Assembly: GCA_026003475.1 (NCBI GenBank)
Contig: BPHJ01000001.1
Location: forward strand, 1,922,098-1,986,097
Length of the DNA stretch: 64,000 nt
From: Candidatus Kapaibacterium sp.
Lineage (GTDB): Bacteria; Bacteroidota; Ignavibacteria; Kapaibacteriales; NICIL-2
Reading direction: 5' to 3'
The position numbers and the translations under genes were made by a program. The notes beneath the pieces were generated by a model that saw only the letters and a program-made list of their open reading frames with translations, searched no databases and was not told the DNA's origin. Shown piece after piece: positions 1 through 64,000 of the stretch. Within the stretch, counting starts at the first letter, position 1. The number at the start of each line of letters is the position of its first letter.

Positions 1-424
1 CACCGGTGGAGGTCTCAGCATGGACAACCCACAGGCTCCTGGCTTGGGGAGCATCAGCAAGCACTGCTTCAACCTGATCGAGCGCGATATTTTCGCCCCA
101 CGCAGATTCGACGCGGTGAACACCGACCCCGAACCGTTCCAGCATCGCTGCCCAGCGCGCCCCGAAGCGTCCGTGGATGCAGACGACTGCTTCCGAACCC
201 GGTAGGTGCAGCATCCGTGCCACTGCCTCGTGAGCACCCGTGGCCGAACAGGTAAGCACCACCACAGGCGACGCAGTGTGGAACAGCCAGCGAAGGCGCG
301 TCTGAAGCTGTGCCATGAGCTCCTCGAATTGCCGTTGCCGGTGCGAGAGCGGTTGCTGTGCTGCTGCGGCGAGAACCGACGGGTGCACCGGCACTGGTCC
401 TGGCGTAAAAAGTCGGACGTTCAT
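1..424 (-). CDS. Class V PLP aminotransferase (alanine-glyoxylate/serine-pyruvate family), runs off left edge
   Basis: Manual translation from ATG at 424: MNVRLFTPGPVPVHPSVL...LTCSATGAHEA...HGRFGARW...VVHAETSTG; PGP and HxETSTG motifs. Confidence 0.85.
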   Translation of the reverse strand, partial: MNVRLFTPGPVPVHPSVLAAAAQQPLSHRQRQFEELMAQLQTRLRWLFHTASPVVVLTCSATGAHEAVARMLHLPGSEAVVCIHGRFGARWAAMLERFGVGVHRVESAWGENIALDQVEAVLADAPQARSLWVVHAETSTG

Positions 425-478
425 TCCGCTTCCGTTGCATCAAGCAGACATGTTGTGCGAAAATCGGATACTCTCCAC

Positions 479-1642
479 GTGCAGGCACACCAGAGGCGAC
501 TGATCGCAACAATTTTCGCGCTGACCCTGATGGTCGGCGTTGGCACGTCAACAATGCCACCGGCGCTGGCTGCCGTTCAGCAACACTTCGGCATTTCGCC
601 GGATGTTGCCGGTATCTTGCTGGCAGTGTTCACACTGCCCGGATTGGTGCTGACACCAGTGCTCGGCTACATTGCCGATCGGATTGGTCGGCGGGTGGTG
701 GTCGTTAGCTCCTTGGTGATCTTCGCCGGCGCTGGGGCTGCGGCACTGCTTGCAGAGCACTTCGGACATTTGGTCGTGGTTCGGTTGGTGCAAGGTGTGG
801 GCGCCGCCTCGCTTGGTGCGCTCAACGTTGCGCTCATCAGCGATTTTTTCACCGGAACCGAGCGGGTGCGCCTGCTCGGTTTCAATCACAGCGTCCTTTC
901 GATAGGAACAGCTCTCCTGCCCGTTGTCAGTGGGTGGTTAGCAGCCCTGCAGTGGCGATTGCCCTTTGCACTGCCGCTCGTTGGCATCCTGGTCGCTGCC
1001 GCTGTACTGGCGTGGATACCGCCTGTTCACCATACCTCTGCACCAGGGGAACACGGAAGCTCCCCATCTCAACCGAGCACACTCCCTTGGCGGCAGCTCG
1101 GCCTGCTACTGGCGATCAGCATAGTGACGTATGCTCTGCTGTTTGGACCCTTCCTCAACTACGTGCAGGAACGCATACGGTTGCTCGATCCCACCGCACC
1201 GAAGCTCTACGAACGCATCGGTGTGATGGTCGGGCTTATGTCGGTTGCAACGACTATTGGTGCGCTCTTTGTCGGACGACTGGCTAAGCGATTATCGCTT
1301 GCTGTCCTGGTGCAGTGTGCCTGCGCACTGTATGCTGCTGCACTGGTGCTCTTTATGCTCATGCCAAGCTACGCCTTTCTCGTTGTGCCAACGATTGTGT
1401 TCGGTTTGGCCCAGGCGATCAATCAACCGGTTGTGCAATCGTTGGTAGCGGCGCTGTCGCCACCAGAGCGCAGCGGAACCATCCTCTCGCTCAATCGGGC
1501 GGCAGCACTAGTCGGACAGACGGCAGGACCATTGATCTTCGGCGCGGTGTACCGTGCTGGCGGAGTGGATGCGGTGTTTTGGGTTGGTGCTGGGCTTGCA
1601 GTAGGGTGTGTTGTTGCACTGCGCCGATTCGGCGGAACCTAA
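479..1642 (+). CDS. MFS transporter
   Basis: Multiple TM segments, motif A GYIADRIGRR; GTG start at 479 chosen within ORF 206..1642. Confidence 0.9.
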   Translation: MQAHQRRLIATIFALTLMVGVGTSTMPPALAAVQQHFGISPDVAGILLAVFTLPGLVLTPVLGYIADRIGRRVVVVSSLVIFAGAGAAALLAEHFGHLVVVRLVQGVGAASLGALNVALISDFFTGTERVRLLGFNHSVLSIGTALLPVVSGWLAALQWRLPFALPLVGILVAAAVLAWIPPVHHTSAPGEHGSSPSQPSTLPWRQLGLLLAISIVTYALLFGPFLNYVQERIRLLDPTAPKLYERIGVMVGLMSVATTIGALFVGRLAKRLSLAVLVQCACALYAAALVLFMLMPSYAFLVVPTIVFGLAQAINQPVVQSLVAALSPPERSGTILSLNRAAALVGQTAGPLIFGAVYRAGGVDAVFWVGAGLAVGCVVALRRFGGT

Positions 1643-1724
1643 GTTCAACAGCGCCCAGGCACGAGAGTTTGCCGTTCCACGTCTGTTGTGGCAGGTACAT
1701 TGCCCCACGGTGATCGGCAGAGCA

Positions 1725-2420
1725 ATGAAGATGCATTCCGTTCTTCGATGGCTATCGCGCCTTGCATTGATTGGTGCCGCACTGGTATTGATCGCTGGCG
1801 ATGCGGCAGCACAGCGACGCGGCGGTTCGTTTGGTGGATCGCGCAGCGCGGTTCGTAGCTACAGCATACCGCGCTCGGCACCGCCAGCAAGTTCGTTCGG
1901 CGGGCGACGGTCAGCGAGCGTTCCCCGTGCCACACCGCCGACAACCTCGTTTGGTCGGTATCGGAGCGAATCCCCCACCTTACCCCGTGCTGCAAGCATA
2001 CCCACTCGTGCCATCGGTACGCCACTTGGCACACCGGAAAGCTATCGCCGTTCCTACGGTATCCCACGACGGCAAGAAGTCCGAACCCTCACCACACCAG
2101 AGGGTCAGCGAAACGTCATCGTACACTCCTACGGCGGCTACGGCGATGGCCTGCTGCTTGGCTATTTGATGGGACAAACCTCGTGGCTTTGGTTTACGCC
2201 CTTCCATCCAGCGTTCTACTACACCCAGCCATACTACGTCCCGCGTCCGGATGGAACGGTGGAGTACTACCCGCCGACGTTTTCGCTGGCGAAGTTGCTG
2301 TTTGTGCTCATCGTCCTTGCGGCGATTGCCTTCATCGTGTGGGTGATCATTCGTAATCGTCGCGTGCAGCGGGGCATGCTCTCGGCTCAGAGGTTGTCGC
2401 GATCGTCGTTCGGGGGCTAA
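1725..2420 (+). CDS. Hypothetical membrane protein (signal peptide, RGGSFGG low-complexity region, C-terminal TM)
   Basis: ORF 1608..2420, ATG at 1725; hydrophobic N- and C-terminal segments. Confidence 0.7.
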   Translation: MKMHSVLRWLSRLALIGAALVLIAGDAAAQRRGGSFGGSRSAVRSYSIPRSAPPASSFGGRRSASVPRATPPTTSFGRYRSESPTLPRAASIPTRAIGTPLGTPESYRRSYGIPRRQEVRTLTTPEGQRNVIVHSYGGYGDGLLLGYLMGQTSWLWFTPFHPAFYYTQPYYVPRPDGTVEYYPPTFSLAKLLFVLIVLAAIAFIVWVIIRNRRVQRGMLSAQRLSRSSFGG

Positions 2421-3451
2421 GATTTGAGCCAGAAGCAGATCGTCGTCCCTGCACCAACCTCGCTATGGAGTTCGAAGGGAGCGCGGTGTGCTTCGAGGAT
2501 GTGCTTGACGATTGCCAAGCCTAAACCACTGCCGCCAACTGCACGCGACCGCGCTGCATCGGTGCGGTAGAATCGCTCGAATACGCGCGCCTGGTGCTCC
2601 GGTGCAATGCCGATGCCGGTATCTTCCACGCTGACGGCAACCCGCCCATTGTCTCGTTCAATCCGAACGGTGACGCTCCCGCCGGGCACATTGTACTTGA
2701 TCGCGTTCGAGATCAGATTTGCCAGGACCTGCCCAATCCGATCCCGATCACCATAGGCAAGCTGTTCACGCGGAGCCAGGACCTGCAACGCCACCTGCTG
2801 CTGCATTGCTTGTCCCTCGAATTGCTGCGCGATCGTTCGGGCCAGCTCGGCAATGTCGAAGTAGCGGAAACTCATCCGCATTTCACCCGATTCGATTCGC
2901 GCAATTTCGACCAGGTCTGCCAGCAGCGCCGATAGCCGTTGGAGATTGGCGTGCACCTTTTCCAGAAATGACCGTGCGACCCATGGATCCTCGAGTGCAC
3001 CATCGAGCAGCGTCTCGAGGTAGCCTTCCATCGCAAACAGGGGCGTCCGCAGCTCGTGGGAGACATTCGCCAGAAACTGGGAGCGAACCTTTTGCAAATG
3101 CTCGACGGACTGTTCGACGGCCTCCATTCGATCGGCAACACGTTCGGTTGCTCGAGCAAGCTCGTCGAGGGCAGCAATCCGATAGCGCCGCATCGCTGTC
3201 CGATGTCCCAGCGATAGTGCCGAGAGCGCAGCAGTGATTTCTTCCAGCGGCAGCACCAGGTGGCGCTGCAGCCAGCGCTCGACCAGGATGCGCACCGCTG
3301 CAATCGCACCCACCCCCACCAGTGCCCACACACCCCAGAGTCCGGTCTCCTCTGCCCAGAGCAGCAGGCCTCCACTGGCAAGCCATGCGAGCACAATGCC
3401 CGCCGACGCCACACCAGTAATCCGACGATCGAGCGACCAACGATATGCCAT
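2417..3451 (-). CDS. Sensor histidine kinase (PhoR-like)
   Basis: H-box [14 protein letters not shown]-box [11 protein letters not shown]-boxes DTGIGI and [12 protein letters not shown]. Confidence 0.93.
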
Positions 3452-3530
3452 TTCAAGCAGCAAACTTACGGGCTGGCTATTACCGCAGCGTAATTTTGCA
3501 ACCGCACTGTTCACCACCCAGCAGACACCT

Positions 3531-4632
3531 ATGTTCGAGCCACAGCGTCAGCGATTGGAGGAATGCCAGCAGCGTATCGAGCAACTTGGGAGGTTTCTTT
3601 GACATCCCCGGCAAGAACACCCTTCGCGCTGAACTTCTCGAGCAAAGCCACGCACCAACATTTTGGGATGATCCCACCGCTGCACAGGCGGTGATGCGCC
3701 AATTGGCGGCAGTGGAGGAAACCATTGACCGCTGGAATGCTCTCCGCCGCAGCGCCGACGACATTGCTGCGCTGCTGGAACTGGCAAGTGATGCTGGGGA
3801 CGAATCGCTCACCGGCGAACTTGATAGCGAGCTGGACCGACTCGAAGCTGCACTCAATACTGCAGAACTTGAGCAGCTCCTCTCCGGCGATAGCGACCGT
3901 CTCGGCGCCATCGTGGACATCAATGCCGGCGCTGGGGGCACCGAAGCACAAGACTGGGCAGAAATGCTCATGCGCATGTACACCCGCTGGGCTGAGCGCA
4001 AAGGGTATCGCGTCAGTCTCGCCGACATGGTCGAAGGCGACGTCGCCGGCATCAAATCGGCAACACTCGAAATCGAGGGTCCCTACGCCTACGGTTACCT
4101 CAAGGGCGAAAGCGGCGTGCATCGCTTAGTGCGCATTTCTCCCTTCGACAGTAACGCCCGGCGCCACACCTCGTTTGCATCGGTGTTTGTCTATCCACTC
4201 GTGGATGATTCGATCAGCATCGAGATCAATCCCGCCGACATCGAGATGGAAACCTTCCGCTCCGGTGGCAAGGGAGGACAGAACGTCAACAAGGTCGAAA
4301 CTGCCGTGCGCTTGCGCCACATCCCGACCGGCATTGTGGTGAGCTGTCAGCAGGAACGTTCTCAGCATCAGAACCGCCAACGTGCCCTGCGTATGCTCAA
4401 AGCCAAGCTCTATCAACGCGAGTTGGAACAACGCATGGCTGAACAAGCTGCCCTCGAAAGTCAGAAGAAGAAAATCGAGTGGGGAAGCCAAATCCGCTCC
4501 TATGTTTTCCAGCCGTACACCATGGTCAACGACCACCGCACCGAGCTGAAAAAAACCGACGTCCACGCTGTCATGGATGGCGACCTTGACGACTTCATCA
4601 AGGCATACTTGCTCCAGAGTGTTGATCACTAA
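3531..4632 (+). CDS. prfB: Peptide chain release factor 2, +1 programmed frameshift at CTT-TGA-C (3597-3603)
   Basis: Short [11 protein letters not shown]...GRFL* then +1 frame with SPF and GGQ motifs; GGGAGG just upstream of CTTTGAC. Confidence 0.97.
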
Positions 4633-6242
4633 GCTCGGGCAATTCGGCGCTGGCGCACGCCCCACACAAGAAGGGTTCCCCCAGCTACCAGCACCATCCC
4701 GATTGGTAGCCAGTCTCCGGCGCGGACGTACAACGTCTGCTCGTGCTGCGGCACAACCGTTCCCGCAAGCGCGACCGCAACCCGTGCTGGGGCTCGCTGT
4801 ACCACACTTCCCAACGGCGAAATGAATCCACTGATGCCGCTGTTGGTACACCGAACAACCGGTCGCCGCGTTTCGATGGCACGCATCTGCGCAATGGCAA
4901 AATGCTGGTCGGGTCCGGGCGTGCCATCATACCATGCATCGTTGGTGATGACCGCCAACACATCAGCACCCCGGCGGACGTAGTCAGCACAGTAGTCCGG
5001 GTAGATGCTCTCGATGCAAATCATCACTCCCAGTCGAAGGAGCGTATCGCTGCCTCGCTGAAGGGGAAGCACTGTCGCTCCCGGACCTTTTGCCCAACTG
5101 GAAATGCCGACACCCCACTGGAGCATGCGCGCTAAGGCAGGAAATGCATCCGAAAATGGCATGTACTCACCGAACGGCGTCAGCCGTGATTTGCGATGCA
5201 TCGGGAAGCGCTCAGCATTCGGCGTAACGAGCACGGCCGCATTGTACGCGCGCAGTGGACGGTAGCCTTCGACGTCGGCAAAGCCGGTCACCACGGCAGT
5301 TCCGGTGCTGTCGCACCACCGTTGAATCCGTTCCAGCAGAGGCGAACCGGTGGCATCGAGGAGATTGACGGGCAGTGCGGTCTCGCTCCAGAGGGCAAGG
5401 TCGAATCGTGTGGTGCGCCGCAGCGAATCCTGGAGCGCCAGGTGCTGTTCGAGCATTGGACCCACGTCGGCATATCCCCACTTGCGCCAGGGGTTGATGT
5501 TCGGTTGCACAACGGCGATCCGGTAGGGCGTCGAGCTGGAGGGTGAATATTCCATCAATCGCAGCACGCCATAGAGCAGCGGCACTCCTACCACCGCCAC
5601 CATCCATGCCCCCAATTGGAGCGCTCCCTCCAGTGGCGACCGACTGAGTACGTTCTGGCTCATGGCATGGCAAATCCAGCCGTAAATCACCGCATTGAGC
5701 GCGATCACAACGGCACTGACTCCCCAAACGCCTGTGATGTCGGCAATCTGCACCAGTGCACTGCTCCGCAGTTGGGTGTACCCAAGCGCCAACCATGGGT
5801 AGCTCAAATCCCCGAGGGAATGGAGCCATTCGATGCCAACCTGGAGCGCTACCATTACCACAAGCGCTGCCGATAGCGGGAATGCTCGCTTGCGCAACAG
5901 TGCATAGGCAGCAAGCGACGGGAGCAAAAACAGCGGATGGACAAGCCACAGCACCGCTCCTGCAACCATTAGGTACGGATCGGTTTCCTTTTGCCAACTC
6001 ATCACCCACCAATTGGCCGCCCCGTGCCATGCCCACGCGAAGGCATACAGCAAGCCAAACCACCGTTTCTTCTGCTCCACTGCCCGATCCAAGAGCGCCA
6101 GCATTGGAACAAATGCGACCCACGCCAGCGGTCCCAGCACCGTCGGCGGATATGCCGCCCCAAGAGCAGCACCAGCAACCAGCGCAACACCCCATCGGTA
6201 TCGCCAGAGCATCCCATCCCAAAGTGCAGGTGGCTGCTTCAT
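4629..6242 (-). CDS. lnt: Apolipoprotein N-acyltransferase
   Basis: [31 protein letters not shown] motifs. Confidence 0.95.
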
Positions 6243-6255
6243 CGCACAATCGCCG

Positions 6256-7302
6256 TCAGAGCCCTGCAGCAGCGCTGAAAACAACCGGCAGTAGTGCTCG
6301 GCTGCGTTCTGTTCCTGAGCGTGGATCTAGCGCAATAAGCCGAGTCCCACCATCGGCAGCGGCCCACACCAGCAACAGATCCCGCGCAAAATCATAGGCC
6401 CCGCCATCGAACGAGCCGACAAGCACTGTTCCGAGCAGACGCTCGCCGGCAAGGTCCAGCAACTGCACTTCCCCATCGAGCAACACAATGCCCGTACCGG
6501 CAGTCGTTGCAGCAACGATCCCGCGTGGCACGGTGCCGAGCGCATCCTGCCCGAACTGCGAAAGTTCCAGTTGGGTGGTTATTTGCTGACTGAGTGGGTT
6601 GTAGAACGTCGCCATTGCTGCGCTCGGCTGCTCACCCTGCGCAAGCTTTCCACTTCCCAGCGAGACAATGCAAAAACTACTGGCGCTGCTCCCCCCAGCA
6701 GCAACAAATGTCGGGTACGGCGCAACACCGACGGTATGGGTAACTGCATTCGTGCGCGTGTCAATGATGCTGACCGTTCCATCCCGCTGATTGCACACTG
6801 CAACCTGATTCCCCAATGAAGCGATGGCAACGGGTGCAACGCCGACCCTAATTGTTCCGACCGCCTGATATGTTGTCAAGTCCACCACGGTCACGGTCGA
6901 GTCTCCATTGGCAGTGTAGGCGGTCGTGCCGTTGGGGAAGCAGATGCTTATAGGTGCATGCGGGGCCGTCGAAATTCGAGCAAGGCGTTTGTAGGTCGCT
7001 GCATCGAGCACCTCGATACGCTGCTGCTGGGGCTGCAACAGAAACAGCATCGAGCGAAACTGCGCAATCATGCTGACGCTGCCATCCAGCGGTGCTCCAT
7101 TGGCAGCAGCATACACATCCGCACTAACGGCAGTGCCCTCGGGCATTCGGTAGAGCGCCAGTTGGGTTTGGTTACCGGCAGGTACCGCTGCTAGCAAGTG
7201 CCATTGCTGTGTTGCTGCGTTAACTAGCTCATCGCTGGGACAGCCGCCAACGATCAATGCCACCGCCGCCACTGCAATGACGGTGATGCCGCGTCGTATC
7301 AT
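6256..7302 (-). CDS. YncE/YVTN-type beta-propeller lipoprotein
   Basis: Lipobox-like LIVGGC; repeats such as TVSIIDTRTNAVTHTVGV. Confidence 0.75.
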   Translation of the reverse strand: MIRRGITVIAVAAVALIVGGCPSDELVNAATQQWHLLAAVPAGNQTQLALYRMPEGTAVSADVYAAANGAPLDGSVSMIAQFRSMLFLLQPQQQRIEVLDAATYKRLARISTAPHAPISICFPNGTTAYTANGDSTVTVVDLTTYQAVGTIRVGVAPVAIASLGNQVAVCNQRDGTVSIIDTRTNAVTHTVGVAPYPTFVAAGGSSASSFCIVSLGSGKLAQGEQPSAAMATFYNPLSQQITTQLELSQFGQDALGTVPRGIVAATTAGTGIVLLDGEVQLLDLAGERLLGTVLVGSFDGGAYDFARDLLLVWAAADGGTRLIALDPRSGTERSRALLPVVFSAAAGL

Positions 7303-7323
7303 CGCTCGAGCTCCATGCATGGA

Positions 7324-8499
7324 CTATGCCTGTGCGCCGTGATGCGATTGCAAAAGTACTGCTTCCAACCTTTCGGCTGCAGTAGCGGCAACCAAGCTCC
7401 CCAGGGCAACACCCATGCCGTTGCAACCGAATACTCCCAGCACACAATCAGCACACCACTCCACCGCTGGCAATGCCGGCTCCCGAAAACCCATGATCCC
7501 CGCCCAACGATGCGCGATCTGCACCGATACGCCGGGAATGATGAGCGTGCGCAAGTACTCTTCCAGTTGGGATTGAATGCGCTCGGTCAGTGCCAGTTGG
7601 TCGGTTGTTTCGCCCTCGAGGTCCAAATTGCGCCCGCCGCCGAAGAGAATACGCCTGCCAACATTGCGGAAGTAGTAGTAGCCTTCGTCGAAGTGGAACA
7701 CGCCATCCCAGGGCAAGCGATCGAGTGGTTCGGTGATGAGCACTTGCCCGCGTCCGGGACGAGCAGCAAGACACGGTGCAAGGCTCGGTGCAAGAGCATT
7801 TGTCGCAACAGCAGCTACTCGAGCACGAAAGCGGAGCTGGCCGCCAATGGCTGTTCCCGCAAGCAGCTCGGCACCATCGGCGCTGGGTTCGACCCGAAGG
7901 ACCGGCGTTCCAGTCAGCACCAATCCCCCACGCTCGGTAACGTAGCGCAGCAACGCCCGCATCATCTGTCCGGTGTTGATCCGTCCTTCGTGTGGCAGTG
8001 CAAGCAGATGCTCAACGCTACTGCCAAAACCAAATTCGGCGATCCGCTCATCGCACTGCACCACGTAGGTGCTCCCAAACACCGGCTGCAGCAGCGTATT
8101 GATTTTGTCGAGCCAATCGAGGACGGCAGCATGATTGCCCCACACAAGCTCGTAGCCCCCGCACTGCTGGTAGCCGATCGCTTCGTCGCCAAGTCGGGTA
8201 CGGAGCCGTTCCAAACCTTGCTTGCGCATCCGCACCAACTCCACGACTGCATCTGTTCCCAGTGTGCGGACATCTCGCCAGAGCTCGGTCGGCGAACCAT
8301 AGCACGCAAAGCCAGCATTCTTTGTGCTCGCACCTGTCGGGAGTGTGTTGCGTTCGAGCACAACAACACGCAGGTTTTCGTCACGCTCGAGCAACTCAGC
8401 AGCCAACGATAGCCCAATGATTCCTGCCCCGACGATGCAGACATCGGCACGGAGAAACTCTTCCTGTTCCCAAAACGAAATCGTCGCGTCTATCGGCAT
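7324..8499 (-). CDS. FAD-dependent oxidoreductase (DAO family)
   Basis: IVGAGIIG, GASTKNAGF, GCNGMG motifs. Confidence 0.9.
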   Translation of the reverse strand: MPIDATISFWEQEEFLRADVCIVGAGIIGLSLAAELLERDENLRVVVLERNTLPTGASTKNAGFACYGSPTELWRDVRTLGTDAVVELVRMRKQGLERLRTRLGDEAIGYQQCGGYELVWGNHAAVLDWLDKINTLLQPVFGSTYVVQCDERIAEFGFGSSVEHLLALPHEGRINTGQMMRALLRYVTERGGLVLTGTPVLRVEPSADGAELLAGTAIGGQLRFRARVAAVATNALAPSLAPCLAARPGRGQVLITEPLDRLPWDGVFHFDEGYYYFRNVGRRILFGGGRNLDLEGETTDQLALTERIQSQLEEYLRTLIIPGVSVQIAHRWAGIMGFREPALPAVEWCADCVLGVFGCNGMGVALGSLVAATAAERLEAVLLQSHHGAQA

Positions 8500-8538
8500 C
8501 GAACCAGTACACGGAGTGTGACCATTTCAACCGGACCA

Positions 8539-9831
8539 TCAGTGTGCAATTGCGTAGTAGGTTGCCAAGGCAGCCGCAGCAGCAGCCACCATTGGCAGAG
8601 CGACCTGCCGGACAATCTGCTTCGGTTCGGTATTGGTGAGCTGTGCCGAAAAAATCACCACTGCTGCCAGCGGCGACATCGTTCGTCCCAGCGATGCACC
8701 GATAGCACCGAGCGCGCCAAGATGAACTGCCATCTTCAGTCCCGCGGCCTCAACCATGCTCGGCAGCACTGCTTTGGAAAAGGTCACACTCGGCGCCGTT
8801 CCGGATCCGGACATCACCGCCAGCGCCATTGTTGTGACCAGTGCAAGCATCGGTGCAGCATTGCCGGCACCACTGAGAAGCGCCACCAAGTGCTCGATAA
8901 CCCCCATTGCTCGCAGCCCTTCGAGGAAACAAGCAGCAGCGATGATGATCGAGATCACGTTGGCAAAGCCATAGCCAAGACCCTCGAAGAAACTGCGCGT
9001 CAGCTCGGATGCCTTCCGCCAGTGGAGCGCAATCGCCAGTGCCGCACACGGCACCATCACATGCGAAACCGGCACTCCCGACGGATACAGATCGGCTATC
9101 AGGGGAATCAATCGCCACTGGGGCAATAAGGCAAAGAGCAGCACGATGGGAAGCGGTGGCAGCAGCGCCAGCACCAGTGATGGCCGCGCTACGGTCACTG
9201 GTGCTGCACCAGCAGTGGTGCGATTGCCCGCAAGTGCACGGACACTCAGGACCAGCACCGCCACGGTAAACCCAACCAGATGCGGCAAACTTACCGCACT
9301 AATCGCCTGCGGTATCGGTGCCCCGGTCGCACTGGCAATGGTGACAATATCCGGCTCGCCCGGATTGAACAAATTTCCACCGGTCGAACACCCCAGCACT
9401 AACACCGCAGCGCTTGTTGTCGCGCTGTAGCCGACACTCTGCAGAAGAGGAACCAGAATCGGCCCGACAGCAGCGGCTGCAGCAGTTTGGCTGGTAATTG
9501 CCATGTTCACGGCAAACCCAACCATGCAGCCACCCAGAACCAGCAACCATCGCAGCCGACGAATTGGCCGCACGAACAATTCCACCATCGCGCGATCGGC
9601 ACCCAACGCCTTCAACACGAACGCATATCCCATCGCCGAGCAGATCGGACCGACAATGTTTCCATCCCCCATGGTCCGAAGAAACGCATCCAAGACCAAT
9701 TGTGGCTTCTGTGCAAGCATTGCCAACAGACTCCCGGCAGCAATCAACACAAGCCGCACATCCACACCACGCCAGACGAACGCCAGCGCACCGCCACTAA
9801 CCACCAATGCAACTGCAAGCTGCCAATCCAT
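8539..9831 (-). CDS. DcuC-family C4-dicarboxylate transporter
   Basis: Polytopic membrane protein with SGSGTAP and GRTMSPLAAV motifs. Confidence 0.8.
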   Translation of the reverse strand: MDWQLAVALVVSGGALAFVWRGVDVRLVLIAAGSLLAMLAQKPQLVLDAFLRTMGDGNIVGPICSAMGYAFVLKALGADRAMVELFVRPIRRLRWLLVLGGCMVGFAVNMAITSQTAAAAAVGPILVPLLQSVGYSATTSAAVLVLGCSTGGNLFNPGEPDIVTIASATGAPIPQAISAVSLPHLVGFTVAVLVLSVRALAGNRTTAGAAPVTVARPSLVLALLPPLPIVLLFALLPQWRLIPLIADLYPSGVPVSHVMVPCAALAIALHWRKASELTRSFFEGLGYGFANVISIIIAAACFLEGLRAMGVIEHLVALLSGAGNAAPMLALVTTMALAVMSGSGTAPSVTFSKAVLPSMVEAAGLKMAVHLGALGAIGASLGRTMSPLAAVVIFSAQLTNTEPKQIVRQVALPMVAAAAAALATYYAIAH

Positions 9832-9866
9832 CGGCTACCTCCACGTCAACTGCTGCGTGGTGCTGT

Positions 9867-11255
9867 TCATGCCATCACCACCGTTTTGACGTTGACAAAT
9901 TCCCGGAGCCCCAAAGGCGACAGTTCGCGTCCCCAGCCAGAGTCCTTGATGCCACCGAACGGCAAGCGTGGATCAGACCGAACGAATGCATTGACGAACA
10001 CAGAGCCTGCCTCCAATTGCGAAACAATCCGCTCAGCGCGCTCAGGATCCTCTGTGAACACGGCAGCACCTAAGCCATACGAAGAACGGTTTGCCAACGC
10101 AACAGCTTCCGCATCATCACCAGCGACGGTAATTGCGGCAAGGGGTCCGAAGGTTTCTTCGTCAAATGCCGCCATGCCGGGCGTCACGTTACTCAGCACG
10201 ATGGGACGAACAAAGGCACCCGTGCCCGTCGGGCCACCCTCGAGAAGGGACCGAGCACCGCGTTCGATGCTCTGCTGAGCCTGTCGGGCAAGGGTGTGCG
10301 CAAGGTCAACCCGCGCCAGCGGACCCAGCACTGTGCGCTCGTCGAGTGGGTCTTCGGGCTGGTAGCTGCGCATCTGTTCGACGAACATCTCCTCGAATTG
10401 GGCAGCGATCCGCTGATGGACGATGAATCGCTTGGCAGCGATGCAGCTTTGCCCACTGTTGACCATCCGCGCTGCCACACACGTCTCCACTGCTTTCGGA
10501 AGATCGGCATCGGCGAGAACAATGTACGGATCACTACCCCCAAGTTCAAGAACCGTCTTTTTGAGGGATTGCCCTGCCAAGGAAGCAACAATCCGACCGG
10601 CACGGGTGCTACCGGTGAGCGTCACCGCTGCAATGCGCCGATCGGCTATGATGCTGGCGATCTGTTCATGGGTGGCAAGAATTGTTCGATAAACTCCGCC
10701 CAGTCCACAGCTATCGGCAATGCGCTGCAACAACAGTGCGCAACCGGTCACCTCTGGAGAATGCTTGACCACAACAGCATTACCAGCAAGGAGCGACGGC
10801 ACTGCCGCACGAATGACTTGCCAAAAGGGGAAATTCCATGGCATGATCGCCAACACTACCCCGAGCGGATCGAAGTGCACTTGACTGATCGAGAACTCTG
10901 TCGGCACAGTCATCGGCGCAAGCGCTGCCACTGCTTGTTCTGCAAGAGAACGGCACGCCCAAGCACACTTTTCGATTTCGGCGCGCCCTTGCGCAATAGG
11001 TTTCCCCATCTCAATGGCTGCCAAACGGGCAGCATCCTCGCGATAAGTAAGCAATGATTTAGCAAGCTGCACAACCAGCCTCCGCCGCTCATCAAGACTG
11101 CTTATGCGCCATCGCAACTGTGCGGCAACAGCAGCATCGAGTATGGAACCAAGTTCTGCATCACTCATCACAGGGTAGCGCCCGACGACCTCATTAGTTG
11201 CTGGATTGCGGCTCCGAAATTCCACGGCTTGTGCGTGTACGTTCGACCAATACAC
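9867..11255 (-). CDS. NAD(P)-dependent succinate-semialdehyde dehydrogenase-like aldehyde dehydrogenase
   Basis: [43 protein letters not shown]; exact start uncertain. Confidence 0.92.
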
Positions 11256-11370
11256 CCTGCAAAACTACTCGGTACCACTGCCAAGCAACAGTGGCTCGAC
11301 ACCACACATCCCCGACCTTGGCATTGTTCTTGCCATCCCAAGGCATCAAATCCTGTCCCTGCCGCACACC

Positions 11371-11401
11371 AAGGGGCGATTCCTCAGCGGAACCGCCCCT
11401 T
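11371..11401. terminator. GC-rich hairpin downstream of the TonB receptor gene (possible terminator)
   Basis: AAGGGGCGATTCC-tcagc-GGAACCGCCCCTT; no clear U-tract. Confidence 0.4.
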
Positions 11402-11451
11402 CGATCATACCACCACAATGCACGGATTTGCTGCGCATTCCAGCCAGGCAC

Positions 11452-13623
11452 TTACCACTGCTGGCGCACACCCACGCGAAACATCACGTTCCGTGGTAAG
11501 CCCGGCTCGATGTACGCAGCACCCGCACTGGTCACATCAGGATTGATCCAGATGCTGGCAACATACCGCGCATCGCCAAGATTCATGCCGCGAAGCTCTG
11601 CCACAACCGACGTTCCAGCTCCGAGCGGCTGCTCATACCGGACTCCAGCATCGAAGACCGTATATGCCGGCACGGTGAGCTGATTCCGATCGTCAGCAAA
11701 ATAGCTGCCGACGTGGCGCAGCTCGACTTCCATGCGAAGCCGTTCCAGCCAGCGGGGTTGATACTGCAACCGAACTGTGGCATACACATTCGGCACACCC
11801 GGCATAGCATTCCCCGACAGATCGGCCCTCTTCCCGTCGAGGGCAGGATTGTAGGTCGCTTGCGTGTAGATCGAGTCAATGACATACTCGGCCAACTTTG
11901 TCTCCATGACCGTCAGCGCACCCAGCAGTGACAGACCATGAGCCAAGTCCGCCCGAAGCCCCAGCTCAACACCGAGCCGTTCGGTACGTCCTGCAGGCAG
12001 ATAAAAGCGTCCACCACGGTAGGGAATCAGATCGTTCCACGTGCGAATAAAGTATGCCGCCAGGTCGTAGCTCACCACCCGAAGGAACCCATCCCCGACA
12101 GCGAGAATGTGCTTGAGTCCTACCTCGTAGGTTTCCGATCGGATAGGCTCCAGCAGTGGATTGATGGCGCGGACAGTATCCTCGCCGAACACACTGGGAG
12201 GATCGGTCTCGTTACCCGCAGGAATTTCCACACCTCGACCATAGTTGAGGTACACACTGGCGAGGTCAGAGAAACGATAGGTCAACCCGACTTTGGGGGA
12301 GAGCTGGGCAAATGTTCGCCGATCGTTGAGTCGAGGATTGAGAAAATCGCCGTAGTAGTAGGTCAGCCAATCCTGCCGCAACCCCAGCAGCACGCTCCAT
12401 CGTCCGAACGTGAGTTCATCTTGAATGAAGGCGCCGGTATTCTCAGCCCCTTCGCGCTTGTTGGTTTGAAGCGATCCGCGCCCGCCGGTGGCGAGGTCGT
12501 AGCGATAGAACAAGATCGCACCGTCTTGGTACTGCTCGTCAACACCAATCAGGAGCTGATTCTGCAGATCGGTGCTGAGTTGGCTTGCCAGTTGGTAGGT
12601 CACGCTTCCGCCTACGTGGTAGCGCGTAAAGTCGCGGAAGGTGTTCCGCTCGGAACGCTGGAGGAACTTCGGTTGGGCAAACAATTGCACCATCAGCTCA
12701 CCCTCGCCGATTCCTTGCTCGAGTCGGACACCAATCCGACCGAGTCGGTTCGAGCGCCGCTCATCGCGGGCAACGTAGGTGGGGTTATAGATTGCTGGGT
12801 TATCCTGCGCTTTTTGCGGATTGCTCTGGAATTCCGCTTCGGTCAGCGGTCCGGGGATGCGAAAGGTATTCGAAGCACCGACGGCAAAGACGCCCAATTG
12901 GGTGCGTTCGGCAAGGCGCGAGACTGCCCCAGCGGTAAACTGGACATTCGAGGATTGGGAATGCACGCGCCACCCATCGAAGGAGGTGTTGGTAAGGTTG
13001 GCATAGACGACCCCATCGCTGCCGCCGAGTGGTGCAGCAAGCCGCACTGCCGAGCGGAGAAAGCCAAACGATCCGCCTGCGATCTCGGCGACAGCGTAGC
13101 GCGAGCCAAGCGCTGGAACTGTGCTCAAGTGGACGACGCCACCGGCAGCATTCCCCCACAGCGCGGATGCATTGGAGCGAAGAACCTCGATCCGCTCCGT
13201 ACTGCCCAGATCGAGCAGGTCGAAGGCAGTACGCCCATCGGGCTCGGTTTCGGGGAAACCGTCCAGGTAAAACCGCACCCCTCGCGATGTGCCCGCGTTC
13301 GAGCGCTCACCAGCACCACGCGCCCCAAAGCCACGAATCAACACCCGAACGTCGTGGTTGCCCGCCCGCGATTGCACCAGGGCACCGGGAACCAACGAGA
13401 GCGCTTCGTCCAAACCATAGTTCCGATTGAGTTGAAATTGTTCACGCGGTACGACGGTCGTCGCCAGCGGCACCTCGAGGTTGTACTCAGCTTGCCGCGT
13501 TGCGACCACTGTTACCGCGGTTGCATTGTAGTGGGCCGTGTCGCCACGGGTATTCCGTAGCAACGACGTCTGCGCAGTTGCCACAACTGCGCCACTGATC
13601 ATCAGCACGCACAATATTCGCAT
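11452..13623 (-). CDS. TonB-dependent receptor
   Basis: Signal peptide, plug motifs IRGFG and ERIEVLRS, C-terminal PGLPRNVMFRVGVRQQW. Confidence 0.92.
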   Translation of the reverse strand: MRILCVLMISGAVVATAQTSLLRNTRGDTAHYNATAVTVVATRQAEYNLEVPLATTVVPREQFQLNRNYGLDEALSLVPGALVQSRAGNHDVRVLIRGFGARGAGERSNAGTSRGVRFYLDGFPETEPDGRTAFDLLDLGSTERIEVLRSNASALWGNAAGGVVHLSTVPALGSRYAVAEIAGGSFGFLRSAVRLAAPLGGSDGVVYANLTNTSFDGWRVHSQSSNVQFTAGAVSRLAERTQLGVFAVGASNTFRIPGPLTEAEFQSNPQKAQDNPAIYNPTYVARDERRSNRLGRIGVRLEQGIGEGELMVQLFAQPKFLQRSERNTFRDFTRYHVGGSVTYQLASQLSTDLQNQLLIGVDEQYQDGAILFYRYDLATGGRGSLQTNKREGAENTGAFIQDELTFGRWSVLLGLRQDWLTYYYGDFLNPRLNDRRTFAQLSPKVGLTYRFSDLASVYLNYGRGVEIPAGNETDPPSVFGEDTVRAINPLLEPIRSETYEVGLKHILAVGDGFLRVVSYDLAAYFIRTWNDLIPYRGGRFYLPAGRTERLGVELGLRADLAHGLSLLGALTVMETKLAEYVIDSIYTQATYNPALDGKRADLSGNAMPGVPNVYATVRLQYQPRWLERLRMEVELRHVGSYFADDRNQLTVPAYTVFDAGVRYEQPLGAGTSVVAELRGMNLGDARYVASIWINPDVTSAGAAYIEPGLPRNVMFRVGVRQQW

Positions 13624-13756
13624 GGGAATGACAGAACAAAAAGTGGAACATGCATCAATTGAGAAACCACAGAACAAGTGTCCACTGCTGCCATGGCAGT
13701 GGAGCACACTTTGGGCACACACGATGGAGATGTGCCCGCTCAACCCTGTTGTTCTG

Positions 13757-14131
13757 TCAGCTCATGCGAGGAGGAACAAACGGCGGATTGCGAAACCCCG
13801 TTTGCGGTATCTCGACACGATCTCCCACTGTGAGGTAAGTTGCTTGTGGTGGCGATAGCACCGGCACGAACACACCCGTCATGTACACCAAACTCCGCTC
13901 AACGATGGTCAGCAGGACCAGCGCACCTTCGCCCTTACCACGGTGAGCATCCGAAAGCTCGTGGACGTATCGAGCACCCGCGAAGGGATTCGACGAACCC
14001 AACTCTTCCGGGCAGAAGTACAGGACAATGTCGTGCTTCTCCACAAAGTAGAGGCACCACATCACCAGCAGACTCTGCGAATAGAACAGAAAGGCTGCTG
14101 TCAGAACGACTGTCGTCACCACACGGACCAT
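13757..14131 (-). CDS. Small hypothetical protein upstream of the TonB receptor (N-terminal TM, C-terminal PPFVPP)
   Basis: ORF track; co-oriented with the receptor. Confidence 0.55.
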   Translation of the reverse strand: MVRVVTTVVLTAAFLFYSQSLLVMWCLYFVEKHDIVLYFCPEELGSSNPFAGARYVHELSDAHRGKGEGALVLLTIVERSLVYMTGVFVPVLSPPQATYLTVGDRVEIPQTGFRNPPFVPPRMS

Positions 14132-14215
14132 GTGGGCGCAAAATTAGCCGATTGTTTGCAAAGAATTCAACACTATTTTTGTTCCCATGTTCCATGCATT
14201 CTGGCACCAGTTCCC

Positions 14216-16834
14216 ATGCCCAATTTGCGTCGTTCTCTGGTAGTACTTACCCTTGCACTCGGTATTGTTGGCAGCGTTGGTGCTGCAGGTGGTGTCCCAC
14301 CAACCGGCAAGCCTGGATTGGAGCGCGAACGCGCCCGTGAACTCTTCCGTGTGGATAATTCTCCTCCTGCAGCGGTGGTGCGTTCTGCCAGCGATATTCC
14401 ACGGGTACTTGCTGCCGATCCGGACGACCGGTACTGGGATCCGCAATTTGGACCGAGCAGCACTGATCCTATCACCATCCAAACCATCGCCATCAAGGGA
14501 GATTCGATCATCGTGGGCGGTTTTTTCCGCTATTTCCTCGGCATGGATGCTTATTCGCTGGCACTGTGGAACGGACAGCGCTGGATGCCCTTGTTGACCG
14601 GCGGCGCCATTAGTGTCACTGGGTCGGTGGGCAGCATCAGTGCGATTGCGGTTGGACCCCATGGCGAGCTGGCTATCGCAGGGCAATTTGCACGCATCGG
14701 CGGTACGAGCGCCACTAACCTTGCTATCTACGATTGGCAGACCGTACGCCAAATTCCCGGAACGATTGATGGCACCATCACGACACTGGCATGGGTAGGC
14801 AACGATTTGTACGTTGGCGGTGCATTCAACAGCATTGACGGCATTGCTGGCACCAGCGGCATTGCCCGGTGGGATGGTTCCCAATGGCATGCGCTCGGCG
14901 AGGGCATTGGTGATGGGAACGTCTCGGTTATCTATCCCGATCGCACCGACCTCTATGTCGGCGGATCGTTCCGTCGGGCAGGGCAAGTACAAACCTCTGC
15001 TGTTGCTCGCTGGGATGGCTCACAGTGGCATGCGCTCGGCGAGGGCCTTGTGGGAGAAACCGCAAACGCTCCAGCACAGGTGCTCACACTCGGGAAGCTC
15101 TGGGATGGAAGCATCGTCGCCGGTGGTGATTTTTACCGAAGTGGCACCCAACTGGTACGTTACCTTGCGCGGTGGAACGGATCGGCTTGGGAGGAAATCG
15201 GTCCGCCCGATGGCATCGTCACCGCTCTGCTCGTTGATGGTGAGCGCCTCTACATCAGCGGTGGCTTTGAGAAAATCGGCAACGAGGCGATCCTCCTGGT
15301 TGCCTGGTGGGATGGAACAAGCTGGCATCCAATGGGTGGGGACCAAATCAACGGTACTGCAATGGCTCTTGCTCGATTCGGGGAGAACATCCTTGCCGGC
15401 GGGAGCTTCGATCTGCCCATTAGCCAGGACGTCATCTTGCGTGGCATTGCGCTTTGGAACGGCTGGACATGGCTTAGCGTCGGCGGTAGTCGCGGCAACG
15501 GGCTCGATGGCGACGTCGCCGATCTTCTGCCCGATGGTAATGGCAACGTCTATGCAATCGGGACATTTTCCAAAGCGGGACCGGTCCCTTCGCCTCGCAT
15601 CGCTCTCTTTACGGGTTCTCGCTGGCAGGCAGTCACGGGAGTTCCATTTCACAACCAACAGCGCCTGTTCCATCGCCTGGCACCATACCGCAACGGCACT
15701 ATCGCCATTGCAGCAGTGGTCACGCTCAACGGGCAGCCAACCCCAGCAGTCCTTAGCTACGATCCGGTGCTACGCTCAACCGAGCAGCTCGGTGTGATTG
15801 GCGGCGGTTTCACTACACGCAATGTGTTCAGCCTTGTTTACGACCAGCAGCGCGCCGTGCTCTACTGTGCTGGGAATTTTCGCACCATCAACGGGGATTC
15901 GGTCAATGGAATCGCTGCCTACGATGGGCAACAATGGCGTAGCCTTGCCGGTGGGATCACGAGCGGTTCGATCAATGCCCTTGCCGTGCTTCCCGATGGA
16001 ACATTGATCGCCGGCGGAAACTTCACCGCCATTGGTGGAACAGCGGCTTCGTCCATTGCGCGGTGGAATGGCACTGCATGGGAACCGCTCGGGGATGGCG
16101 TCCAGCGAGACGCTCAGCAAGGCACCGTCTATGCACTGCTGGTGCAGGGGAACTGGCTCTACGTTGCTGGCCTGTTCAACCGCGCTGGGTCGCAACCCTG
16201 CGCCAACATTGCACGGTGGGATTGGAGCACCAACACCTGGAGTGCACTTGCTGGTGGCGGGACCAATGGTGCGATCTACGCGCTCAGCATGTACGGTGGG
16301 CGGCTTGTCGCTGGCGGCGAGTTCACGCGGGTTGGGGATACGACTGCCAACCGCATTGCGCAGTACGACTTCGCAACGGAGCAGTGGTTGCGCATGGGAA
16401 GTGGCTTGGAAGGGAGCGCTGTTGCTGTCCGTGCCCTTGCTGTTGCCCAGGGTGCGCTCTGCGTTGGCGGATCGTTTGACCTTGCCGGCGGTCGTTCCTC
16501 GCGGGGATTTGCTCGCTGGCTGGGCACACTCAGTAGTAGTAGCGTTGAACCTTCCGATGCTGCCAGCAGCGAGCGCGCACCTTTTACACTCTTTCCCAAC
16601 CCGATTGGCCTGGAGGGCGTCCTAACGGCAACCGTGTCGCTTCCCCAAAGTGGTTGGCTGGAGCTGGCTGCCTACACGCTCGATGGGCGTTGTCTTGGGC
16701 AGCTCTGGCAGGGGACGCTCAGTGCTGGTGAGCATCGCTGCTTGCTCCCAGCGGCACAGCTTCCTCATGGCACCGTGCTCATCGTTGCCCGCTTGAGTGG
16801 ACGCCTGCTCGGCTCGGGCTTGGTCGCAAAGTAA
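14216..16834 (+). CDS. Secreted beta-propeller repeat protein with T9SS-like C-terminal domain
   Basis: Repeats LYVGGxF...IARWDGSQWHALG; C-terminal LFPNP...YTLDGR. Confidence 0.8.
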   Translation: MPNLRRSLVVLTLALGIVGSVGAAGGVPPTGKPGLERERARELFRVDNSPPAAVVRSASDIPRVLAADPDDRYWDPQFGPSSTDPITIQTIAIKGDSIIVGGFFRYFLGMDAYSLALWNGQRWMPLLTGGAISVTGSVGSISAIAVGPHGELAIAGQFARIGGTSATNLAIYDWQTVRQIPGTIDGTITTLAWVGNDLYVGGAFNSIDGIAGTSGIARWDGSQWHALGEGIGDGNVSVIYPDRTDLYVGGSFRRAGQVQTSAVARWDGSQWHALGEGLVGETANAPAQVLTLGKLWDGSIVAGGDFYRSGTQLVRYLARWNGSAWEEIGPPDGIVTALLVDGERLYISGGFEKIGNEAILLVAWWDGTSWHPMGGDQINGTAMALARFGENILAGGSFDLPISQDVILRGIALWNGWTWLSVGGSRGNGLDGDVADLLPDGNGNVYAIGTFSKAGPVPSPRIALFTGSRWQAVTGVPFHNQQRLFHRLAPYRNGTIAIAAVVTLNGQPTPAVLSYDPVLRSTEQLGVIGGGFTTRNVFSLVYDQQRAVLYCAGNFRTINGDSVNGIAAYDGQQWRSLAGGITSGSINALAVLPDGTLIAGGNFTAIGGTAASSIARWNGTAWEPLGDGVQRDAQQGTVYALLVQGNWLYVAGLFNRAGSQPCANIARWDWSTNTWSALAGGGTNGAIYALSMYGGRLVAGGEFTRVGDTTANRIAQYDFATEQWLRMGSGLEGSAVAVRALAVAQGALCVGGSFDLAGGRSSRGFARWLGTLSSSSVEPSDAASSERAPFTLFPNPIGLEGVLTATVSLPQSGWLELAAYTLDGRCLGQLWQGTLSAGEHRCLLPAAQLPHGTVLIVARLSGRLLGSGLVAK

Positions 16835-16907
16835 TTTTGCTTGGCAGTCGCTCCCGGCCAAGAATATCGAGTGGGAGCACCATGTGCAACGCATCTTTCC
16901 CATGCCA

Positions 16908-17390
16908 ATGAATGCAGCCACGATCCATTTGGCCATCAACCATGTGCCGCTGTTTGCCGCCATCACGGCTGCCGGTTTGCTCAGCGTCGCCCTCTTGCGG
17001 CGGAATCGAAGCCTCCTCCATGCTGGCATTTGGCTAACGCTCATCGGCGGCCTTGCAGCGCTTGTTGCGCTCCAAAGCGGCGATGCTGCTGAACATCTCC
17101 TCGAGCATGTGCCCGGTGTGCATGCTGCCGCCATCGAAGCACACGAGGAAAGCGCTCGGGTTGCTGTGCTGGGCTTGCTGGTCTGTGCTGGCATTGGGAT
17201 CGGTATCCTGTTGGGCACACGATGGTGGGGCACACGCTTTCAGTGGGGAGCAGCAATTGCTCTCCTTCTGGCAATCGTGGTATCGGTTGTGCTGACGGCA
17301 CAGGCTGCCCATAAGGGCGGCCTTATTCGCCACGCTGAGGAATTGGAAAATCGCCTGCCACCGCCGACCAACCAGCCAGACACGGAATGA
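16908..17390 (+). CDS. DUF2231-like membrane protein
   Basis: HLAINHVP, AHEESA, AHKGGLIRH conserved histidines, about 4 TMs. Confidence 0.65.
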   Translation: MNAATIHLAINHVPLFAAITAAGLLSVALLRRNRSLLHAGIWLTLIGGLAALVALQSGDAAEHLLEHVPGVHAAAIEAHEESARVAVLGLLVCAGIGIGILLGTRWWGTRFQWGAAIALLLAIVVSVVLTAQAAHKGGLIRHAEELENRLPPPTNQPDTE

Positions 17391-18748
17391 ACGCGCGCGC
17401 CATCATTCGATGGGTAGCAGGACTGCTCGACCGGCTCAGTCTCGAACGAGAGCGCGCAGAGCCTGCTGATACCCTCGCAGCAATCGAACGCGATATCGAG
17501 TTCCGTGGCGTCAACCTTTGGGTTCTTATTTGCGCCGTTGTCGTCGCATCGGTTGGATTGAATGTCAACTCGACGGCAGTTATCATCGGTGCGATGCTCA
17601 TCTCACCGCTGATGGGACCGATTATCGGGATCGGTGTGAGTCTTGCGACGTACAACCTGACGCTGCTCAAACGCTCCGCACGGAATTTTGGTGTCGCGGT
17701 GCTCTTCAGCGTGCTGACCTCGGCGCTCTACTTTGCGCTCTCTCCCCTGACCGAAGCCCAGTCGGAGCTCTTAGCGCGGACAAGCCCAACGATATGGGAT
17801 GTCTTGATTGCGTTTTTTGGTGGACTTGCCGGTATCATTGCCGCTACAAGTCGGGAGAAAAAGCTTACCGTCATCGCGGGCGTGGCGATCGCCACAGCGC
17901 TCATGCCACCGCTGTGCACCGCCGGTTATGGCATCGCGCGGTGGGATGGGCAATTCTTTTTCGGTGCAATCTACCTGTTCTCGATCAACACGGTGTTCAT
18001 CAGCACCGCAGCCTACTTGGTCTCTCAATTGCTTCGCTTCCCGAAGTGGCAACAAGAGAGCCAACAGTTGCAGCAGCGCGTCTATCGCATAGTACTCACC
18101 GTCGTGATTGTCACTGTGCTGCCGAGCATCTATCTTGCCTGGCGAGTCGTTCAGCAGACCGTCGCGGAGCAGCGTGTGCGCACATTCATCCAGAACGAGT
18201 TTAGCTTGCCCCGTACAACGGTGGTCAACTACTACCTTACGCAGCGTGCCGACTCATCAGTCCTCCAGGTGATCTTGGTGGGTGATCCTCTCGACAGCAC
18301 TGCTATTGCTGATCGCCAGCGCCGATTGGCGCAGTATGGACTCGCCGGTAAGCTGCGCTTAGAAATCGTGCAAGGGGGCACTCCTGCCGTCTCAACCGAG
18401 ACACTACGTGCTGCGGTGTTGGAGGACTTTTACCAGCGGAGCGAGCAGAAGCTCCGCACGCTGGAAGACAGCATACGGACTCTCGAACAAGCACTCGTGC
18501 TTGCTCGCCAGGACGAGCGTTTGACAGCTTCGCTTGCTGAGGAGGTTGCGGTCCTCTATCCCTCCGTTCGTGGGATTGCGGTGCGCCAGACGGTGCTCCA
18601 CCATCCGTCGAGCACTCAACCCGACACCCTCACCATTGCACTAGTCGAAATCGAACGGCCATCCCGTGCAACACTGAAGCAGCTCGAGCAGTGGCTCCGC
18701 ACGCGAACCCGTCAGCCAGAGCTTCGTTTGGTGGTACTTCCCCCGTAA
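17387..18748 (+). CDS. DUF389-family membrane protein
   Basis: [19 protein letters not shown] and [12 protein letters not shown] motifs. Confidence 0.9.
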
Positions 18749-19002
18749 CCGTCGGCGTCATTCCGACACAAACAACCGCACTTTTTGCCCAGCGGCGCTG
18801 TTCCGTAGAACTACGGAATTTTGTGCCGACCTCTTGCAGGGGAAAAATTGACGCTGTATTTTCGAAGCGAGAGCGTAGCCTTGCGCGCACTACATCGGAC
18901 GCGTTTCTGGGATCGCTCCCACGAGCACCATCCCCCCGGCACAGAGCCCCTTCGTCAACACAACGAACACGATTGGTCATGTCCCACATTTCTGTAGGAA
19001 CA

Positions 19003-20643
19003 ATGCTGATAGGTATTCGACGCATTGGACTTCTGCTTGCCTGCATTGCGATCACCGCAACGGCACAGAATCCGGAGTCATGGGCGGTTAGTTTTGGCGG
19101 AGGCATCGTCAACGGCATCAACGAAGCAGTGAGCCGACCGCTGACGGGGCAATTTCGTGCGGCATTGCTCTATGCAACCAGCCGTTCGGTTGCGATCGAA
19201 GCTGGTGGTGGGTACGCGCTGTTTGCGTCCTCAAAGCTGGAACGGTTCCGTGACTATCGTACTGAAGCACTGCCCCTGGACTTGCGGGTGCGAATTACGC
19301 CCTTCCAATTCCGCGGGGTCAAGCCATACATCTACGCCGGCTTGGGATACGTGTACTACCGCTACGACCCAGCTTCGATTACGCTGGGCGGCTATCGCGA
19401 CTTTCCTCCAACCGATCGCGCTGAAGATTCCGTCTCCGGCGCTGCTCCTTACGCACCACTGGGCATCGGACTGAACGTCAAGCTCAGCAATCGCTGGTCC
19501 CTCGATTTCGCGTTGGGCGGACACCCCACCTTCAACGACGACATGAACCCTCTCCACGATGCCCAAAATGATGCCTTCTGGAGTGGGCTTGTCAGCTTCA
19601 TGTACAGCTTCCGGGACGACATCACCGATACCGATGGCGATGGTTTGACCGATCTGGAAGAAGAGCAGCTCGGAACTGATCCGCTCAATCCCGATACCGA
19701 TGGCGACGGGCTCAAAGATGGCGAAGAAGTCAAGGTGTATCGGACCAACCCGCTCAATCCCGATACCGATGGCGATGGGCTCAAAGATGGAGCCGAAGTC
19801 AAACAGCACAAAACCGATCCACTCAAGCCGGACACCGACGGTGATGGACTCAAAGACGGCGACGAGGTCAATCAATACCGCACCAATCCTTTGAGTCCCG
19901 ATACCGACAACGACGGGCTCGGCGATTACGAAGAAATCATGCAGTACAAGACCAGCCCCGTCAAAGCCGATACCGATGGTGATGGCCTAAGCGATGGCGA
20001 AGAAATCAAGCAGTACAAGACCGATCCGCTCAAAGCCGATTCCGATGGCGATGGTCTAAGCGACGGCGAGGAAGTCAAGCAATACAAAACCGATCCGCTC
20101 AAAGTTGACTCCGACGGCGATCGCTTGAGCGACGGCGAGGAAGTCAAGACCTATCGCACCAACCCACTCGACCGCGATACCGACAAGGGCACTGTTGACG
20201 ACGGCACCGAAGTCCTTGTCCAAAAGACCAATCCGCTCGATCCGAGCGACGATGTGCCCAAGCCAAAGGAAGAAAAGAAACCCGCACTCGAAGTCGGTAA
20301 GAAGATGCGGCTGCAAGGCATCACCTTCAAAAAGAACAGCGCCGAAATTCTCCCGCGTTCGTATCCAGTGCTCGAGGAAGCACTCAAGACCTTGCAGGAC
20401 TATCCCGAAATGGAAATCGAGATTCAAGGCCACGCCTCCAAGTCTCGCAATAAACGACGCAAAGAGTCACAAGAGGTTCGGCTCTCGCAGCAGCGTGCAG
20501 AATCTGTGCGCATGTGGCTCATCAACCGCGGAATTGCTCCCACACGCATGATCGCAAAGGGCTATGGCACCAGCGAATTGATTGACCGTCGCCGTCCGTA
20601 TAGCTCGGTCAATCAGCGAATCGAGTTCCTGCGGATCAAGTAA
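19003..20643 (+). CDS. OmpA-family outer membrane protein with TSP3-like calcium-binding repeats
   Basis: N-terminal barrel, DTDGDGL repeats, OmpA C-terminal LSQQRAESV...NQRIEF; start 18979 also possible. Confidence 0.88.
19627..20244 (+). repeat. Nine ~69-bp coding tandem repeats (DTDGDGLxDGEEVxxYxTxPL)
   Basis: Counted in the translation. Confidence 0.9.
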
Positions 20644-20660
20644 ATCGCGGCATATCACGC

Positions 20661-20699
20661 AAAAAGCCCTTTCCTGCTCTGCGCGGGAAAGGGCTTTTT
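20661..20699. terminator. Bidirectional rho-independent terminator
   Basis: AAAAAGCCCTTTCCTGC...GCGGGAAAGGGCTTTTT between convergent ompA-like gene and purK. Confidence 0.85.
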
Positions 20700-20730
20700 C
20701 GTTGCCGTGTGGCGCGCAACAACGCGCGTG

Positions 20731-21897
20731 TTACCAAATGAATCCTTCCGCAGCTCCTCGTGCACGGCCCAGCGCTTCGTCGAGCGTGTTTCCGACCGCA
20801 GTGATATGCCCCATCTTCCGCCCAACGCGGCAATCGTTCTTGCCGTACAGATGGAGCCATGCTCTCCCATGGCCGAGCGCCTCGATGGGACTGTCGGGAA
20901 TACCGCTACCGCTGCGCTCTCCGAGCAGGTTGATCATCACCGCTGCTGGAACAATCATATCGGGCGCACCCAGTGGCAAATTGCACACTGCACGAACGCA
21001 GTTTTCGAACTGCGAGGTCTGGCATGCTTCGATCGTGTAATGTCCGCTGTTGTGCGGGCGCGGTGCTATTTCGTTGAAGAGCACCCGGCCATCCTCGGTC
21101 AAGAACAGCTCGACGCCGAAGACCCCAACTCCACCAACAGCTTCGACGGCAGCACGAGCAAGCGCACGCGCCTGCTCGGCAAGGGCAGGTTCAATAGGCG
21201 CTGGGGCTAACACGGCACGGCAAATGTGCTGTTCTTGGATTGTCTGCACACAGGGATACACCACGTGTTCACCCCGCCTATTTCGCGCAACGATCACGGC
21301 AAGTTCCATCCGAAAGCGGACGAATTCTTCCACCATAAGCTCCCGCGGATGCTCCCCGCTTCGGAAGCGCTGCCAGACGGCAGCAATATCGCGCGCGGAT
21401 TCTATCAGGGCATTGCCGTAGCCATCGTAGCCGAACGTGCGCGTCTTGACCACAACCGGATAGCCATGTCCGGCAGCAAATGCGGTAATATCGTCCGAGG
21501 TTTGCGCTGCAGCAAATGCTGGTGTCGGGATACCTGCACGCGCCATTGTTTGCTTTTGTACGAGCTTATCACGCACAAGCGCAACCGTCCGCGGTTCGGG
21601 CAAGACCAAGCGTCGCTCCGCTACGCGTTCGAGGAGCTCTGGCGCAACGAACTCGTTTTCAAGCGTGACAATGTCGCAAGCGTTGGTGAAGCGATCGAGT
21701 TCCTCCGGGTCGTTCCACCCGCCGGGGAATTCAAGCTTGGTCATCACGCCGGCCGGCGATGGGGTCCCATGCTCGATGATGGCAACCCGAAGCCCCAGCC
21801 GATAGGCAGCCATTGCGGTCATCTTTGCAAGCTGCCCACCACCAATGATGCCGATGATGAGGACGCGTCCTGGATCGTACGGCGATGGCAGCATCAA
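20731..21897 (-). CDS. purK: N5-carboxyaminoimidazole ribonucleotide synthase
   Basis: GGGQLAKM, GYDGYGN, NEIAPRPHNSGH, GRKMGH. Confidence 0.95.
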   Translation of the reverse strand: MMLPSPYDPGRVLIIGIIGGGQLAKMTAMAAYRLGLRVAIIEHGTPSPAGVMTKLEFPGGWNDPEELDRFTNACDIVTLENEFVAPELLERVAERRLVLPEPRTVALVRDKLVQKQTMARAGIPTPAFAAAQTSDDITAFAAGHGYPVVVKTRTFGYDGYGNALIESARDIAAVWQRFRSGEHPRELMVEEFVRFRMELAVIVARNRRGEHVVYPCVQTIQEQHICRAVLAPAPIEPALAEQARALARAAVEAVGGVGVFGVELFLTEDGRVLFNEIAPRPHNSGHYTIEACQTSQFENCVRAVCNLPLGAPDMIVPAAVMINLLGERSGSGIPDSPIEALGHGRAWLHLYGKNDCRVGRKMGHITAVGNTLDEALGRARGAAEGFIW

Positions 21898-22439
21898 CGG
21901 AAGTAGTAAATGATACCCAGTTGCGGCGTCGGGAAGACCTGAACCCCCAGCTCACCAATGAAAAACGTCAGTGGAGCTTCTACCGTCAACGCAGCAGCCC
22001 GCGAAATGAACCACTCATAACCAACCCCCAGCCCCAAGCGTGTTGGGTACGAGAGCACGTTCCCTACCGAATCTTTATCGTCGGCATAGTAGCCAAGACC
22101 GGCCAATCCATAGAACCGCGAGTCGAGCGAGTTGTCGAATTGATACTGCACCTCAGCACCGACCGAATACCATGACCGATTTTTGCCAGCAGTAATGTAG
22201 CCAGCATTCAGCTCCAGTGCATATCGCTGGGGCGAGGTGTAGCGGAACGAAAACCCAACGCCCGAGACAAAGCCAAGCTGGAACCCGACACCGTAGTACG
22301 GCGCCACATCGAGCGCAACCGCTGGGCGTTCGGCAGTGGTATCTGCAGCACGAAGCGTTCGCTGGGGAATTTGCTGTGCAGACGCACTAAGCGCTCCAGC
22401 AAGCAAACACACCAGAGCAGTTCGGTACAACGACATCAT
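21894..22439 (-). CDS. Outer-membrane beta-barrel protein
   Basis: Signal peptide, alternating beta strands, C-terminal GIIYYFR. Confidence 0.7.
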   Translation of the reverse strand: MMSLYRTALVCLLAGALSASAQQIPQRTLRAADTTAERPAVALDVAPYYGVGFQLGFVSGVGFSFRYTSPQRYALELNAGYITAGKNRSWYSVGAEVQYQFDNSLDSRFYGLAGLGYYADDKDSVGNVLSYPTRLGLGVGYEWFISRAAALTVEAPLTFFIGELGVQVFPTPQLGIIYYFR

Positions 22440-22455
22440 GACACCAGAAACACCA

Positions 22456-23397
22456 ATGATGAACAGACATAACAAAGATACAGCACACCGAGCGTGGATC
22501 ATGCGGCGCCTTCGCGCGTGGTTCGACACGAACCGCCGCGATCTACCCTGGCGTCGAGAGCCGCGCGATCCATACCACGTTCTCGTTGCAGAGGTAATGC
22601 TCCAGCAAACGCAGGTCTGGCGCGTCGAGCCTGTGTTTGAACGATTCGTTGCACAATTTCCAACGCTCGAAGCGCTCGCCCGCGCACCGCAAGCAGCCGT
22701 CATCATTGCCTGGCAGGGACTCGGATACAATCGCCGCGCTGTGAATCTGCTCCGCTGCGCAACGCTGATCGTAGAACGCTATGGCGGCTTCATGCCTGAC
22801 GATCCCCAGACTCTTCGCACCTTGCCTGGCATTGGCGATTACACGGCATCGGCAGTTTGTGCGTTTGCGTTCGGTAAGGATATTGCCGTCGTGGACGTCA
22901 ATGTTCACCGTGTACTCAGCAGGGTGTGGGTGCCGCAAGCGACCGAAGCGGACCTGTTGCCGCGGCAACAGGTGCAGGCGCTTGCTCGTAGCCTTCTCCC
23001 ACGCGGTGGTGGTCGGTGGTGGAACGAAGCACTCATGGACCTGGGTTCCCTACTCTGTCGTCGCCGCCAGCCACGCTGCACCGATTGTCCGCTTCGGGTG
23101 CGATGTGCTTCAGCAGGAACAATGGCACCGCCGCCACAGCAGCGACGCACCGAGCCAACCTATCGCGGGATCCCGCGGCGGCTCTGGCGCGGACGGCTGA
23201 TCGCAATACTCCGCCAACAGTCACCGCGCTTGGTCGCTGATTGTGCCGATGCTCTCTTTGCCACTCCGACAGCGGGCGACCAGCGCTGGCTGCATGCCCT
23301 GCTCCGACAATTGGCACGCGATGGCTTAGTCGTCGTTACCGGTGAAACGGTCGCCCTCCCCGGCACCGAGTTCGCAGTTGGAACGTACCGACAATGA
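22456..23397 (+). CDS. mutY: A/G-specific adenine glycosylase
   Basis: EVMLQQTQV, WQGLGYNRRA, LPGIGDYTA, CxxxxPxCxxCP. Confidence 0.93.
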   Translation: MMNRHNKDTAHRAWIMRRLRAWFDTNRRDLPWRREPRDPYHVLVAEVMLQQTQVWRVEPVFERFVAQFPTLEALARAPQAAVIIAWQGLGYNRRAVNLLRCATLIVERYGGFMPDDPQTLRTLPGIGDYTASAVCAFAFGKDIAVVDVNVHRVLSRVWVPQATEADLLPRQQVQALARSLLPRGGGRWWNEALMDLGSLLCRRRQPRCTDCPLRVRCASAGTMAPPPQQRRTEPTYRGIPRRLWRGRLIAILRQQSPRLVADCADALFATPTAGDQRWLHALLRQLARDGLVVVTGETVALPGTEFAVGTYRQ

Positions 23398-23447
23398 TTT
23401 CGCCGTTTCGTTCGTTTAGTGTCGCTGTTTCGTCCATTACCTCGCCC

Positions 23448-25784
23448 ATGAACACCGAATCACAGCTCCACCTTGCCGACGGTTTTTCGTACGCGGACTT
23501 GCACACAATCCACGGTCTGCGGCGCCTCTACACTGCATGGGAGCAGTTTTTTGCAAACCATAACCCGGACGGTTACAAACAATTCTGTGCTCTGCGAGAC
23601 CGAACTGCCGAAGAACTTCCTCCACCGCAGCAGAGCGCAATCTTGATGCGTGCTGCCGAAGCAGTGGAGCTGTTCCTGGCGCACCTTTTTGGCATTGAAG
23701 CTGAGCGCAGGGCACTTGCTGCACGTATCGAACGCGAGCGCCGCATCACCGCTCTGCGGAGTGAATTTCTCAAGCGTGCTGCGCTTCGGCACAAGCAGTT
23801 GGATACCTCACCCCAGCGGTGGCAAATCCTTTCGGACGGCTACGAGCAAGTGCAGCGTCTTTTCCCATCGCTCCAGTGGCAGGACGAAGAAGCAGCCCTT
23901 GCCGATGCTGTGCACCAGCTCCAGGAAGCAGCACGCGGTGCATCCACCAATAGCATCCCTCCCGACCGTGCCGCAGAGCTCCTGACGTTGCTGGAGGAAT
24001 ACCTGCTCGTGCGTCGAATCGTCGCACCCGAAACGCTCAGCGGCTGGTTGCTTGCCTGGACGCCGCGTAAGACCGATCCGGCACACTTGGTCGAAGCATC
24101 AACCGTGGTGGCCGATGGTGTCGAGCGCTGGCACGGCACGCACTTGCGTCATCGGGATGGTTTTGCCTTGACTGACCAGCGAGCATCGCTCCGGCAGGTG
24201 ATGGGGCAAATTGACTACTGCATGATCTGCCACGAGCGACAGAAAGATTCCTGTTCGAAAGGTTTCCGCAATCCCGACGGAACCTACAAGCGCAATCCAC
24301 TCGGAGTGACTCTCACTGGCTGCCCTCTTGAGGAACACATCAGCCAGATGCATGCACTCAAAGCGCGCGGTTATTCGCTGGCAGCGCTGACGATGGTAAC
24401 CATCAACAATCCCTTCTGCGCTGGCACTGGTCACCGCATCTGCAACGACTGCATGAAAGGCTGCATCTTCCAAAAACAAGAGCCGGTCAACATTCCTCAA
24501 ATCGAAACCAGCGTGCTGACCGACGTACTGGGACTGCCATGGGGCGTTGAACTCTATGACCTGCTCACGCGGTGGAATCCACTCCGATTGGAGCGCCCTG
24601 TTCCGCTGCCGTACAACGGACGCAAAGTGCTCGTCGTCGGGATGGGTCCGGCTGGTTATACGCTGTCGCTCTACTTGCTCAACGATGGGTTTGGCGTCGT
24701 TGGGATTGATGGGCTGAAAATCGAACCTTTGCCCGTCGAGTGGATCGGCAGCGACCAGGTCCCCCCTCAACCGATTCGCGATTGGCAAGCGATAACCGAA
24801 CCACTCGATCGCCGCATTCCACGCGGCTTCGGCGGCGTTAGCGAATACGGCATCACCGTCCGCTGGGACAAAAACTTTCTGACCCTGCTGCAGCTCATTC
24901 TCCAGCGACGGGGCACGTTCCTGCTGCTCGACGGTGTTCGCTTCGGTGGCACCATCACACTCGAGGATGCCTGGGAGCAGGGATTCGACCATGTCGCCCT
25001 CTGCACCGGTGCCGGACGGCCGCGGATTATCAGCGTCGAGAACAACCTCGCCCGCGGGGTGCGCAAAGCATCAGATTTTCTGATGTCGCTCCAGCTAACC
25101 GGCGCTGCCCAGCACGATAGCTTTGCCAACCTTCAACTCCGCTTGCCAACCATCGTCATCGGTGGCGGCTTGACGGGCATTGACACTGCCACCGAAGCAC
25201 TGGCATACTACGCCATTCAAGTGGAACGCTTCTACCAGCGCGCCTGCACCTTGATCGCTGCCGCAGGCGAGGAGGCATTCTGGTCGCGCTTCCGTGGCGA
25301 CGATCGCAGCATCGCCGAGGAGTTCTTCGCCCATGGGCAAGCAATTGCAGCCGAGCGCACGCGAGCAGCCGCCTCCGGTGAGCAGCCGCAGTTGCTATCG
25401 TTGCTGCAGCAGTGGGGTGGCGTCCAGCTTGTGTACCGCAAACGCTGGCAGGACTCACCCGCCTACCGACTCAACCACGAGGAAATCGAAAAGGCACTCG
25501 AAGAAGGTATCGAGATGATCGAGTGTCTCGACCCACGCCGCTTTGTGCTCGATGAGCACCGACATATCCGTGCCGTGGTCTTCGAGCGTATCGCGTGGGA
25601 TGGCACGCGCTATGTCCCTACCGGTGAACTCATCGAGCTGCCTGCACGGAGCGTGATCATCGCTGCCGGTACCCAACCGAACATCACCTACGAGCGGGAA
25701 TATCCCGGCACCTTCGAACTCGACGACAGCGGTCGCTACTACCGAGCTTACACCCGCGCAGTACCGGAGCTGGTCACCGAGTAG
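23448..25784 (+). CDS. FAD/Fe-S pyridine nucleotide-disulfide oxidoreductase (glutamate synthase small-subunit-like)
   Basis: CMICH, GCPLEE, RICNDCMKGC, GMGPAG, GGGLTGID. Confidence 0.85.
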   Translation: MNTESQLHLADGFSYADLHTIHGLRRLYTAWEQFFANHNPDGYKQFCALRDRTAEELPPPQQSAILMRAAEAVELFLAHLFGIEAERRALAARIERERRITALRSEFLKRAALRHKQLDTSPQRWQILSDGYEQVQRLFPSLQWQDEEAALADAVHQLQEAARGASTNSIPPDRAAELLTLLEEYLLVRRIVAPETLSGWLLAWTPRKTDPAHLVEASTVVADGVERWHGTHLRHRDGFALTDQRASLRQVMGQIDYCMICHERQKDSCSKGFRNPDGTYKRNPLGVTLTGCPLEEHISQMHALKARGYSLAALTMVTINNPFCAGTGHRICNDCMKGCIFQKQEPVNIPQIETSVLTDVLGLPWGVELYDLLTRWNPLRLERPVPLPYNGRKVLVVGMGPAGYTLSLYLLNDGFGVVGIDGLKIEPLPVEWIGSDQVPPQPIRDWQAITEPLDRRIPRGFGGVSEYGITVRWDKNFLTLLQLILQRRGTFLLLDGVRFGGTITLEDAWEQGFDHVALCTGAGRPRIISVENNLARGVRKASDFLMSLQLTGAAQHDSFANLQLRLPTIVIGGGLTGIDTATEALAYYAIQVERFYQRACTLIAAAGEEAFWSRFRGDDRSIAEEFFAHGQAIAAERTRAAASGEQPQLLSLLQQWGGVQLVYRKRWQDSPAYRLNHEEIEKALEEGIEMIECLDPRRFVLDEHRHIRAVVFERIAWDGTRYVPTGELIELPARSVIIAAGTQPNITYEREYPGTFELDDSGRYYRAYTRAVPELVTE

Positions 25785-25904
25785 TGCTGCTGCGCACCGC
25801 TTATGCGCTGCGCTGGCGTGCGATGGCCTCTTCCGATAGCCGCCTCGAGATCATGCCCCGCTTCCTAACGCCTTCGCAAGCTGGCATGCGCGCACTGCTC
25901 CCGC

Positions 25905-25947
25905 AAAAAAAATCGGCGCAGGAGCTGTGGTGTTGGCTCCAGCGCCG
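25905..25947 (-). terminator. Rho-independent terminator of dnaK
   Basis: Minus strand CGGCGCTGGAGC...GCTCCTGCGCCG followed by a T8 run. Confidence 0.7.
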
Positions 25948-25976
25948 CACGCTCTGATTGCACCCTACTCGAGTGC

Positions 25977-27884
25977 TTACTTATCGTCCACGACGGTGAA
26001 CTCGGCATCCTCGACGCCCGGCGTTGCTGCCGATCCATCGCCAGAGCCAGTAGTCGTGCCGCTGGTGCTCCCTCCTCCGGTGCTACTTGCCTGATACATG
26101 GCAGCGCTAGCGTCGTTCCAGGCTTTCGTGAGCGCATCCATCGCCGGACGTATATCGACTGGATTGTTCTTGATGGCATCCTGGAGCCGCTCTTTGGCTT
26201 GTTCGATGCCAGAGCGATGCTCTGCCGAGAGCTTGTCGCCCAGTTCCTGGAGCTGCTTGTCGGTTTGGTACACGAGCTGATCGGCTTGATTGCGCAGCTC
26301 GATTTCTTCGCGGCGTTTTTTATCCTCGGCAGCGTGCTCTTGGGCATCGCGCTTCATGCGCTCGATTTCTTCCTTGCTCAAGCCCGACGATGCCGTAATG
26401 CGGATGTCCTGTTGCTTACCGGTTGCTTTATCGCGCGCGGTGACGGTCAAAATGCCATTGGCGTCAATGTCGAAGGTAACTTCGATTTGCGGCACACCAC
26501 GCGGCGCCGGTGGAATGCCATCGAGGTGGAAGCGCCCCAGCGAACGGTTGTCACGCGCCATCGGACGTTCGCCCTGGAGAACGTGGATCTCCACCGAGGT
26601 TTGGTTATCGGTTGCAGTCGAAAAGATTTCGGTTTTCCGCGTCGGGATAGTAGTATTGGCCGGGATCATCGGCGTCATCACGCCACCGAGCGTTTCGATG
26701 CCGAGCGTTAGCGGCGTGACGTCCAGCAGGAGCACGTCGGTCACTTCGCCCGAGAGCACCGCACCTTGGATAGCAGCACCGACGGCAACCACCTCATCGG
26801 GATTGACGCTCTTGGATGGTTCTTTGCCGAAGAAGTTGCGCACCAACTCTTGGATGCGCGGAATTCGGGTCGAACCACCGACGAGAATGACTTCGTCAAT
26901 TTTATCAGGCGTCAACTTTGCTGCCTGGAGTGCCTGCTCACAGGGCTTGAGTGTTCGCTCGAACAGATCGTTGCAGAGCTGTTCGAACTTAGCCCGCGTG
27001 ATGGTCATTTGCAGATGCTTGGGACCATCAGCAGTGGCGGTAATAAAGGGCAGATTGATTTCGGTTTGGAGCATTTGCGACAGCTCGCACTTTGCTTTTT
27101 CTGCGGCTTCGCGCAAGCGCTGCAGCGCCATGGGGTCGTTCCGCAGGTCAATGCCCTCTTGCCGTTTGAATTCATCGGCGATGTAGTCAATGAGGCGTTG
27201 GTCGAAGTTATCCCCGCCCAGGTGCGTATCGCCACTGGTGGACTTGACCTCGAAGACACCTTCGCCGATTTCGAGGATGGAAATGTCGAAGGTGCCACCG
27301 CCAAGGTCATAGACGGCAACGGTCATTGTCTTACCGCGTTTGTCGAGCCCATAGGCAAGGGCGGCAGCAGTTGGCTCGTTGATAATCCGGCGGACGTTGA
27401 GCCCTGCAATTTCACCGGCTTCCTTGGTTGCTTGGCGCTGCGCATCGTTGAAGTATGCCGGCACCGTGATGACCGCATCGGTGACTTTTTGCCCCAGGTA
27501 CTCTTCGGCGGTCTGCTTCATCTTCTGCAGAATCATTGCCGAGATTTCCGGCGGCGCATAGAGGCGCCCGTCAATGTCCACGCGAACGGTCCCACCATCG
27601 GGTCCCGGCACAACTTTGTAGGGGACCATCTTTGCTTCTTCGGTGACCTCGTCCCAACGGCGACCCATGAAGCGCTTGATGGAGTAGATCGTGTTGCGCG
27701 GATTAGTGATCGCCTGCCGTTTAGCTGCTTGACCCACCAGTCGTTCGCCCGTTTTGGTAAACGCAACGACCGAAGGCGTGGTGCGGCTGCCCTCGCTGTT
27801 GGCAATGACGACCGGCTGGGTGCCTTCCATGACGGCAACAACCGAGTTCGTGGTCCCAAGGTCAATACCAATGATTTTGCCCAT
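25977..27884 (-). CDS. dnaK: Chaperone DnaK
   Basis: [27 protein letters not shown]. Confidence 0.99.
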
Positions 27885-27925
27885 CGGGATTGCTGTCGAA
27901 ATTGTTGAACATGCGCAGTGTTTCC

Positions 27926-27942
27926 TACAGGAATCATGCCAA
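27926..27942 (-). promoter_or_regulatory. Possible sigma-54-like (-24/-12) promoter of dnaK
   Basis: Minus strand TTGGCATGATTCCTGTA resembles TGGCAC-N5-TTGC; the -12 element is imperfect. Confidence 0.3.
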
Positions 27943-28112
27943 GCCAGTCTCAGCCGTCAGCATGGCAGAGGAAGCTGGCAATGTTGCGACAGGCGTGTTC
28001 CAATGTGGCAGCAGACACAGCGCTCACGACAAATGCACACCCTACGCGCCTCCTGCTGTTGGCACACAGCTTGCGGGTTGGGCTGACACAGTTTCTACAT
28101 GGATTACCACGG

Positions 28113-30266
28113 ATGGCACAGCAGCCACGCGCACTGCTCGGCGGATCGAGCACTCTTCCCCCAAACGTCGAAGCATTCTTGAGCAGCTTCGACCGCTACC
28201 GCGACTTAGCACTCGTGGTGGGCATTCTCGGCGTTCTCGGCTTGCTCATCATCCCCCTGCCAGCATTCCTGCTGGATTTGCTCTTGGGACTCAACATTGC
28301 CCTTTCGGTGCTGATCCTGATGGTTGTGGTCTATATCCAATCGCCGCTGGACATCAGCACCTTCCCGACGATTCTGCTGGTAGCAACGCTCTTCCGATTG
28401 GGCATGAACATTGCCTCGACACGGCTCATCCTGAGCGAAGCATCTGCGGGCAAGATTATCCATGCGTTCGGAACCTTCGTCGTCAGCGGCAATTTCGTCG
28501 TTGGCGTCGTCGTGTTCTTGATTCTGCTCGTGATCAACTTCGTTGTGATCATCAAGGGTTCGACGCGCATTGCCGAAGTGGCTGCGCGCTTTACCCTCGA
28601 TGCTCTGCCGGGCAAACAAATGAGCATTGATGCTGATCTCAACGCTGGATTCATTGACGAGAAAGAAGCACGCCGCCGACGCGAACAGCTCCAACGCGAA
28701 GCGGAATTCTACGGTGCAATGGACGGCGCTTCCAAGTTCGTCAAAGGTGATGCGATCGCTGGGCTGGTGATTACGGGCATCAACATATTGGGTGGCTTTG
28801 CCATCGGTGTGCTCCAGCGCGGGCTCGACATCGGCACATCGCTCAAAACCTACACCATCTTGACCATCGGTGATGGATTGGTCTCGCAGGTGCCGGCACT
28901 GCTGGTGTCGGTTGCCGCTGGGTTGATCATCTCGCGCACCAGTTCGTCAACGTCCCTCGACAAGGACCTGAGCCGGCAGTTGACCGGTCGGGCGCGTCCC
29001 CTATTCGTGGTTGCTGGCGTTGCTGTCGGGATGGGATTGCTCCCGGGATTTCCCTTGCTCCCGTTTACGCTTCTGGGACTCTCGATCGGTACGGTTGCCT
29101 GGGTTCGCCGCCGCCAGGCTCAAGCTGCCGAACGGGAGCAGCTCCGGCAAGAACTTGCGCAGACAGAAACCGCGCAGAAGCAACCCGAACAACCTATCGA
29201 GGAGCTGATCAAGGTTGATCCAGTCGAAGTCGAAATCGGGCTCAACCTCCTTCCTCTGGCCGATGAACAGCACGGCGGAGACTTGTTCCGACGCATTGCG
29301 AACATTCGGCGCCAGCTCGCCACCGAACTGGGGATCATCCTGCCGCCGGTGCGTGTGCGTGATAACTTGGCGCTCGAACCCGATGAGTATGTGGTCAAGC
29401 TTCGTGGCAACATTATCGCACGTAACCGCCTCTACGTTGGGATGCTGCTTGCAATGAATCCCGGCAACGCCGAGGGCGAACTCCACGGTATCGAAGTTCA
29501 AGAACCGGTCTTCGGTCTGCCAGCAACCTGGATTCCGCTCCACGAGCGAGAGAATGCCGAACTATCGGGCTTTACCGTCGTCGAACCAGCCACCGTGTTA
29601 GCAACCCATCTTTCGGAGCTGCTCCGCAGGAACGCCGACAAGCTCCTCACGCGCCAAGATGTGCGTCAACTGATCGAGTCGCTCAAGAAAGACTACCCCG
29701 CACTGGTCGAGGAAATCACGCCTGATACACTCCCGTTGGGTACGATCCAGAAAGTGCTCCAGAACCTGCTCAAAGAGCAAATCCCCATCCGCGACCTCCC
29801 GACAATTCTCGAAGCATTGCTCGAATACGTCAAGGTCACCAAGAACACCGATGTTCTGACCGAATACGTTCGCCATCACCTGGGCGAAACCATCAAGCGA
29901 CTCTTCCAGGATGCCAACGGCACGCTGCATGTAGCCAGCTTGGATCCCGCTGTCGAGAACGTTATCGCCACAACACTCCAGAACAACGCCTCGGCGCAGT
30001 CGAGTCCTACACTGGGTCTTTCCCCCGACCTGGTACGAACGCTGTTGCAAAGTGCCGGTGCTGCTTTCGATCAGTTGACAACCATGGGTTACCAACCAGT
30101 GGTGATCTGCTCAGCACCGGTGCGACCGTACTTGTACCGTCTGCTGCGGACGCACTACCCCATCGCCAGCGTCATCAGCTACTCCGAGTTGCCGCCCGAA
30201 ACCGACGTGGACATCGTTGCACGCATTGGTCTTCAGGAGCAGTCATCCTCCGCGATTGCCGCATAG
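28113..30266 (+). CDS. flhA: Flagellar export apparatus protein FlhA
   Basis: EVAARFTLDALPGKQMSIDADL, FYGAMDGASKFVKGDAIAG, LTIGDGLVSQ. Confidence 0.95.
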   Translation: MAQQPRALLGGSSTLPPNVEAFLSSFDRYRDLALVVGILGVLGLLIIPLPAFLLDLLLGLNIALSVLILMVVVYIQSPLDISTFPTILLVATLFRLGMNIASTRLILSEASAGKIIHAFGTFVVSGNFVVGVVVFLILLVINFVVIIKGSTRIAEVAARFTLDALPGKQMSIDADLNAGFIDEKEARRRREQLQREAEFYGAMDGASKFVKGDAIAGLVITGINILGGFAIGVLQRGLDIGTSLKTYTILTIGDGLVSQVPALLVSVAAGLIISRTSSSTSLDKDLSRQLTGRARPLFVVAGVAVGMGLLPGFPLLPFTLLGLSIGTVAWVRRRQAQAAEREQLRQELAQTETAQKQPEQPIEELIKVDPVEVEIGLNLLPLADEQHGGDLFRRIANIRRQLATELGIILPPVRVRDNLALEPDEYVVKLRGNIIARNRLYVGMLLAMNPGNAEGELHGIEVQEPVFGLPATWIPLHERENAELSGFTVVEPATVLATHLSELLRRNADKLLTRQDVRQLIESLKKDYPALVEEITPDTLPLGTIQKVLQNLLKEQIPIRDLPTILEALLEYVKVTKNTDVLTEYVRHHLGETIKRLFQDANGTLHVASLDPAVENVIATTLQNNASAQSSPTLGLSPDLVRTLLQSAGAAFDQLTTMGYQPVVICSAPVRPYLYRLLRTHYPIASVISYSELPPETDVDIVARIGLQEQSSSAIAA

Positions 30267-30362
30267 CGCAGAAGGGGCTTTTCCTGTGCTTGGGGCAATA
30301 GCGCCCTATTTTTGCAACCAATCGAAGCGAGGACATGTTTCACCGACTGCCTGTAGAAACTG

Positions 30363-30515
30363 ATGAAGCGCACCTATCAGCCCAGCCGTCGCCGTCGCCG
30401 AGCCACCCACGGTTTTCGCGCTCGGATGGCGACAAAGAACGGACGGAAAGTGCTTGCCGCGCGCCGCGCAAAAGGACGGTACAAGCTGACCGTCAGCGAT
30501 GAACGGCACTGGTGA
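30363..30515 (+). CDS. rpmH: 50S ribosomal protein L34 (below the ORF-track cutoff)
   Basis: [50 protein letters not shown]. Confidence 0.97.
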
Positions 30516-30892
30516 GCACCCGCCGAATCTACTCTCTTCGTGGTCAGATTCGCTTTCGCTCGGTGTTGCGGCACAGTATGCGTGCCCACGACCCCAGCGG
30601 AATGGTGATGGTGCACGTGTTGCCCGCAGCTGAGCCGTGTCCACTGCAGCTTGGCGTCATCGTACCGCGCTCGGTTTGCCCAACAGCGGTCGGGCGAAAC
30701 CGTCTGCGTCGCCTCCTGCGTGAGAGCATTCGCACGCTCCTCGTCGAAGAGCCGGCGCTCCTTGCAGGAGCAGAAGCAGTTGTGCTCCGCTGGCGCGTCA
30801 AACCCTCGTCTGATTGCAAGCGGCTTCGGTTACGGCAGGTGCTGCCGCTGGTTCGTGCGGCTCTCGAAGTCGCCACCGACTCGCAGCAATGA
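30512..30892 (+). CDS. rnpA: Ribonuclease P protein component
   Basis: [16 protein letters not shown] motif; directly after rpmH. Confidence 0.85.
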
Positions 30893-31176
30893 TTGTTTTT
30901 TGCCCGCATGCGATGGACAACGACCCCTACATTTTCAGCCCAGACAATCTGCTGCGCCAACTCGACGAAGCTCCCTTCGAGGTGGGCTACTACACTGTGC
31001 GTTTCTACGTGGACGAGCACGGACGGCTCGCCCGCCATCGCACCGACCGACTGGCAACGTTCTACTACTCGCCTTCCGGCGGAACACTGCGCGACGAACA
31101 GCTCAACATTGTCCTCTACAGCGCACGATTGGACCGCTACAAGGGGTATGGACGGCTTAGCGAAAGCGAAGACTAA
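30889..31176 (+). CDS. Hypothetical protein
   Basis: ATGA overlap with the rnpA stop; FYYSPSGGTLRD segment. Confidence 0.6.
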   Translation: MIVFCPHAMDNDPYIFSPDNLLRQLDEAPFEVGYYTVRFYVDEHGRLARHRTDRLATFYYSPSGGTLRDEQLNIVLYSARLDRYKGYGRLSESED

Positions 31177-31376
31177 ACCGCCGTCCCTCGGTTCGCCCTC
31201 CACGCTGCTCTGACCGCAACGACCACTGCAACGAGGATACTCTCGCGCTGCACTGGCTGCAGCATGTAGGGTGTGGAAAAATTTTTCTTGCATGAATGGG
31301 GATGGAAAGTGTAATTTGCAATCGCGTGCGGAAGGCAGCATACCGTGCGCTCTAATAGCCCACTCCAACCGTTCTC

Positions 31377-33548
31377 GTGTGCGATATGTCACCAGAGAGC
31401 CGAACACGGCTTGGGATGGTGAGTCCTGAGCGCGTTGCTACCGTGTGTTTCGATGTCCACGCCTGTTTTGCCGAGGGCGAGCCGAGCAACAGTCTTGCGC
31501 CAGTGCTCCATACCGTTGCCCTGTTGACGCTGCACCGATTCGACCGTCTGCCACCGCATCGCCAGTCGCTCTCGGTCATCGGCAGTAACATTGCCGGAGC
31601 GCTCGTCCGACTGGGCACGCTCGACCGACGGCTCGAGGGCGTGATGGAGGCATGGAAGTTTGGACTCAACGCTGCCGGCCAGCCCTACGATCCCCATCGC
31701 ATCCGCACCGCTGTTCAATTGGTCACCGCCCTTCGCCCGATCGAGCCACGCGCGTTTGCACAAGGCGTCGCGCAGTACGTCGTCAGCATCGAACTTGCCA
31801 AGCGGGGACTTCCGCAGACCTTGCCAATGCTGGCATACCGGATTCTCCAGCCACCGCCCTGGGCCGCACTGCTCGAATGCGGGAGCATGCAGAGCGGACT
31901 GTTGTGGACCATGACGGCACTTCTCGGAGCATTTTCACCACCGGCAGCACCAGCTGTCCGTTTCACCGTTGCCGACTGTGATCGGCGGCAGGAGGCATTG
32001 GTCCGCATGCTTGCAACCTTCGCCCCGTGGGAGATTCCTGTCGGCCTTGTCGAGTCGCTCCCAGCCTGCGCGAAGTCCCCGCTTCGCTTCGATCGAATTA
32101 TCGCCATTGCCGACAGCGTCGTCGAGGGTTATCTCGATACCTGCTGGCATTTGCTCCATCCTGGCGGCAAGGCATTGGTTGCACTGCCTGCGGTCCATCG
32201 GGAACAGTGGTGGGAACACCAGATTCGCCAAGCGCGCGCTGCCGATCGCATCGAGGCACTCATCGAATGGTCGCCCGATGATTCTCCCCAGCATGGATGG
32301 ATACTGATCCTGCTGCGAACAACAGCACCCGTGCATGTACGCCGGCGCACGCTCGTCGGCAGACTCGTCGGCGACTTCTCGGTGGAACGCATCGAGGAGC
32401 TCTGCGACGGGCTTGCACGCGGCAGCATCGAAAGCTCATGGCTGGAGTGGACCGCCCACCAACGGATCACACCCAGAACAGGAACAGCAACCCCCTCATT
32501 GGCAACGCTGCTGGAGCACTCCAGCGAGCGTGGCGTGGACATCAGCCCGCTGGTTATCGGCACGAATGGCTCACTCCGGTTTGACGACCGCATCACCTCT
32601 GGCGAAGCGCTCCGCATCGCTATTCGTTCCACGCAGGGACTGCGCATGCACGAAATGCGCTACTACTACTCGCTCGACCAGTGGTGGCACCGCATCCGTC
32701 CGCTCTTGGGGCAGTATGGTCGGATGGTCTGGCAAACGGTGGAGCAATCCCTCATTGAGCAGCTTCTTTGTGTGCCGAGCGTTCCGTTGTTTGCTGCGCG
32801 TGCTCTTGCGGTGCGCTGGTGGCAGGTGGTGGAACCAGATCTGTGGGGTATCGAGCAGTTCGGTGCCCGCAGCATTGTGGAAAGCATCCTTGGCAGCATC
32901 GAGCGGAAGCTGCGTACGCACGGTGTCAAGCTCTGGAAGCAGCTCGACGAGCGGGAACGGTTCGTGCTGGAACGCTGTGTGCCTACTCTTGCTCAGCGGG
33001 TGCAGCAGGAACTCCGTCGCCAGGCACACCAGCGGCAGAGCGAGCTTCAGCAGATGGACGCACGCATCCAGACGCTCACGGCAGAGCTGGCCGCCTACCG
33101 CCACCGCATGAGCCAGCTCCACGCACGCGCCAAAGCACACGATGTGCCCCACGATGCACCCGAACTCATTGATAGCACCTTGCCGCTCCAGAACGAACTC
33201 AGCCAGCTTCTCAAGGAAATGGTTGTCGTGCAGAGCGAGCTGAAGATGCTCCAGAATAGCCGCGCCTTGATCGAGCAGCCGAGCCAGAGCGATTGGTTCT
33301 CGCCTGTTGTTGCGCGCTGCACAGCGCAGCTTTTACCTGCATTGCAAGCGGTGCGTCGGTCCCTCGATGCACGATCAGCCTGGGCGCTACTCGAAGGGCT
33401 GTGGGAAGAAGAGCTTCGCGCGGAAGCGGAGCACGTCTGGGAATCACTCGTCGAGGAGGTCTGCCGCCAATTGGAGCGCATCTGGGAACGCATGGCAACA
33501 GAGCCCGCGACGAACGCAGCACTTCGGGCAGCAGTTCGGGCGCAGTAA
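31377..33548 (+). CDS. Degenerate type I HsdM-like (N-6 DNA methylase fold) protein with C-terminal coiled coil
   Basis: Eroded motifs in HsdM order: LLECGSMQSG, RFDRIIAIAD, LHPGGKALVALP, RIEALIEW, WILILLR. Confidence 0.5.
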   Translation: MCDMSPESRTRLGMVSPERVATVCFDVHACFAEGEPSNSLAPVLHTVALLTLHRFDRLPPHRQSLSVIGSNIAGALVRLGTLDRRLEGVMEAWKFGLNAAGQPYDPHRIRTAVQLVTALRPIEPRAFAQGVAQYVVSIELAKRGLPQTLPMLAYRILQPPPWAALLECGSMQSGLLWTMTALLGAFSPPAAPAVRFTVADCDRRQEALVRMLATFAPWEIPVGLVESLPACAKSPLRFDRIIAIADSVVEGYLDTCWHLLHPGGKALVALPAVHREQWWEHQIRQARAADRIEALIEWSPDDSPQHGWILILLRTTAPVHVRRRTLVGRLVGDFSVERIEELCDGLARGSIESSWLEWTAHQRITPRTGTATPSLATLLEHSSERGVDISPLVIGTNGSLRFDDRITSGEALRIAIRSTQGLRMHEMRYYYSLDQWWHRIRPLLGQYGRMVWQTVEQSLIEQLLCVPSVPLFAARALAVRWWQVVEPDLWGIEQFGARSIVESILGSIERKLRTHGVKLWKQLDERERFVLERCVPTLAQRVQQELRRQAHQRQSELQQMDARIQTLTAELAAYRHRMSQLHARAKAHDVPHDAPELIDSTLPLQNELSQLLKEMVVVQSELKMLQNSRALIEQPSQSDWFSPVVARCTAQLLPALQAVRRSLDARSAWALLEGLWEEELRAEAEHVWESLVEEVCRQLERIWERMATEPATNAALRAAVRAQ

Positions 33549-33705
33549 GCGGGAAAGGGAAGTCGTCGCTGCCGCAATCACACCACGCACCCCGGGTACG
33601 CAGAGCACCCCCAGCTTTCAAGAGCGCGTCGGTCGTGCATATTTTGGCAGCAGTTAGTGTATGCGTTCCGCTATGATCCCATCGCAACATCCGAAAACAC
33701 CAGCA

Positions 33706-33843
33706 ATGCCACAACGCAGAAGCTTGGCAGCACGCTCTGCCGCCACGCTCGGCTTCGAATCCAAGCTCTGGGCAGTGGCCGACGCGCTGCATCGCAGGTT
33801 CGTCACATCCATCAGCCACCGGACACAAGGGGAAGTGCAATGA
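33706..33843 (+). pseudogene. 5' remnant of type I restriction-modification hsdM
   Basis: ATLGFESKLWAVADALH matches the HsdM N-terminal LGFExKLWxAADxLR pattern, then similarity stops. Confidence 0.7.
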
Positions 33844-36770
33844 ATCCTGGCTCAATCGTTCGCTGCCGCAATCGTGAATGGGTCCTTTTGCCCTCCGAGA
33901 CAGATGATGTTTGGGTGCTTCGGCCCCTTGCCGGGACGACCGAAGACATCGTCAAGGTGCACCGGGGCTTGGCGAATCTCGTCGGCTACGACCTCCCGTT
34001 CGAGCGCGTCACGTCGGCTTCGTTTCCGCTGCCCACACCCGACGACGTCGCCGATGCCGCCAGTGCGCATCTGCTCTGGCAAGCCGCGCGCCTGACGCTG
34101 CGCGAGGGCGCCACCCCGTTCCGCTCGCTCGGCCGCATCTCGATTCGCCCGCGCACCTATCAGTTTGTGCCGCTGCTCATGGCGCTCAGGCTCGACCCGG
34201 TGCGCCTTTTCATCGCGGATGATGTGGGCGTGGGCAAGACGATCGAGGCACTGCTCATCGCCCGGGAACTGCTCGATCGCGGCGAGATCCGACGCTTCTG
34301 CGTCCTCTGCCCGCCGTACTTGTGCGAGCAGTGGGCCAAGGAGCTGGCCGAGAAGTTCAACCTGGAGCCGGTAGTCATTCGCTCCGGCACCGTGAGCCAA
34401 CTGGAGCGTCAGGTGCCGCCCGGCAAAAGCATCTACGAGCACTTCCCGATCCAGGTCGCCAGCATTGACTTCGTCAAAACTGACCGCAACCGTCACCAGT
34501 TTCTCCAGTTCTGCCCTGAACTCGTGATCGTGGACGAGGCACACGGCGCGGCGGCCGCGCAAGGACGCGCTCAACAGGAACGCCACGCGCTCTTGCGCGA
34601 GGTGGCAAAACGGCCGGAACGGCACTTGATTCTGCTGACCGCCACACCGCACTCGGGCATCGAAGAGGCGTTCCGCTCGCTGCTCGGCTTGCTGCGGCCC
34701 GAGTTCGAGAACTGGAATATCGCGGATCTCGACGAAGAGCAGCGCAGCGAACTTGCCCGCCACTTCGTCCAGCGCACGCGGCGGGACATCGAGCACGGCT
34801 GGGAAGCGGGCAGCGTCTTTCCGCAGCGCGAATCACTTGACGTGACGTACGACCTCTCGGACCACTACCGTCAGCTCTTCGAGCACACCTACGCGTTCTG
34901 CTCCGAGATCGTGCGCACCGGCGAACGGCTCGAAGAACGCAAGCGGCGCGTGCGTTACTGGGGAGCGTTGGCCCTTTTGCGCTGCGTGATGTCGAGCCCT
35001 GCGGCGGCCATCGCAGCGCTCGCCAACCGGCAGGGCACAGTCGCGTTCGAGGACGAAGACGAACCCGAGTTTCGCCCCTTCGTGTTCGAGTTGGCGGACG
35101 AGCGCACCGACGATGAATCCCCCACGCCGCCGGTGGAAGCCGCCGAGGCCACCCTCGCCGAGACCGAGCGCCGTCGGCTGCGCGATCTCGCACAGCTCGC
35201 CACTGAGCTTTGTGGGCCGACGCACGACACCAAACTCGCCCGCGCCATAGAACTCGTGCAACAACTCCTCGAGGAAGGCTTCCACCCGATCCTCTGGTGC
35301 CGCTATGTGGCTACGGCTGAATACCTCGCTGAGCATTTGCGCACAGCACTACCTGCCGATGCCCAGGTGGTCTGCGTGACCGGCCGCCTCGGCGACGACG
35401 AGCGCCAAGCCAAGATCGAGGAGATCGACCCCGACCGCCCCCGCGTGCTCGTGGCAACCGACTGCCTCTCGGAAGGGGTCAATCTGCAGGAGAAATTCAC
35501 GGCGGTCGTGCACTACGACCTCCCCTGGAACCCGAACCGGCTCGAGCAGCGCGAAGGGCGCGTGGACCGCTACGGGCAGCCCGCCAAGCGGGTCAAGGCG
35601 GTGCGGTTCTTCGGGCGGGACAACCCCGTCGACGGCGTGGTCATCGAGGTGCTTCTCGACAAGGCGCGGGAGATCCACCGCACGCTGGGTACGCATGTGC
35701 CCGTTCCCGAAGAAAGCGAAAGCGTCACCCAGGCTGTGCTCGAGGCGCTTTTCCTGCGCGGCGGGCGGCGGGCGGCCACCCAGCAGCTCGTGCTCGACCT
35801 TGGTGTTCCGCAGGTGACCGAACTCCACCGCCGTTGGGAGCGCGATGCCGAACGCGAGCGCATCAACCGCACCCGCTTTGCCCAGCGGACGCTCAAGCCC
35901 GAAGAAGTCCAGCGTGAACTCGAAGCCACCGACGCCGTGCTCGGGGATCCGGGTGCGGTGCGCGAATTTGTGCTCACAGCAGCCCAGCGCGTGGGCTTGT
36001 CCATCACGATAGATCGCCGTCCCGGCGTCTATCGCGTGGCCGTATCGCCTGAGGCACTGGCGACTGTACCCGAACCGATCCGCCTTGCCCTCTCTCACCA
36101 TTCGCTATTCGCTATTCGCCATTCGCCCTCCCACTGGCTCATCAGCTTCGACTCGCCCACGCCCGAAGGCGCCGAGTACCTCGGCCGCAATCACCGCGTT
36201 GTGGCCGCGCTCGCGCGTATCCTCTTCGAGGAGGCGCTGCGGGGAGCGAGTAGCGAGTGGCGAGCGGCGAGTAGTGACAAGAGAGTCAGCCGGTGTGGCG
36301 TTATCCGCACACGTGCAGTGGCAACTCTCACAACGATCCTTTTGCTTCGCGTGCGTTACCTGATTGAGCAACCGCAGACAAGGCCGCTGCTTTCCGAAGA
36401 GGTACTCGTGGTGGGGTATCGCGATCGTGGGAAGAACCAGGTGGAGTGGCTCGAGGATAGCATGGCGCTGCAGCTGCTCGCTGAGGCAAAGCCTGATGCC
36501 AACATTCCGATGACGGAGAAGCGGGAGTTGGTGGAGCGAGCGCTCCGCGCACTAAGTGAATGGCGAATCGCGAATGGCGAATGGGGTAAAGAACATCCGA
36601 TCCAGCGAGCGATCCGGGATCGGGTGGCCCAACGCGCCAGCGAGTTGGCCGATGCTCACAAGCGCATTCGTCAAGCCGTGTCGCTGCGCGTGCGAGGGCT
36701 CGAGGTCAAGCCGCAGTTCCCGCCAGATCTTATAGGAATTCTCGTGTTGCAACCCATGGTGCAGCCATGA
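33840..36770 (+). CDS. SNF2-family helicase (DISARM DrmD-like)
   Basis: IADDVGVGKT, DEAH, LTATPHSG, YDLPWNPNRLEQREGRVDRYGQ. Confidence 0.9.
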   Translation: MNPGSIVRCRNREWVLLPSETDDVWVLRPLAGTTEDIVKVHRGLANLVGYDLPFERVTSASFPLPTPDDVADAASAHLLWQAARLTLREGATPFRSLGRISIRPRTYQFVPLLMALRLDPVRLFIADDVGVGKTIEALLIARELLDRGEIRRFCVLCPPYLCEQWAKELAEKFNLEPVVIRSGTVSQLERQVPPGKSIYEHFPIQVASIDFVKTDRNRHQFLQFCPELVIVDEAHGAAAAQGRAQQERHALLREVAKRPERHLILLTATPHSGIEEAFRSLLGLLRPEFENWNIADLDEEQRSELARHFVQRTRRDIEHGWEAGSVFPQRESLDVTYDLSDHYRQLFEHTYAFCSEIVRTGERLEERKRRVRYWGALALLRCVMSSPAAAIAALANRQGTVAFEDEDEPEFRPFVFELADERTDDESPTPPVEAAEATLAETERRRLRDLAQLATELCGPTHDTKLARAIELVQQLLEEGFHPILWCRYVATAEYLAEHLRTALPADAQVVCVTGRLGDDERQAKIEEIDPDRPRVLVATDCLSEGVNLQEKFTAVVHYDLPWNPNRLEQREGRVDRYGQPAKRVKAVRFFGRDNPVDGVVIEVLLDKAREIHRTLGTHVPVPEESESVTQAVLEALFLRGGRRAATQQLVLDLGVPQVTELHRRWERDAERERINRTRFAQRTLKPEEVQRELEATDAVLGDPGAVREFVLTAAQRVGLSITIDRRPGVYRVAVSPEALATVPEPIRLALSHHSLFAIRHSPSHWLISFDSPTPEGAEYLGRNHRVVAALARILFEEALRGASSEWRAASSDKRVSRCGVIRTRAVATLTTILLLRVRYLIEQPQTRPLLSEEVLVVGYRDRGKNQVEWLEDSMALQLLAEAKPDANIPMTEKRELVERALRALSEWRIANGEWGKEHPIQRAIRDRVAQRASELADAHKRIRQAVSLRVRGLEVKPQFPPDLIGILVLQPMVQP
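36099..36126. repeat. Heptamer array, 4 x [C/T]ATTCGC
   Basis: Read directly; translates HSLFAIRHSP. Confidence 0.95.
36246..36273. repeat. Heptamer array, 4 x GCGAG[T/C][A/G]
   Basis: Read directly; translates ASSEWRAAS. Confidence 0.85.
36556..36583. repeat. Heptamer array, 4 x G[C/T]GAAT[G/C]
   Basis: Read directly; translates SEWRIANGEW. Confidence 0.9.
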
Positions 36771-39700
36771 GCCTGTTTCCCGGAATCCGTATCGAAGGCG
36801 GCCTGCTCGGGCCGGACACCCTGGACCAGATTCTCACCGGCGAGCTTCCCGGGCAGAGGCTGTCCGACTTTGGCCTCGATGGGCGACGAACGCTCACTGA
36901 CGAAATCGCCAGCGCCTTTGCCGATGCGCGCGCCCAGTGGGAGGTGCTCAAGCGCCGGCTGGAGCGTCTGCCGGAGTCAGACGTGGCCACCTCGGTCACG
37001 CGCGATACGTGGGTGGTCCCGTTCCTGAGCCTCTTAGGCTACGAGCTCCGCTACAACCCGCGCGCCTACGAGCTGGACGGCGCGACCTTCGCCATCTCCC
37101 ACCGAGCGGGGGAGGCTGAAGACGCCCCGCCGGTTCACATCGTCGGTGCCCGGCAAGAGCTGGGGCGCGTTGCCCCTACCGGTCGCCCGAGGCTGGCCCC
37201 GCACTCCCTGGTCCAGGAGTTCTTGAACCGCAGCGAGCACCTCTGGGGCATCGCCACCAACGGGCTCACCCTGCGCCTGCTACGCGACTCGACCTACGTC
37301 CGCCGCCAAGCTTACGTGGAGTTCGACCTCCAGCAGATTTTCGAGGAGCAGCGCTTCAACGACTTTGCCGTTCTCTACCGCCTCCTGCACCGCAGCCGCC
37401 TGCCCCGCTCGGCCGCGGAGGCGCGGGATTGCTTGCTCGAGCAGTACCACCAGCACGCCGTCGAGCAGGGCGGGCGGGTACGCGATCGCCTCCGCGACGG
37501 CGTCGAGGAGTGCATCAAGCGCCTGGCCAACGGCTTTCTGGCACACCCGGACAATGGCGAGCTGAGAGCGCGAATAGCGAATAGCGAATGGCGAATAGAA
37601 GGTCAGACTGAAGCACCATTCGCTATTCGCCATTCGCCATTCGCTCAAGACTTCTACCGGCAGCTCCTGCGCCTGGTCTATCGCTTCTTGTTCCTCCTCG
37701 TTTCCGAAGATCGCGGGCTCATCAGCGCCGAGCCGCTCTACCGCGAGCACTATGGCGTGGCCCGGCTGCGACGCCTCTGCGAACGACGAAGCAACTACAC
37801 CGAGCACGACGACCTCTGGTGCAGCCTGAGAGTGCTGTGGAAGGTGCTCTCCGACGAGCGACTGGCCGGCCTCCTGGGGGCTGCGCCCTTGAACGGAGAA
37901 CTCTTTGCGCCTCTTGCACTGGACCACTGCACCATCACCAACCGCGACTTCCTCGAGGCATTCTGGCACCTGGCGTACTACCGCGAAACGCCTTCTGCGC
38001 CGCCCCGCCGAGTCAACTACGCCGCCCTGGATGTCGAAGAACTCGGCTCGGTCTATGAGAGCCTGCTAGATTACCACCCAGTGATCGAAGCGAATGGCGA
38101 ATGGCGAATAGCGAATGGCCTCAGGTTCGATTTGGTGTTCGGTTCGGAGCGCAAGAGCACGGGTTCGTACTACACGCCGCCGGAACTGGTCACCGAACTC
38201 ATCCGCTCAGCGCTGGAGCCGGTGATCGAAGAGCGACTGGCGGAAGCTAAGCGAATGGCGAATAGCGAATGGCGAATGGTGTCAAAAAACATCCGAGAGA
38301 AGTTCATCCATGAAGTCTTTCCAAGATTATCGCGACCTGGAGGTCTGGCAAAAGGCGATGCAGGTGGTCAAAAAGGTTTACCTGCTGACCAAGGACTTTC
38401 CCCCGTCGGAACTGTACGGCCTGACCAGCCAGATGCGACGAGCAGCCATCTCGATCCCGGCGAACATCGCCGAGGGCTGGGGACGCCGTTACACAGCGGA
38501 GTTCATCCAGTTTCTGCGTCAAGCGAACGGGAGCCGGACAGAGCTGGAGACACTTCTTCTCCTGAGCATGGAAGTCGGGCTGTGCCCTCAGGAGGAAGTA
38601 GCGTGTCCGATTCTGGAAGACCTTCAGCTCATCGGGAGGCAACTGAACAACTTGGAACGCAGCCTCCAACGGAGAAAGAACTCACCATAGCCTGGGAATC
38701 CACTCCATTCGCTATTCGCTATTCGCTATTCGCCCAGCACGCTCTGTTGAGCGTGCGTGTCCTCGATCCCGCCTGCGGCTCCGGCCACTTCCTGCTCGCT
38801 GCCGCCCGCCGGTTGGGGAAAGAGCTTGCACGCATCCGCACCGGCGAAGACGAACCCGCCCCGGAGCGGGTGCGCGAAGCGATCCGTGACGTTGTGGCGC
38901 ACTGCATCTACGGCGTGGACAAGAACCCGCTCGCCGTCGAGCTCTGCAAAGTCGCTCTGTGGCTTGAAGCCCACTGCTCGGGCAAGCCGCTGACGTTCCT
39001 CGACCACCGCATCCGCTGCGGCGATTCCCTCGTGGGGGTCTTCGACCTCGGCGTGCTTGAACGCGGCATCCCCGACGAGGCATTCACTCCCGCCGGCACC
39101 GACGCGAAAGAGACTGCGGGCCTCCTCAAAAAGCGCAACCGCACCGAGCGTCGCGATCTCGAGAGCGGGCAACTGCGCCTGCCGCTTGTGCCTGCGCACG
39201 TCGTGGACGCTTTGGGCAGGAAGCACCACGACATCGAAGCGATCGCCGACGACTCCCCCGCCGCCGTGCGCGAGAAAAAGAGTCGCTACGACCGCCTGCT
39301 GGCCGATCCTGAGCGGCTCCGCGTCGCCGAAGCCTGCGACCTCTGGACCGCCGCGTTCTTCCAGCGCTTTACGCCCGGGCTGGCCACATCGCCAGCCGCG
39401 ATCACCACGGACGGTGTGACCGATCGCCTCGCTGACCGAGCGCATCCCCAGGCGCTCGCCGCCGCACGGGCGCTTGCTGAGCACCACCGCTTCTTCCACT
39501 GGCCACTGGAGTTCCCCGAAGTTTTTCAGCGAATAGCGAATAGGGGGGAAAAAGAGCGAATAGCGAATAGCGAAGTGGCGAATAGCGGAGAAAGAGAGCG
39601 AATAGCGAATAGCGAAGTGGCGAATGGTGAAACCGATGACCCATTCGCTATTCGCCATTCGCCATTCGCCGAACCGCGCCATTCGCCATTCGCCGCTCCT

Positions 39701-41182
39701 ATTCGCCATTCCCCATTCGCCAACTCCGGCTTCGATGTGGTGCTCGGCAATCCCCCCTTCATGGGCGGGCTCAAAATCAGCGGTGCCCTTGGGGACAAGT
39801 ACCGCCACTGGCTGGAGGTGGCTTATGAGCCCTACGGCGGCACGGCGGACCTGTGCGCCGCTTTCTACCGCCGCGCCTACAGCCTGCTCAAGCCCGGCGG
39901 GCGCCTGGGCATGGTCGCCACCAACACCATCGGCCAGGGCGACACCCGCGAGAGCGGGCTCGCCGTGATCCTCCAAGAGGATGGCACCATCACCTTTGCC
40001 CGCCGCTTCATCAAGTGGCCCGGCGCCGCCAATGTGGAAGTGAATCTCGTCGCCCTCCACAAACCCCACCATTCGCCACTCGCCACTCACCATTCGCCAT
40101 TCGCCATTCGCCATTCGCCGATCCTCGATGGCCAACCTGTGGACTTCATCTCCTCCCGCCTCGATGCCGACCCCGAAGCTGAACCCAAACGCCTCCCGCA
40201 AAACGAAGGCAAGGCGTTCCAGGGCGACATCGTGCGCGGTATGGGCTTTGTGCTGGAGCCGGAGGAGGCGGAAGCGCTGCTGGCCAAAGACCCGCGCAAC
40301 GCCGACTGCCTTTTCCCCTATCTGAACGGCGAGGACCTGAACAGCCACCCGGAGCAAAAGCCCAGCCGCTACGTGATTTGCTTCCACGACTGGGACCTGA
40401 AGCGCGCATGTCAATACCCCGACCTGCTGCGCATTGTGGAAGAGAGGGTAAAGCCTGAGCGAGAGCGGCTCCGGGGACCGGGCGACAAGCGCAACCGCGA
40501 ATACTGGTGGCAGTTCGGCGCTTACCGCGCTGGCATGCGCCGCGCCATCATCCCCCTCAAGCGGGTGCTGGTGCGAAGCCGCGTGAGTGAGTTGCATGCG
40601 ATCGCATTTGTCCCAAAAGGGTACGTTTACGGCGATGCAACGGTCGCCTTCGCCTTCGACGACGACTACCACTTCGCCCTGCTGCAATCCAGCGTGCATG
40701 AGGTGTGGGTATGGCGGCAAGCATCCAGCCTTGAGTCGCGAAATCGCTATACGCCCACGGACTGTTTTGACACCTTTCCGTTTCCGCCGGGGGAGTATGA
40801 GCGAATAGCGAATAGCGAATGGCGAATAGCGAATAGCGAATGGCGAGTGGAGGAGATGCCGGAGGCGTTTCAGCGGGCGGCGCGGGTGGGAGCAGGGTAC
40901 CACGAGCACCGGCGGCAAATCATGCTTTCCCGCCAACTCGGGCTCACGAAAATCTACAACCTCTTTCACGACCCGGCCTGCCAGGATGCGGACATCCAGC
41001 GCCTGCGCGAGCTGCACGCCGAGATGGACCGCGCCATCCTGGCTTGCTACGGCTGGGAAGATGTAGATTTGCGTTATGATTTCTACCCCAACGATCGCGG
41101 GCAGATGCGCTACACCGTTGCGCCCGAGGCGCGGCGGGAGCTTCTGCGGCGGTTGATAGAGCTGAATTTGAGGCTTGCGTGA
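36767..41182 (+). CDS. Eco57I/MmeI-type N6-adenine methyltransferase (DrmMI-like/type IIG) with in-frame repeat inserts
   Basis: ERKSTGSYYTP, motif I VLDPACGSGHFL, motif IV FDVVLGNPPF, MmeI-like specificity region (YWWQF, RYTPTDCFDTFPFP). Confidence 0.92.
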   Translation: MSLFPGIRIEGGLLGPDTLDQILTGELPGQRLSDFGLDGRRTLTDEIASAFADARAQWEVLKRRLERLPESDVATSVTRDTWVVPFLSLLGYELRYNPRAYELDGATFAISHRAGEAEDAPPVHIVGARQELGRVAPTGRPRLAPHSLVQEFLNRSEHLWGIATNGLTLRLLRDSTYVRRQAYVEFDLQQIFEEQRFNDFAVLYRLLHRSRLPRSAAEARDCLLEQYHQHAVEQGGRVRDRLRDGVEECIKRLANGFLAHPDNGELRARIANSEWRIEGQTEAPFAIRHSPFAQDFYRQLLRLVYRFLFLLVSEDRGLISAEPLYREHYGVARLRRLCERRSNYTEHDDLWCSLRVLWKVLSDERLAGLLGAAPLNGELFAPLALDHCTITNRDFLEAFWHLAYYRETPSAPPRRVNYAALDVEELGSVYESLLDYHPVIEANGEWRIANGLRFDLVFGSERKSTGSYYTPPELVTELIRSALEPVIEERLAEAKRMANSEWRMVSKNIREKFIHEVFPRLSRPGGLAKGDAGGQKGLPADQGLSPVGTVRPDQPDATSSHLDPGEHRRGLGTPLHSGVHPVSASSEREPDRAGDTSSPEHGSRAVPSGGSSVSDSGRPSAHREATEQLGTQPPTEKELTIAWESTPFAIRYSLFAQHALLSVRVLDPACGSGHFLLAAARRLGKELARIRTGEDEPAPERVREAIRDVVAHCIYGVDKNPLAVELCKVALWLEAHCSGKPLTFLDHRIRCGDSLVGVFDLGVLERGIPDEAFTPAGTDAKETAGLLKKRNRTERRDLESGQLRLPLVPAHVVDALGRKHHDIEAIADDSPAAVREKKSRYDRLLADPERLRVAEACDLWTAAFFQRFTPGLATSPAAITTDGVTDRLADRAHPQALAAARALAEHHRFFHWPLEFPEVFQRIANRGEKERIANSEVANSGERERIANSEVANGETDDPFAIRHSPFAEPRHSPFAAPIRHSPFANSGFDVVLGNPPFMGGLKISGALGDKYRHWLEVAYEPYGGTADLCAAFYRRAYSLLKPGGRLGMVATNTIGQGDTRESGLAVILQEDGTITFARRFIKWPGAANVEVNLVALHKPHHSPLATHHSPFAIRHSPILDGQPVDFISSRLDADPEAEPKRLPQNEGKAFQGDIVRGMGFVLEPEEAEALLAKDPRNADCLFPYLNGEDLNSHPEQKPSRYVICFHDWDLKRACQYPDLLRIVEERVKPERERLRGPGDKRNREYWWQFGAYRAGMRRAIIPLKRVLVRSRVSELHAIAFVPKGYVYGDATVAFAFDDDYHFALLQSSVHEVWVWRQASSLESRNRYTPTDCFDTFPFPPGEYERIANSEWRIANSEWRVEEMPEAFQRAARVGAGYHEHRRQIMLSRQLGLTKIYNLFHDPACQDADIQRLRELHAEMDRAILACYGWEDVDLRYDFYPNDRGQMRYTVAPEARRELLRRLIELNLRLA
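37570..37644. repeat. 75-bp hairpin insert: 4 x GCGAAT[A/G], 19-nt spacer, 4 x [C/T]ATTCGC
   Basis: Read directly; in frame in the MTase. Confidence 0.95.
38090..38117. repeat. Solo heptamer array, 4 x GCGAAT[A/G]
   Basis: Read directly. Confidence 0.95.
38251..38733 (+). mobile_element. 483-bp intervening-sequence-like element: inverted heptamer arrays (38251-38278, 38706-38733) flanking a four-helix-bundle gene
   Basis: Four forward and four inverse units bound the nested gene; removal restores an MTase-like EERLAEANQHALLSVRVLDPACGSG; mobility is inferred. Confidence 0.7.
38310..38690 (+). CDS. Four helix bundle protein (23S rRNA IVS protein/TIGR02436 family, Avd-like), nested in the +1 frame of the MTase
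   Basis: YRDLEVWQKAM...FPPSELYGLTSQMRRAAISIPANIAEGWGR...FIQFLRQANGSRTELET family signature. Confidence 0.93.
   Translation: MKSFQDYRDLEVWQKAMQVVKKVYLLTKDFPPSELYGLTSQMRRAAISIPANIAEGWGRRYTAEFIQFLRQANGSRTELETLLLLSMEVGLCPQEEVACPILEDLQLIGRQLNNLERSLQRRKNSP
39529..39720. repeat. 192-bp compound hairpin insert of inverted heptamer arrays just before motif IV
   Basis: Forward GCGAATA blocks then inverse CATTCGC blocks; removal gives EFPEVFHNSGFDVVLGNPPF. Confidence 0.93.
40070..40118. repeat. Heptamer array, 7 x CA[T/C]TC[G/A]C
   Basis: Read directly. Confidence 0.95.
40801..40849. repeat. Heptamer array, 7 x GCGA[A/G]T[A/G]
   Basis: Read directly. Confidence 0.95.
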
Positions 41183-42171
41183 TGAAGGCCCGTAGTCGAG
41201 AGTTACTGGACCGTGCTATCGCGGCGATGGTCGCGGCCATCGAAATCTATAACAAGCCCGATTTCTCCTACCGGGCGGAATCGTTCGCGATCCTGGCGAC
41301 GAATGCCTGGGAATTGCTCCTGAAGGCCAAATGGCTCGCAGAGCACAACAACCGCATCTCCTGCCTGTACGTCCGTCAGGGAGGCGGCACGAAACGGAAG
41401 CGGATCAAGAAGACGGCGGCCGGGAACCCGATGACCCACAGCCTCGATTATCTGGCGAGCAAGCTTCGCGAGCAGGGAGCGCTGAACGAGCAGGCGTACC
41501 GTAACCTGAGGATTCTGAGCGAGTTCCGCGATTCGGCGGTGCATTTCTATCACCAGAATCCGCAGTTCGCGGAGCGACTGCAGGAAATCGGTGCGGCGGC
41601 AGTCAAGAACTTCAGCTCTGCGGCTCGGGAATGGTTCAAGGCCGAGCTCTCGCGGTACAACTTCTACCTCCTGCCCCTCGCCTTCGTATCGCCACTACAG
41701 TCAGCGGAGGGAGTCATACTCAGCGGTGAGGAGAAGCGGTTTCTGAAGTTCGTGAACGGGCTGAGTCAGGATGATCACGACCCCGCTTCGCCATATTCGG
41801 TTGCCGTGAATGTGGAGGTGCGGTTCGTTAAATCAAAGTCAGCCACCGCCGCCCCGGTAAGGATCACCACCGACCCAACGGCGCCCGCGGTCCGCCTGAC
41901 GGAGGAGCAGATAAGAGAAAAATACCCATGGGACTACGCGGAGCTAACGAAAAAGTGTCAGAAGCGCTATTCGAACTTCAAGGTTGACCGAGATTATCAT
42001 CGGTTGAGAAAGTCGCTGGAGTCGGACTTGCGATATGCGCACGTTCGCTTGCTCGATCCAGCGAAGCCGAACAGTCAGAAGAAGCTCTTTTTCAACCCCA
42101 ACATCCTGCAAGAATTCGACAAGCACTATGCCCCTAAAACAGACGGTGGCCGGGCGCAGACGCCTAATTAG
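41179..42171 (+). CDS. DUF3644-like protein (possible HEPN-like RxxxxH)
   Basis: AIEIYNKPDFSYRAESFAILATNAWELLLKA; RDSAVH. Confidence 0.75.
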   Translation: MMKARSRELLDRAIAAMVAAIEIYNKPDFSYRAESFAILATNAWELLLKAKWLAEHNNRISCLYVRQGGGTKRKRIKKTAAGNPMTHSLDYLASKLREQGALNEQAYRNLRILSEFRDSAVHFYHQNPQFAERLQEIGAAAVKNFSSAAREWFKAELSRYNFYLLPLAFVSPLQSAEGVILSGEEKRFLKFVNGLSQDDHDPASPYSVAVNVEVRFVKSKSATAAPVRITTDPTAPAVRLTEEQIREKYPWDYAELTKKCQKRYSNFKVDRDYHRLRKSLESDLRYAHVRLLDPAKPNSQKKLFFNPNILQEFDKHYAPKTDGGRAQTPN

Positions 42172-42232
42172 GCGACAGGGCGCGAGTGAGCATGAACGTG
42201 CTCAATTTCCATCCGTTGGTTTTTGACGTCTC

Positions 42233-42364
42233 CGCGACGCCGTGGCCTACATCCTGGACCAATTCCCCATCGTCCGGCGCAAGGATGAGGAGCGCTATGG
42301 CACGTATCGCACGAAGGAGATGATCCTGCAGCTCTACGATGCGATGCAGCATAGGCGGAGCTGA
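42233..42364 (+). pseudogene. Orphan 3' end of an Eco57I-type MTase, copy 1
   Basis: [43 protein letters not shown]. Confidence 0.8.
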
Positions 42365-42366
42365 GA

Positions 42367-42401
42367 AACTCCCCGCTCACCACTCACCACTCGCCGCTCG
42401 C
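42367..42401. repeat. Degenerate intergenic heptamer array (5 units, starts AACTCCC)
   Basis: AACTCCC CGCTCAC CACTCAC CACTCGC CGCTCGC. Confidence 0.85.
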
Positions 42402-42492
42402 CATTTTTGCCAGGCGGATGTCCTTCGGAAAAGAACGTTATTTTCGCCATGTGACCTTTACAGAAGGACACACGATTGCTAACCTGTCCGCC

Positions 42493-43815
42493 ATGGCATT
42501 GCACCCGATTCTGCAAGAAAAACTTGTCGCTGGCTTCGAGCCGGTCAGGCTCGAAGAGCTGACCCGAAGGGACGCACGGCTGCCTGCCATCAAGAACAAG
42601 GTCCATACAGTGCTCGGCATGCGGCGGGTCGGCAAAACCACCTTCTTGCGCCAGGTGCAGCAGGAACAGCAGCAGGCGCTTGCCCCAGAACGGGCGGTGT
42701 ACGTAAGCTTCGATGACGATCGTCTGGCGGACCTGCCGCTTTCGCAGCTCGATGCGCTCGTGGAGGAGTACTACCGCACGTTTCCCCATCTCCGTGGTCG
42801 CGAGCTCGTGTGGTGGTTTTTCGATGAGATACAGGTGGTTGCAGGCTGGGAGCGGTTCGTCCGGCGATTGATGGACACGGAAAAGGTGGCGGTGGTCGTT
42901 TCCGGTTCCTCAGCTCGTCTTCTCTCCCGCGAGGTCCATACTTCCTTGCGGGGCCGCGGATTTGAAACGGTTCTACGCCCCTTTAGCTTCCGCGAATTCC
43001 TTCGTCACCGGAACGAAGAGCCGACCAAACCCCTCGCGCGCCTGAGTGCGGCCGAGCGCTCGCTCATCGAGAAGCGCGTGCTCGAATATCTGCAGGTGGG
43101 TGGGTTCCCCGAGGCTCAGGGGTTGGATCTGCGCCTGCGCATTCAACTGCTGCAGAGTTATGTGGACACGCTGCTTCTGCGCGATGTGGTCGAGCGCTAC
43201 CAGGTGAGCCAGATCGCTGCGCTTCGCTCGATTACTCGGACTTGTCTGCGCAACCCGGCCGCGCTCCAGAGTGCGCACGCTCTCTACCGCGACCTCAAAT
43301 CCCAGGGGTATGCTGTTTCCAAAGACACGGTACACGCCCTTCTCGGATACCTGGTGGATGCCTTTTTGCTGACGCTTGTGCCGCTGGCGACGGACTCTGA
43401 ACGGCAGCGTAATGCCAATCCGCGCAAAATCTATCCTGCTGACCCAGGGCTGATTCATGCGTTCGATACGAGCGGTCGCGCTAATCTGGGGCGTGCCTTG
43501 GAAACAGCGGTGCTAAACGCCTTGGTCTCACAAGGGGCGGAGGTGGGCTATGTGAAGACTGATGAAGGATTCGAGGTAGATTTTCTCGCGCGCATCCCCG
43601 GCAAGAGGGAACTACTCATCCAGGTATGTGCGGACCCGACCCAGCCAGAGGTTCTCGAACGCGAAGTGCGTGCACTCGACGCAGCAGCTCGCACCCATCC
43701 TCGCGCCGAGCGGATTCTGATTGTGCTGACGCGAGACCAAGCAATTCAGGTGTCGCCCGGCACCATTCGGGTGTGTGCAGCATACGAATGGTTTCTGGAG
43801 GAAGATCTGTTCTAG
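42493..43815 (+). CDS. AAA_14 ATPase with DUF4143 C-terminal domain
   Basis: GMRRVGKT, FFDEIQ, SGSSA, GGFPE, KIYPADPG, EVDF. Confidence 0.9.
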   Translation: MALHPILQEKLVAGFEPVRLEELTRRDARLPAIKNKVHTVLGMRRVGKTTFLRQVQQEQQQALAPERAVYVSFDDDRLADLPLSQLDALVEEYYRTFPHLRGRELVWWFFDEIQVVAGWERFVRRLMDTEKVAVVVSGSSARLLSREVHTSLRGRGFETVLRPFSFREFLRHRNEEPTKPLARLSAAERSLIEKRVLEYLQVGGFPEAQGLDLRLRIQLLQSYVDTLLLRDVVERYQVSQIAALRSITRTCLRNPAALQSAHALYRDLKSQGYAVSKDTVHALLGYLVDAFLLTLVPLATDSERQRNANPRKIYPADPGLIHAFDTSGRANLGRALETAVLNALVSQGAEVGYVKTDEGFEVDFLARIPGKRELLIQVCADPTQPEVLEREVRALDAAARTHPRAERILIVLTRDQAIQVSPGTIRVCAAYEWFLEEDLF

Positions 43816-43908
43816 CCTTCGCTACCCTGTGACGTTGTTCGGTCGTAGTTCTTCATTGCCGATGAGCGGGCTCGGGTGCTCGTGGATCGCATGCCGCTGG
43901 AGTGGCCG

Positions 43909-44040
43909 CGCGATGCAGTGGCGTACATCCTGGACCAATTCCCCATCGTCTGCCGCAGGGACGAGGAGCGGTATGGCACCTACCGCACCAAGGAGACAAT
44001 CCATGCGCTCTACGATGCGATGCAGCATAGACGGAGCTGA
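43909..44040 (+). pseudogene. Orphan 3' end of an Eco57I-type MTase, copy 2
   Basis: [43 protein letters not shown]; 114/132 nt identical to copy 1. Confidence 0.8.
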
Positions 44041-44042
44041 GA

Positions 44043-44105
44043 AACTCCCCATTCGCCATTCGCCACTCGCCATTCGCTACTCGCCACTCCCCACTCGCCA
44101 CTCGC
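44043..44105. repeat. Intergenic heptamer array (9 units, starts AACTCCC)
   Basis: Read directly. Confidence 0.95.
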
Positions 44106-44118
44106 TAATTTTGCCCCA

Positions 44119-47100
44119 ATGCCAAGCATTCTCGACTTTCACGACAGCGTCCTCGGCGAGTACAGCGATTTTGTCCGCTCGTTTCTGCACATTGCCGACG
44201 AGCGCGTGCGGGAGTTTGTCGATCATGAGCTGCAGCACGGGCGGCATCTTTGGCCGGAGCCGATGGTGCAGATCAGTCCAGCCTACGCACGTGCGGCAGA
44301 TGTTGATCAGCTCGCCCAGCGCGGGGTACTCCATCCCGACACACAAGCGACGTTCCGGACTTCGAGTGGAGAACCGTTTGTGCTCTACCAGCACCAGGTC
44401 GAGGCATTCGAGCGAGTTTCGCAGCGCAGGAGCATCGTGGTCACGACTGGGACGGGTTCGGGGAAGAGTTTGTGCTACTTTTTGCCGATCCTCGACGAGA
44501 TCATGCGCAATCCAGTGCGGGACAAAACAGTAGCGCTGCTGGTGTACCCGATGAACGCGCTGGTCAATTCGCAGGTGGAGGCGCTCCAGCGTTGGAAGCG
44601 CGTCTTCGAGGAGTACACCGGGCGGACGTTTCCGGTGACGTTTGCCAAGTACACGGGAGAAACGACCGAGCAAGAGCGGAACGCGATGCGGGAGCAGCCG
44701 CCGCACCTCATCTTGACCAACTACATGATGGTGGAGCTGATGCTCGTGCGGCCGGAGGATCGGCGATTCCTCGATGCAGCAGGCGGTGGTTTGCGCTATG
44801 TGGTCTTCGACGAACTGCATACCTACCGCGGACGGCAAGGAGCAGACGTAGCGATGCTCATCCGACGGTTGAAGGCGCGTGCGGCAACGCCCGACGTTGT
44901 GCACATAGGCACTAGTGCGACGATGGTCTCGCAGCCGGGGGCGAGTGCTGCCGAGCGTCGGCAGGTCGTTGCGGAGTTCGCACGGCGTTTCTTCGGGCAT
45001 CCGTTTACGCCGGATGACGTCATCGAGGAAACGCTCCAGCTGCCATCGAACAGCAGAACGCCAGCGCCGGAGGAACTCCGCACTGCGATTGAGGCTGGAA
45101 GCCAGGAAGGGATGGAGACCTTGCTCGGATGGGTTGAGCAGTACTTAGGGGTCGTGGTCGCCGGTGATGGTCGGATCGAACGTCGGCCGCCGACGACGAT
45201 CGCCGAGGCTGCCGCTGCGCTTGCGCAGCTGACGGGCCAGTCCCTCGAACGCTGCGCCGATGCACTCAGCAAGACACTGGCCTGGGCGAGCAGCACGCGG
45301 CGTGTCGCGCTCAAGCTCCACCAGTTCATTGCCCAGAGTGGCGCAGTTCACGCAACGCTCGAAGCCGCCGATCGCCGCATGCTCACGCTCGACGAACAGA
45401 TACGCACAGCGGACAATCGGCTGTTGGCACCGCTCAAGTTCTGTCGCGTCTGCGGGCAGGAGTACTACTGCGTCGTCCTTGCGGATCGGTCCGTGCTCCC
45501 GCGGCATGACGGCCAGCAGGATTTGCCGCCTGAGGGGATGCCTGGCTACGCGATGCTCGCCGGCAATCCGCCCGTGGAGGATCCAGAGTTGCCCGAGGAG
45601 TGGCTCGATGCGCGAGGTTCGGTGAAGAAAGATTATCGCGACGCCGTGCCGCGCCTGCTCTGGGTTCGCCCCGACGGTCGCCTTGCCGAGAGCGGCAGCG
45701 ATCCGGAAGCAACGGCGATGTGGTTTCAGCCGGAGCCGTTTCTGCTCTGCATGCGCTGCGGCGAGTACTACAGTCGCCGCGAGAGCGAATTCCGCAAGCT
45801 TGTTTCGCTCTCGAGCGAGGCGCGGTCGAGTGCGACGACGGTCTTGGCAGTCTCAGTGTTGCGCCACGCAGCGCGCACGGGGGCAGTGCGCCAGAAGCTG
45901 CTGACGTTCACCGACAATCGCCAGGATGCATCGCTCCAGGCGGGGCACTTCAACGATTTCGTCCACGTGGCAGTTCTCCGCTCGGCGCTCATCAGTGCGC
46001 TTGAAGGGGCAGGCCCTGATGGGCTGACCCATGATGAAGTGGCAATGAAGACCGTCCGTGCTCTGCGAGGATCTGCGCAGGGGCTCCGGCTCTCCGACAT
46101 CGCCCAGAACGCGCAGCTTGACGAGAATTCACCGGCGGCAGAGCGCGTCTGGGAGACGTTCACGGAGTTGACCGAATATCGGCTTATCCAGGATTTGCGG
46201 CGTGGCTGGCGGATCGTGCAGCCGAATTTGGAAGACGTCGGGCTGCTGCGCATCGAGTACGACGGATTAGATCGGCTCTGCGCTCGCGACGAGATTTGGC
46301 AGGGGACGGTCCTTGCCGGAACTTCTGTGGAGGAGCGGCAGGCAATCCTCTGGCCGCTGCTGGAGTACTTGCGCACGCAGCTTGCGATCGCGGTGCGTGT
46401 TCTCGAACCGGACTACCAGCGGCAGCTTCGCCGCCGCGCTGAGCAATTGCTCGGTGAATTCTGGGGACTTGATCCCGACAGCGATGAGTTGCATCCGGCT
46501 AAGTACGCAGTGCTCCCGGGGACATCGGAACGCCAGCGGCCGAGCGGCATCAGTCTCAGTGAGCGGAGCAAGGTTTGGCGTTTCCTGCGCCGACGGCTCG
46601 GATTGGACAGTGCACAGCATCGGCCCGCACTGCAGGGACTGCTCGATGTGCTCACGCAACAGGGCTACCTCCGAAAGCTCGATCCGATCGGTGATCACCA
46701 ACGGTACCAGCTCGATGTAACGTGCATCCGGTGGGTACGCGGTGACGGTACGCCGCCACCACTGGATCCGCTCGGTGGCCGTCACACCACTACGCGTACA
46801 GAGGCGATGCGGCCGATCAACGAGTTTTTCCGGCGCTTTTACTGCGAATCTGCTGCTGAACTTGCTACGTTCGAAGCGCGAGAGCACACTGCTCAGGTTG
46901 TCGCCAGTGGTGAGCGCCAGCGGCGTGAACGTCGGTTCCGCTGGGAAGACAGCGACTCCACCAAGGAACGCGAGCTTGGGCGGCGACTGCCCTACTTGGT
47001 CTGCTCGCCGACGATGGAATTGGGCATAGACATTGCTGATCTCGACGTGGTACATCTGCGGAATGTGCCACCATCACCAGCTAACTACGCGCAGCGGAGC

Positions 47101-49173
47101 GGGCGCGCTGGGCGCAACGGGCAAGCAGGGGTAATCTACACGTACTGCGGTGCACGCAATCCGCACGACCGATACTTTTTCCGCAATCGCGCGCAGATGG
47201 TCGCCGGGAGCGTCCGTGCGCCGATGCTGGATTTGGCAAACGAGAATTTGTTGCGTGTGCACCTCCACGCTCTCTGGCTGGCGCGGGTAAACGTGCCGCT
47301 GGGGAATTCGATCGAGAACGTCCTCGACCTTGAGCGTGCGGACTTGCCGTTGCGGGAGGACGTCCGTTTAGCGATGGAGCTCTCCGAACGTGATCGCCGG
47401 TCGCTGCGGGAGGAAATGCACCGCGTGCTCAGCAGCGACCGCGACGACCTCGAGAGTGTGCCGTGGTTTGGGGACGATTGGATCGATCGCATCCTCAAGG
47501 AAGCGCCGGCCACCTTCGATCGCGCATTCGATCGGTGGCGGGAGCTGTACCGCGCTGCTAACGAGCAACTCAGACGCGCTCGCATTGAGGAGGACCGCTC
47601 CCGCAACGACCGCGAGGGGCAGCAGCGTGCCAAACGCCGGCAGGACGAAGCGCGCCGCCAACTCAATCTACTGCTGCAAGTCAACGTCGCGCGGGAGGAA
47701 GGCGAGTTCTACCCCTATCGCTACCTTGCCAGCGAAGGCTTCTTGCCCGGGTACAACTTCCCGGCGCTACCGGTGCGTGCCTGGATCCCGCGTGGCGACG
47801 GTGAGTTCATCGCTCGTCCGCGCGCTGTGGCGTTGCGTGAACTGGCGCCAGGGAATTTTCTCTACCACGAAGGCGCCAAGTGGGAAGTGGTCGGCTTTCA
47901 ACTTCCGCCCGGTGGGTTAGCCGAGCGGAAATTCACCGTGCGGCTCTGCCACCGATGCGGCGGATTTTCGCCATTCGATGCCGACCTCTGCGTGGTGTGT
48001 ACTGAGCGGTTGACGTTGGAGCAGAGCGAGATGGTGTCGCTGTTGGATATGCCGAACGTCCGCACACGTCGCCGCGAGCGCATTACCTCGAACGAAGAAG
48101 ATCGGCAGCGCTCGGGCTACAGCATCGAGACGTACTTCCAATTCAGCGTACTTCCAGGCAGCACGGAGGAAGCCACCGTCGAGCACGATGGCACCGCACT
48201 ATTCCACCTGACGTATGCCCCGGCAGCACGACTGTTGCGGATCAACCATGGCTGGCGCGCCGCAAGTAGCAAAGGATTCCGCATTGACCTCGACACCGGT
48301 GAGATCACCACAACCGATGCCTACGTGGATTCTCCCGCTGAGGATCGGCGCACAGTGGAGACGCTCCGCCTTGCGGTGCAGGATACGCAGAACATCCTCC
48401 TGGTACGCCCTGCCGATCCGGAACTCTTTTCGGACCGTGCCCTGGAAGTAAGCTTTCGCGCAGCACTGCTGCGTGGGCTGCAGCAAGCCTTCCAAGTGGA
48501 TGAAAGTGAACTCGCAGCCGAATGTATCGGGTGCAAGGAGCGTCGAGCGATTCTGCTCTACGAGAACAGCGAAGGTGGTTGCGGTGTGCTTCGGCGGTTA
48601 GTTGGTCAAGCCGATGCACTCGCGCTCGTTGCAAAAGAAGCACTCGCAGCGGCGCACTTCGATGAATCCGGCAACGATTGCATGCCGTCGTGCACGACGG
48701 CATGCTATGAGTGCCTGCTCAGCTACTCGAACCAACTCGATGCTCTCGTGCTCGATCGGCATCGGGTGCGGGAGTTGTTGGTCCGGCTTGCGCGTTCTTC
48801 GACGCTACGGGAATCAGCAGGTGGGCGCTCCTACCAGGAACAGTTCGCATGGCTGGCATCGCAGCTTGACCGGCGGTCGGAGTTAGAGCGGCGGTTCCTT
48901 CGGGAGCTTGCCAACGGTCGGTACCGCTTGCCGGACGATGCGCAGCGAAGCATTGCTCAGCCGCGCTGTGTAGCGGACTTTTTCTACGAACCGAATGTTC
49001 TGATTTTTTGCGACGGCACACCACACGACGAACCCCGACAGCACCAGCGGGATAACTTGCTGCGGGACCAGCTCATTGCATCAGGCTACCGTGTCATCAC
49101 GATCCGCTGGGATCAGTCGATCAGCGATCAAATTCGGCACTACCCCGACGTCTTCGGTCACAGAGCACAGTAA
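44119..49173 (+). CDS. DEAD/DEAH helicase with DUF1998 Zn domain and C-terminal DUF559/Vsr-like nuclease (DrmA-DrmB fusion-like)
   Basis: TGTGSGKS, DELH, YAQRSGRAGR, CTTACYECLLSYSNQ, ADFFY...FCDGTPH. Confidence 0.9.
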   Translation: MPSILDFHDSVLGEYSDFVRSFLHIADERVREFVDHELQHGRHLWPEPMVQISPAYARAADVDQLAQRGVLHPDTQATFRTSSGEPFVLYQHQVEAFERVSQRRSIVVTTGTGSGKSLCYFLPILDEIMRNPVRDKTVALLVYPMNALVNSQVEALQRWKRVFEEYTGRTFPVTFAKYTGETTEQERNAMREQPPHLILTNYMMVELMLVRPEDRRFLDAAGGGLRYVVFDELHTYRGRQGADVAMLIRRLKARAATPDVVHIGTSATMVSQPGASAAERRQVVAEFARRFFGHPFTPDDVIEETLQLPSNSRTPAPEELRTAIEAGSQEGMETLLGWVEQYLGVVVAGDGRIERRPPTTIAEAAAALAQLTGQSLERCADALSKTLAWASSTRRVALKLHQFIAQSGAVHATLEAADRRMLTLDEQIRTADNRLLAPLKFCRVCGQEYYCVVLADRSVLPRHDGQQDLPPEGMPGYAMLAGNPPVEDPELPEEWLDARGSVKKDYRDAVPRLLWVRPDGRLAESGSDPEATAMWFQPEPFLLCMRCGEYYSRRESEFRKLVSLSSEARSSATTVLAVSVLRHAARTGAVRQKLLTFTDNRQDASLQAGHFNDFVHVAVLRSALISALEGAGPDGLTHDEVAMKTVRALRGSAQGLRLSDIAQNAQLDENSPAAERVWETFTELTEYRLIQDLRRGWRIVQPNLEDVGLLRIEYDGLDRLCARDEIWQGTVLAGTSVEERQAILWPLLEYLRTQLAIAVRVLEPDYQRQLRRRAEQLLGEFWGLDPDSDELHPAKYAVLPGTSERQRPSGISLSERSKVWRFLRRRLGLDSAQHRPALQGLLDVLTQQGYLRKLDPIGDHQRYQLDVTCIRWVRGDGTPPPLDPLGGRHTTTRTEAMRPINEFFRRFYCESAAELATFEAREHTAQVVASGERQRRERRFRWEDSDSTKERELGRRLPYLVCSPTMELGIDIADLDVVHLRNVPPSPANYAQRSGRAGRNGQAGVIYTYCGARNPHDRYFFRNRAQMVAGSVRAPMLDLANENLLRVHLHALWLARVNVPLGNSIENVLDLERADLPLREDVRLAMELSERDRRSLREEMHRVLSSDRDDLESVPWFGDDWIDRILKEAPATFDRAFDRWRELYRAANEQLRRARIEEDRSRNDREGQQRAKRRQDEARRQLNLLLQVNVAREEGEFYPYRYLASEGFLPGYNFPALPVRAWIPRGDGEFIARPRAVALRELAPGNFLYHEGAKWEVVGFQLPPGGLAERKFTVRLCHRCGGFSPFDADLCVVCTERLTLEQSEMVSLLDMPNVRTRRRERITSNEEDRQRSGYSIETYFQFSVLPGSTEEATVEHDGTALFHLTYAPAARLLRINHGWRAASSKGFRIDLDTGEITTTDAYVDSPAEDRRTVETLRLAVQDTQNILLVRPADPELFSDRALEVSFRAALLRGLQQAFQVDESELAAECIGCKERRAILLYENSEGGCGVLRRLVGQADALALVAKEALAAAHFDESGNDCMPSCTTACYECLLSYSNQLDALVLDRHRVRELLVRLARSSTLRESAGGRSYQEQFAWLASQLDRRSELERRFLRELANGRYRLPDDAQRSIAQPRCVADFFYEPNVLIFCDGTPHDEPRQHQRDNLLRDQLIASGYRVITIRWDQSISDQIRHYPDVFGHRAQ

Positions 49174-49201
49174 AACTCCCCACTCCCCACTTGCCACTCT
49201 C
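49174..49201. repeat. Degenerate heptamer array (4 units, starts AACTCCC)
   Basis: AACTCCC CACTCCC CACTTGC CACTCTC. Confidence 0.7.
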
Positions 49202-49203
49202 CC

Positions 49204-49527
49204 CTGGCGTGGCTGCGCTCGCTGACCGACGCTCGTTCGGAGCTGGAACGACGCTTCCTCGACCTGCTGGATATGCACGGCGGGCGTCTCCCCGACGACG
49301 CACAGAAAAAAATCCCAGAGGTGCGCTGCATCGCCGATTTCTTCTATGAGCCCAACGTGTGCATCTTCTGCGACGGCTCTGTCCATGATGAGCCGGCGCA
49401 GGCGGCTCGGGATCGCGACGTGCGGGCAGAACTCGTGCGGCGGGGCTACCGCGTGATCGTCATCCGTTACGACCGCGATCTGTTGGAGCAGATCAGGAAG
49501 TACCCTGAGGTATTCGGCATTCGCTAG
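49204..49527 (+). pseudogene. Orphan alternative C-terminal nuclease module of the upstream helicase
   Basis: [19 protein letters not shown]...LPDDAQ...ADFFYEPNV...YPEVFG parallels the helicase end; same reading frame. Confidence 0.85.
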
Positions 49528-49573
49528 CAGGGTCAGCACGCGTGGTTCAGGCAAATGGGGTGGGCTAACCCCA

Positions 49574-49670
49574 ATGTATATTGCTCAGGAACTTGAGCAG
49601 ACTGTCCGAGCGAATGTTTCGATTGACTGGGCGGTACGCGAAAACGTTCGCGCCAACCTGCGGCGGCTTG
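49574..49670 (+). pseudogene. 3' remnant of type I hsdR (DUF3387-like)
   Basis: [30 protein letters not shown] matches the HsdR C-terminal IDWxxRENVRA pattern. Confidence 0.7.
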
Positions 49671-49773
49671 AGGTAGGCTACAGCAGGGGCACAAAGCAAC
49701 GAGCGTTGGCAGTGTTCATTACACCGACAACAACCCTGCGAGCGTTGAAGGTTACAGAATTCGGCGATCTGCG

Positions 49774-49954
49774 ATGATGTCGCAAGCGGAACTACGCTCC
49801 TTCTGGAGCCTTTCGACCGAGGAGGTGCTGGCTGCATTGCAGTCGTCGCCCAACGGTCTGGCAGCGTCCGCTGCCACCGAACGCCTGTGCCCGCATCGGA
49901 CATAGCGTGGCGGAGGCTGTCAAGCGATTGTTCTACAGGCACGAGCGCCAGTAA
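49774..49954 (+). pseudogene. Internally deleted P-type ATPase (MgtA-like) remnant
   Basis: N-terminal FWSLSTEEVLAALQSSPNGLAASAATERL joined to a C-terminal-like VAEAVKRLFYR*. Confidence 0.55.
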
Positions 49955-50071
49955 GTTGGTCGCTAAGATACATCGGACAGGTGCAGGAAGAGGAGTTTAG
50001 AAGTCGCGCACATATGGAAAACAGTATCTTTGCGCAATACGAGACCAGGGCTCGGAGTTCAGTTGTCATAG

Positions 50072-50956
50072 ATGCATGCCGCCGCCAAAAAGCAGCAGTC
50101 GGCGCTCCAGCGATACACCCACTGGCGTGCACTACAAGCTCAGAGACCGACGCCACTGATGCTTGTCGTCGTTATCAGCGCTTGCGTGATCCGCTGGGCG
50201 GACGTTCATTTTGGTTATGCGTGGGTCCGCGCGTTATTTCCCCAGAATTCGGGGGCTCTCCCCGCGGTGATTGCCGAGCTGGTATCCCTTCTCTGGTACG
50301 TTCTGCCGGTCGCTGGTGTGGTGTGCATTCTCCATGGACGGCAGAAAGTATGGAGCGAGCTTGGATTAGCTGGGACGGTTTGGAAAGCTGTTGGCTATGC
50401 GTTTGCTTTTAGCTTTCCTATGTTGCTTTGGTACGCATGGGCCGGTCGGGCGGTGGAGATCTCGGCAGTGCCTCTTCTGGTTTTGGCGCAGCTACGTGCT
50501 GCATTTCGCGAGGAAGTCTTCTACCGCGCGTTTCTTTTTGGCCAGCTATTTCGCCACGGACGGTGGGGGTTCATTCCTGCTGCAGGGTTGAATGCAATGG
50601 TCTTTGCTTCCAGCCATCTCTACCAGGCGACAAGTCTGCTTGAGGGCGCGGCGATCTTCGCGGTGACATTTGTCGGTGCAGCTTGGTTTGCTTGGCTCTA
50701 TGTGGCGTGGGGATATTCGGTGTGGCTGCCGGTGGGGCTGCACTTTTTCATGAATGTGTGGTGGGAGTTGTTTCGCATAGGGGAAACGGCATTCTCCGGG
50801 TCTTTGGGTGTCGAGGTGGCGCGCGTGCTCACAGTAGGAGCGAGCGTTGCTTGGACTGTGTGGAGCGTGCGGCGACGCGGCGCACAGCTTCTGCCACCTG
50901 GCAGCCTCTGGTGGCGCAACAGAGACGGAGGAAACAATACCAACGCACCTGCATAA
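50072..50956 (+). CDS. CPBP (CAAX/Abi) intramembrane metalloprotease
   Basis: EEVFYRA, FASSH, LHFFMN motifs. Confidence 0.88.
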   Translation: MHAAAKKQQSALQRYTHWRALQAQRPTPLMLVVVISACVIRWADVHFGYAWVRALFPQNSGALPAVIAELVSLLWYVLPVAGVVCILHGRQKVWSELGLAGTVWKAVGYAFAFSFPMLLWYAWAGRAVEISAVPLLVLAQLRAAFREEVFYRAFLFGQLFRHGRWGFIPAAGLNAMVFASSHLYQATSLLEGAAIFAVTFVGAAWFAWLYVAWGYSVWLPVGLHFFMNVWWELFRIGETAFSGSLGVEVARVLTVGASVAWTVWSVRRRGAQLLPPGSLWWRNRDGGNNTNAPA

Positions 50957-51031
50957 TTTTGGCATCGAAGCATGCGCAGAGAGCAGTAGCCACTTAGCAC
51001 ATTGCCAGATGCATGGCGCAGTCGAACCTCT

Positions 51032-54373
<3,342 letters not shown>

Positions 54374-54377
54374 AACG

Positions 54378-56031
54378 ATGTCCGAATGGGAATGGCTCGC
54401 CCATGGGCCCGAAGGGCAGTTTCTGGAGCGCAAGAGCTGCTATGAGCGACGCTCGGGCGCTCCGCAACCGCGCCCCATCAAAGATGTGGTGAGGGATATC
54501 GCCGAAACCTTGGCGGCGATGGCGAATGCCGAAGGAGGTACGCTTGCGCTCGGCATCGAAAACGATGGCGCCGTCTCCGGCATTCCGGAGCGATACGACC
54601 TTGAACGAATCAGCCAGCAGATTAAAGGCGCAACTCGCCCGCCCCTGAGCGTTCAGGTTCGCGAAATCACCCTGGAAGGGAAGCGCGTGTGGGTCTTCGA
54701 GACCGACTGGAGCCCGCAGGTGCATCAGCTCAGCGATGGACGCTACCTTTACCGTCACAATGACCAGAACCTGCCCTTTCCCGGCCACGGACATTGAGGC
54801 GCATCAAGAAGCGCCCGCCGTAGGCTGATCTGGGAAGATCGGACTCCCTGTCCCCGAGGCCACCCTGGCGGATCTCGACACCGATCTGGTGCGCAGAAGT
54901 CGTCGGAGCGCGTAGGACTGGACCTGTCGGTCGAGGAAGCGCTCCTGCATTACCGTCTGGCCGAGAAGCGCAATGGGCGTCTGCTTCTTGCGCCGGGCTC
55001 GGCCCTGCTGCTCTTCGGCCGCGATCCTTCTCCGCTGGCACCAACGCTGCGGCATTGACTTCGCCATATGGGAAGGAACAGAACGGCGCACGGGAACAGC
55101 ATTCAACATCCGCAAACGCATTCGGATAGAGGATCTCCCCCTGGTGCGGCTGGTAGAGGAAGCCTGCAGGACCATCCAGCCGTATCTGCCCGAGCGGCAG
55201 ACGCTGGTGGATCTCTTCTTTGAAGAGCGCCTGGTCTATCCCACCTTTGCTTGGCAGGAAGCCATCGTCAACGCCATCGCGCACCGGGATTACGCTCTGG
55301 AAGGGATCGGCATCGAAGTGGACCTCTTCGATGATCGTCTGGAGGTGCGTAGTCCCGGAGAGCTGGTGCCACCGGTGACCCTGGAGCGGCTGCGGAATCG
55401 GGAGAAAGTGCACGCTTCGCGCAACCCGCGCATCGTCCGCGTCTTGACCGATTTGGGTTACATGCGGGAGCGCGGCGAGGGCATTCCGCGCATGTTCGAG
55501 GTCATGGAGCGCGAGGGTCTCCATCCACCCGCGCTGGCAATTGAAGGCGGCTGCTTCGTCGTCACACTTGGCCGCACGCCAATCTACCGACCGCAAACGA
55601 TGCACTGGCTTCAGCGCTACGACGGGCAAGGCCTCAGTCGGAACCAGTTGCGCCTGCTTGCCTATGCCTATGAGCACGGAGGACGCTTCACCAGCCGGGC
55701 CTATCAGAAGCTGGTTGGGGTGGATATCTACACGGCCAGTCGTGACATTAAGGACCTCATGCGCCGGAACCTTGTGCGGCTTCCCCGTCCCCGTGGGCGG
55801 GTTTATGAGATCATCACGGAACCTGAGAAGGTGCCTCGGCAAAAGCCACCAGAACTCCTCGCCCTGGAGCCGATCCTGCGGGAGAAGGGTTTTATCAAGA
55901 ACGAGGATGTCCGACAGGTTTTAGGCGTCAACGATATAAAAGCAAGGAAGGTCGTCCAAAAGCTGGTTGCCCTGGGATGGCTCATGCCCAAAGGAGAGAA
56001 GCGAGGGAGACATTATGTCCTGGCCGGCTGA
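54378..56031 (+). pseudogene. AlbA_2/Schlafen + HATPase_c_4 (RecG-C-like) + wHTH protein, frameshifted around 54780-55035
   Basis: EGQFLERK...AMANAEGG in the first ORF; EAIVNAIAHRDY, SRNPRI, GEGIPRM in ORF 54973..56031. Confidence 0.8.
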
Positions 56032-56884
56032 CCTATCAACCGTTCTTACGGCATTATCGACCCGTCTCCGTAAATTTGCTTCAATGCGAGAGTGGTTGAT
56101 ATTGCCAGCCAGTAGAAAGGATCTCAGCAATGTCTCGGCGCTTTCTGATTGATTCCACCGTCCCTAACACGATGCCGTGAGCTCGACACGCTTCCTGATT
56201 GAATCCACCTTCCCCCTCCAGGAACTCTCCGCCGAAGCCCGGCGCGAAAAAGCCATCCGCCACGGGCATATCTCCACGCTCCACGTGTGGTGGGCGCGCC
56301 GACCGCTCGTGACCGCTCGCGCCGCCGTGCTCGGCGCCTTGCTCACCGACGAAGCGGAAGTGGACGACAGGTTCATCGCTAACATCTGCCAGTGGGAGAT
56401 CCACGACGGCGACGTCGCCGGACGCTACCTGCTCGAGCAAGCGCGGGCGCTCATCCGCCAACGCTTCGGCCAGTCGCCCCCGAAGGTGCTCGATTCCTTC
56501 GGTGGTGGCGGCTCGATCCCGCTGGAAGCCCTGCGCCTGGGCGCTCAAAGCTACGCCGTGGACTACAACCCCGTGGCGTACCTCATCCTCAAGGCAACCA
56601 TCGAGTATCCCCAGCGCTACGGGCAAAAGCTCGTGAGCGAGGTGAAACGCTGGGGCGAATGGGTGCTGGAACAAGCCCGCCGGGAGCTGGCCGCGTTCTA
56701 CCCCGCCGTGGGCGGCGAAACGCCCATCGCCTACATCTGGAGCCGCACGATTCGCTGTCCGAATCCTGCCTGCGGCGCCGAAATCCCGCTCTTCCGCCAG
56801 TTCTGGCTCGCCCGCAAGGACAACAAGAAGGTGGCGCTCCGGCCCATCCCCAACCGCGCGCAAAAACGGGTGGATTTCCAGATC

Positions 56885-56911
56885 GTAGGGGCGCACGGCG
56901 GTGCGCCCTTC
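56885..56911. repeat. GTAG-type REP-like palindrome, in frame in DUF1156
   Basis: GTAGGGGCGCACGGCGGTGCGCCCTTC. Confidence 0.7.
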
Positions 56912-57148
56912 CCGCCGGGTTTCGACCCCGCCCAGGGCACGGTCTCCCGCGGCAACGCCGTGTGCCTGGTCTGCAACACCAGCGTGAAGGACGACTACGT
57001 GAAAGCCGAAGCCCAGGCCGGGCGCATGGGGCATCGTTTGGTGGCGGTGGTCACCACCCGCGGGCGCGGGCAGGGGCGCAACTACCGCCTGGCGACCGAA
57101 GCAGACCTCGCCGCCTTCCGCCAGGCCGAATCTGCCCTGCAACATCTG

Positions 57149-57176
57149 GTAGGGGCGAACGGCCGTTCGCCCCTAC
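57149..57176. repeat. GTAG-type REP-like perfect 28-bp palindrome, in frame in DUF1156
   Basis: GTAGGGGCGAACGG|CCGTTCGCCCCTAC. Confidence 0.85.
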
Positions 57177-58998
57177 AACCTTCCCCCTGGCCCTTCAACC
57201 TCCCCTGGGTGCCGGAGGAACCATCGCCAGGCACAATCGGGTCCGGTCCCGGTAAGCGTCCCAGCTACGGAATGACCACGTGGGGGAAGTTCTTCAACCC
57301 CCGCCAGCTCTTGGCGCTTTGCACCTTTGGCAAGTGGGTGCGGGCGGCGCACCGCGAAATCCTCCGCCAGACCCACGACCCCGACTTCGCTAAAGCCGTG
57401 GCGACGTATCTGGGATTGGCGATCGGCAATCTGCAAAACTACACTTGTGTCTCTCTGGTTGGGACAACGTGGAGAAAGATGTGGAACAGCTTTCTCGGGA
57501 CATCACCTGCATATGCGTGGGATCTATGCGGAAGCGAACTCTTAGCGTGCCACTGGTAGCTGGAAGTCATCCTTGGAGCGAATTGTTGCTGTTTGCCTCA
57601 GCCGCGAATCCCGGATTCCGCAGGTCGGCGCTGCCCATCACGGCTCGGCGGCGGCGCTGCCCTTCCCCGACAAGCATTTCGACGCCGTGGTGATTGACCC
57701 GCCCTATGCCGATAATGTGCCCTACGCCGACCTTTCGGACTTCTTCTATGTGTGGCTGCGGCGCACCGTGGGCGACCTCTACCCCGAAGCCTTCGGCACG
57801 CCGCTCGTGCCCAAGGACGAAGAAGCCGTCGTCAACCCGGCGCGCTTCGGCGGCAGAAAAGAGGGCGAGCGAATCGCCCAGGCCCACTACCAGCGGCTGA
57901 TGCAGCAGTCCTTTGAGGAGATTTACCGCGTGCTCAAGCCCGAAGGCATGGCGGTGGTGATGTTCACCCATCGCTCCACCGCAGCGTGGGAAAGCCTCAT
58001 CCGGAGCCTGCTGGACGCCGGGCTGTACCCCACCGCCTCCTGGCCGGTGCACACGGAGATGGAAGCCTCCACGCACCAGCGGGGCAAGGGCGCCATCCAG
58101 AGCACCATCCTGATGGCTTGCCGGCGGCGTCCGGAGAACGCCGGCGTCGGCTGGTACGCCCAGGTGCGGGCGGAGCTGGAGCGGGTCGTCCCCGAACGCT
58201 TGCGGGAGTTCTGGCAGGCGGGCATCCGCGGGGCGGATTTTTTTATCTCCGCCATCGGACCGGCGGTGGGCGTCTTCGGGCGCTATCGCAAGGTGATGCG
58301 CCCGGATGGGGTGGAGGTCACGGTGGGCGATCTGCTGGAGGAGACGCGGGCGATTGTCACGGCGTTTGCGCTGGAGCAGTTGGGGCTGGCGCGGTTGGAC
58401 AAGCCGACGCGGTTCTACGTACTCTACCGTTGGGCTTACGGTGGGGAGGAGCTCTCCTTCGACGAGGCGAACAAGCTCGCCAAGAGCGTCGGCGCGGATT
58501 TGGACGAGCTGGCGGCGGAGCACCGGCTTATCGAGCGGAAAGGCGAACGGGTGCGAGTTCCGATTTTTGCCAAGCGTCTCGGTAGCGAGGCATTTCTAAA
58601 AGCGCTCCAAACTGCGTTCGACGAGGGACGCTTGGGGCAGATGGCGGAAATTGATCACGTGCATTTGCTCTTGCATCTGTGGAGCAAGAGCGATGTCGAG
58701 GCACTTGCTGCAGTGCTGGGTCGGGCGGGTGTTCTGGCGGAGGAGCATCCGCTCTGGCGGACGGCGCAGGCGCTGTTGGAGGTCGAGCAAAGCGCTGGCG
58801 GCGAGGTAGCCGAGGAAGCAACGGCGTTGGCACAGCTTCTGGGCAGCAAGCGGAGTCTGCTCCGTGGAGTTGCGGCAGTGCAGGACAGCGGCCGGCAGTT
58901 TCGGCTGTTCGGATGATTCGAGCAGGTGCTCCCAGCGCTCGTGGAGCGGCAGGTAGCGCGCAGTGGTAACGTTCACATCATCGTGGAGGTAGAAGCTG

Positions 58999-61626
58999 AT
59001 GGGATTGCGAGGAGTCAAGTCGGTCTGGGAGATCTGCGAACCGCATCGGGATGTGTTTTCGCGGGACCTGGACCCATCGCTGTTCGCGATAAGTCTGCAC
59101 CATGTGGCTTGTGGCGACGGCGATCGTGACTACACGGACGCAGAGCGATTCTTTTCGCGCACGTTCATGACGCGAGCGCTGGAGAATTTGCTCGAGCGTG
59201 TCATTGGGCGGCTTGCGGGGCGGGGAAGTGGTGCGCCGATTTTGCGGCTGGAGACTGCATTCGGCGGTGGCAAGACCCACACGATGACGGCGCTCTTGCA
59301 CATTGCGCGTTCGCCGGAGGTGCTTGGTTCGCACGAAGCGATCCAGCCGATTCTGGAGCGGTTAGGGCTACGTGCGTTGCCGGGCGATATCCGGGTTGCT
59401 GTCCTCGATGGGCGTGGTCTGAACGTCCGCGGGCGCAGCATCGAGGGTGGGCTGACGGTCAAGACGCTCTGGGGCGAGCTGGCCTACCAGGTGGGCGGGC
59501 GCGACGGGTACGCGATGCTTGCAGATGCCGACCAGACGTGCACATCGCCCGGGGCGGGACGCTTGACGGAGTTTCTCAAGCGTTACCAGCCGGTTCTTGT
59601 GCTGATGGACGAAGTGCTCGAGTACCTCATCAAGGCGCGGGCGGTGAAGGTGGGCGATAGCAGCCTGATGGAGCAGACCGGGACGTTCTTGGGAGATCTG
59701 ACCGCTGCGGTGAGTGCAGTGCCACAGGGTGTACTGACAGTTTCGCTGCCAGCTTCTTCATTGGAAGTCCCAACGGAAAGCAAGGATGATGCAGAACGGT
59801 TCTTTCAGTTTGCCAAGAAGATATTCGGGCGAGTGGAGCTGGTGGAAACGCCGGTGGCAGAGGATGAAGTTTTCGGTGTGTTGCGGCGGCGGCTCTTTCA
59901 GAGCGTTGGCACTGAGCGTGATGCCAAAAAAGCAGTGGACCTTCTGCGCAACTACTACGACAGGTACGCCCACGCATTTCCGGATCGTGTGCTTTCGCCG
60001 GATTACAAGGAGCGGATGCTCCGGGCGTATCCATTCCATCCCGAAGTTGTGGACTTGCTCTACGAGCGTTGGGGGCCGCACCCGCAGTTTCAGCGCACGC
60101 GTGGCGCGTTGCGGCTGTTGGCGCTTGTGATACGGAATCTCTGGACGCGGCGACCAGGCTCAGCGTTCATGATTCAGCCGCACCACATTGCGCTCAGTGA
60201 TCGCTACATCCGTGGGGAGATCGTGCGGTTGCTCGATAGTAGCTGGGAGTCAATCGTCACCGGCGATGTGCTCGATCGCGCAGCGAAGCTCGAGCAGGAG
60301 TTGGGCGGCGATTACATGAAGGAGCAATTGGGCGTGGGAGCGGCGACGTGCGCGTTTCTCTACAGCATTTCGGCTGGGATGCAGCATTCTGGAGCGACGG
60401 AGGAGGAAATTCGGATGGCGCTCCTGCGGCCGGATATCAATCCTGCGATGGCGACGGAGGTGTTGGGACGCATGCGGGAGCAGCTGTGGTATTTGCGCTA
60501 TCGGGATCGCCGCTATCTGTTCAGCGCGCGGCCGAATTTGAACAAGGTCATCCTCGATTTCGAAGGCCAGATTTCCGACGACTCGGTGACCGAGGCGTTG
60601 GAGCGTCGGCTGGGTACGGTTGCTGGGCGTGGCATGGACATATTCCAGATGGTGATAGCGCCCGAGTCGCCGGAGAATGTGCCGGATCGAGCGCAACCAA
60701 CGCTGGTGTTGCTTCCGCTTGAGGTGGAAGATCCGCTCCAGTGGATGAAGCGAGCGATGCAATCGGCAGCCGACCGCATTCGGGCAAATCGGAACATGCT
60801 GATTTTCGTTGTGCCGGAGAGCGCGAAAGTAGAAGCGCTTCGTTCGGTGGTGCGGCGCTTAGTGGCACTCGAGCAGGTTGCTGCGTCGCCGTCGTTCCGT
60901 GAGATGGATCGGGAAGATCAGTTGCAAGTGAAGGAGCAGCTCAAGGACAAGGAAGCCGAGCTCGAAGGGCAGCTGCGCCAGGTGTATCGGCGGGTATTCA
61001 GGCCTGGGGATCCTGAACCTGTGGAGATTCGGGGGAGCAATCCCGATGCAATCAAGGCAACGGCGCTCGATGAATTCGTCAAGGGAACGCTCGACCAAGC
61101 AGGGGTACTCTTCGAGCGTTTGGCGCCCGAGTATCTGGCCGAGACGCTGCGGCTGGATGAAGAGCGTCCAGTACCGCTGTCGCAGGTAAGCAACTTGCTC
61201 ACGGGTGTTGTCGGTCAGCCGGTGGTGGCCAATCCTGCAGGCGCGGTGCAGGATGCGATACGGAAGGGTGTGCAGGAGGGCCTTTTCGCGGTACGCGTCG
61301 CTGATCGCCTCTATCACCGCGAGGAAGTTCCGCCAGATGTGCTCAATCGGAATGATGTTGTGTTGGTTCGTGCGACAGAGCAGGTGGCGACGCCGCCGCC
61401 AGTGGAACGTCGGCAGCTCCAGCTGCGGGTGAGGACAAGTGCAACGCAGCTCTATCCACTCCTGTTGGCGGCAAAGGAGAACTTCTCCAAGCTGACGGAG
61501 GCCTCGCTGACAGTAGAGGTGGACGATCCGACGGGGGAGCTATCGGACGCGCGTGAGCAGCTCGATCGGCTCTTGCGGCAGTATGGTTGCACGGTGGAGT
61601 GGATTGAGAATGGTCCCTCAAGCTGA
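58999..61626 (+). CDS. DUF499 AAA+ ATPase
   Basis: LETAFGGGKTH, TLWGELAYQ, LMDE, AYPFHP, FQRTRGALRLLA. Confidence 0.9.
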   Translation: MGLRGVKSVWEICEPHRDVFSRDLDPSLFAISLHHVACGDGDRDYTDAERFFSRTFMTRALENLLERVIGRLAGRGSGAPILRLETAFGGGKTHTMTALLHIARSPEVLGSHEAIQPILERLGLRALPGDIRVAVLDGRGLNVRGRSIEGGLTVKTLWGELAYQVGGRDGYAMLADADQTCTSPGAGRLTEFLKRYQPVLVLMDEVLEYLIKARAVKVGDSSLMEQTGTFLGDLTAAVSAVPQGVLTVSLPASSLEVPTESKDDAERFFQFAKKIFGRVELVETPVAEDEVFGVLRRRLFQSVGTERDAKKAVDLLRNYYDRYAHAFPDRVLSPDYKERMLRAYPFHPEVVDLLYERWGPHPQFQRTRGALRLLALVIRNLWTRRPGSAFMIQPHHIALSDRYIRGEIVRLLDSSWESIVTGDVLDRAAKLEQELGGDYMKEQLGVGAATCAFLYSISAGMQHSGATEEEIRMALLRPDINPAMATEVLGRMREQLWYLRYRDRRYLFSARPNLNKVILDFEGQISDDSVTEALERRLGTVAGRGMDIFQMVIAPESPENVPDRAQPTLVLLPLEVEDPLQWMKRAMQSAADRIRANRNMLIFVVPESAKVEALRSVVRRLVALEQVAASPSFREMDREDQLQVKEQLKDKEAELEGQLRQVYRRVFRPGDPEPVEIRGSNPDAIKATALDEFVKGTLDQAGVLFERLAPEYLAETLRLDEERPVPLSQVSNLLTGVVGQPVVANPAGAVQDAIRKGVQEGLFAVRVADRLYHREEVPPDVLNRNDVVLVRATEQVATPPPVERRQLQLRVRTSATQLYPLLLAAKENFSKLTEASLTVEVDDPTGELSDAREQLDRLLRQYGCTVEWIENGPSS

Positions 61627-61935
61627 GCTAATCTCGGGAAATTGCGCCTGTGAACGCGACGTGTGGTCTATCAGTACAATGGGCGGATATGGTCTCGTTG
61701 GCTCAACGGATGCGCCTTTGCTCGCTGTCGTTGCCAAACAGTGCTCACAGACGGGGGCATTGTTTTTTCACATGTGATGATTATCTTTGCTCAGAGTGGC
61801 GTGCGCACCAATCGTAGGGCATGATGTTCAAAGCAAGCAGCCATGATGGCTGCAACGTGGTAGCTTCTCTTCGCCGAAGGAACGACGTGTGGGTGATGGT
61901 GATCTCCACCAGGCAGCCACGTGAAGTATGGCGCC

Positions 61936-62066
61936 GTCTAACAACCGGTTGCAGCGGACGGCGCTGCGCTGCTCGTGGAAGCGGGCGCGATTTGCAAAGG
62001 AAGTAGCGGGTTGGCCGTGGTGGTGTCTTGCAGTCGCCGCCGCTGCCGCTGAGCCACACGTTAGGC
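61936..62066 (+). mobile_element. Integron attC recombination site
   Basis: R'' GTCTAAC, L'' TTGCAGCGGACGGC, L' GCCGCTGAG, R' GTTAGGC; 131 bp. Confidence 0.8.
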
Positions 62067-62121
62067 CTCCTCAGGCAACCATGCGTAATACGACGACACT
62101 TGTGAGGACGAGAGACTAAGC

Positions 62122-62403
62122 ATGGCTACACAGCGTTATTCGGTAACGCCGCATCCTATCGAAACCATCTTGACGTGGGTCAAGTCGGGCGAGATCGCCA
62201 TCCCGGAGATTCAGCGCCCGTTTGTATGGGAGGCAACCAAGGTTCGTAACCTACTCGACTCGCTCTACCATGGTTATCCGGTCGGCTACCTCATTGCCTG
62301 GCGAAACCCCACTGTCAAGCTAAAGGACGGCACCCCGTCGGCCGGCAAGCGGATCCTGATCGACGGCCAGCAGCGTGTCACCGCGCTCGGTCGAGTGGAT
62401 TGA
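62122..62403 (+). pseudogene. Truncated DUF262 (GmrS-like/ParB-like) gene
   Basis: [33 protein letters not shown], then abrupt end. Confidence 0.85.
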
Positions 62404-62422
62404 GAATGGCGCTTCTGAGTAG
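62390..62422 (+). pseudogene. Orphan 3' end of a DUF499 gene ([10 protein letters not shown])
   Basis: 17-bp identity GAGTGGATTGAGAATGG with 61597-61613; stop at the equivalent codon. Confidence 0.7.
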
Positions 62423-62588
62423 GCGGGGGTGTGGAGCGCAAGGTGCGTGTGCATCGGCAGCCAGGCCCAGCTCGATACTTCATTCGATTGATGAGGTAAG
62501 GCTTGAGTAGATGAACAATTGATGTGGGGTATCTTTGAGCAGGTACTAACTTTGTACAGGAGTTGATGTCCCACGTTGAGGGCTAACA

Positions 62589-63113
62589 ATGGTTGCAGAC
62601 AAGGAACTCTTCACAGAAAGAGTAAGTGCAGGCGATCGAGCGTTCTTTTTTGACGTAAGGGAAAGCATCAAAGGAAGTAAGTACTTGGTCATTAGTGAGT
62701 CGAGAAAAGAACGTGGTACGTATGTACATAGTCGGGTGATGATTTTCCCAGTGAATTTGGAAGCATTCGTCGAAGGCTTCCATAAGGCACTTCGATTCCT
62801 GGACGTAGCGAAAACGAGGGCAGCATCCCACAGCATCGAGAACATCCGACAGAAATACCCCAAAGCGTACACGCGCTGGTCACCTGAGGAAGATCAGAAG
62901 TTGATACTCAATCATCAGTCAGGCATGAGCGTAGTGGCATTAGCTCAGCTTTTCCAGCGACAACCGAGCGCGATTCGATCCCGCCTGGTGAAACTCGGAT
63001 TGCTGCCAAGAAGGACTCGCCCCCCACACACACACAAGCAAAAAGTAACCCACTGCGTCATGGCGGAGCAGTGGGTAATCCTTCCACCTGCGGTCGATGA
63101 GCGCCCGCTTTAG
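62589..63113 (+). CDS. DUF3276/PUR-repeat nucleic-acid-binding domain fused to a C-terminal HTH-like domain
   Basis: RAFFFDVRES..GSKYLVISESRK; WSPEEDQKL...RQPSAIRSRL. Confidence 0.7.
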   Translation: MVADKELFTERVSAGDRAFFFDVRESIKGSKYLVISESRKERGTYVHSRVMIFPVNLEAFVEGFHKALRFLDVAKTRAASHSIENIRQKYPKAYTRWSPEEDQKLILNHQSGMSVVALAQLFQRQPSAIRSRLVKLGLLPRRTRPPHTHKQKVTHCVMAEQWVILPPAVDERPL

Positions 63114-64000
63114 CGCAGCACCTGCAGCATCCGCCGTTCGAGCCGGTTCTTACTCCGTACTTCAACGATGTAGGTGCCGCTCGAAAGCGTCTGCAGGTCT
63201 AACCACCCAACAGTCCCCCTTACCAACATGGGAATAGGCTGCACCCGACCGTAGAGGTCGTAGAGTCTGATAGCCTCAATCGGGTAGTCATCCCCTGTAT
63301 GAACCGATACCGCATCCTGCGCTGGGTTGGGTGCAAGAGTAAGAGGAACGCTCTCTGCAGTAGGTGGCACACTAAGCGTAATTAAACGGCAATCGACAAA
63401 GGGTGTAGAAGTAGGCTCGAGATTGCACCAACAGGTAACACGATAGGCATATAATGAGTCGGGAGTATATGACTCCGATACCATTAGCCAAATTGCGGTT
63501 CCTGTCGGCGTGCTTATCGTCGAAGATAAGTTTGGATTTGCACGGCCGCCAAAAAGCAGGACACGCTCAATATTATTCCTACGAATGAACCAACGAATGA
63601 AGTCAAATGCAGGTTGCTGGCGGAAACGTTCCATCGCCTCGGTACTGTTGACCCATCCACTGGCAAATGGTGCAGCGCGGAAGTAAAGCCCGATGTTGTC
63701 AGTGGTATCACCAAGTGGGAAAGTTGTACCATTGTAGCCTTGATCAAGTCCTTGAACCAATACTGCCACGTTACCAGTATCCACTGGAAAAACATATACC
63801 CACGCAGTGGCCACACCATTGGTATCTACCCCGTTATCTTGGGGGGCGACAAGGCAGGGCTCCAGGGTTGTTCCTGCCGTTGATTTGGCAAATTCAAGAC
63901 CGTCTCGTGCTGCGAAGGGATAGGTTCCTCGTTGGATTATCTCAGTGCCGCAGCCATAGGCGGTCCCATCGCTCGTACAGTAACAGTTCAGCGCACTGGT
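63110..64000 (-). CDS. T9SS type A sorting-domain protein, start beyond right edge
   Basis: Frame stays open from 64000; C-terminal LAPNPA...LYDLYGR...LSSGTYIV. Confidence 0.8.
   Translation of the reverse strand, partial: TSALNCYCTSDGTAYGCGTEIIQRGTYPFAARDGLEFAKSTAGTTLEPCLVAPQDNGVDTNGVATAWVYVFPVDTGNVAVLVQGLDQGYNGTTFPLGDTTDNIGLYFRAAPFASGWVNSTEAMERFRQQPAFDFIRWFIRRNNIERVLLFGGRANPNLSSTISTPTGTAIWLMVSESYTPDSLYAYRVTCWCNLEPTSTPFVDCRLITLSVPPTAESVPLTLAPNPAQDAVSVHTGDDYPIEAIRLYDLYGRVQPIPMLVRGTVGWLDLQTLSSGTYIVEVRSKNRLERRMLQVLR

Follow-up and report, generated by a model that had tools for sequence, protein, structure and literature searches.

A 23S rRNA-IVS-type gene cassette nested out of frame in a DrmMI-family DNA methyltransferase gene and probably tolerated as a dual-coded loop

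Results

The window (the whole 64,000-nt stretch of Candidatus Kapaibacterium sp. DNA that was analysed) holds an uninterrupted reading frame for an anti-phage DNA methyltransferase of the DrmMI family, with Pfam matches to Eco57I, MmeI_Mtase, MmeI_TRD and N6_Mtase. A second, complete gene lies inside it on the same strand, bracketed by inverted arrays of tandem heptamers. The features of this part of the locus are as follows.

36767–41182, + strand: host gene, DrmMI-family N6-adenine DNA methyltransferase, 1471 aa, frame uninterrupted (PADLOC DrmMI, E = 2.8e-225)
38165–38191, + strand: motif X (SYYTPPELV), the final conserved host element 5′ of the cassette; aligns to CamA (7LNI/8CXZ) residues 24–45
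38240–38775, + strand: stretch without counterpart in the nearest empty allele, L081, which has 68 nt there (blastn)
38251–38279, + strand: left arm, 4 x GCGAAT[G/A]; host-frame reading (K)RMANSEWRM
38280–38309, + strand: spacer from the left arm to the start of the nested gene, purine-rich and Shine–Dalgarno-like
38310–38690, + strand: nested gene in the host +1 frame, 23S rRNA-IVS protein/four-helix-bundle protein (IVP), 126 aa
38705–38733, + strand: right arm, 4 x [C/T]ATTCGC; host-frame reading PFAIRYSLFA
38765–38785, + strand: motif I (DPACGSG), the SAM-binding loop and earliest conserved host element 3′ of the cassette

A preliminary description, made from the letters of the sequence, had reported a 126-aa four-helix-bundle ORF of the TIGR02436 family in the +1 frame of the methyltransferase, within an element of 483 bp (161 codons) that has no host-frame stop and lies just 5′ of motif I. 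All of this is borne out. Specifically, the IVP matches TIGR02436 with 116.3 bits (cut-off 24), NF008911 with 137.7 bits (cut-off 137) and PF05635 with 123.5 bits (E = 5e-36, cut-off 33.8) over model positions 1–105 of 106, and its nearest solved structure by sequence similarity is PDB 2GSC (5 chains, E = 1.6e-22). It is the one PF05635 copy in the 2.16-Mb genome. The cassette (38251–38733) extends the spacing from motif X to motif I to 179 residues, compared with about 10 in CamA, and its host-frame reading is 34% P+G+S versus 17% for the remainder of DrmMI. No intein or homing-endonuclease domain is found in the insert, the nested ORF matching PF05635 alone and the host-frame reading containing no domain. 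No sigma-70-like promoter was found in 36500–41500, and an Rfam scan of 36000–44500 returned nothing relevant. GGAG, GAGG or AGGA occurs at −18 to −5 of the IVP start in 23 of 30 homologous cassettes; the corresponding site of the window's own cassette is weak, with GAGAGAAG alone present.

With respect to the cassette ends, the inverted heptamer arrays were also described as able to pair, and they do so in a predicted stem of 29 bp (27 Watson–Crick and 2 G.U pairs). Tandem Repeats Finder reports GCGAATG x4.1 at 38251–38279 and ATTCGCT x3.9 at 38707–38733, while an inverted-repeat search returns 37-nt arms that are 86% complementary and separated by 419 nt. The stem closes both the minimum free energy and the centroid RNA folds, and the predicted energy of −207.4 kcal/mol compares with −169.5 ± 6.4 for shuffles (z −5.9, equalled by 0 of 100). 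The arm unit covaries among cassettes (GCGAAT, GCGAGT, GCGAGC). Across 23 aligned cassettes, 90.4% of 667 cells are paired versus 32–45% when the partners are slid, changes on both sides are seen in 7 of the 29 pairs, and the observed score is reached by 0 of 500 shuffles. G.U pairs number 54 and A.C mismatches 31, a mixture that suits a stem of RNA and one of DNA alike. Host third-position diversity is 0.22 in the left arm versus 0.67 in the upstream flank, and 0.24 in the right arm versus 0.53 in the downstream flank. These alignments indicate that the arms are conserved as nucleotides, their complementarity being held by compensatory changes.

Among the loci listed, all 73 unique segments contain no host-frame stop, and the IVP is always in the +1 frame. 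The host frame is open in 30 of 30 cassettes versus 11% on average in synonymous shuffles, and the four other frames over the same cassettes are open in 0, 7, 0 and 0. A T-ending codon precedes an AA, AG or GA codon at none of 690 sites in the nested IVP genes, compared with 383 of 2094 elsewhere. As a control, in 29 free-standing IVP genes, which span 28–53% GC and are not GC-matched to the nested ones, the corresponding frame is open in 2 and T-ending codons occupy 298 of 776 risk sites. Nucleotide diversity at IVP codon positions 1, 2 and 3 is 0.32, 0.24 and 0.54. The preliminary description had proposed a frame-wise comparison of selection, and over 121 codons, which are not fully contiguous and include a few host-frame codons that are artificial at joins, the IVP frame has a pN/pS of 0.42 with 60% amino-acid identity, and the host frame a pN/pS of 1.54 with 35%. 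By these measures purifying selection acts on the IVP as read in its own frame, and the overlapping host-frame translation is unconstrained and P/G/S-rich. The two reading frames thus have the properties expected, at the level of sequence, of a dual-coding pair: both are open, and each has its own selection signature. The host-frame values rule out the insert as an ordinary protein domain. They likewise answer the suggestion that homologues might routinely carry this segment as normal protein, because the segment is without amino-acid constraint in that frame.

Empty alleles of the methyltransferase, which the preliminary description had proposed to look for among homologues, do exist. The loci compared share descent and were taken from 80 of 173 confirmed metagenome stretches, so that the counts are not independent samples; among those listed, at least 73 unique segments comprise 33 full-length filled alleles, 2 more truncated at contig ends, at least 28 empty alleles (25 of 28 exactly 168 nt) and, for the remainder, in-frame intermediates. 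The same junction is occupied by the cassette in at least 35 other unique loci. A chance ORF is ruled out by the strong family match together with this recurrence, and a misassembly by the recurrence together with an independent assembly that matches across the left junction. Of 120 DrmMI proteins listed, 94 have both motifs in recognisable form, at a spacing of at least 180 aa in 82 and 90–139 aa in 12. A plasmid search returned one empty allele only, on pCHRO.01 of Chroococcidiopsis thermalis PCC 7203.

In eight filled/empty pairs compared codon by codon, the empty alleles carry a 7-codon linker, T..EKE[R/Q]. Deleting 38251–38733 would give ...AEANQHALLS, whereas the sequence found in natural empty alleles is ...A[K/R] T..EKE[R/Q] A[I/L]LS. 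The cassette therefore stands in place of about seven codons rather than being cleanly inserted at those ends, and in this respect the expectation that removal of the exact element would restore the natural sequence fails. A TEKE lying just 5′ of the stop codon of the IVP is similar to the EKE of these linkers; it may be a remnant of the host left between two insertions, or a coincidence.

Segment length is a multiple of three in 72 of the 73 unique segments listed (the exception is L078), and array copy number varies among alleles. The IVP is broken in L039 and L049 and internally deleted in L051/52, L053 and L055, the host frame being open throughout; decay of the cassette thus runs through in-frame deletions.

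Contigs from metagenome DNA runs X1–X4 break at the arrays, where contig depth is 4078 versus about 155 inside the IVP. Those of X1 equal the window sequence over 38090–38278, 38252–38436 and 38465–38668. None of the X1–X4 contigs joins 38250 to 38734, a weak observation from contigs only that is evidence neither for nor against excision. Other contig joints (e.g., 38118 to 38704, with 16 foreign letters between) resemble other array hairpins of the community.

In terms of mobility, a host-flank tree of 58 rows has supported branches that force at least 9 changes of the filled state, IVP clade B requires 7 changes for its 7 rows, and grouping the clade B rows costs 598 lnL (p-AU 6e-90), these being quick tree searches with SH-aLRT as the sole support measure. 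L014 is 84% identical to the window over 37931–39366 and about 70% upstream. Since arm type and IVP clade switch together, the cassette behaves as a unit, and the trees indicate that its presence, absence or type is independent of the phylogeny of the host gene. Neither a target-site duplication nor a transposase was found at the cassette.

IVP genes with inverted arrays are also present inside other ORFs, a situation for which the preliminary description had proposed a search. Specifically, L017 contains a nested IVP of this kind inside an HmaB/DUF1156 methylase, the element folding weakly better than shuffles (z −1.9), as well as a free-standing IVP between HmaA and HmaB; the L017 IVP matches the bAvd-like family PF22296 with E = 3e-6, under the model cut-off. 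A profile of the host-frame translation matches 593 representative proteins, and 81 of the best 150 are at least 380 aa long. Pfam assignments of the 65 long hosts scanned include Eco57I (17), MmeI_Mtase (14), N6_Mtase (9), N6_N4_Mtase (5) and histidine kinases (5). Filled methylases are reported by gene callers as single long proteins, and the remaining 69 of the best 150 matches, which are short, are probably mis-framed gene calls. Judged from these matches, the same architecture recurs in HmaB, other methylases, histidine kinases and intergenic DNA.

Further arrays and the neighbouring genes are listed below.

33657–36770, + strand: upstream SNF2 helicase; top PADLOC matches DpdE and DrmD
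37570–37644, + strand: hairpin without cargo, built from these heptamers (4 + 4 units, 17–24 nt loop), in frame in DrmMI
38090–38119, + strand: single GCGAATG x4.3 array, in frame
39528–39722, + strand: large inverted heptamer-array pair, in frame, between FHWPLEFPEVF and the NPPF motif
40069–40119, + strand: CCATTCG x7.3 array, in frame in DrmMI
40800–40846, + strand: AGCGAAT x6.7 array, in frame in DrmMI
44119–49173, + strand: downstream DEAD helicase with an MZB (DUF1998-type) domain

All 36 tandem dimers of the genome (GCGAAT.GCGAAT or ATTCGC.ATTCGC) fall within 36100–44051 of the window. Arrays also occur inside the SNF2 helicase (36098–36126 and 36558–36584) and directly 5′ of the DEAD helicase (44044–44105), and the array at 38090–38119 is complementary to the arms at 37616–37645 and 38705–38733. 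The cargo-less hairpin is missing at its site in G002 and G020, and at the site of the 39528–39722 pair G007 carries a DUF559 domain (P0038: PF04480, PF18741). The SNF2 helicase scores better against DpdE (1e-185) than DrmD (2e-90), and the DEAD helicase better against DruE (1e-95) than DrmA (6e-15, weak). No PLD protein (DrmC) was seen among the ORFs scanned around the locus. Because the helicases are nearer to DpdE and DruE and no PLD protein was seen, we call the locus DISARM-like only; DrmMI itself, the methyltransferase of class 1 DISARM, is matched (PDLC02643).

Discussion

Taken together, these observations probably reflect a mobile IVS-like cassette, tolerated between motifs X and I as a dual-coded loop that is translated, with composition and the CamA alignment pointing to a disordered loop. 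The selection signatures suggest that ribosomes on DrmMI would read straight through, giving an active enzyme with a flexible P/G/S-rich loop of about 160 aa, and that the IVP would have its own start on the shared transcript and be made as a separate product. Spread among DrmMI alleles may occur by recombination via the conserved flanks, or by a site-specific step, as defence islands transfer horizontally. The stem would probably be cut by RNase III, as happens in rRNA IVSs and Correia elements, and a cut there would modulate the mRNA, not rescue the host gene. The preliminary description had proposed an IVS-like element of protein genes that might be excised as RNA or DNA, bypassed in translation or carried as a dual-coded loop. 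Only the last of these fits, given the open frame, the 0 of 690 codon signature and the decay through in-frame deletions, and excision and bypass are disfavoured because either would make the open host frame needless, yet it is kept.

The cassette could instead be a domesticated module in which the IVP serves as an accessory or regulator of methyltransferase defence (for example, of DrmMI level or activity) and is nested for co-expression, a reading that we regard as possible but doubtful. It is compatible with dual coding as well, and differs from a selfish passenger only in who benefits. Purifying selection on the IVP, the preponderance of defence methylases among the 65 hosts scanned with Pfam and the free-standing IVP between HmaA and HmaB in L017 are in keeping with such a role, and in the cited passages PF05635 is flagged as defence-associated and Avd-like (PMC10053308). 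However, the existence of at least 28 unique empty alleles, some of them very near filled ones, implies that the cassette is dispensable for DrmMI. Moreover, the IVP has been lost or broken in several lineages whose host frame is still open, cassettes of this type also reside in histidine kinases, intergenic DNA and rRNA, and no PADLOC model matches the IVP.

Removal at the RNA level, with RNase III cutting the stem and the host rescued by split translation or re-joining, is very unlikely. The genome has an RNase III gene, the element is closed by a 29-bp stem, and the cited texts describe RNase III excising the Coxiella IVS (PMC4990558) and cleaving the terminal inverted repeats of Correia elements in mRNAs (PMC10969869). 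Nonetheless, an open host frame and a length divisible by three would be needless under this scheme, yet both are maintained. In addition, the C-terminal half lacks a conserved start or Shine–Dalgarno site, the codons 3′ of the right arm vary among alleles, an RNA ligation system is not implied, and motifs X and I would fall on separate polypeptides. Simple repeats are a familiar feature of phase-variable methylases, and since the heptamer is not a multiple of three, one unit gained or lost shifts the frame; alleles do differ in array copy number. An ON/OFF methyltransferase produced by array slippage or DNA-level excision is nevertheless scarcely credible here, as the length differences keep the frame in 72 of the 73 unique segments listed, the arrays are imperfect and run to about 4 units only, deletion of the cassette cannot give the natural empty junction, and the contigs, a weak source on this point, do not link 38250 to 38734. 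Least credible of all is a ribosome that hops over the cassette, for which the stable stem with matched ends is the sole support, given that bypass requires neither the open frame nor the multiple-of-three length that are conserved, and that no take-off/landing codon pair is conserved.

With respect to known systems, the preferred reading of a mobile, dual-coded cassette finds its closest parallel in the intervening sequences of 23S rRNA. The Coxiella IVS, as described in the cited passages, is 428 nt long, encodes an S23p ORF and has an end stem and tandem heptamers (PMC4990558). Such elements in Coxiella, Leptospira and others resemble the cassette in protein family, size (428 vs 483 nt), the end-pairing stem around the ORF, tandem heptamers by the ORF start, an AG-rich Shine–Dalgarno-like site, a sporadic and horizontal distribution and ORF decay in some lineages, as far as that account goes (PMC4990558). 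The rRNA elements sit in helix 25 or 45 of 23S rRNA, whereas the cassette sits in a protein-coding ORF, where its arms are the heptamer arrays themselves; they are tolerated through RNase III excision, and the cassette would be tolerated through a second open frame. Rickettsia palindromic elements (RPEs) and intragenic MITEs are likewise palindromic and inserted in frame, the host protein gaining a peptide segment (PMC10969869, in the passages cited), and the cassette shares their terminal inverted repeats and frame-preserving insertion. By the same passages these elements and Correia elements are about 150 bp long and contain no independent gene, in contrast to the conserved gene carried here in another frame (PMC10969869). 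The cassette also differs from many-copy RPEs and MITEs in being single-copy in this genome, with arrays confined to the locus and no target-site duplication.

Four-unit heptamer arrays have been reported as GGGAATC in Xanthomonas, with 70–75 inverted-pair cases, and GGGGA(C/T)T in Nostoc (PMC4692102), and as GGGACCG in Geobacter (PMC2700814). These arrays, including cyanobacterial STRR, share with ours the heptamer period, a preference for four units, inverted pairs and both intergenic and intragenic sites. In the cited passages they are read as G-quadruplex or regulatory sites, and no link to S23p or IVP is drawn there (PMC4692102, PMC2700814). Unlike the arrays in these published passages, those described here form the ends of a gene cassette or cargo-less hairpins.

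Viral same-strand overlapping genes (overprinting) also place two proteins on one DNA stretch under asymmetric constraint, as the cassette does. They differ in that here the older, constrained frame is that of the inserted gene, the host frame merely staying open, and in that the overlap arose from insertion, not de novo. Avd of diversity-generating retroelements belongs to a four-helix-bundle fold family homologous to IVP; unlike the setting of Avd, no reverse transcriptase is seen among the ORFs scanned in 27918–54373, nor was a template/variable repeat seen next to the IVP.

More tentatively, array-flanked IVP cassettes might constitute one widespread, gene-carrying palindromic mobile family that settles at sites able to accommodate a long stem-loop, whether in rRNA helices, in intergenic DNA or in the surface loops of ORFs (chiefly those of defence methyltransferases), and persists in ORFs by forcing a second open frame. 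Orphan four-heptamer arrays and inverted pairs (STRR, GGGAATC, GGGACCG) might then be cargo-less remnants, and a pentameric, Avd-like IVP might recognise the arrays for mobility or stem processing. To our knowledge, no function has been assigned for decades to either the IVP family or short tandem arrays of heptamers, and the present element ties the two together in testable form.

We found no description of a nested IVP gene in the open literature on PF05635/S23p/TIGR02436, DrmMI, heptanucleotide repeats or overlapping genes of defence systems, subscription journals and supplements lying outside this search, and the arrangement is apparently a recurring, undescribed way for a mobile gene to inhabit another gene. 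We know of few same-strand overlaps of about 375 nt in bacteria that are conserved across phyla. The cassette offers a clean two-frame system, in which dozens of alleles can be set against natural empty controls and the codon signature is simple (no NNT before AAN, AGN or GAN). It would also extend the rRNA intervening-sequence concept to protein-coding genes, as a third habitat with a different route to harmlessness, and prompts one to ask if its presence serves to tune defence expression. For annotation, the nested gene is missed or mis-framed by gene callers. In DrmMI, HmaB, PglX-like and type IIG methylases alike, the hits fall within or close to the stretch linking motif X to motif I, which marks it as a permissive site for engineering.

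Architecture of the nested cassette and its host locus

The 483-nt cassette at 38251-38733 consists of two heptamer arms, a spacer and the gene for a four-helix-bundle 23S rRNA-IVS protein (IVP), and it is nested within a methyltransferase gene of a 2.16-Mb, one-contig genome with a GC content of 56%. The window covers C1:1922098-1986097 of that genome.

Features of the cassette and host locus (window positions)
36767-41182, + strand: DrmMI-family N6-adenine methyltransferase, 1471 aa (PADLOC PDLC02643, E 2.8e-225; Pfam Eco57I, MmeI_Mtase, MmeI_TRD)
38165: motif X (SYYTPPELV), before the cassette
38251-38279: left arm, GCGAATG x4.1, bracketing the IVP ORF
38310-38690, +1 frame of the methyltransferase: nested IVP ORF, 126 aa (PF05635, E 5e-36; TIGR02436, 116 bits, cut-off 24)
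38707-38733: right arm, ATTCGCT x3.9, bracketing the IVP ORF
38765: motif I (DPACGSG), after the cassette
41179-42171: DUF3644 gene, lying between drmMI and the DEAD helicase gene (PADLOC PDC-S19, E 8.5e-130)
42418-43815: AAA_14/DUF4143 gene, lying between drmMI and the DEAD helicase gene (PDC-S01, E 1.8e-92)

The preliminary description had reported a nested ORF, flanking arrays able to form a stem, an open host frame and a position before motif I, and all of these points were confirmed. Specifically, the arms pair as a 29-bp stem (27 Watson-Crick and two G.U pairs), which closes both the MFE and the centroid folds of the 506-nt element (z -5.9). The host frame contains zero stops across the cassette, and motif X is separated from motif I by 179 residues, as compared to ~10 in the solved methylase CamA. 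The nearest solved relative of the IVP is the pentameric XCC0516 (PDB 2GSC). Upstream of the IVP start, 23 of 30 cassettes have an SD-like motif, and no sigma-70-like promoter was found inside the methylase gene.

The upstream neighbour of drmMI is an SNF2 helicase gene with top PADLOC matches to DpdE and DrmD, and the downstream neighbour is a DEAD helicase gene with an MZB domain (top match DruE). Given these matches, and the two small genes in between, the locus is DISARM-like rather than DISARM; the small genes themselves look like inserted defence-island passengers. A second SNF2 helicase, carrying a NOV_C domain, is located at 51002-54373, and its best PADLOC match, HmaA (E 1.3e-181), suggests an Hma-type system next door. 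Hma is the system whose methylase carries a nested IVP in an Anaerolineae MAG (locus L017).

Recurrence at a single site

DrmMI orthologues in the related genomes G007, G002 and G020 (58-68% identity) all have an IVP gene at the position seen in the window. Searching proteins with residues 430-730 as query gave a list of 120 matches, and in 94 of these both motifs were located by pattern; the spacing between them was at least 180 aa in 82 and 90-139 aa in 12. Source labels of the listed proteins include Pirellulaceae, Nitrospiraceae, Fimbriimonadales, Kapaibacterium and Thermogutta MAGs, although such labels come from binning and may be in error. One listed protein (P0001), with 100% identity across residues 430-730, comes from a 9.6-kb contig assigned to a Pirellulaceae MAG, and the genome of the window falls among those labelled Kapaibacterium; this entry reflects either a binning error or a very recent inter-phylum transfer of the locus.

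At the DNA level, 87 segments from genome and metagenome contigs, the metagenome part being the best 80 of at least 173 confirmed stretches, were reduced to 73 unique segments from loci related by descent. Of these, 33 carry a full-length cassette and two more are filled alleles cut by contig ends, 28 are empty (25 of them exactly 168 nt), and a few are intermediates whose internal deletions all keep the frame. Empty alleles read EERL..A[K/R] T..EKE[R/Q] A[I/L]LS and filled alleles EERL.EAK RMANSEW...SLFAEH ALLS, from which it follows that the cassette takes the place of ~7 codons; every such replacement has the same two boundaries. An empty allele is also found in a cultured strain, on plasmid pCHRO.01 of Chroococcidiopsis thermalis PCC 7203.

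Two reading frames under different constraint

The IVP occupies the +1 frame in every filled segment, and host-frame stops are absent from all 73 unique segments. Among 30 intact IVP genes, nucleotide diversity at IVP codon positions 1, 2 and 3 was 0.32, 0.24 and 0.54, pN/pS was 0.42 for the IVP reading and 1.54 for the host reading, and amino-acid identity was 60% and 35%, respectively. This contrast argues that the IVP is the sequence-constrained gene and that the host reading of the overlap, in which Pro, Gly and Ser make up 34% of residues versus 17% in the remaining protein, is free to vary.

The host frame is nonetheless actively kept open. A host-frame stop can arise solely where a T-ending IVP codon is followed by one that begins with AA, AG or GA, and T-ending codons were observed at none of 690 such opportunities, as compared to 383 of 2094 positions elsewhere (18%). 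When synonymous codons were shuffled within each gene, a mean of 11% of trials (median 8.6%) preserved an open host frame, versus 30 of 30 genes observed. The other forward frame was open in none of the 30, and the three reverse frames in 7, 0 and 0. In free-standing IVP genes of the same phylum the corresponding frame was open in 2 of 29, with T-ending codons at 298 of 776 risk sites, but these genes are lower in GC, which makes the shuffles the better control. The host frame is also still open where the IVP has decayed (stops after 11 codons in L039 and after 55 in L049) or is internally deleted (L051/52, L053 and L055).

With respect to mechanism, this pattern is as expected if translation of DrmMI runs through the cassette uninterrupted. 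Of the possibilities raised in the preliminary description, a tolerated, dual-coded loop fits the data, whereas translational bypass and excision at the DNA or RNA level would not be expected to keep the host frame open.

Selection on the arms as nucleic acid

Across 23 aligned cassettes (667 cells), standard pairs between the arms were found in 90.4% of cells, versus 32-45% when partners were slid by 1-3 columns. Changes on both sides were present in 7 of the 29 column pairs, and none of 500 shuffles reached the observed covariation score. The arms change in concert, from GCGAAT to GCGAGT to GCGAGC, and their host-frame third-position diversity is 0.22 and 0.24, as compared to 0.67 and 0.53 in the flanking host codons. 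These observations point to selection on the arms as nucleic acid, whether RNA or DNA.

Movement relative to the host gene

In a 58-row tree built from the host flanks after taking out the cassette (this and the IVP tree being quick searches), filled and empty alleles are interspersed, and strongly supported branches force at least nine changes; the window's own group contains two filled alleles and one empty allele (97% SH-aLRT). The IVP tree, in turn, divides into clade A, with GCGAAT arms, and clade B, with GCGAGT or GCGAGC arms. On the host tree, clade B requires seven changes for seven rows, no better than shuffled labels, and holding its rows together was rejected by the host data (delta lnL 598, p-AU 6e-90). 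L039 is the window's nearest host relative, yet it carries a clade-B cassette, and the nearest IVP to that of the window (97% identical) resides in a more distant host, L014, with DNA identity of 84% over 37931-39366 and ~70% upstream. By these phylogenies, the cassette moves independently of its host gene.

Conversion of filled to empty alleles by simple deletion was ruled out, since filled alleles lack the 7-codon linker. For this reason, spread looks like allelic exchange via the conserved flanks or some form of site-specific insertion; the cassette showed no transposase, nuclease or target-site duplication.

Other hosts and array types

The same design was observed in L017, where an HmaB/DUF1156 methylase (PADLOC E 2e-154) hosts a +1-frame IVP (E 7e-41) within an open host frame, between GGGGATC-type arrays and their inverted counterparts. 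This element folds only weakly better than chance, and a second, free-standing IVP lies just upstream of the methylase. Locus L018 holds an IVP that is intergenic and looks frameshifted, enclosed by GCGAATA/GCGAGTA arrays, and L105 and L106 have other array types, hexamers included. L105 (G043:C97:1-1379) also contains a helicase-like ORF (ATGSGKT motif) with two in-frame GGGGACA-type array hairpins, and the array-flanked IVP just upstream of it has an alternative frame that is not open.

A profile of 28 host-frame translations, searched against 1.84 billion representative proteins, gave 593 matches at E 1e-3 or better and 180 at 1e-10 or better. Among the 150 best, 81 were at least 380 aa long; 16 of these were taken as DrmMI-like by motifs or earlier protein listing, and Pfam was run on the other 65. 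Methylase domains predominated in the following numbers: Eco57I 17, MmeI_Mtase 14, N6_Mtase 9, N6_N4_Mtase 5 and DUF1156 2. Histidine-kinase domains were found in five and nSTAND1 in two, with single cases of protein kinase, EcoP15I-type Mod and others. The matches are flanked by 7-residue periodic peptides from many different heptamers, and in several PglX-like hosts the match again falls between motifs X and I. Nesting of an IVP is a general architecture, with the profile-match proteins as putative hosts, judged from protein sequence. PF05635 itself occurs in 114 of 151 genomes of the phylum, in up to 16 copies, and 4 of 29 free-standing IVP genes have significant flanking inverted arrays.

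Relation to known elements

The Coxiella 23S rRNA IVS, as described in PMC4990558, is a 428-nt, RNase III-excised element with an S23p ORF and three tandem heptamers before the ORF start. In-frame palindromic elements, and Correia ends in mRNAs that are cleaved by RNase III, are covered in the review PMC10969869. Four-unit heptamer arrays, often as inverted pairs, are reported from Xanthomonas and Nostoc (PMC4692102) and Geobacter (PMC2700814), and excerpts of the text of these two papers make no mention of a link to S23p. Our literature search found no account of an IVP gene residing within a protein-coding one, and on that basis the cassette is rated a new combination of known kinds, uniting the IVS, the in-frame palindromic element and the overlapping gene pair.

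Heptamer arrays across the locus

The whole genome contains 36 tandem dimers of the hexamer core (19 forward, 17 reverse), every one of them within 36100-44051, and the arrays thus belong to the locus, not to the genome at large; locus GC is 0.62-0.66, versus 0.56 for the genome. The same heptamers also make cargo-less hairpins and single arrays beyond the cassette, every one in frame, and those in drmMI are located as follows.

In-frame arrays and hairpins of drmMI outside the cassette
37570-37644 (hairpin also found in G007, a genome of the same genus, but not in G002 or G020)
38090-38119
39528-39722
40069-40119
40800-40846

Mutual complementarity is common among these arrays (for example, 100% between 37616-37645 and 38089-38118), and as a result several long stems could form as alternatives in the operon mRNA. 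Within the upstream SNF2 helicase gene lies a separate inverted pair of 27-nt arrays (36098-36124 and 36558-36584; 93% complementary, 433 nt apart), which encloses native conserved helicase sequence and no cargo gene. The same-genus DrmMI orthologue at L003 (G007:C1:237265-242904, minus strand of locus) has a DUF559/Vsr-like domain (PF04480 and PF18741 on P0038) at the position of the window's inverted array 39528-39722, read in the host frame with SPTGRGAGGEG-type repeats on both sides. The methylase resumes in another frame after this domain, and the gene looks frameshifted. In the hot-spring metagenome run X1, summed contig depth over 38228-38268 was ~4078 at the left array versus ~155 within the IVP gene, and GCGAATG arrays are therefore far commoner there than this genome alone accounts for. 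Elsewhere in the window, a tandem repeat at 19625-20183 (unit 69/138 nt, 7.6 or 4.1 copies, 68-72% matches) has a consensus unit that resembles acidic D/G-rich repeats.

What the first reader, a model, noticed from the sequence alone, without database searches (positions are those of the whole stretch)
37570..39720. Gene-less hairpin versions of the same element, inserted in the same codon phase
Seen: two more paired inverted arrays in the MTase, 37570-37644 (75 bp) and 39529-39720 (192 bp). With the 483-bp element, all three lengths divide by 3, and all begin nnG|CGA AT. and end TTC GC|n. Deleting the 192-bp copy yields HWPLEFPEVFHNSGFDVVLGNPPF, the compact spacing expected before catalytic motif IV. 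Inference: non-autonomous (MITE-like) relatives of the gene-carrying element. Two of the three sit beside conserved catalytic motifs, as inteins and introns often do.
Basis: partly seen in the sequence, partly recalled or inferred. Interest (0 to 1): 0.82.

Follow-up and report, generated by a model that had tools for sequence, protein, structure and literature searches.

The report
Translated repeat hairpins inside a defence methylase
Two DNA hairpins built from 7-base repeats sit in frame inside an anti-phage methyltransferase gene, are most likely translated as floppy extra loops rather than cut out, and travel with the defence operon from genome to genome.

Summary
Positions 37570-37644 (75 nt) and 39529-39720 (192 nt) are inverted arrays of GCGAATR heptamers, in frame in a 1471-aa DrmMI/PglX-like methyltransferase of an ARMADA/DISARM-like operon.

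They share arm units with the 483-nt cassette carrying a PF05635 ("23S rRNA IVS protein") gene. All period-7 arrays of the 2.16-Mb genome lie in this operon, and in related genomes too, so the repeats travel with the operon.

Homologues from several phyla carry such arrays at about nine fixed sites. The site before motif IV is either empty (exactly four residues) or filled. At least four unrelated hairpin families fill it, and its state changes 15 or more times on the tree.

The inserts are read through. No TAG falls in frame (0 of 42 units against 55 of 114 in other phases). The host frame is open through 23 of 23 embedded PF05635 genes. This argues against intron- or intein-like removal.

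The shared codon phase follows from stop avoidance. Classic MITE hallmarks are missing. Two near-identical alleles differ by 7- and 14-nt unit slippage that shifts the frame.

This scan already noted heptamer-hairpin/IVP cassettes in at least 57 other genomes, one in a similar methylase. No RNA or protein data exist.

The parts
36767..41182 (+). Host gene: 1471-aa N6-adenine methyltransferase (DrmMI/PglX-like, Eco57I/MmeI family), one uninterrupted frame through all inserts
   Evidence: Pfam PF07669, PF20473, PF20466, PF02384; PADLOC DrmMI E 2.8e-225; closest solved structure is MmeI 5HR4, E 5.5e-11
37570..37644 (+). Hairpin 1 (75 nt). Forward arm 37570-37598, loop, reverse arm 37616-37645. 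Read as RIANSEWRIEGQTEAPFAIRHSPFA.
   Evidence: The site is variable and ragged in homologues.
38089..38119 (+). Unpaired forward array (ANGEWRIANG). It is 100% complementary over 30 nt to the reverse arm at 37616-37645. A full hairpin stands at this site in homologue P0017.
   Evidence: (I2)
38251..38733 (+). 483-nt gene-carrying cassette. Forward arm 38251-38279, PF05635 gene 38310-38690 in the +1 frame relative to the host gene (equivalently, the host frame is the +2 frame counted from the PF05635 frame), reverse arm 38703-38735.
   Evidence: I1; E 5.1e-36; only copy in the genome
39529..39720 (+). Hairpin 2 (192 nt, composite). Forward blocks 39529-39617, loop, reverse blocks 39641-39720. 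It ends five codons (NSGFD) before the VVLGNPPF motif; its last base lies in the first of them, N986.
   Evidence: Clean empty/filled states in homologues.
40067..40123 (-). Unpaired reverse array (HHSPLATHHSPFAIRHSP). Homologues carry a reverse arm, a forward arm or a full hairpin at this site.
40799..40850 (+). Unpaired forward array (ERIANSEWRIANSEWRVE). One 21-nt unit is present in nearly all homologues. A 7-nt unit difference here shifts the frame in L074 relative to L052.
36098..36590 (.). Three further arrays in the upstream DrmD/BrxHII-like helicase gene: 36098-36129 (-), 36240-36280 (+, GCGAGTR units), 36556-36590 (+)
   Evidence: helicase identified
44049..44084 (-). Array just upstream of the DruE-like (YprA family) helicase gene 44119-49173. 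An array stands at the same place in relatives G003 and G007.

Best explanation
The two stretches are gene-less members of the heptamer-armed hairpin family whose gene-carrying form is the PF05635 cassette 600 nt away. They are part of the mobile helicase-methyltransferase-YprA (ARMADA/DISARM-like) operon, not of the host genome's own repeat stock.

Shown:
- They lie in loops that vary in homologues.
- They keep the reading frame.
- They are kept free of stop codons.

Inferred: they are translated as extra, probably disordered loop peptides (RIANSEW.../...HSPFAIR) and are not removed from RNA or protein.

They evolve in four ways.
1. Slippage of whole 7-nt units. Only 21-nt steps survive in working genes, and 7- or 14-nt steps give frameshifted alleles.
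2. Loss of one arm, which leaves unpaired arrays.
3. Exchange or copying between sites of one gene, which keeps the unit sequence alike across the locus.
4. Repeated gain or precise loss at a few tolerant sites. The loop before motif IV is a hot spot that unrelated hairpin elements use as well.

Inferred: they are most likely selfish or near-neutral passengers of the gene. Their side effects would be to make the methyltransferase prone to on/off frameshifts and to put long RNA duplexes, possible RNase III substrates, into its mRNA.
For: Operon-bound:
- All 15 exact arrays and all 10 period-7 runs of the 2.16-Mb genome lie in window 36098-44084.
- All 26 matches to the degenerate pattern fall within 8 kb.
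- In the lineage, 3 of 41 genomes have such arrays. In each they lie in the same operon.

Fixed sites in homologues:
- Heptamer-type peptides occur in 46 of 121 listed proteins.
- 105 arrays inside the gene in the loci analysed cluster at about nine coordinates.

Read-through:
- The ORF is intact through six arrays and a nested gene.
- TAG-forming units number 0 of 42 in the dangerous phase against 55 of 114 in the other phases.
- The host frame is open in 20 of 20 embedded PF05635 genes of the metagenome loci and in 3 of 3 in relatives. The other alternative frame is closed in all of them.
- All 41 copies of the site-3 stretch have lengths divisible by 3.

Kinship with the cassette:
- Arm types agree in 13 of 16 hairpins.
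- Within-locus distance is 0.88 mismatches against 1.27 between loci, permutation p about 0.005.
- P0029 has an internally deleted cassette.
- L048 has a cassette and two gene-less hairpins with GGGGART arms at other sites.

Exchange inside a gene: the hairpins of sites 1 and 3 are alike, loop included, in P0002 (23 of 25 residues), P0004 (19 of 21) and P0020 (26 of 29).

Turnover:
- Site 3 changes state at least 15 times on 58 tips.
- Half-hairpins of either orientation and one full hairpin occur at one site.

Slippage: L052 and L074 are 98.4-99.6% identical and differ by a 7-nt and a 14-nt unit indel in arrays. Each shifts the frame.
Against: - There are no RNA or protein data. No RNA run holds the stretch.
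- The TAG test is partly circular. I took the longest open frames, and the loci are related, so the p-value overstates.
- The arrays here are nearly perfect, and the same sites are kept down to about 55% protein identity. A purely neutral passenger might be expected to decay, so a function (RNA processing, regulation, switching) is not excluded.
- At site 6, one 7-residue unit looks like part of the conserved protein, degenerate even in Chloroflexus-type homologues. Some arrays may therefore have grown in place from coding sequence.
- The count of 15 changes assumes the gene tree holds for this short segment. Recombination between alleles would inflate it.
- The structure model is too weak around the catalytic core to show that the insert is a surface loop.
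Confidence: 0.6

Rival explanations
1. The hairpins are functional RNA elements. The 22-30-bp stems in the mRNA are cut by RNase III, as in rRNA intervening sequences, or are bound by the nested four-helix protein. This would set the level of the methyltransferase or release the PF05635 message. Translation through them is only a tolerated consequence.
For: - The folds are strong.
- Stems persist in homologues although the unit sequence differs.
- Sites are conserved over deep divergence.
- An RNase III gene is present.
- In Coxiella an IVS of the same build, with heptameric repeats in its arm, is cut by RNase III within the stem (PMC4990558, passages).
Against: - One-armed arrays are common at the same sites. 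In this gene three of six array sites have no local partner.
- The R position of the units follows the coding constraint rather than pairing, so the stems carry a mismatch about every 7 nt.
- Precise absence in close relatives shows the enzyme and operon work without them.
- Cleavage without rejoining would destroy the message.
Confidence: 0.15
2. The arrays are selected contingency switches. Gain or loss of one 7-nt unit turns the methyltransferase, and with it the defence system, off and on in a population.
For: - The unit length is not a multiple of 3.
- Two 98-99% identical alleles differ by one and two units in arrays, each shifting the frame.
- A third locus, L005, changes frame inside the site-3 array.
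Against: - A single switch would be enough, yet there are six or more arrays per gene.
- The mixed A/G units lower the slippage rate.
- The inverted arrangement is not needed for switching.
- Per earlier notes of this scan, which I did not check, the same kind of hairpin sits in housekeeping genes elsewhere.
- No within-population length variation could be examined. Only contigs were available.
Confidence: 0.1
3. The arrays grew in place by slippage and fold-back copying from ordinary coding sequence. They have no historical link to the cassette. The likeness of units within a locus comes only from gene conversion.
For: - Boundaries and the length distribution at site 1 are ragged, 36 to 198 nt.
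- At site 6 one unit coincides with a conserved peptide.
- Unpaired arrays could be precursors rather than remnants.
Against: - Site 3 has a sharp empty state of exactly four residues and few intermediates.
- It is filled by at least four unrelated hairpin sequences, including a gene-carrying one.
- P0029 shows a cassette turning into a gene-less hairpin.
Confidence: 0.1
4. They are classic MITEs moved by a transposase, or intein- or intron-like inserts removed after transcription or translation.
For: - Inverted ends and small size.
- Two inserts lie next to catalytic motifs I and IV.
Against: - No target-site duplication.
- No copy outside the operon.
- No transposase.
- No Hint or other intein domain, and at 25 and 64 residues the inserts are too small.
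- No Rfam intron family.
- Selection against stops inside the inserts.
Confidence: 0.03

Closest known systems
Intervening sequences (IVS) of 23S rRNA with an S23p/PF05635 ORF (Coxiella burnetii; PMC4990558, passages read)
   Same: A long stem made by complementary ends. There are tandem heptameric repeats in the arm whose number differs between strains, and an optional four-helix-bundle ORF in the loop that tends to decay. ORF-less forms exist.
   Different: The inserts here lie in a protein-coding gene, in frame and kept open for translation. RNase III excision is unknown here and would break the message. Both arms are built wholly of repeats.
Rickettsia palindromic elements (RPE), as summarised in the MITE review PMC10969869 (passages read)
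   Same: Short palindromic elements inserted in frame into protein-coding genes and translated as extra peptide segments compatible with protein function.
   Different: RPEs are dispersed over many unrelated genes of one genome and have defined sequences of about 150 bp. Here the arms are variable tandem heptamers. All copies sit in one horizontally moving operon, and a gene-carrying form exists.
Heptameric simple-sequence repeats of Xanthomonas and Nostoc (PMC4692102, abstract start and passages read)
   Same: Tandem 7-nt units, often as convergent inverted pairs able to form stem-loops. The type (single or inverted pair) is preserved between species while the length changes.
   Different: Those repeats are reported as mostly intergenic and under-represented in coding regions, and were discussed as G-quadruplex formers. 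Here they are GCGAATR units inside ORFs.
Phase-variable pglX / repeat-containing restriction-modification genes (PMC11341690, one passage; PMC9881135, passages)
   Same: The same kind of gene, a PglX/Eco57I-family methyltransferase of a defence system, carries internal repeats that can change its reading.
   Different: Per those passages, the known cases use programmed inversions with a recombinase; homopolymer tracts are my recollection only. Here no recombinase is seen. The cassette is in one orientation in all 24 copies, window included. Switching is only inferred from frameshifted alleles.

Membership tests
MITE (non-autonomous transposable element) | Terminal inverted repeats and small size | tested here: met
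   The arms are inverted arrays, 75 and 192 nt in total. They are tandem arrays of variable length, not defined termini.
MITE (non-autonomous transposable element) | Target-site duplication flanking the insert | tested here: not met
   The 10-nt flanks of the three elements share no direct repeat (read).
MITE (non-autonomous transposable element) | Many dispersed copies in the genome and a transposase-bearing parent | tested here: not met
   No array lies outside the operon in G000 or G007. The parent cassette encodes a PF05635 four-helix protein, not a known transposase.
rRNA-type intervening sequence (IVS) | Complementary ends forming a long stem around a loop, with or without a PF05635 ORF | tested here: met
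   Folds with z -5.3 and -7.2. The sibling cassette carries the ORF. Heptameric repeats in the IVS arm are described for Coxiella.
rRNA-type intervening sequence (IVS) | Located in an rRNA helix | tested here: not met
   The inserts lie inside a methyltransferase ORF.
rRNA-type intervening sequence (IVS) | Excised from the transcript by RNase III | not testable with these tools
   No RNA run is available. An RNase III gene is present.
RPE-like in-frame palindromic element | Palindromic insert that keeps the host frame open and is translated | tested here: met
   The frame and the stop-free state are shown. Translation itself is inferred.
RPE-like in-frame palindromic element | Copies in many unrelated genes of one genome | tested here: not met
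   All copies lie in one operon.
Intein | Hint domain with splicing residues at both junctions | tested here: not met
   No such Pfam domain. The inserts are 25 and 64 residues of repeat peptide.
Group I/II intron | Conserved ribozyme structure; no need for an open host frame | tested here: not met
   No Rfam match up to E = 1 except a chance miRNA hit. The inserts are kept stop-free.
Contingency (phase-variable) repeat locus | Tandem repeat with a unit not divisible by 3 inside an ORF | tested here: met
   7-nt units, 3 to 7 per array.
Contingency (phase-variable) repeat locus | Unit-number differences between close alleles that shift the frame | tested here: met
   Met in homologues L052 and L074, not in this genome.
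Contingency (phase-variable) repeat locus | Reversible switching within a population | not testable with these tools
   Only contigs could be laid.
ARMADA type I / DISARM class 1-like defence operon (context) | BrxHII/DrmD-like helicase, PglX/DrmMI-like methyltransferase and YprA-family helicase in one locus | tested here: met
   PADLOC gives DrmMI, DpdE/DrmD/BrxHII and DruE. The gene order fits section 5 of Bell et al. 2025. No phylogenetic placement was done.

The most novel reading that the evidence does not exclude
The PF05635 cassette is a frame-preserving mobile unit. One frame encodes its own four-helix protein and another is kept open for the host. It lives inside a mobile defence operon and seeds gene-less hairpins at a few conserved loops of that operon's genes, by copying or conversion. 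The resulting heptamer arrays serve as built-in, reversible on/off switches and RNA processing sites for the ARMADA methyltransferase. That would make it a self-contained repeat system carried by the operon rather than by the genome.
Probability: 0.12. Interest if true: 0.85.

Novelty: new variant of a known kind. Interest (0 to 1): 0.6.

Why it matters
Three points would matter if confirmed.

1. A repeat family can be the property of a mobile operon rather than of a genome. That is unusual for bacterial hairpin repeats.
2. It links three things: the long-unexplained rRNA intervening sequences with their PF05635 gene, in-frame palindromic inserts of the Rickettsia kind, and heptamer microsatellites. 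A gene with many natural empty/filled alleles makes that link testable.
3. It points to a cheap source of on/off variation in a newly described class of anti-phage systems.

Practically, such genes are easily mis-annotated, with a nested gene, low-complexity insert peptides and apparent frameshifts. Assemblies also tend to break at the arrays.

Tried and rejected
- RNA evidence: no RNA holder is listed for the gene.
- Laid contigs: contigs of four DNA runs showed relatives with an empty site 3 (joint 39519>39727 with about 15 other letters between) and length variants. The flanks at the joints are under 30 nt and come from other organisms, so I do not use them as evidence.
- Structure: an AlphaFold2 model of residues 664-1133 with a 21-row alignment gave mean pLDDT 60.7. 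The insert scored 25-55, but the catalytic core after it also scored only 33-62, so it cannot show where the insert sits.
- Inversion switch: rejected. The cassette gene has the same orientation as the methyltransferase in all 24 copies, the window included, and no recombinase is seen.
- HIP1/cyanobacterial origin: GCGATCGC occurs 163 times, only a few-fold over a rough expectation. The genome is of a hot-spring Kapabacteria type according to earlier notes.
- Loop similarity: the loops of the two hairpins of this window show no clear similarity to the cassette's inner ends beyond GGTG after the last unit (read).
- Literature: searches for '23S rRNA-intervening sequence protein' with 'restriction-modification', 'heptanucleotide repeats' with 'four helix bundle', and heptanucleotide/hairpin/in-frame/23S rRNA/intervening sequence found no paper describing such inserts in protein genes. 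The library omits most subscription journals, and supplements were not read.
- Unused: the genome-wide protein representative search, the complex prediction and the protein atlas, because no open question here depended on them.
Full report
**Observation.**
- 37570-37644 is 75 nt: four GCGAATR units, a loop, then four units of the reverse complement.
- 39529-39720 is 192 nt and composite: three forward blocks, a 14-nt loop, three reverse blocks.
- 38251-38733 is 483 nt and carries a gene between like arms.
- All three lie in the 1471-codon ORF 36767-41182. Each starts on codon position 3 and ends on position 2.
- The repeat is far beyond chance: 47 matches against 0.29 expected.
- As RNA the two stretches fold with z-scores of -5.3 and -7.2.
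- Deleting the 192-nt copy restores the four-residue spacing before FDVVLGNPPF that most homologues have.

**Context.**
- The host gene is an Eco57I/MmeI-family N6-adenine methyltransferase. PADLOC calls it DrmMI, and the nearest solved structure is MmeI.
- Upstream, overlapping by ATGA, lies a DrmD/DpdE/BrxHII-like SNF2 helicase.
- Downstream lie two small candidate-defence genes (PDC-S19/DUF3644 and PDC-S01) and then a 1684-aa DruE-like helicase.
- This fits the ARMADA type I layout with the helicase-methylase pair first, as described in section 5 of Bell et al. 2025. I did not place the helicase on a tree.
- The nested ORF 38310-38690 is a PF05635 '23S rRNA intervening sequence protein' (E 5e-36) and the only one in the genome.

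**The repeats belong to the operon, not the genome.**
- In the 2.16-Mb single-contig genome, all 15 exact arrays and all 10 period-7 runs lie in window 36098-44084.
- All 26 matches to a degenerate three-unit pattern fall within 8 kb, and the reversed control pattern gives none.
- Of 41 genomes of the lineage, 3 have any match. G007 has 9 matches within 11 kb around its copy of the operon. G003 has 8 matches on one 8.6-kb contig that encodes the DruE-like helicase at 90% identity.
- The operon is patchy in the lineage. Close homologues appear in 3 of 40 relatives at 58-68% identity. It is 60-67% G+C against 56% for the genome.
- GCGAATR arrays are not unique to this operon. A scan of species genomes found at least 120 stretches in many phyla. 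Of the 80 loci I examined, 3 have a PF05635 gene within 25 nt of the array and none has this methyltransferase.

**Homologues.**
- Of the 121 proteins I examined (the best 120 listed plus the query), 46 contain heptamer-type peptides (RMANSEW, RVASGEW, HSPFAIR, HSPLATH), often at matching positions.
- In the metagenome loci, 35 of 78 hold period-7 arrays. The 105 arrays inside the gene cluster at about nine coordinates.
- Site 1 (37570) is ragged. The stretch between two anchors runs from 36 to 198 nt in steps of three, with decayed and expanded forms.
- Site 3 (39529) is clean.
  - 69 of 100 proteins have exactly four residues there.
  - Of 41 DNA copies, 21 have 12 nt and 12 are filled with 66-204 nt.
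  - All lengths divide by 3, and all the filled inserts fold into hairpins.
- The fillings at site 3 belong to at least four unrelated families.
  - Heptamer arrays.
  - A GAGAG-rich repeat (L015/L058).
  - A non-repetitive hairpin (L020/L041).
  - A CCCTCTCCC/GGGAGAGGG palindrome, short in P0031 and P0073.
  - In relative G007 that last palindrome flanks a gene whose product looks to me like a DUF559-type endonuclease. That name is recalled, not tested.
- On a FastTree of 61 proteins, with 4 short rows dropped and insert columns removed, site 3 changes state at least 15 times among 58 scored tips. Recombination between alleles could inflate this.
- At site 5 most homologues have the reverse arm, seven have a forward arm, and one has a full hairpin. 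At site 2 one homologue has a full hairpin. Unpaired arrays are therefore best read as half-hairpins, although growth in the other direction is not excluded.

**Translated, not removed.**
- The frame runs unbroken through six arrays and the nested gene here and in most array-bearing homologues.
- A forward unit ending in A makes TAG in one phase. Such units number 0 of 42 in that phase against 55 of 114 in the others. The test is partly circular and the rows are related.
- The host frame has no stop in 20 of 21 PF05635 genes of the metagenome loci. The exception, L058, lies outside the methyltransferase. The host frame is also open in 3 of 3 embedded copies of relatives.
- The other shifted frame has 1-7 stops in every embedded copy. 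Two of four further non-embedded copies have stops in the host-type frame.
- The PF05635 frame itself carries stops in 7 of 23 embedded copies besides the window's own (6 of 19 in the metagenome loci and the one in L200), so the host frame is the better kept.
- An element removed from RNA would not need this.
- No intein domain and no Rfam family is present.

**Relation to the cassette.**
- Arm unit types agree in 13 of 16 hairpins, and in 7 of 7 cassettes.
- Cassette arms are closer to the other arrays of their own locus (0.88 mismatches) than to those of other loci (1.27). The permutation p is about 0.005 over 13 loci, with six duplicate or repeat-only loci dropped.
- L048 has GGGGART arms on a cassette at a different site and on two gene-less hairpins.
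- P0029 has an internally deleted cassette of 102 residues at the cassette site.
- Within P0002, P0004 and P0020 the hairpins at sites 1 and 3 are nearly identical, loop included. In this window they share only the arms. This points to copying or conversion between sites of one gene.

**Instability.** L052 and L074 are 98.4-99.6% identical over 4.7 kb. They differ by a 14-nt (two-unit) indel in the cassette's right arm and a 7-nt (one-unit) indel in the site-6 array. Each shifts the frame. A 1-nt indel also lies elsewhere. L005 changes frame inside its site-3 array.

**Codon phase.**
- Given their own A/G letters, the arrays at 37570 and 39529 can be stop-free only in the observed phase. The one at 38251 can be stop-free in two phases.
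- Across 48 distinct forward arrays, the starts fall 26/19/3 on codon positions 3/1/2, against 22.5/15.5/10 expected from stop avoidance alone.
- The shared phase is real but needs no special insertion rule.

**Mechanism and rivals.**
- My best reading (0.6): operon-borne, translated hairpin inserts related to the PF05635 cassette. They are maintained by slippage, arm loss, exchange within the gene, and gain or precise loss at tolerant loops. They have no required role for the enzyme.
- Rivals: an RNA-level role through RNase III, whose gene is present; selected phase variation; purely in-place growth; and classic MITE, intron or intein behaviour. These are weighed in their own sections.

**Known relatives and novelty.**
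- The build matches ORF-bearing rRNA intervening sequences. For Coxiella the paper describes a 28-bp stem, tandem heptameric repeats whose number varies between strains, RNase III cuts in the stem, and decay of the ORF (passages).
- In-frame translated palindromes are known as Rickettsia palindromic elements (passages).
- Heptameric repeats occurring as inverted pairs are known from Xanthomonas (passages).
- My recollection, from no call, is that PF05635 proteins are related to the Avd proteins of diversity-generating retroelements. The one paper my search listed on that I did not read.
- Three literature searches found no description of such hairpins in protein genes.
- This scan has noted the class before: 58 findings in at least 57 genomes, one in a similar methylase. 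The class is therefore not new to the scan.
- What this window adds: confinement to a mobile operon, the multi-family hot spot before motif IV, and natural slippage alleles.

Noticed in passing
L200 / L206 (relative G007), site equivalent to window 39529: The same loop before motif IV holds an insert of about 590 nt. Its ORF looks like a DUF559-type endonuclease (name recalled, not tested). It is flanked by CCCTCTCCC...GGGAGAGGG palindromes. The methyltransferase continues in another frame after it.
   Followed up: partly
L048:5932-10581: A methyltransferase with the same N-terminal two thirds but an NPPW motif and a different C-terminal module. It carries a PF05635 cassette at another site and two gene-less hairpins, all with GGGGART arms and all in frame.
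   Followed up: partly
window 38310-38690 and embedded copies in L003, L007, L010, L013, L045, L051, L200: The nested PF05635 frame has one or two stops in 7 of 23 embedded copies, while the overlapping host frame is open in all. The window's own copy is intact.
   Followed up: partly
protein P0042: An 849-aa protein labelled as from a Pirellulaceae MAG is 98% identical to the first 54% of this methyltransferase, inserts included. This means either very recent transfer between phyla or a binning error.
   Followed up: no
window 41179-43815: Two candidate defence genes, PDC-S19/DUF3644 and PDC-S01 (AAA_14 + DUF4143), are wedged between the methyltransferase and the DruE-like helicase.
   Followed up: no
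window 51002-54373: A second SNF2 helicase (PADLOC HmaA/DrmD/BrxHII-like, E 1e-181) lies 2 kb beyond the operon. The region looks like a defence island.
   Followed up: no
window 38726-41017 (-): A 763-codon antisense ORF runs across the 3' half of the methyltransferase gene. It is probably a by-product of G+C-rich coding sequence.
   Followed up: no
L058:5530-6010: A PF05635 gene with GAGAGG-type heptamer arms sits between the helicase and methyltransferase genes, not embedded. The hairpins at sites 1 and 3 of that methyltransferase have GAGAG-rich arms of a different period.
   Followed up: partly
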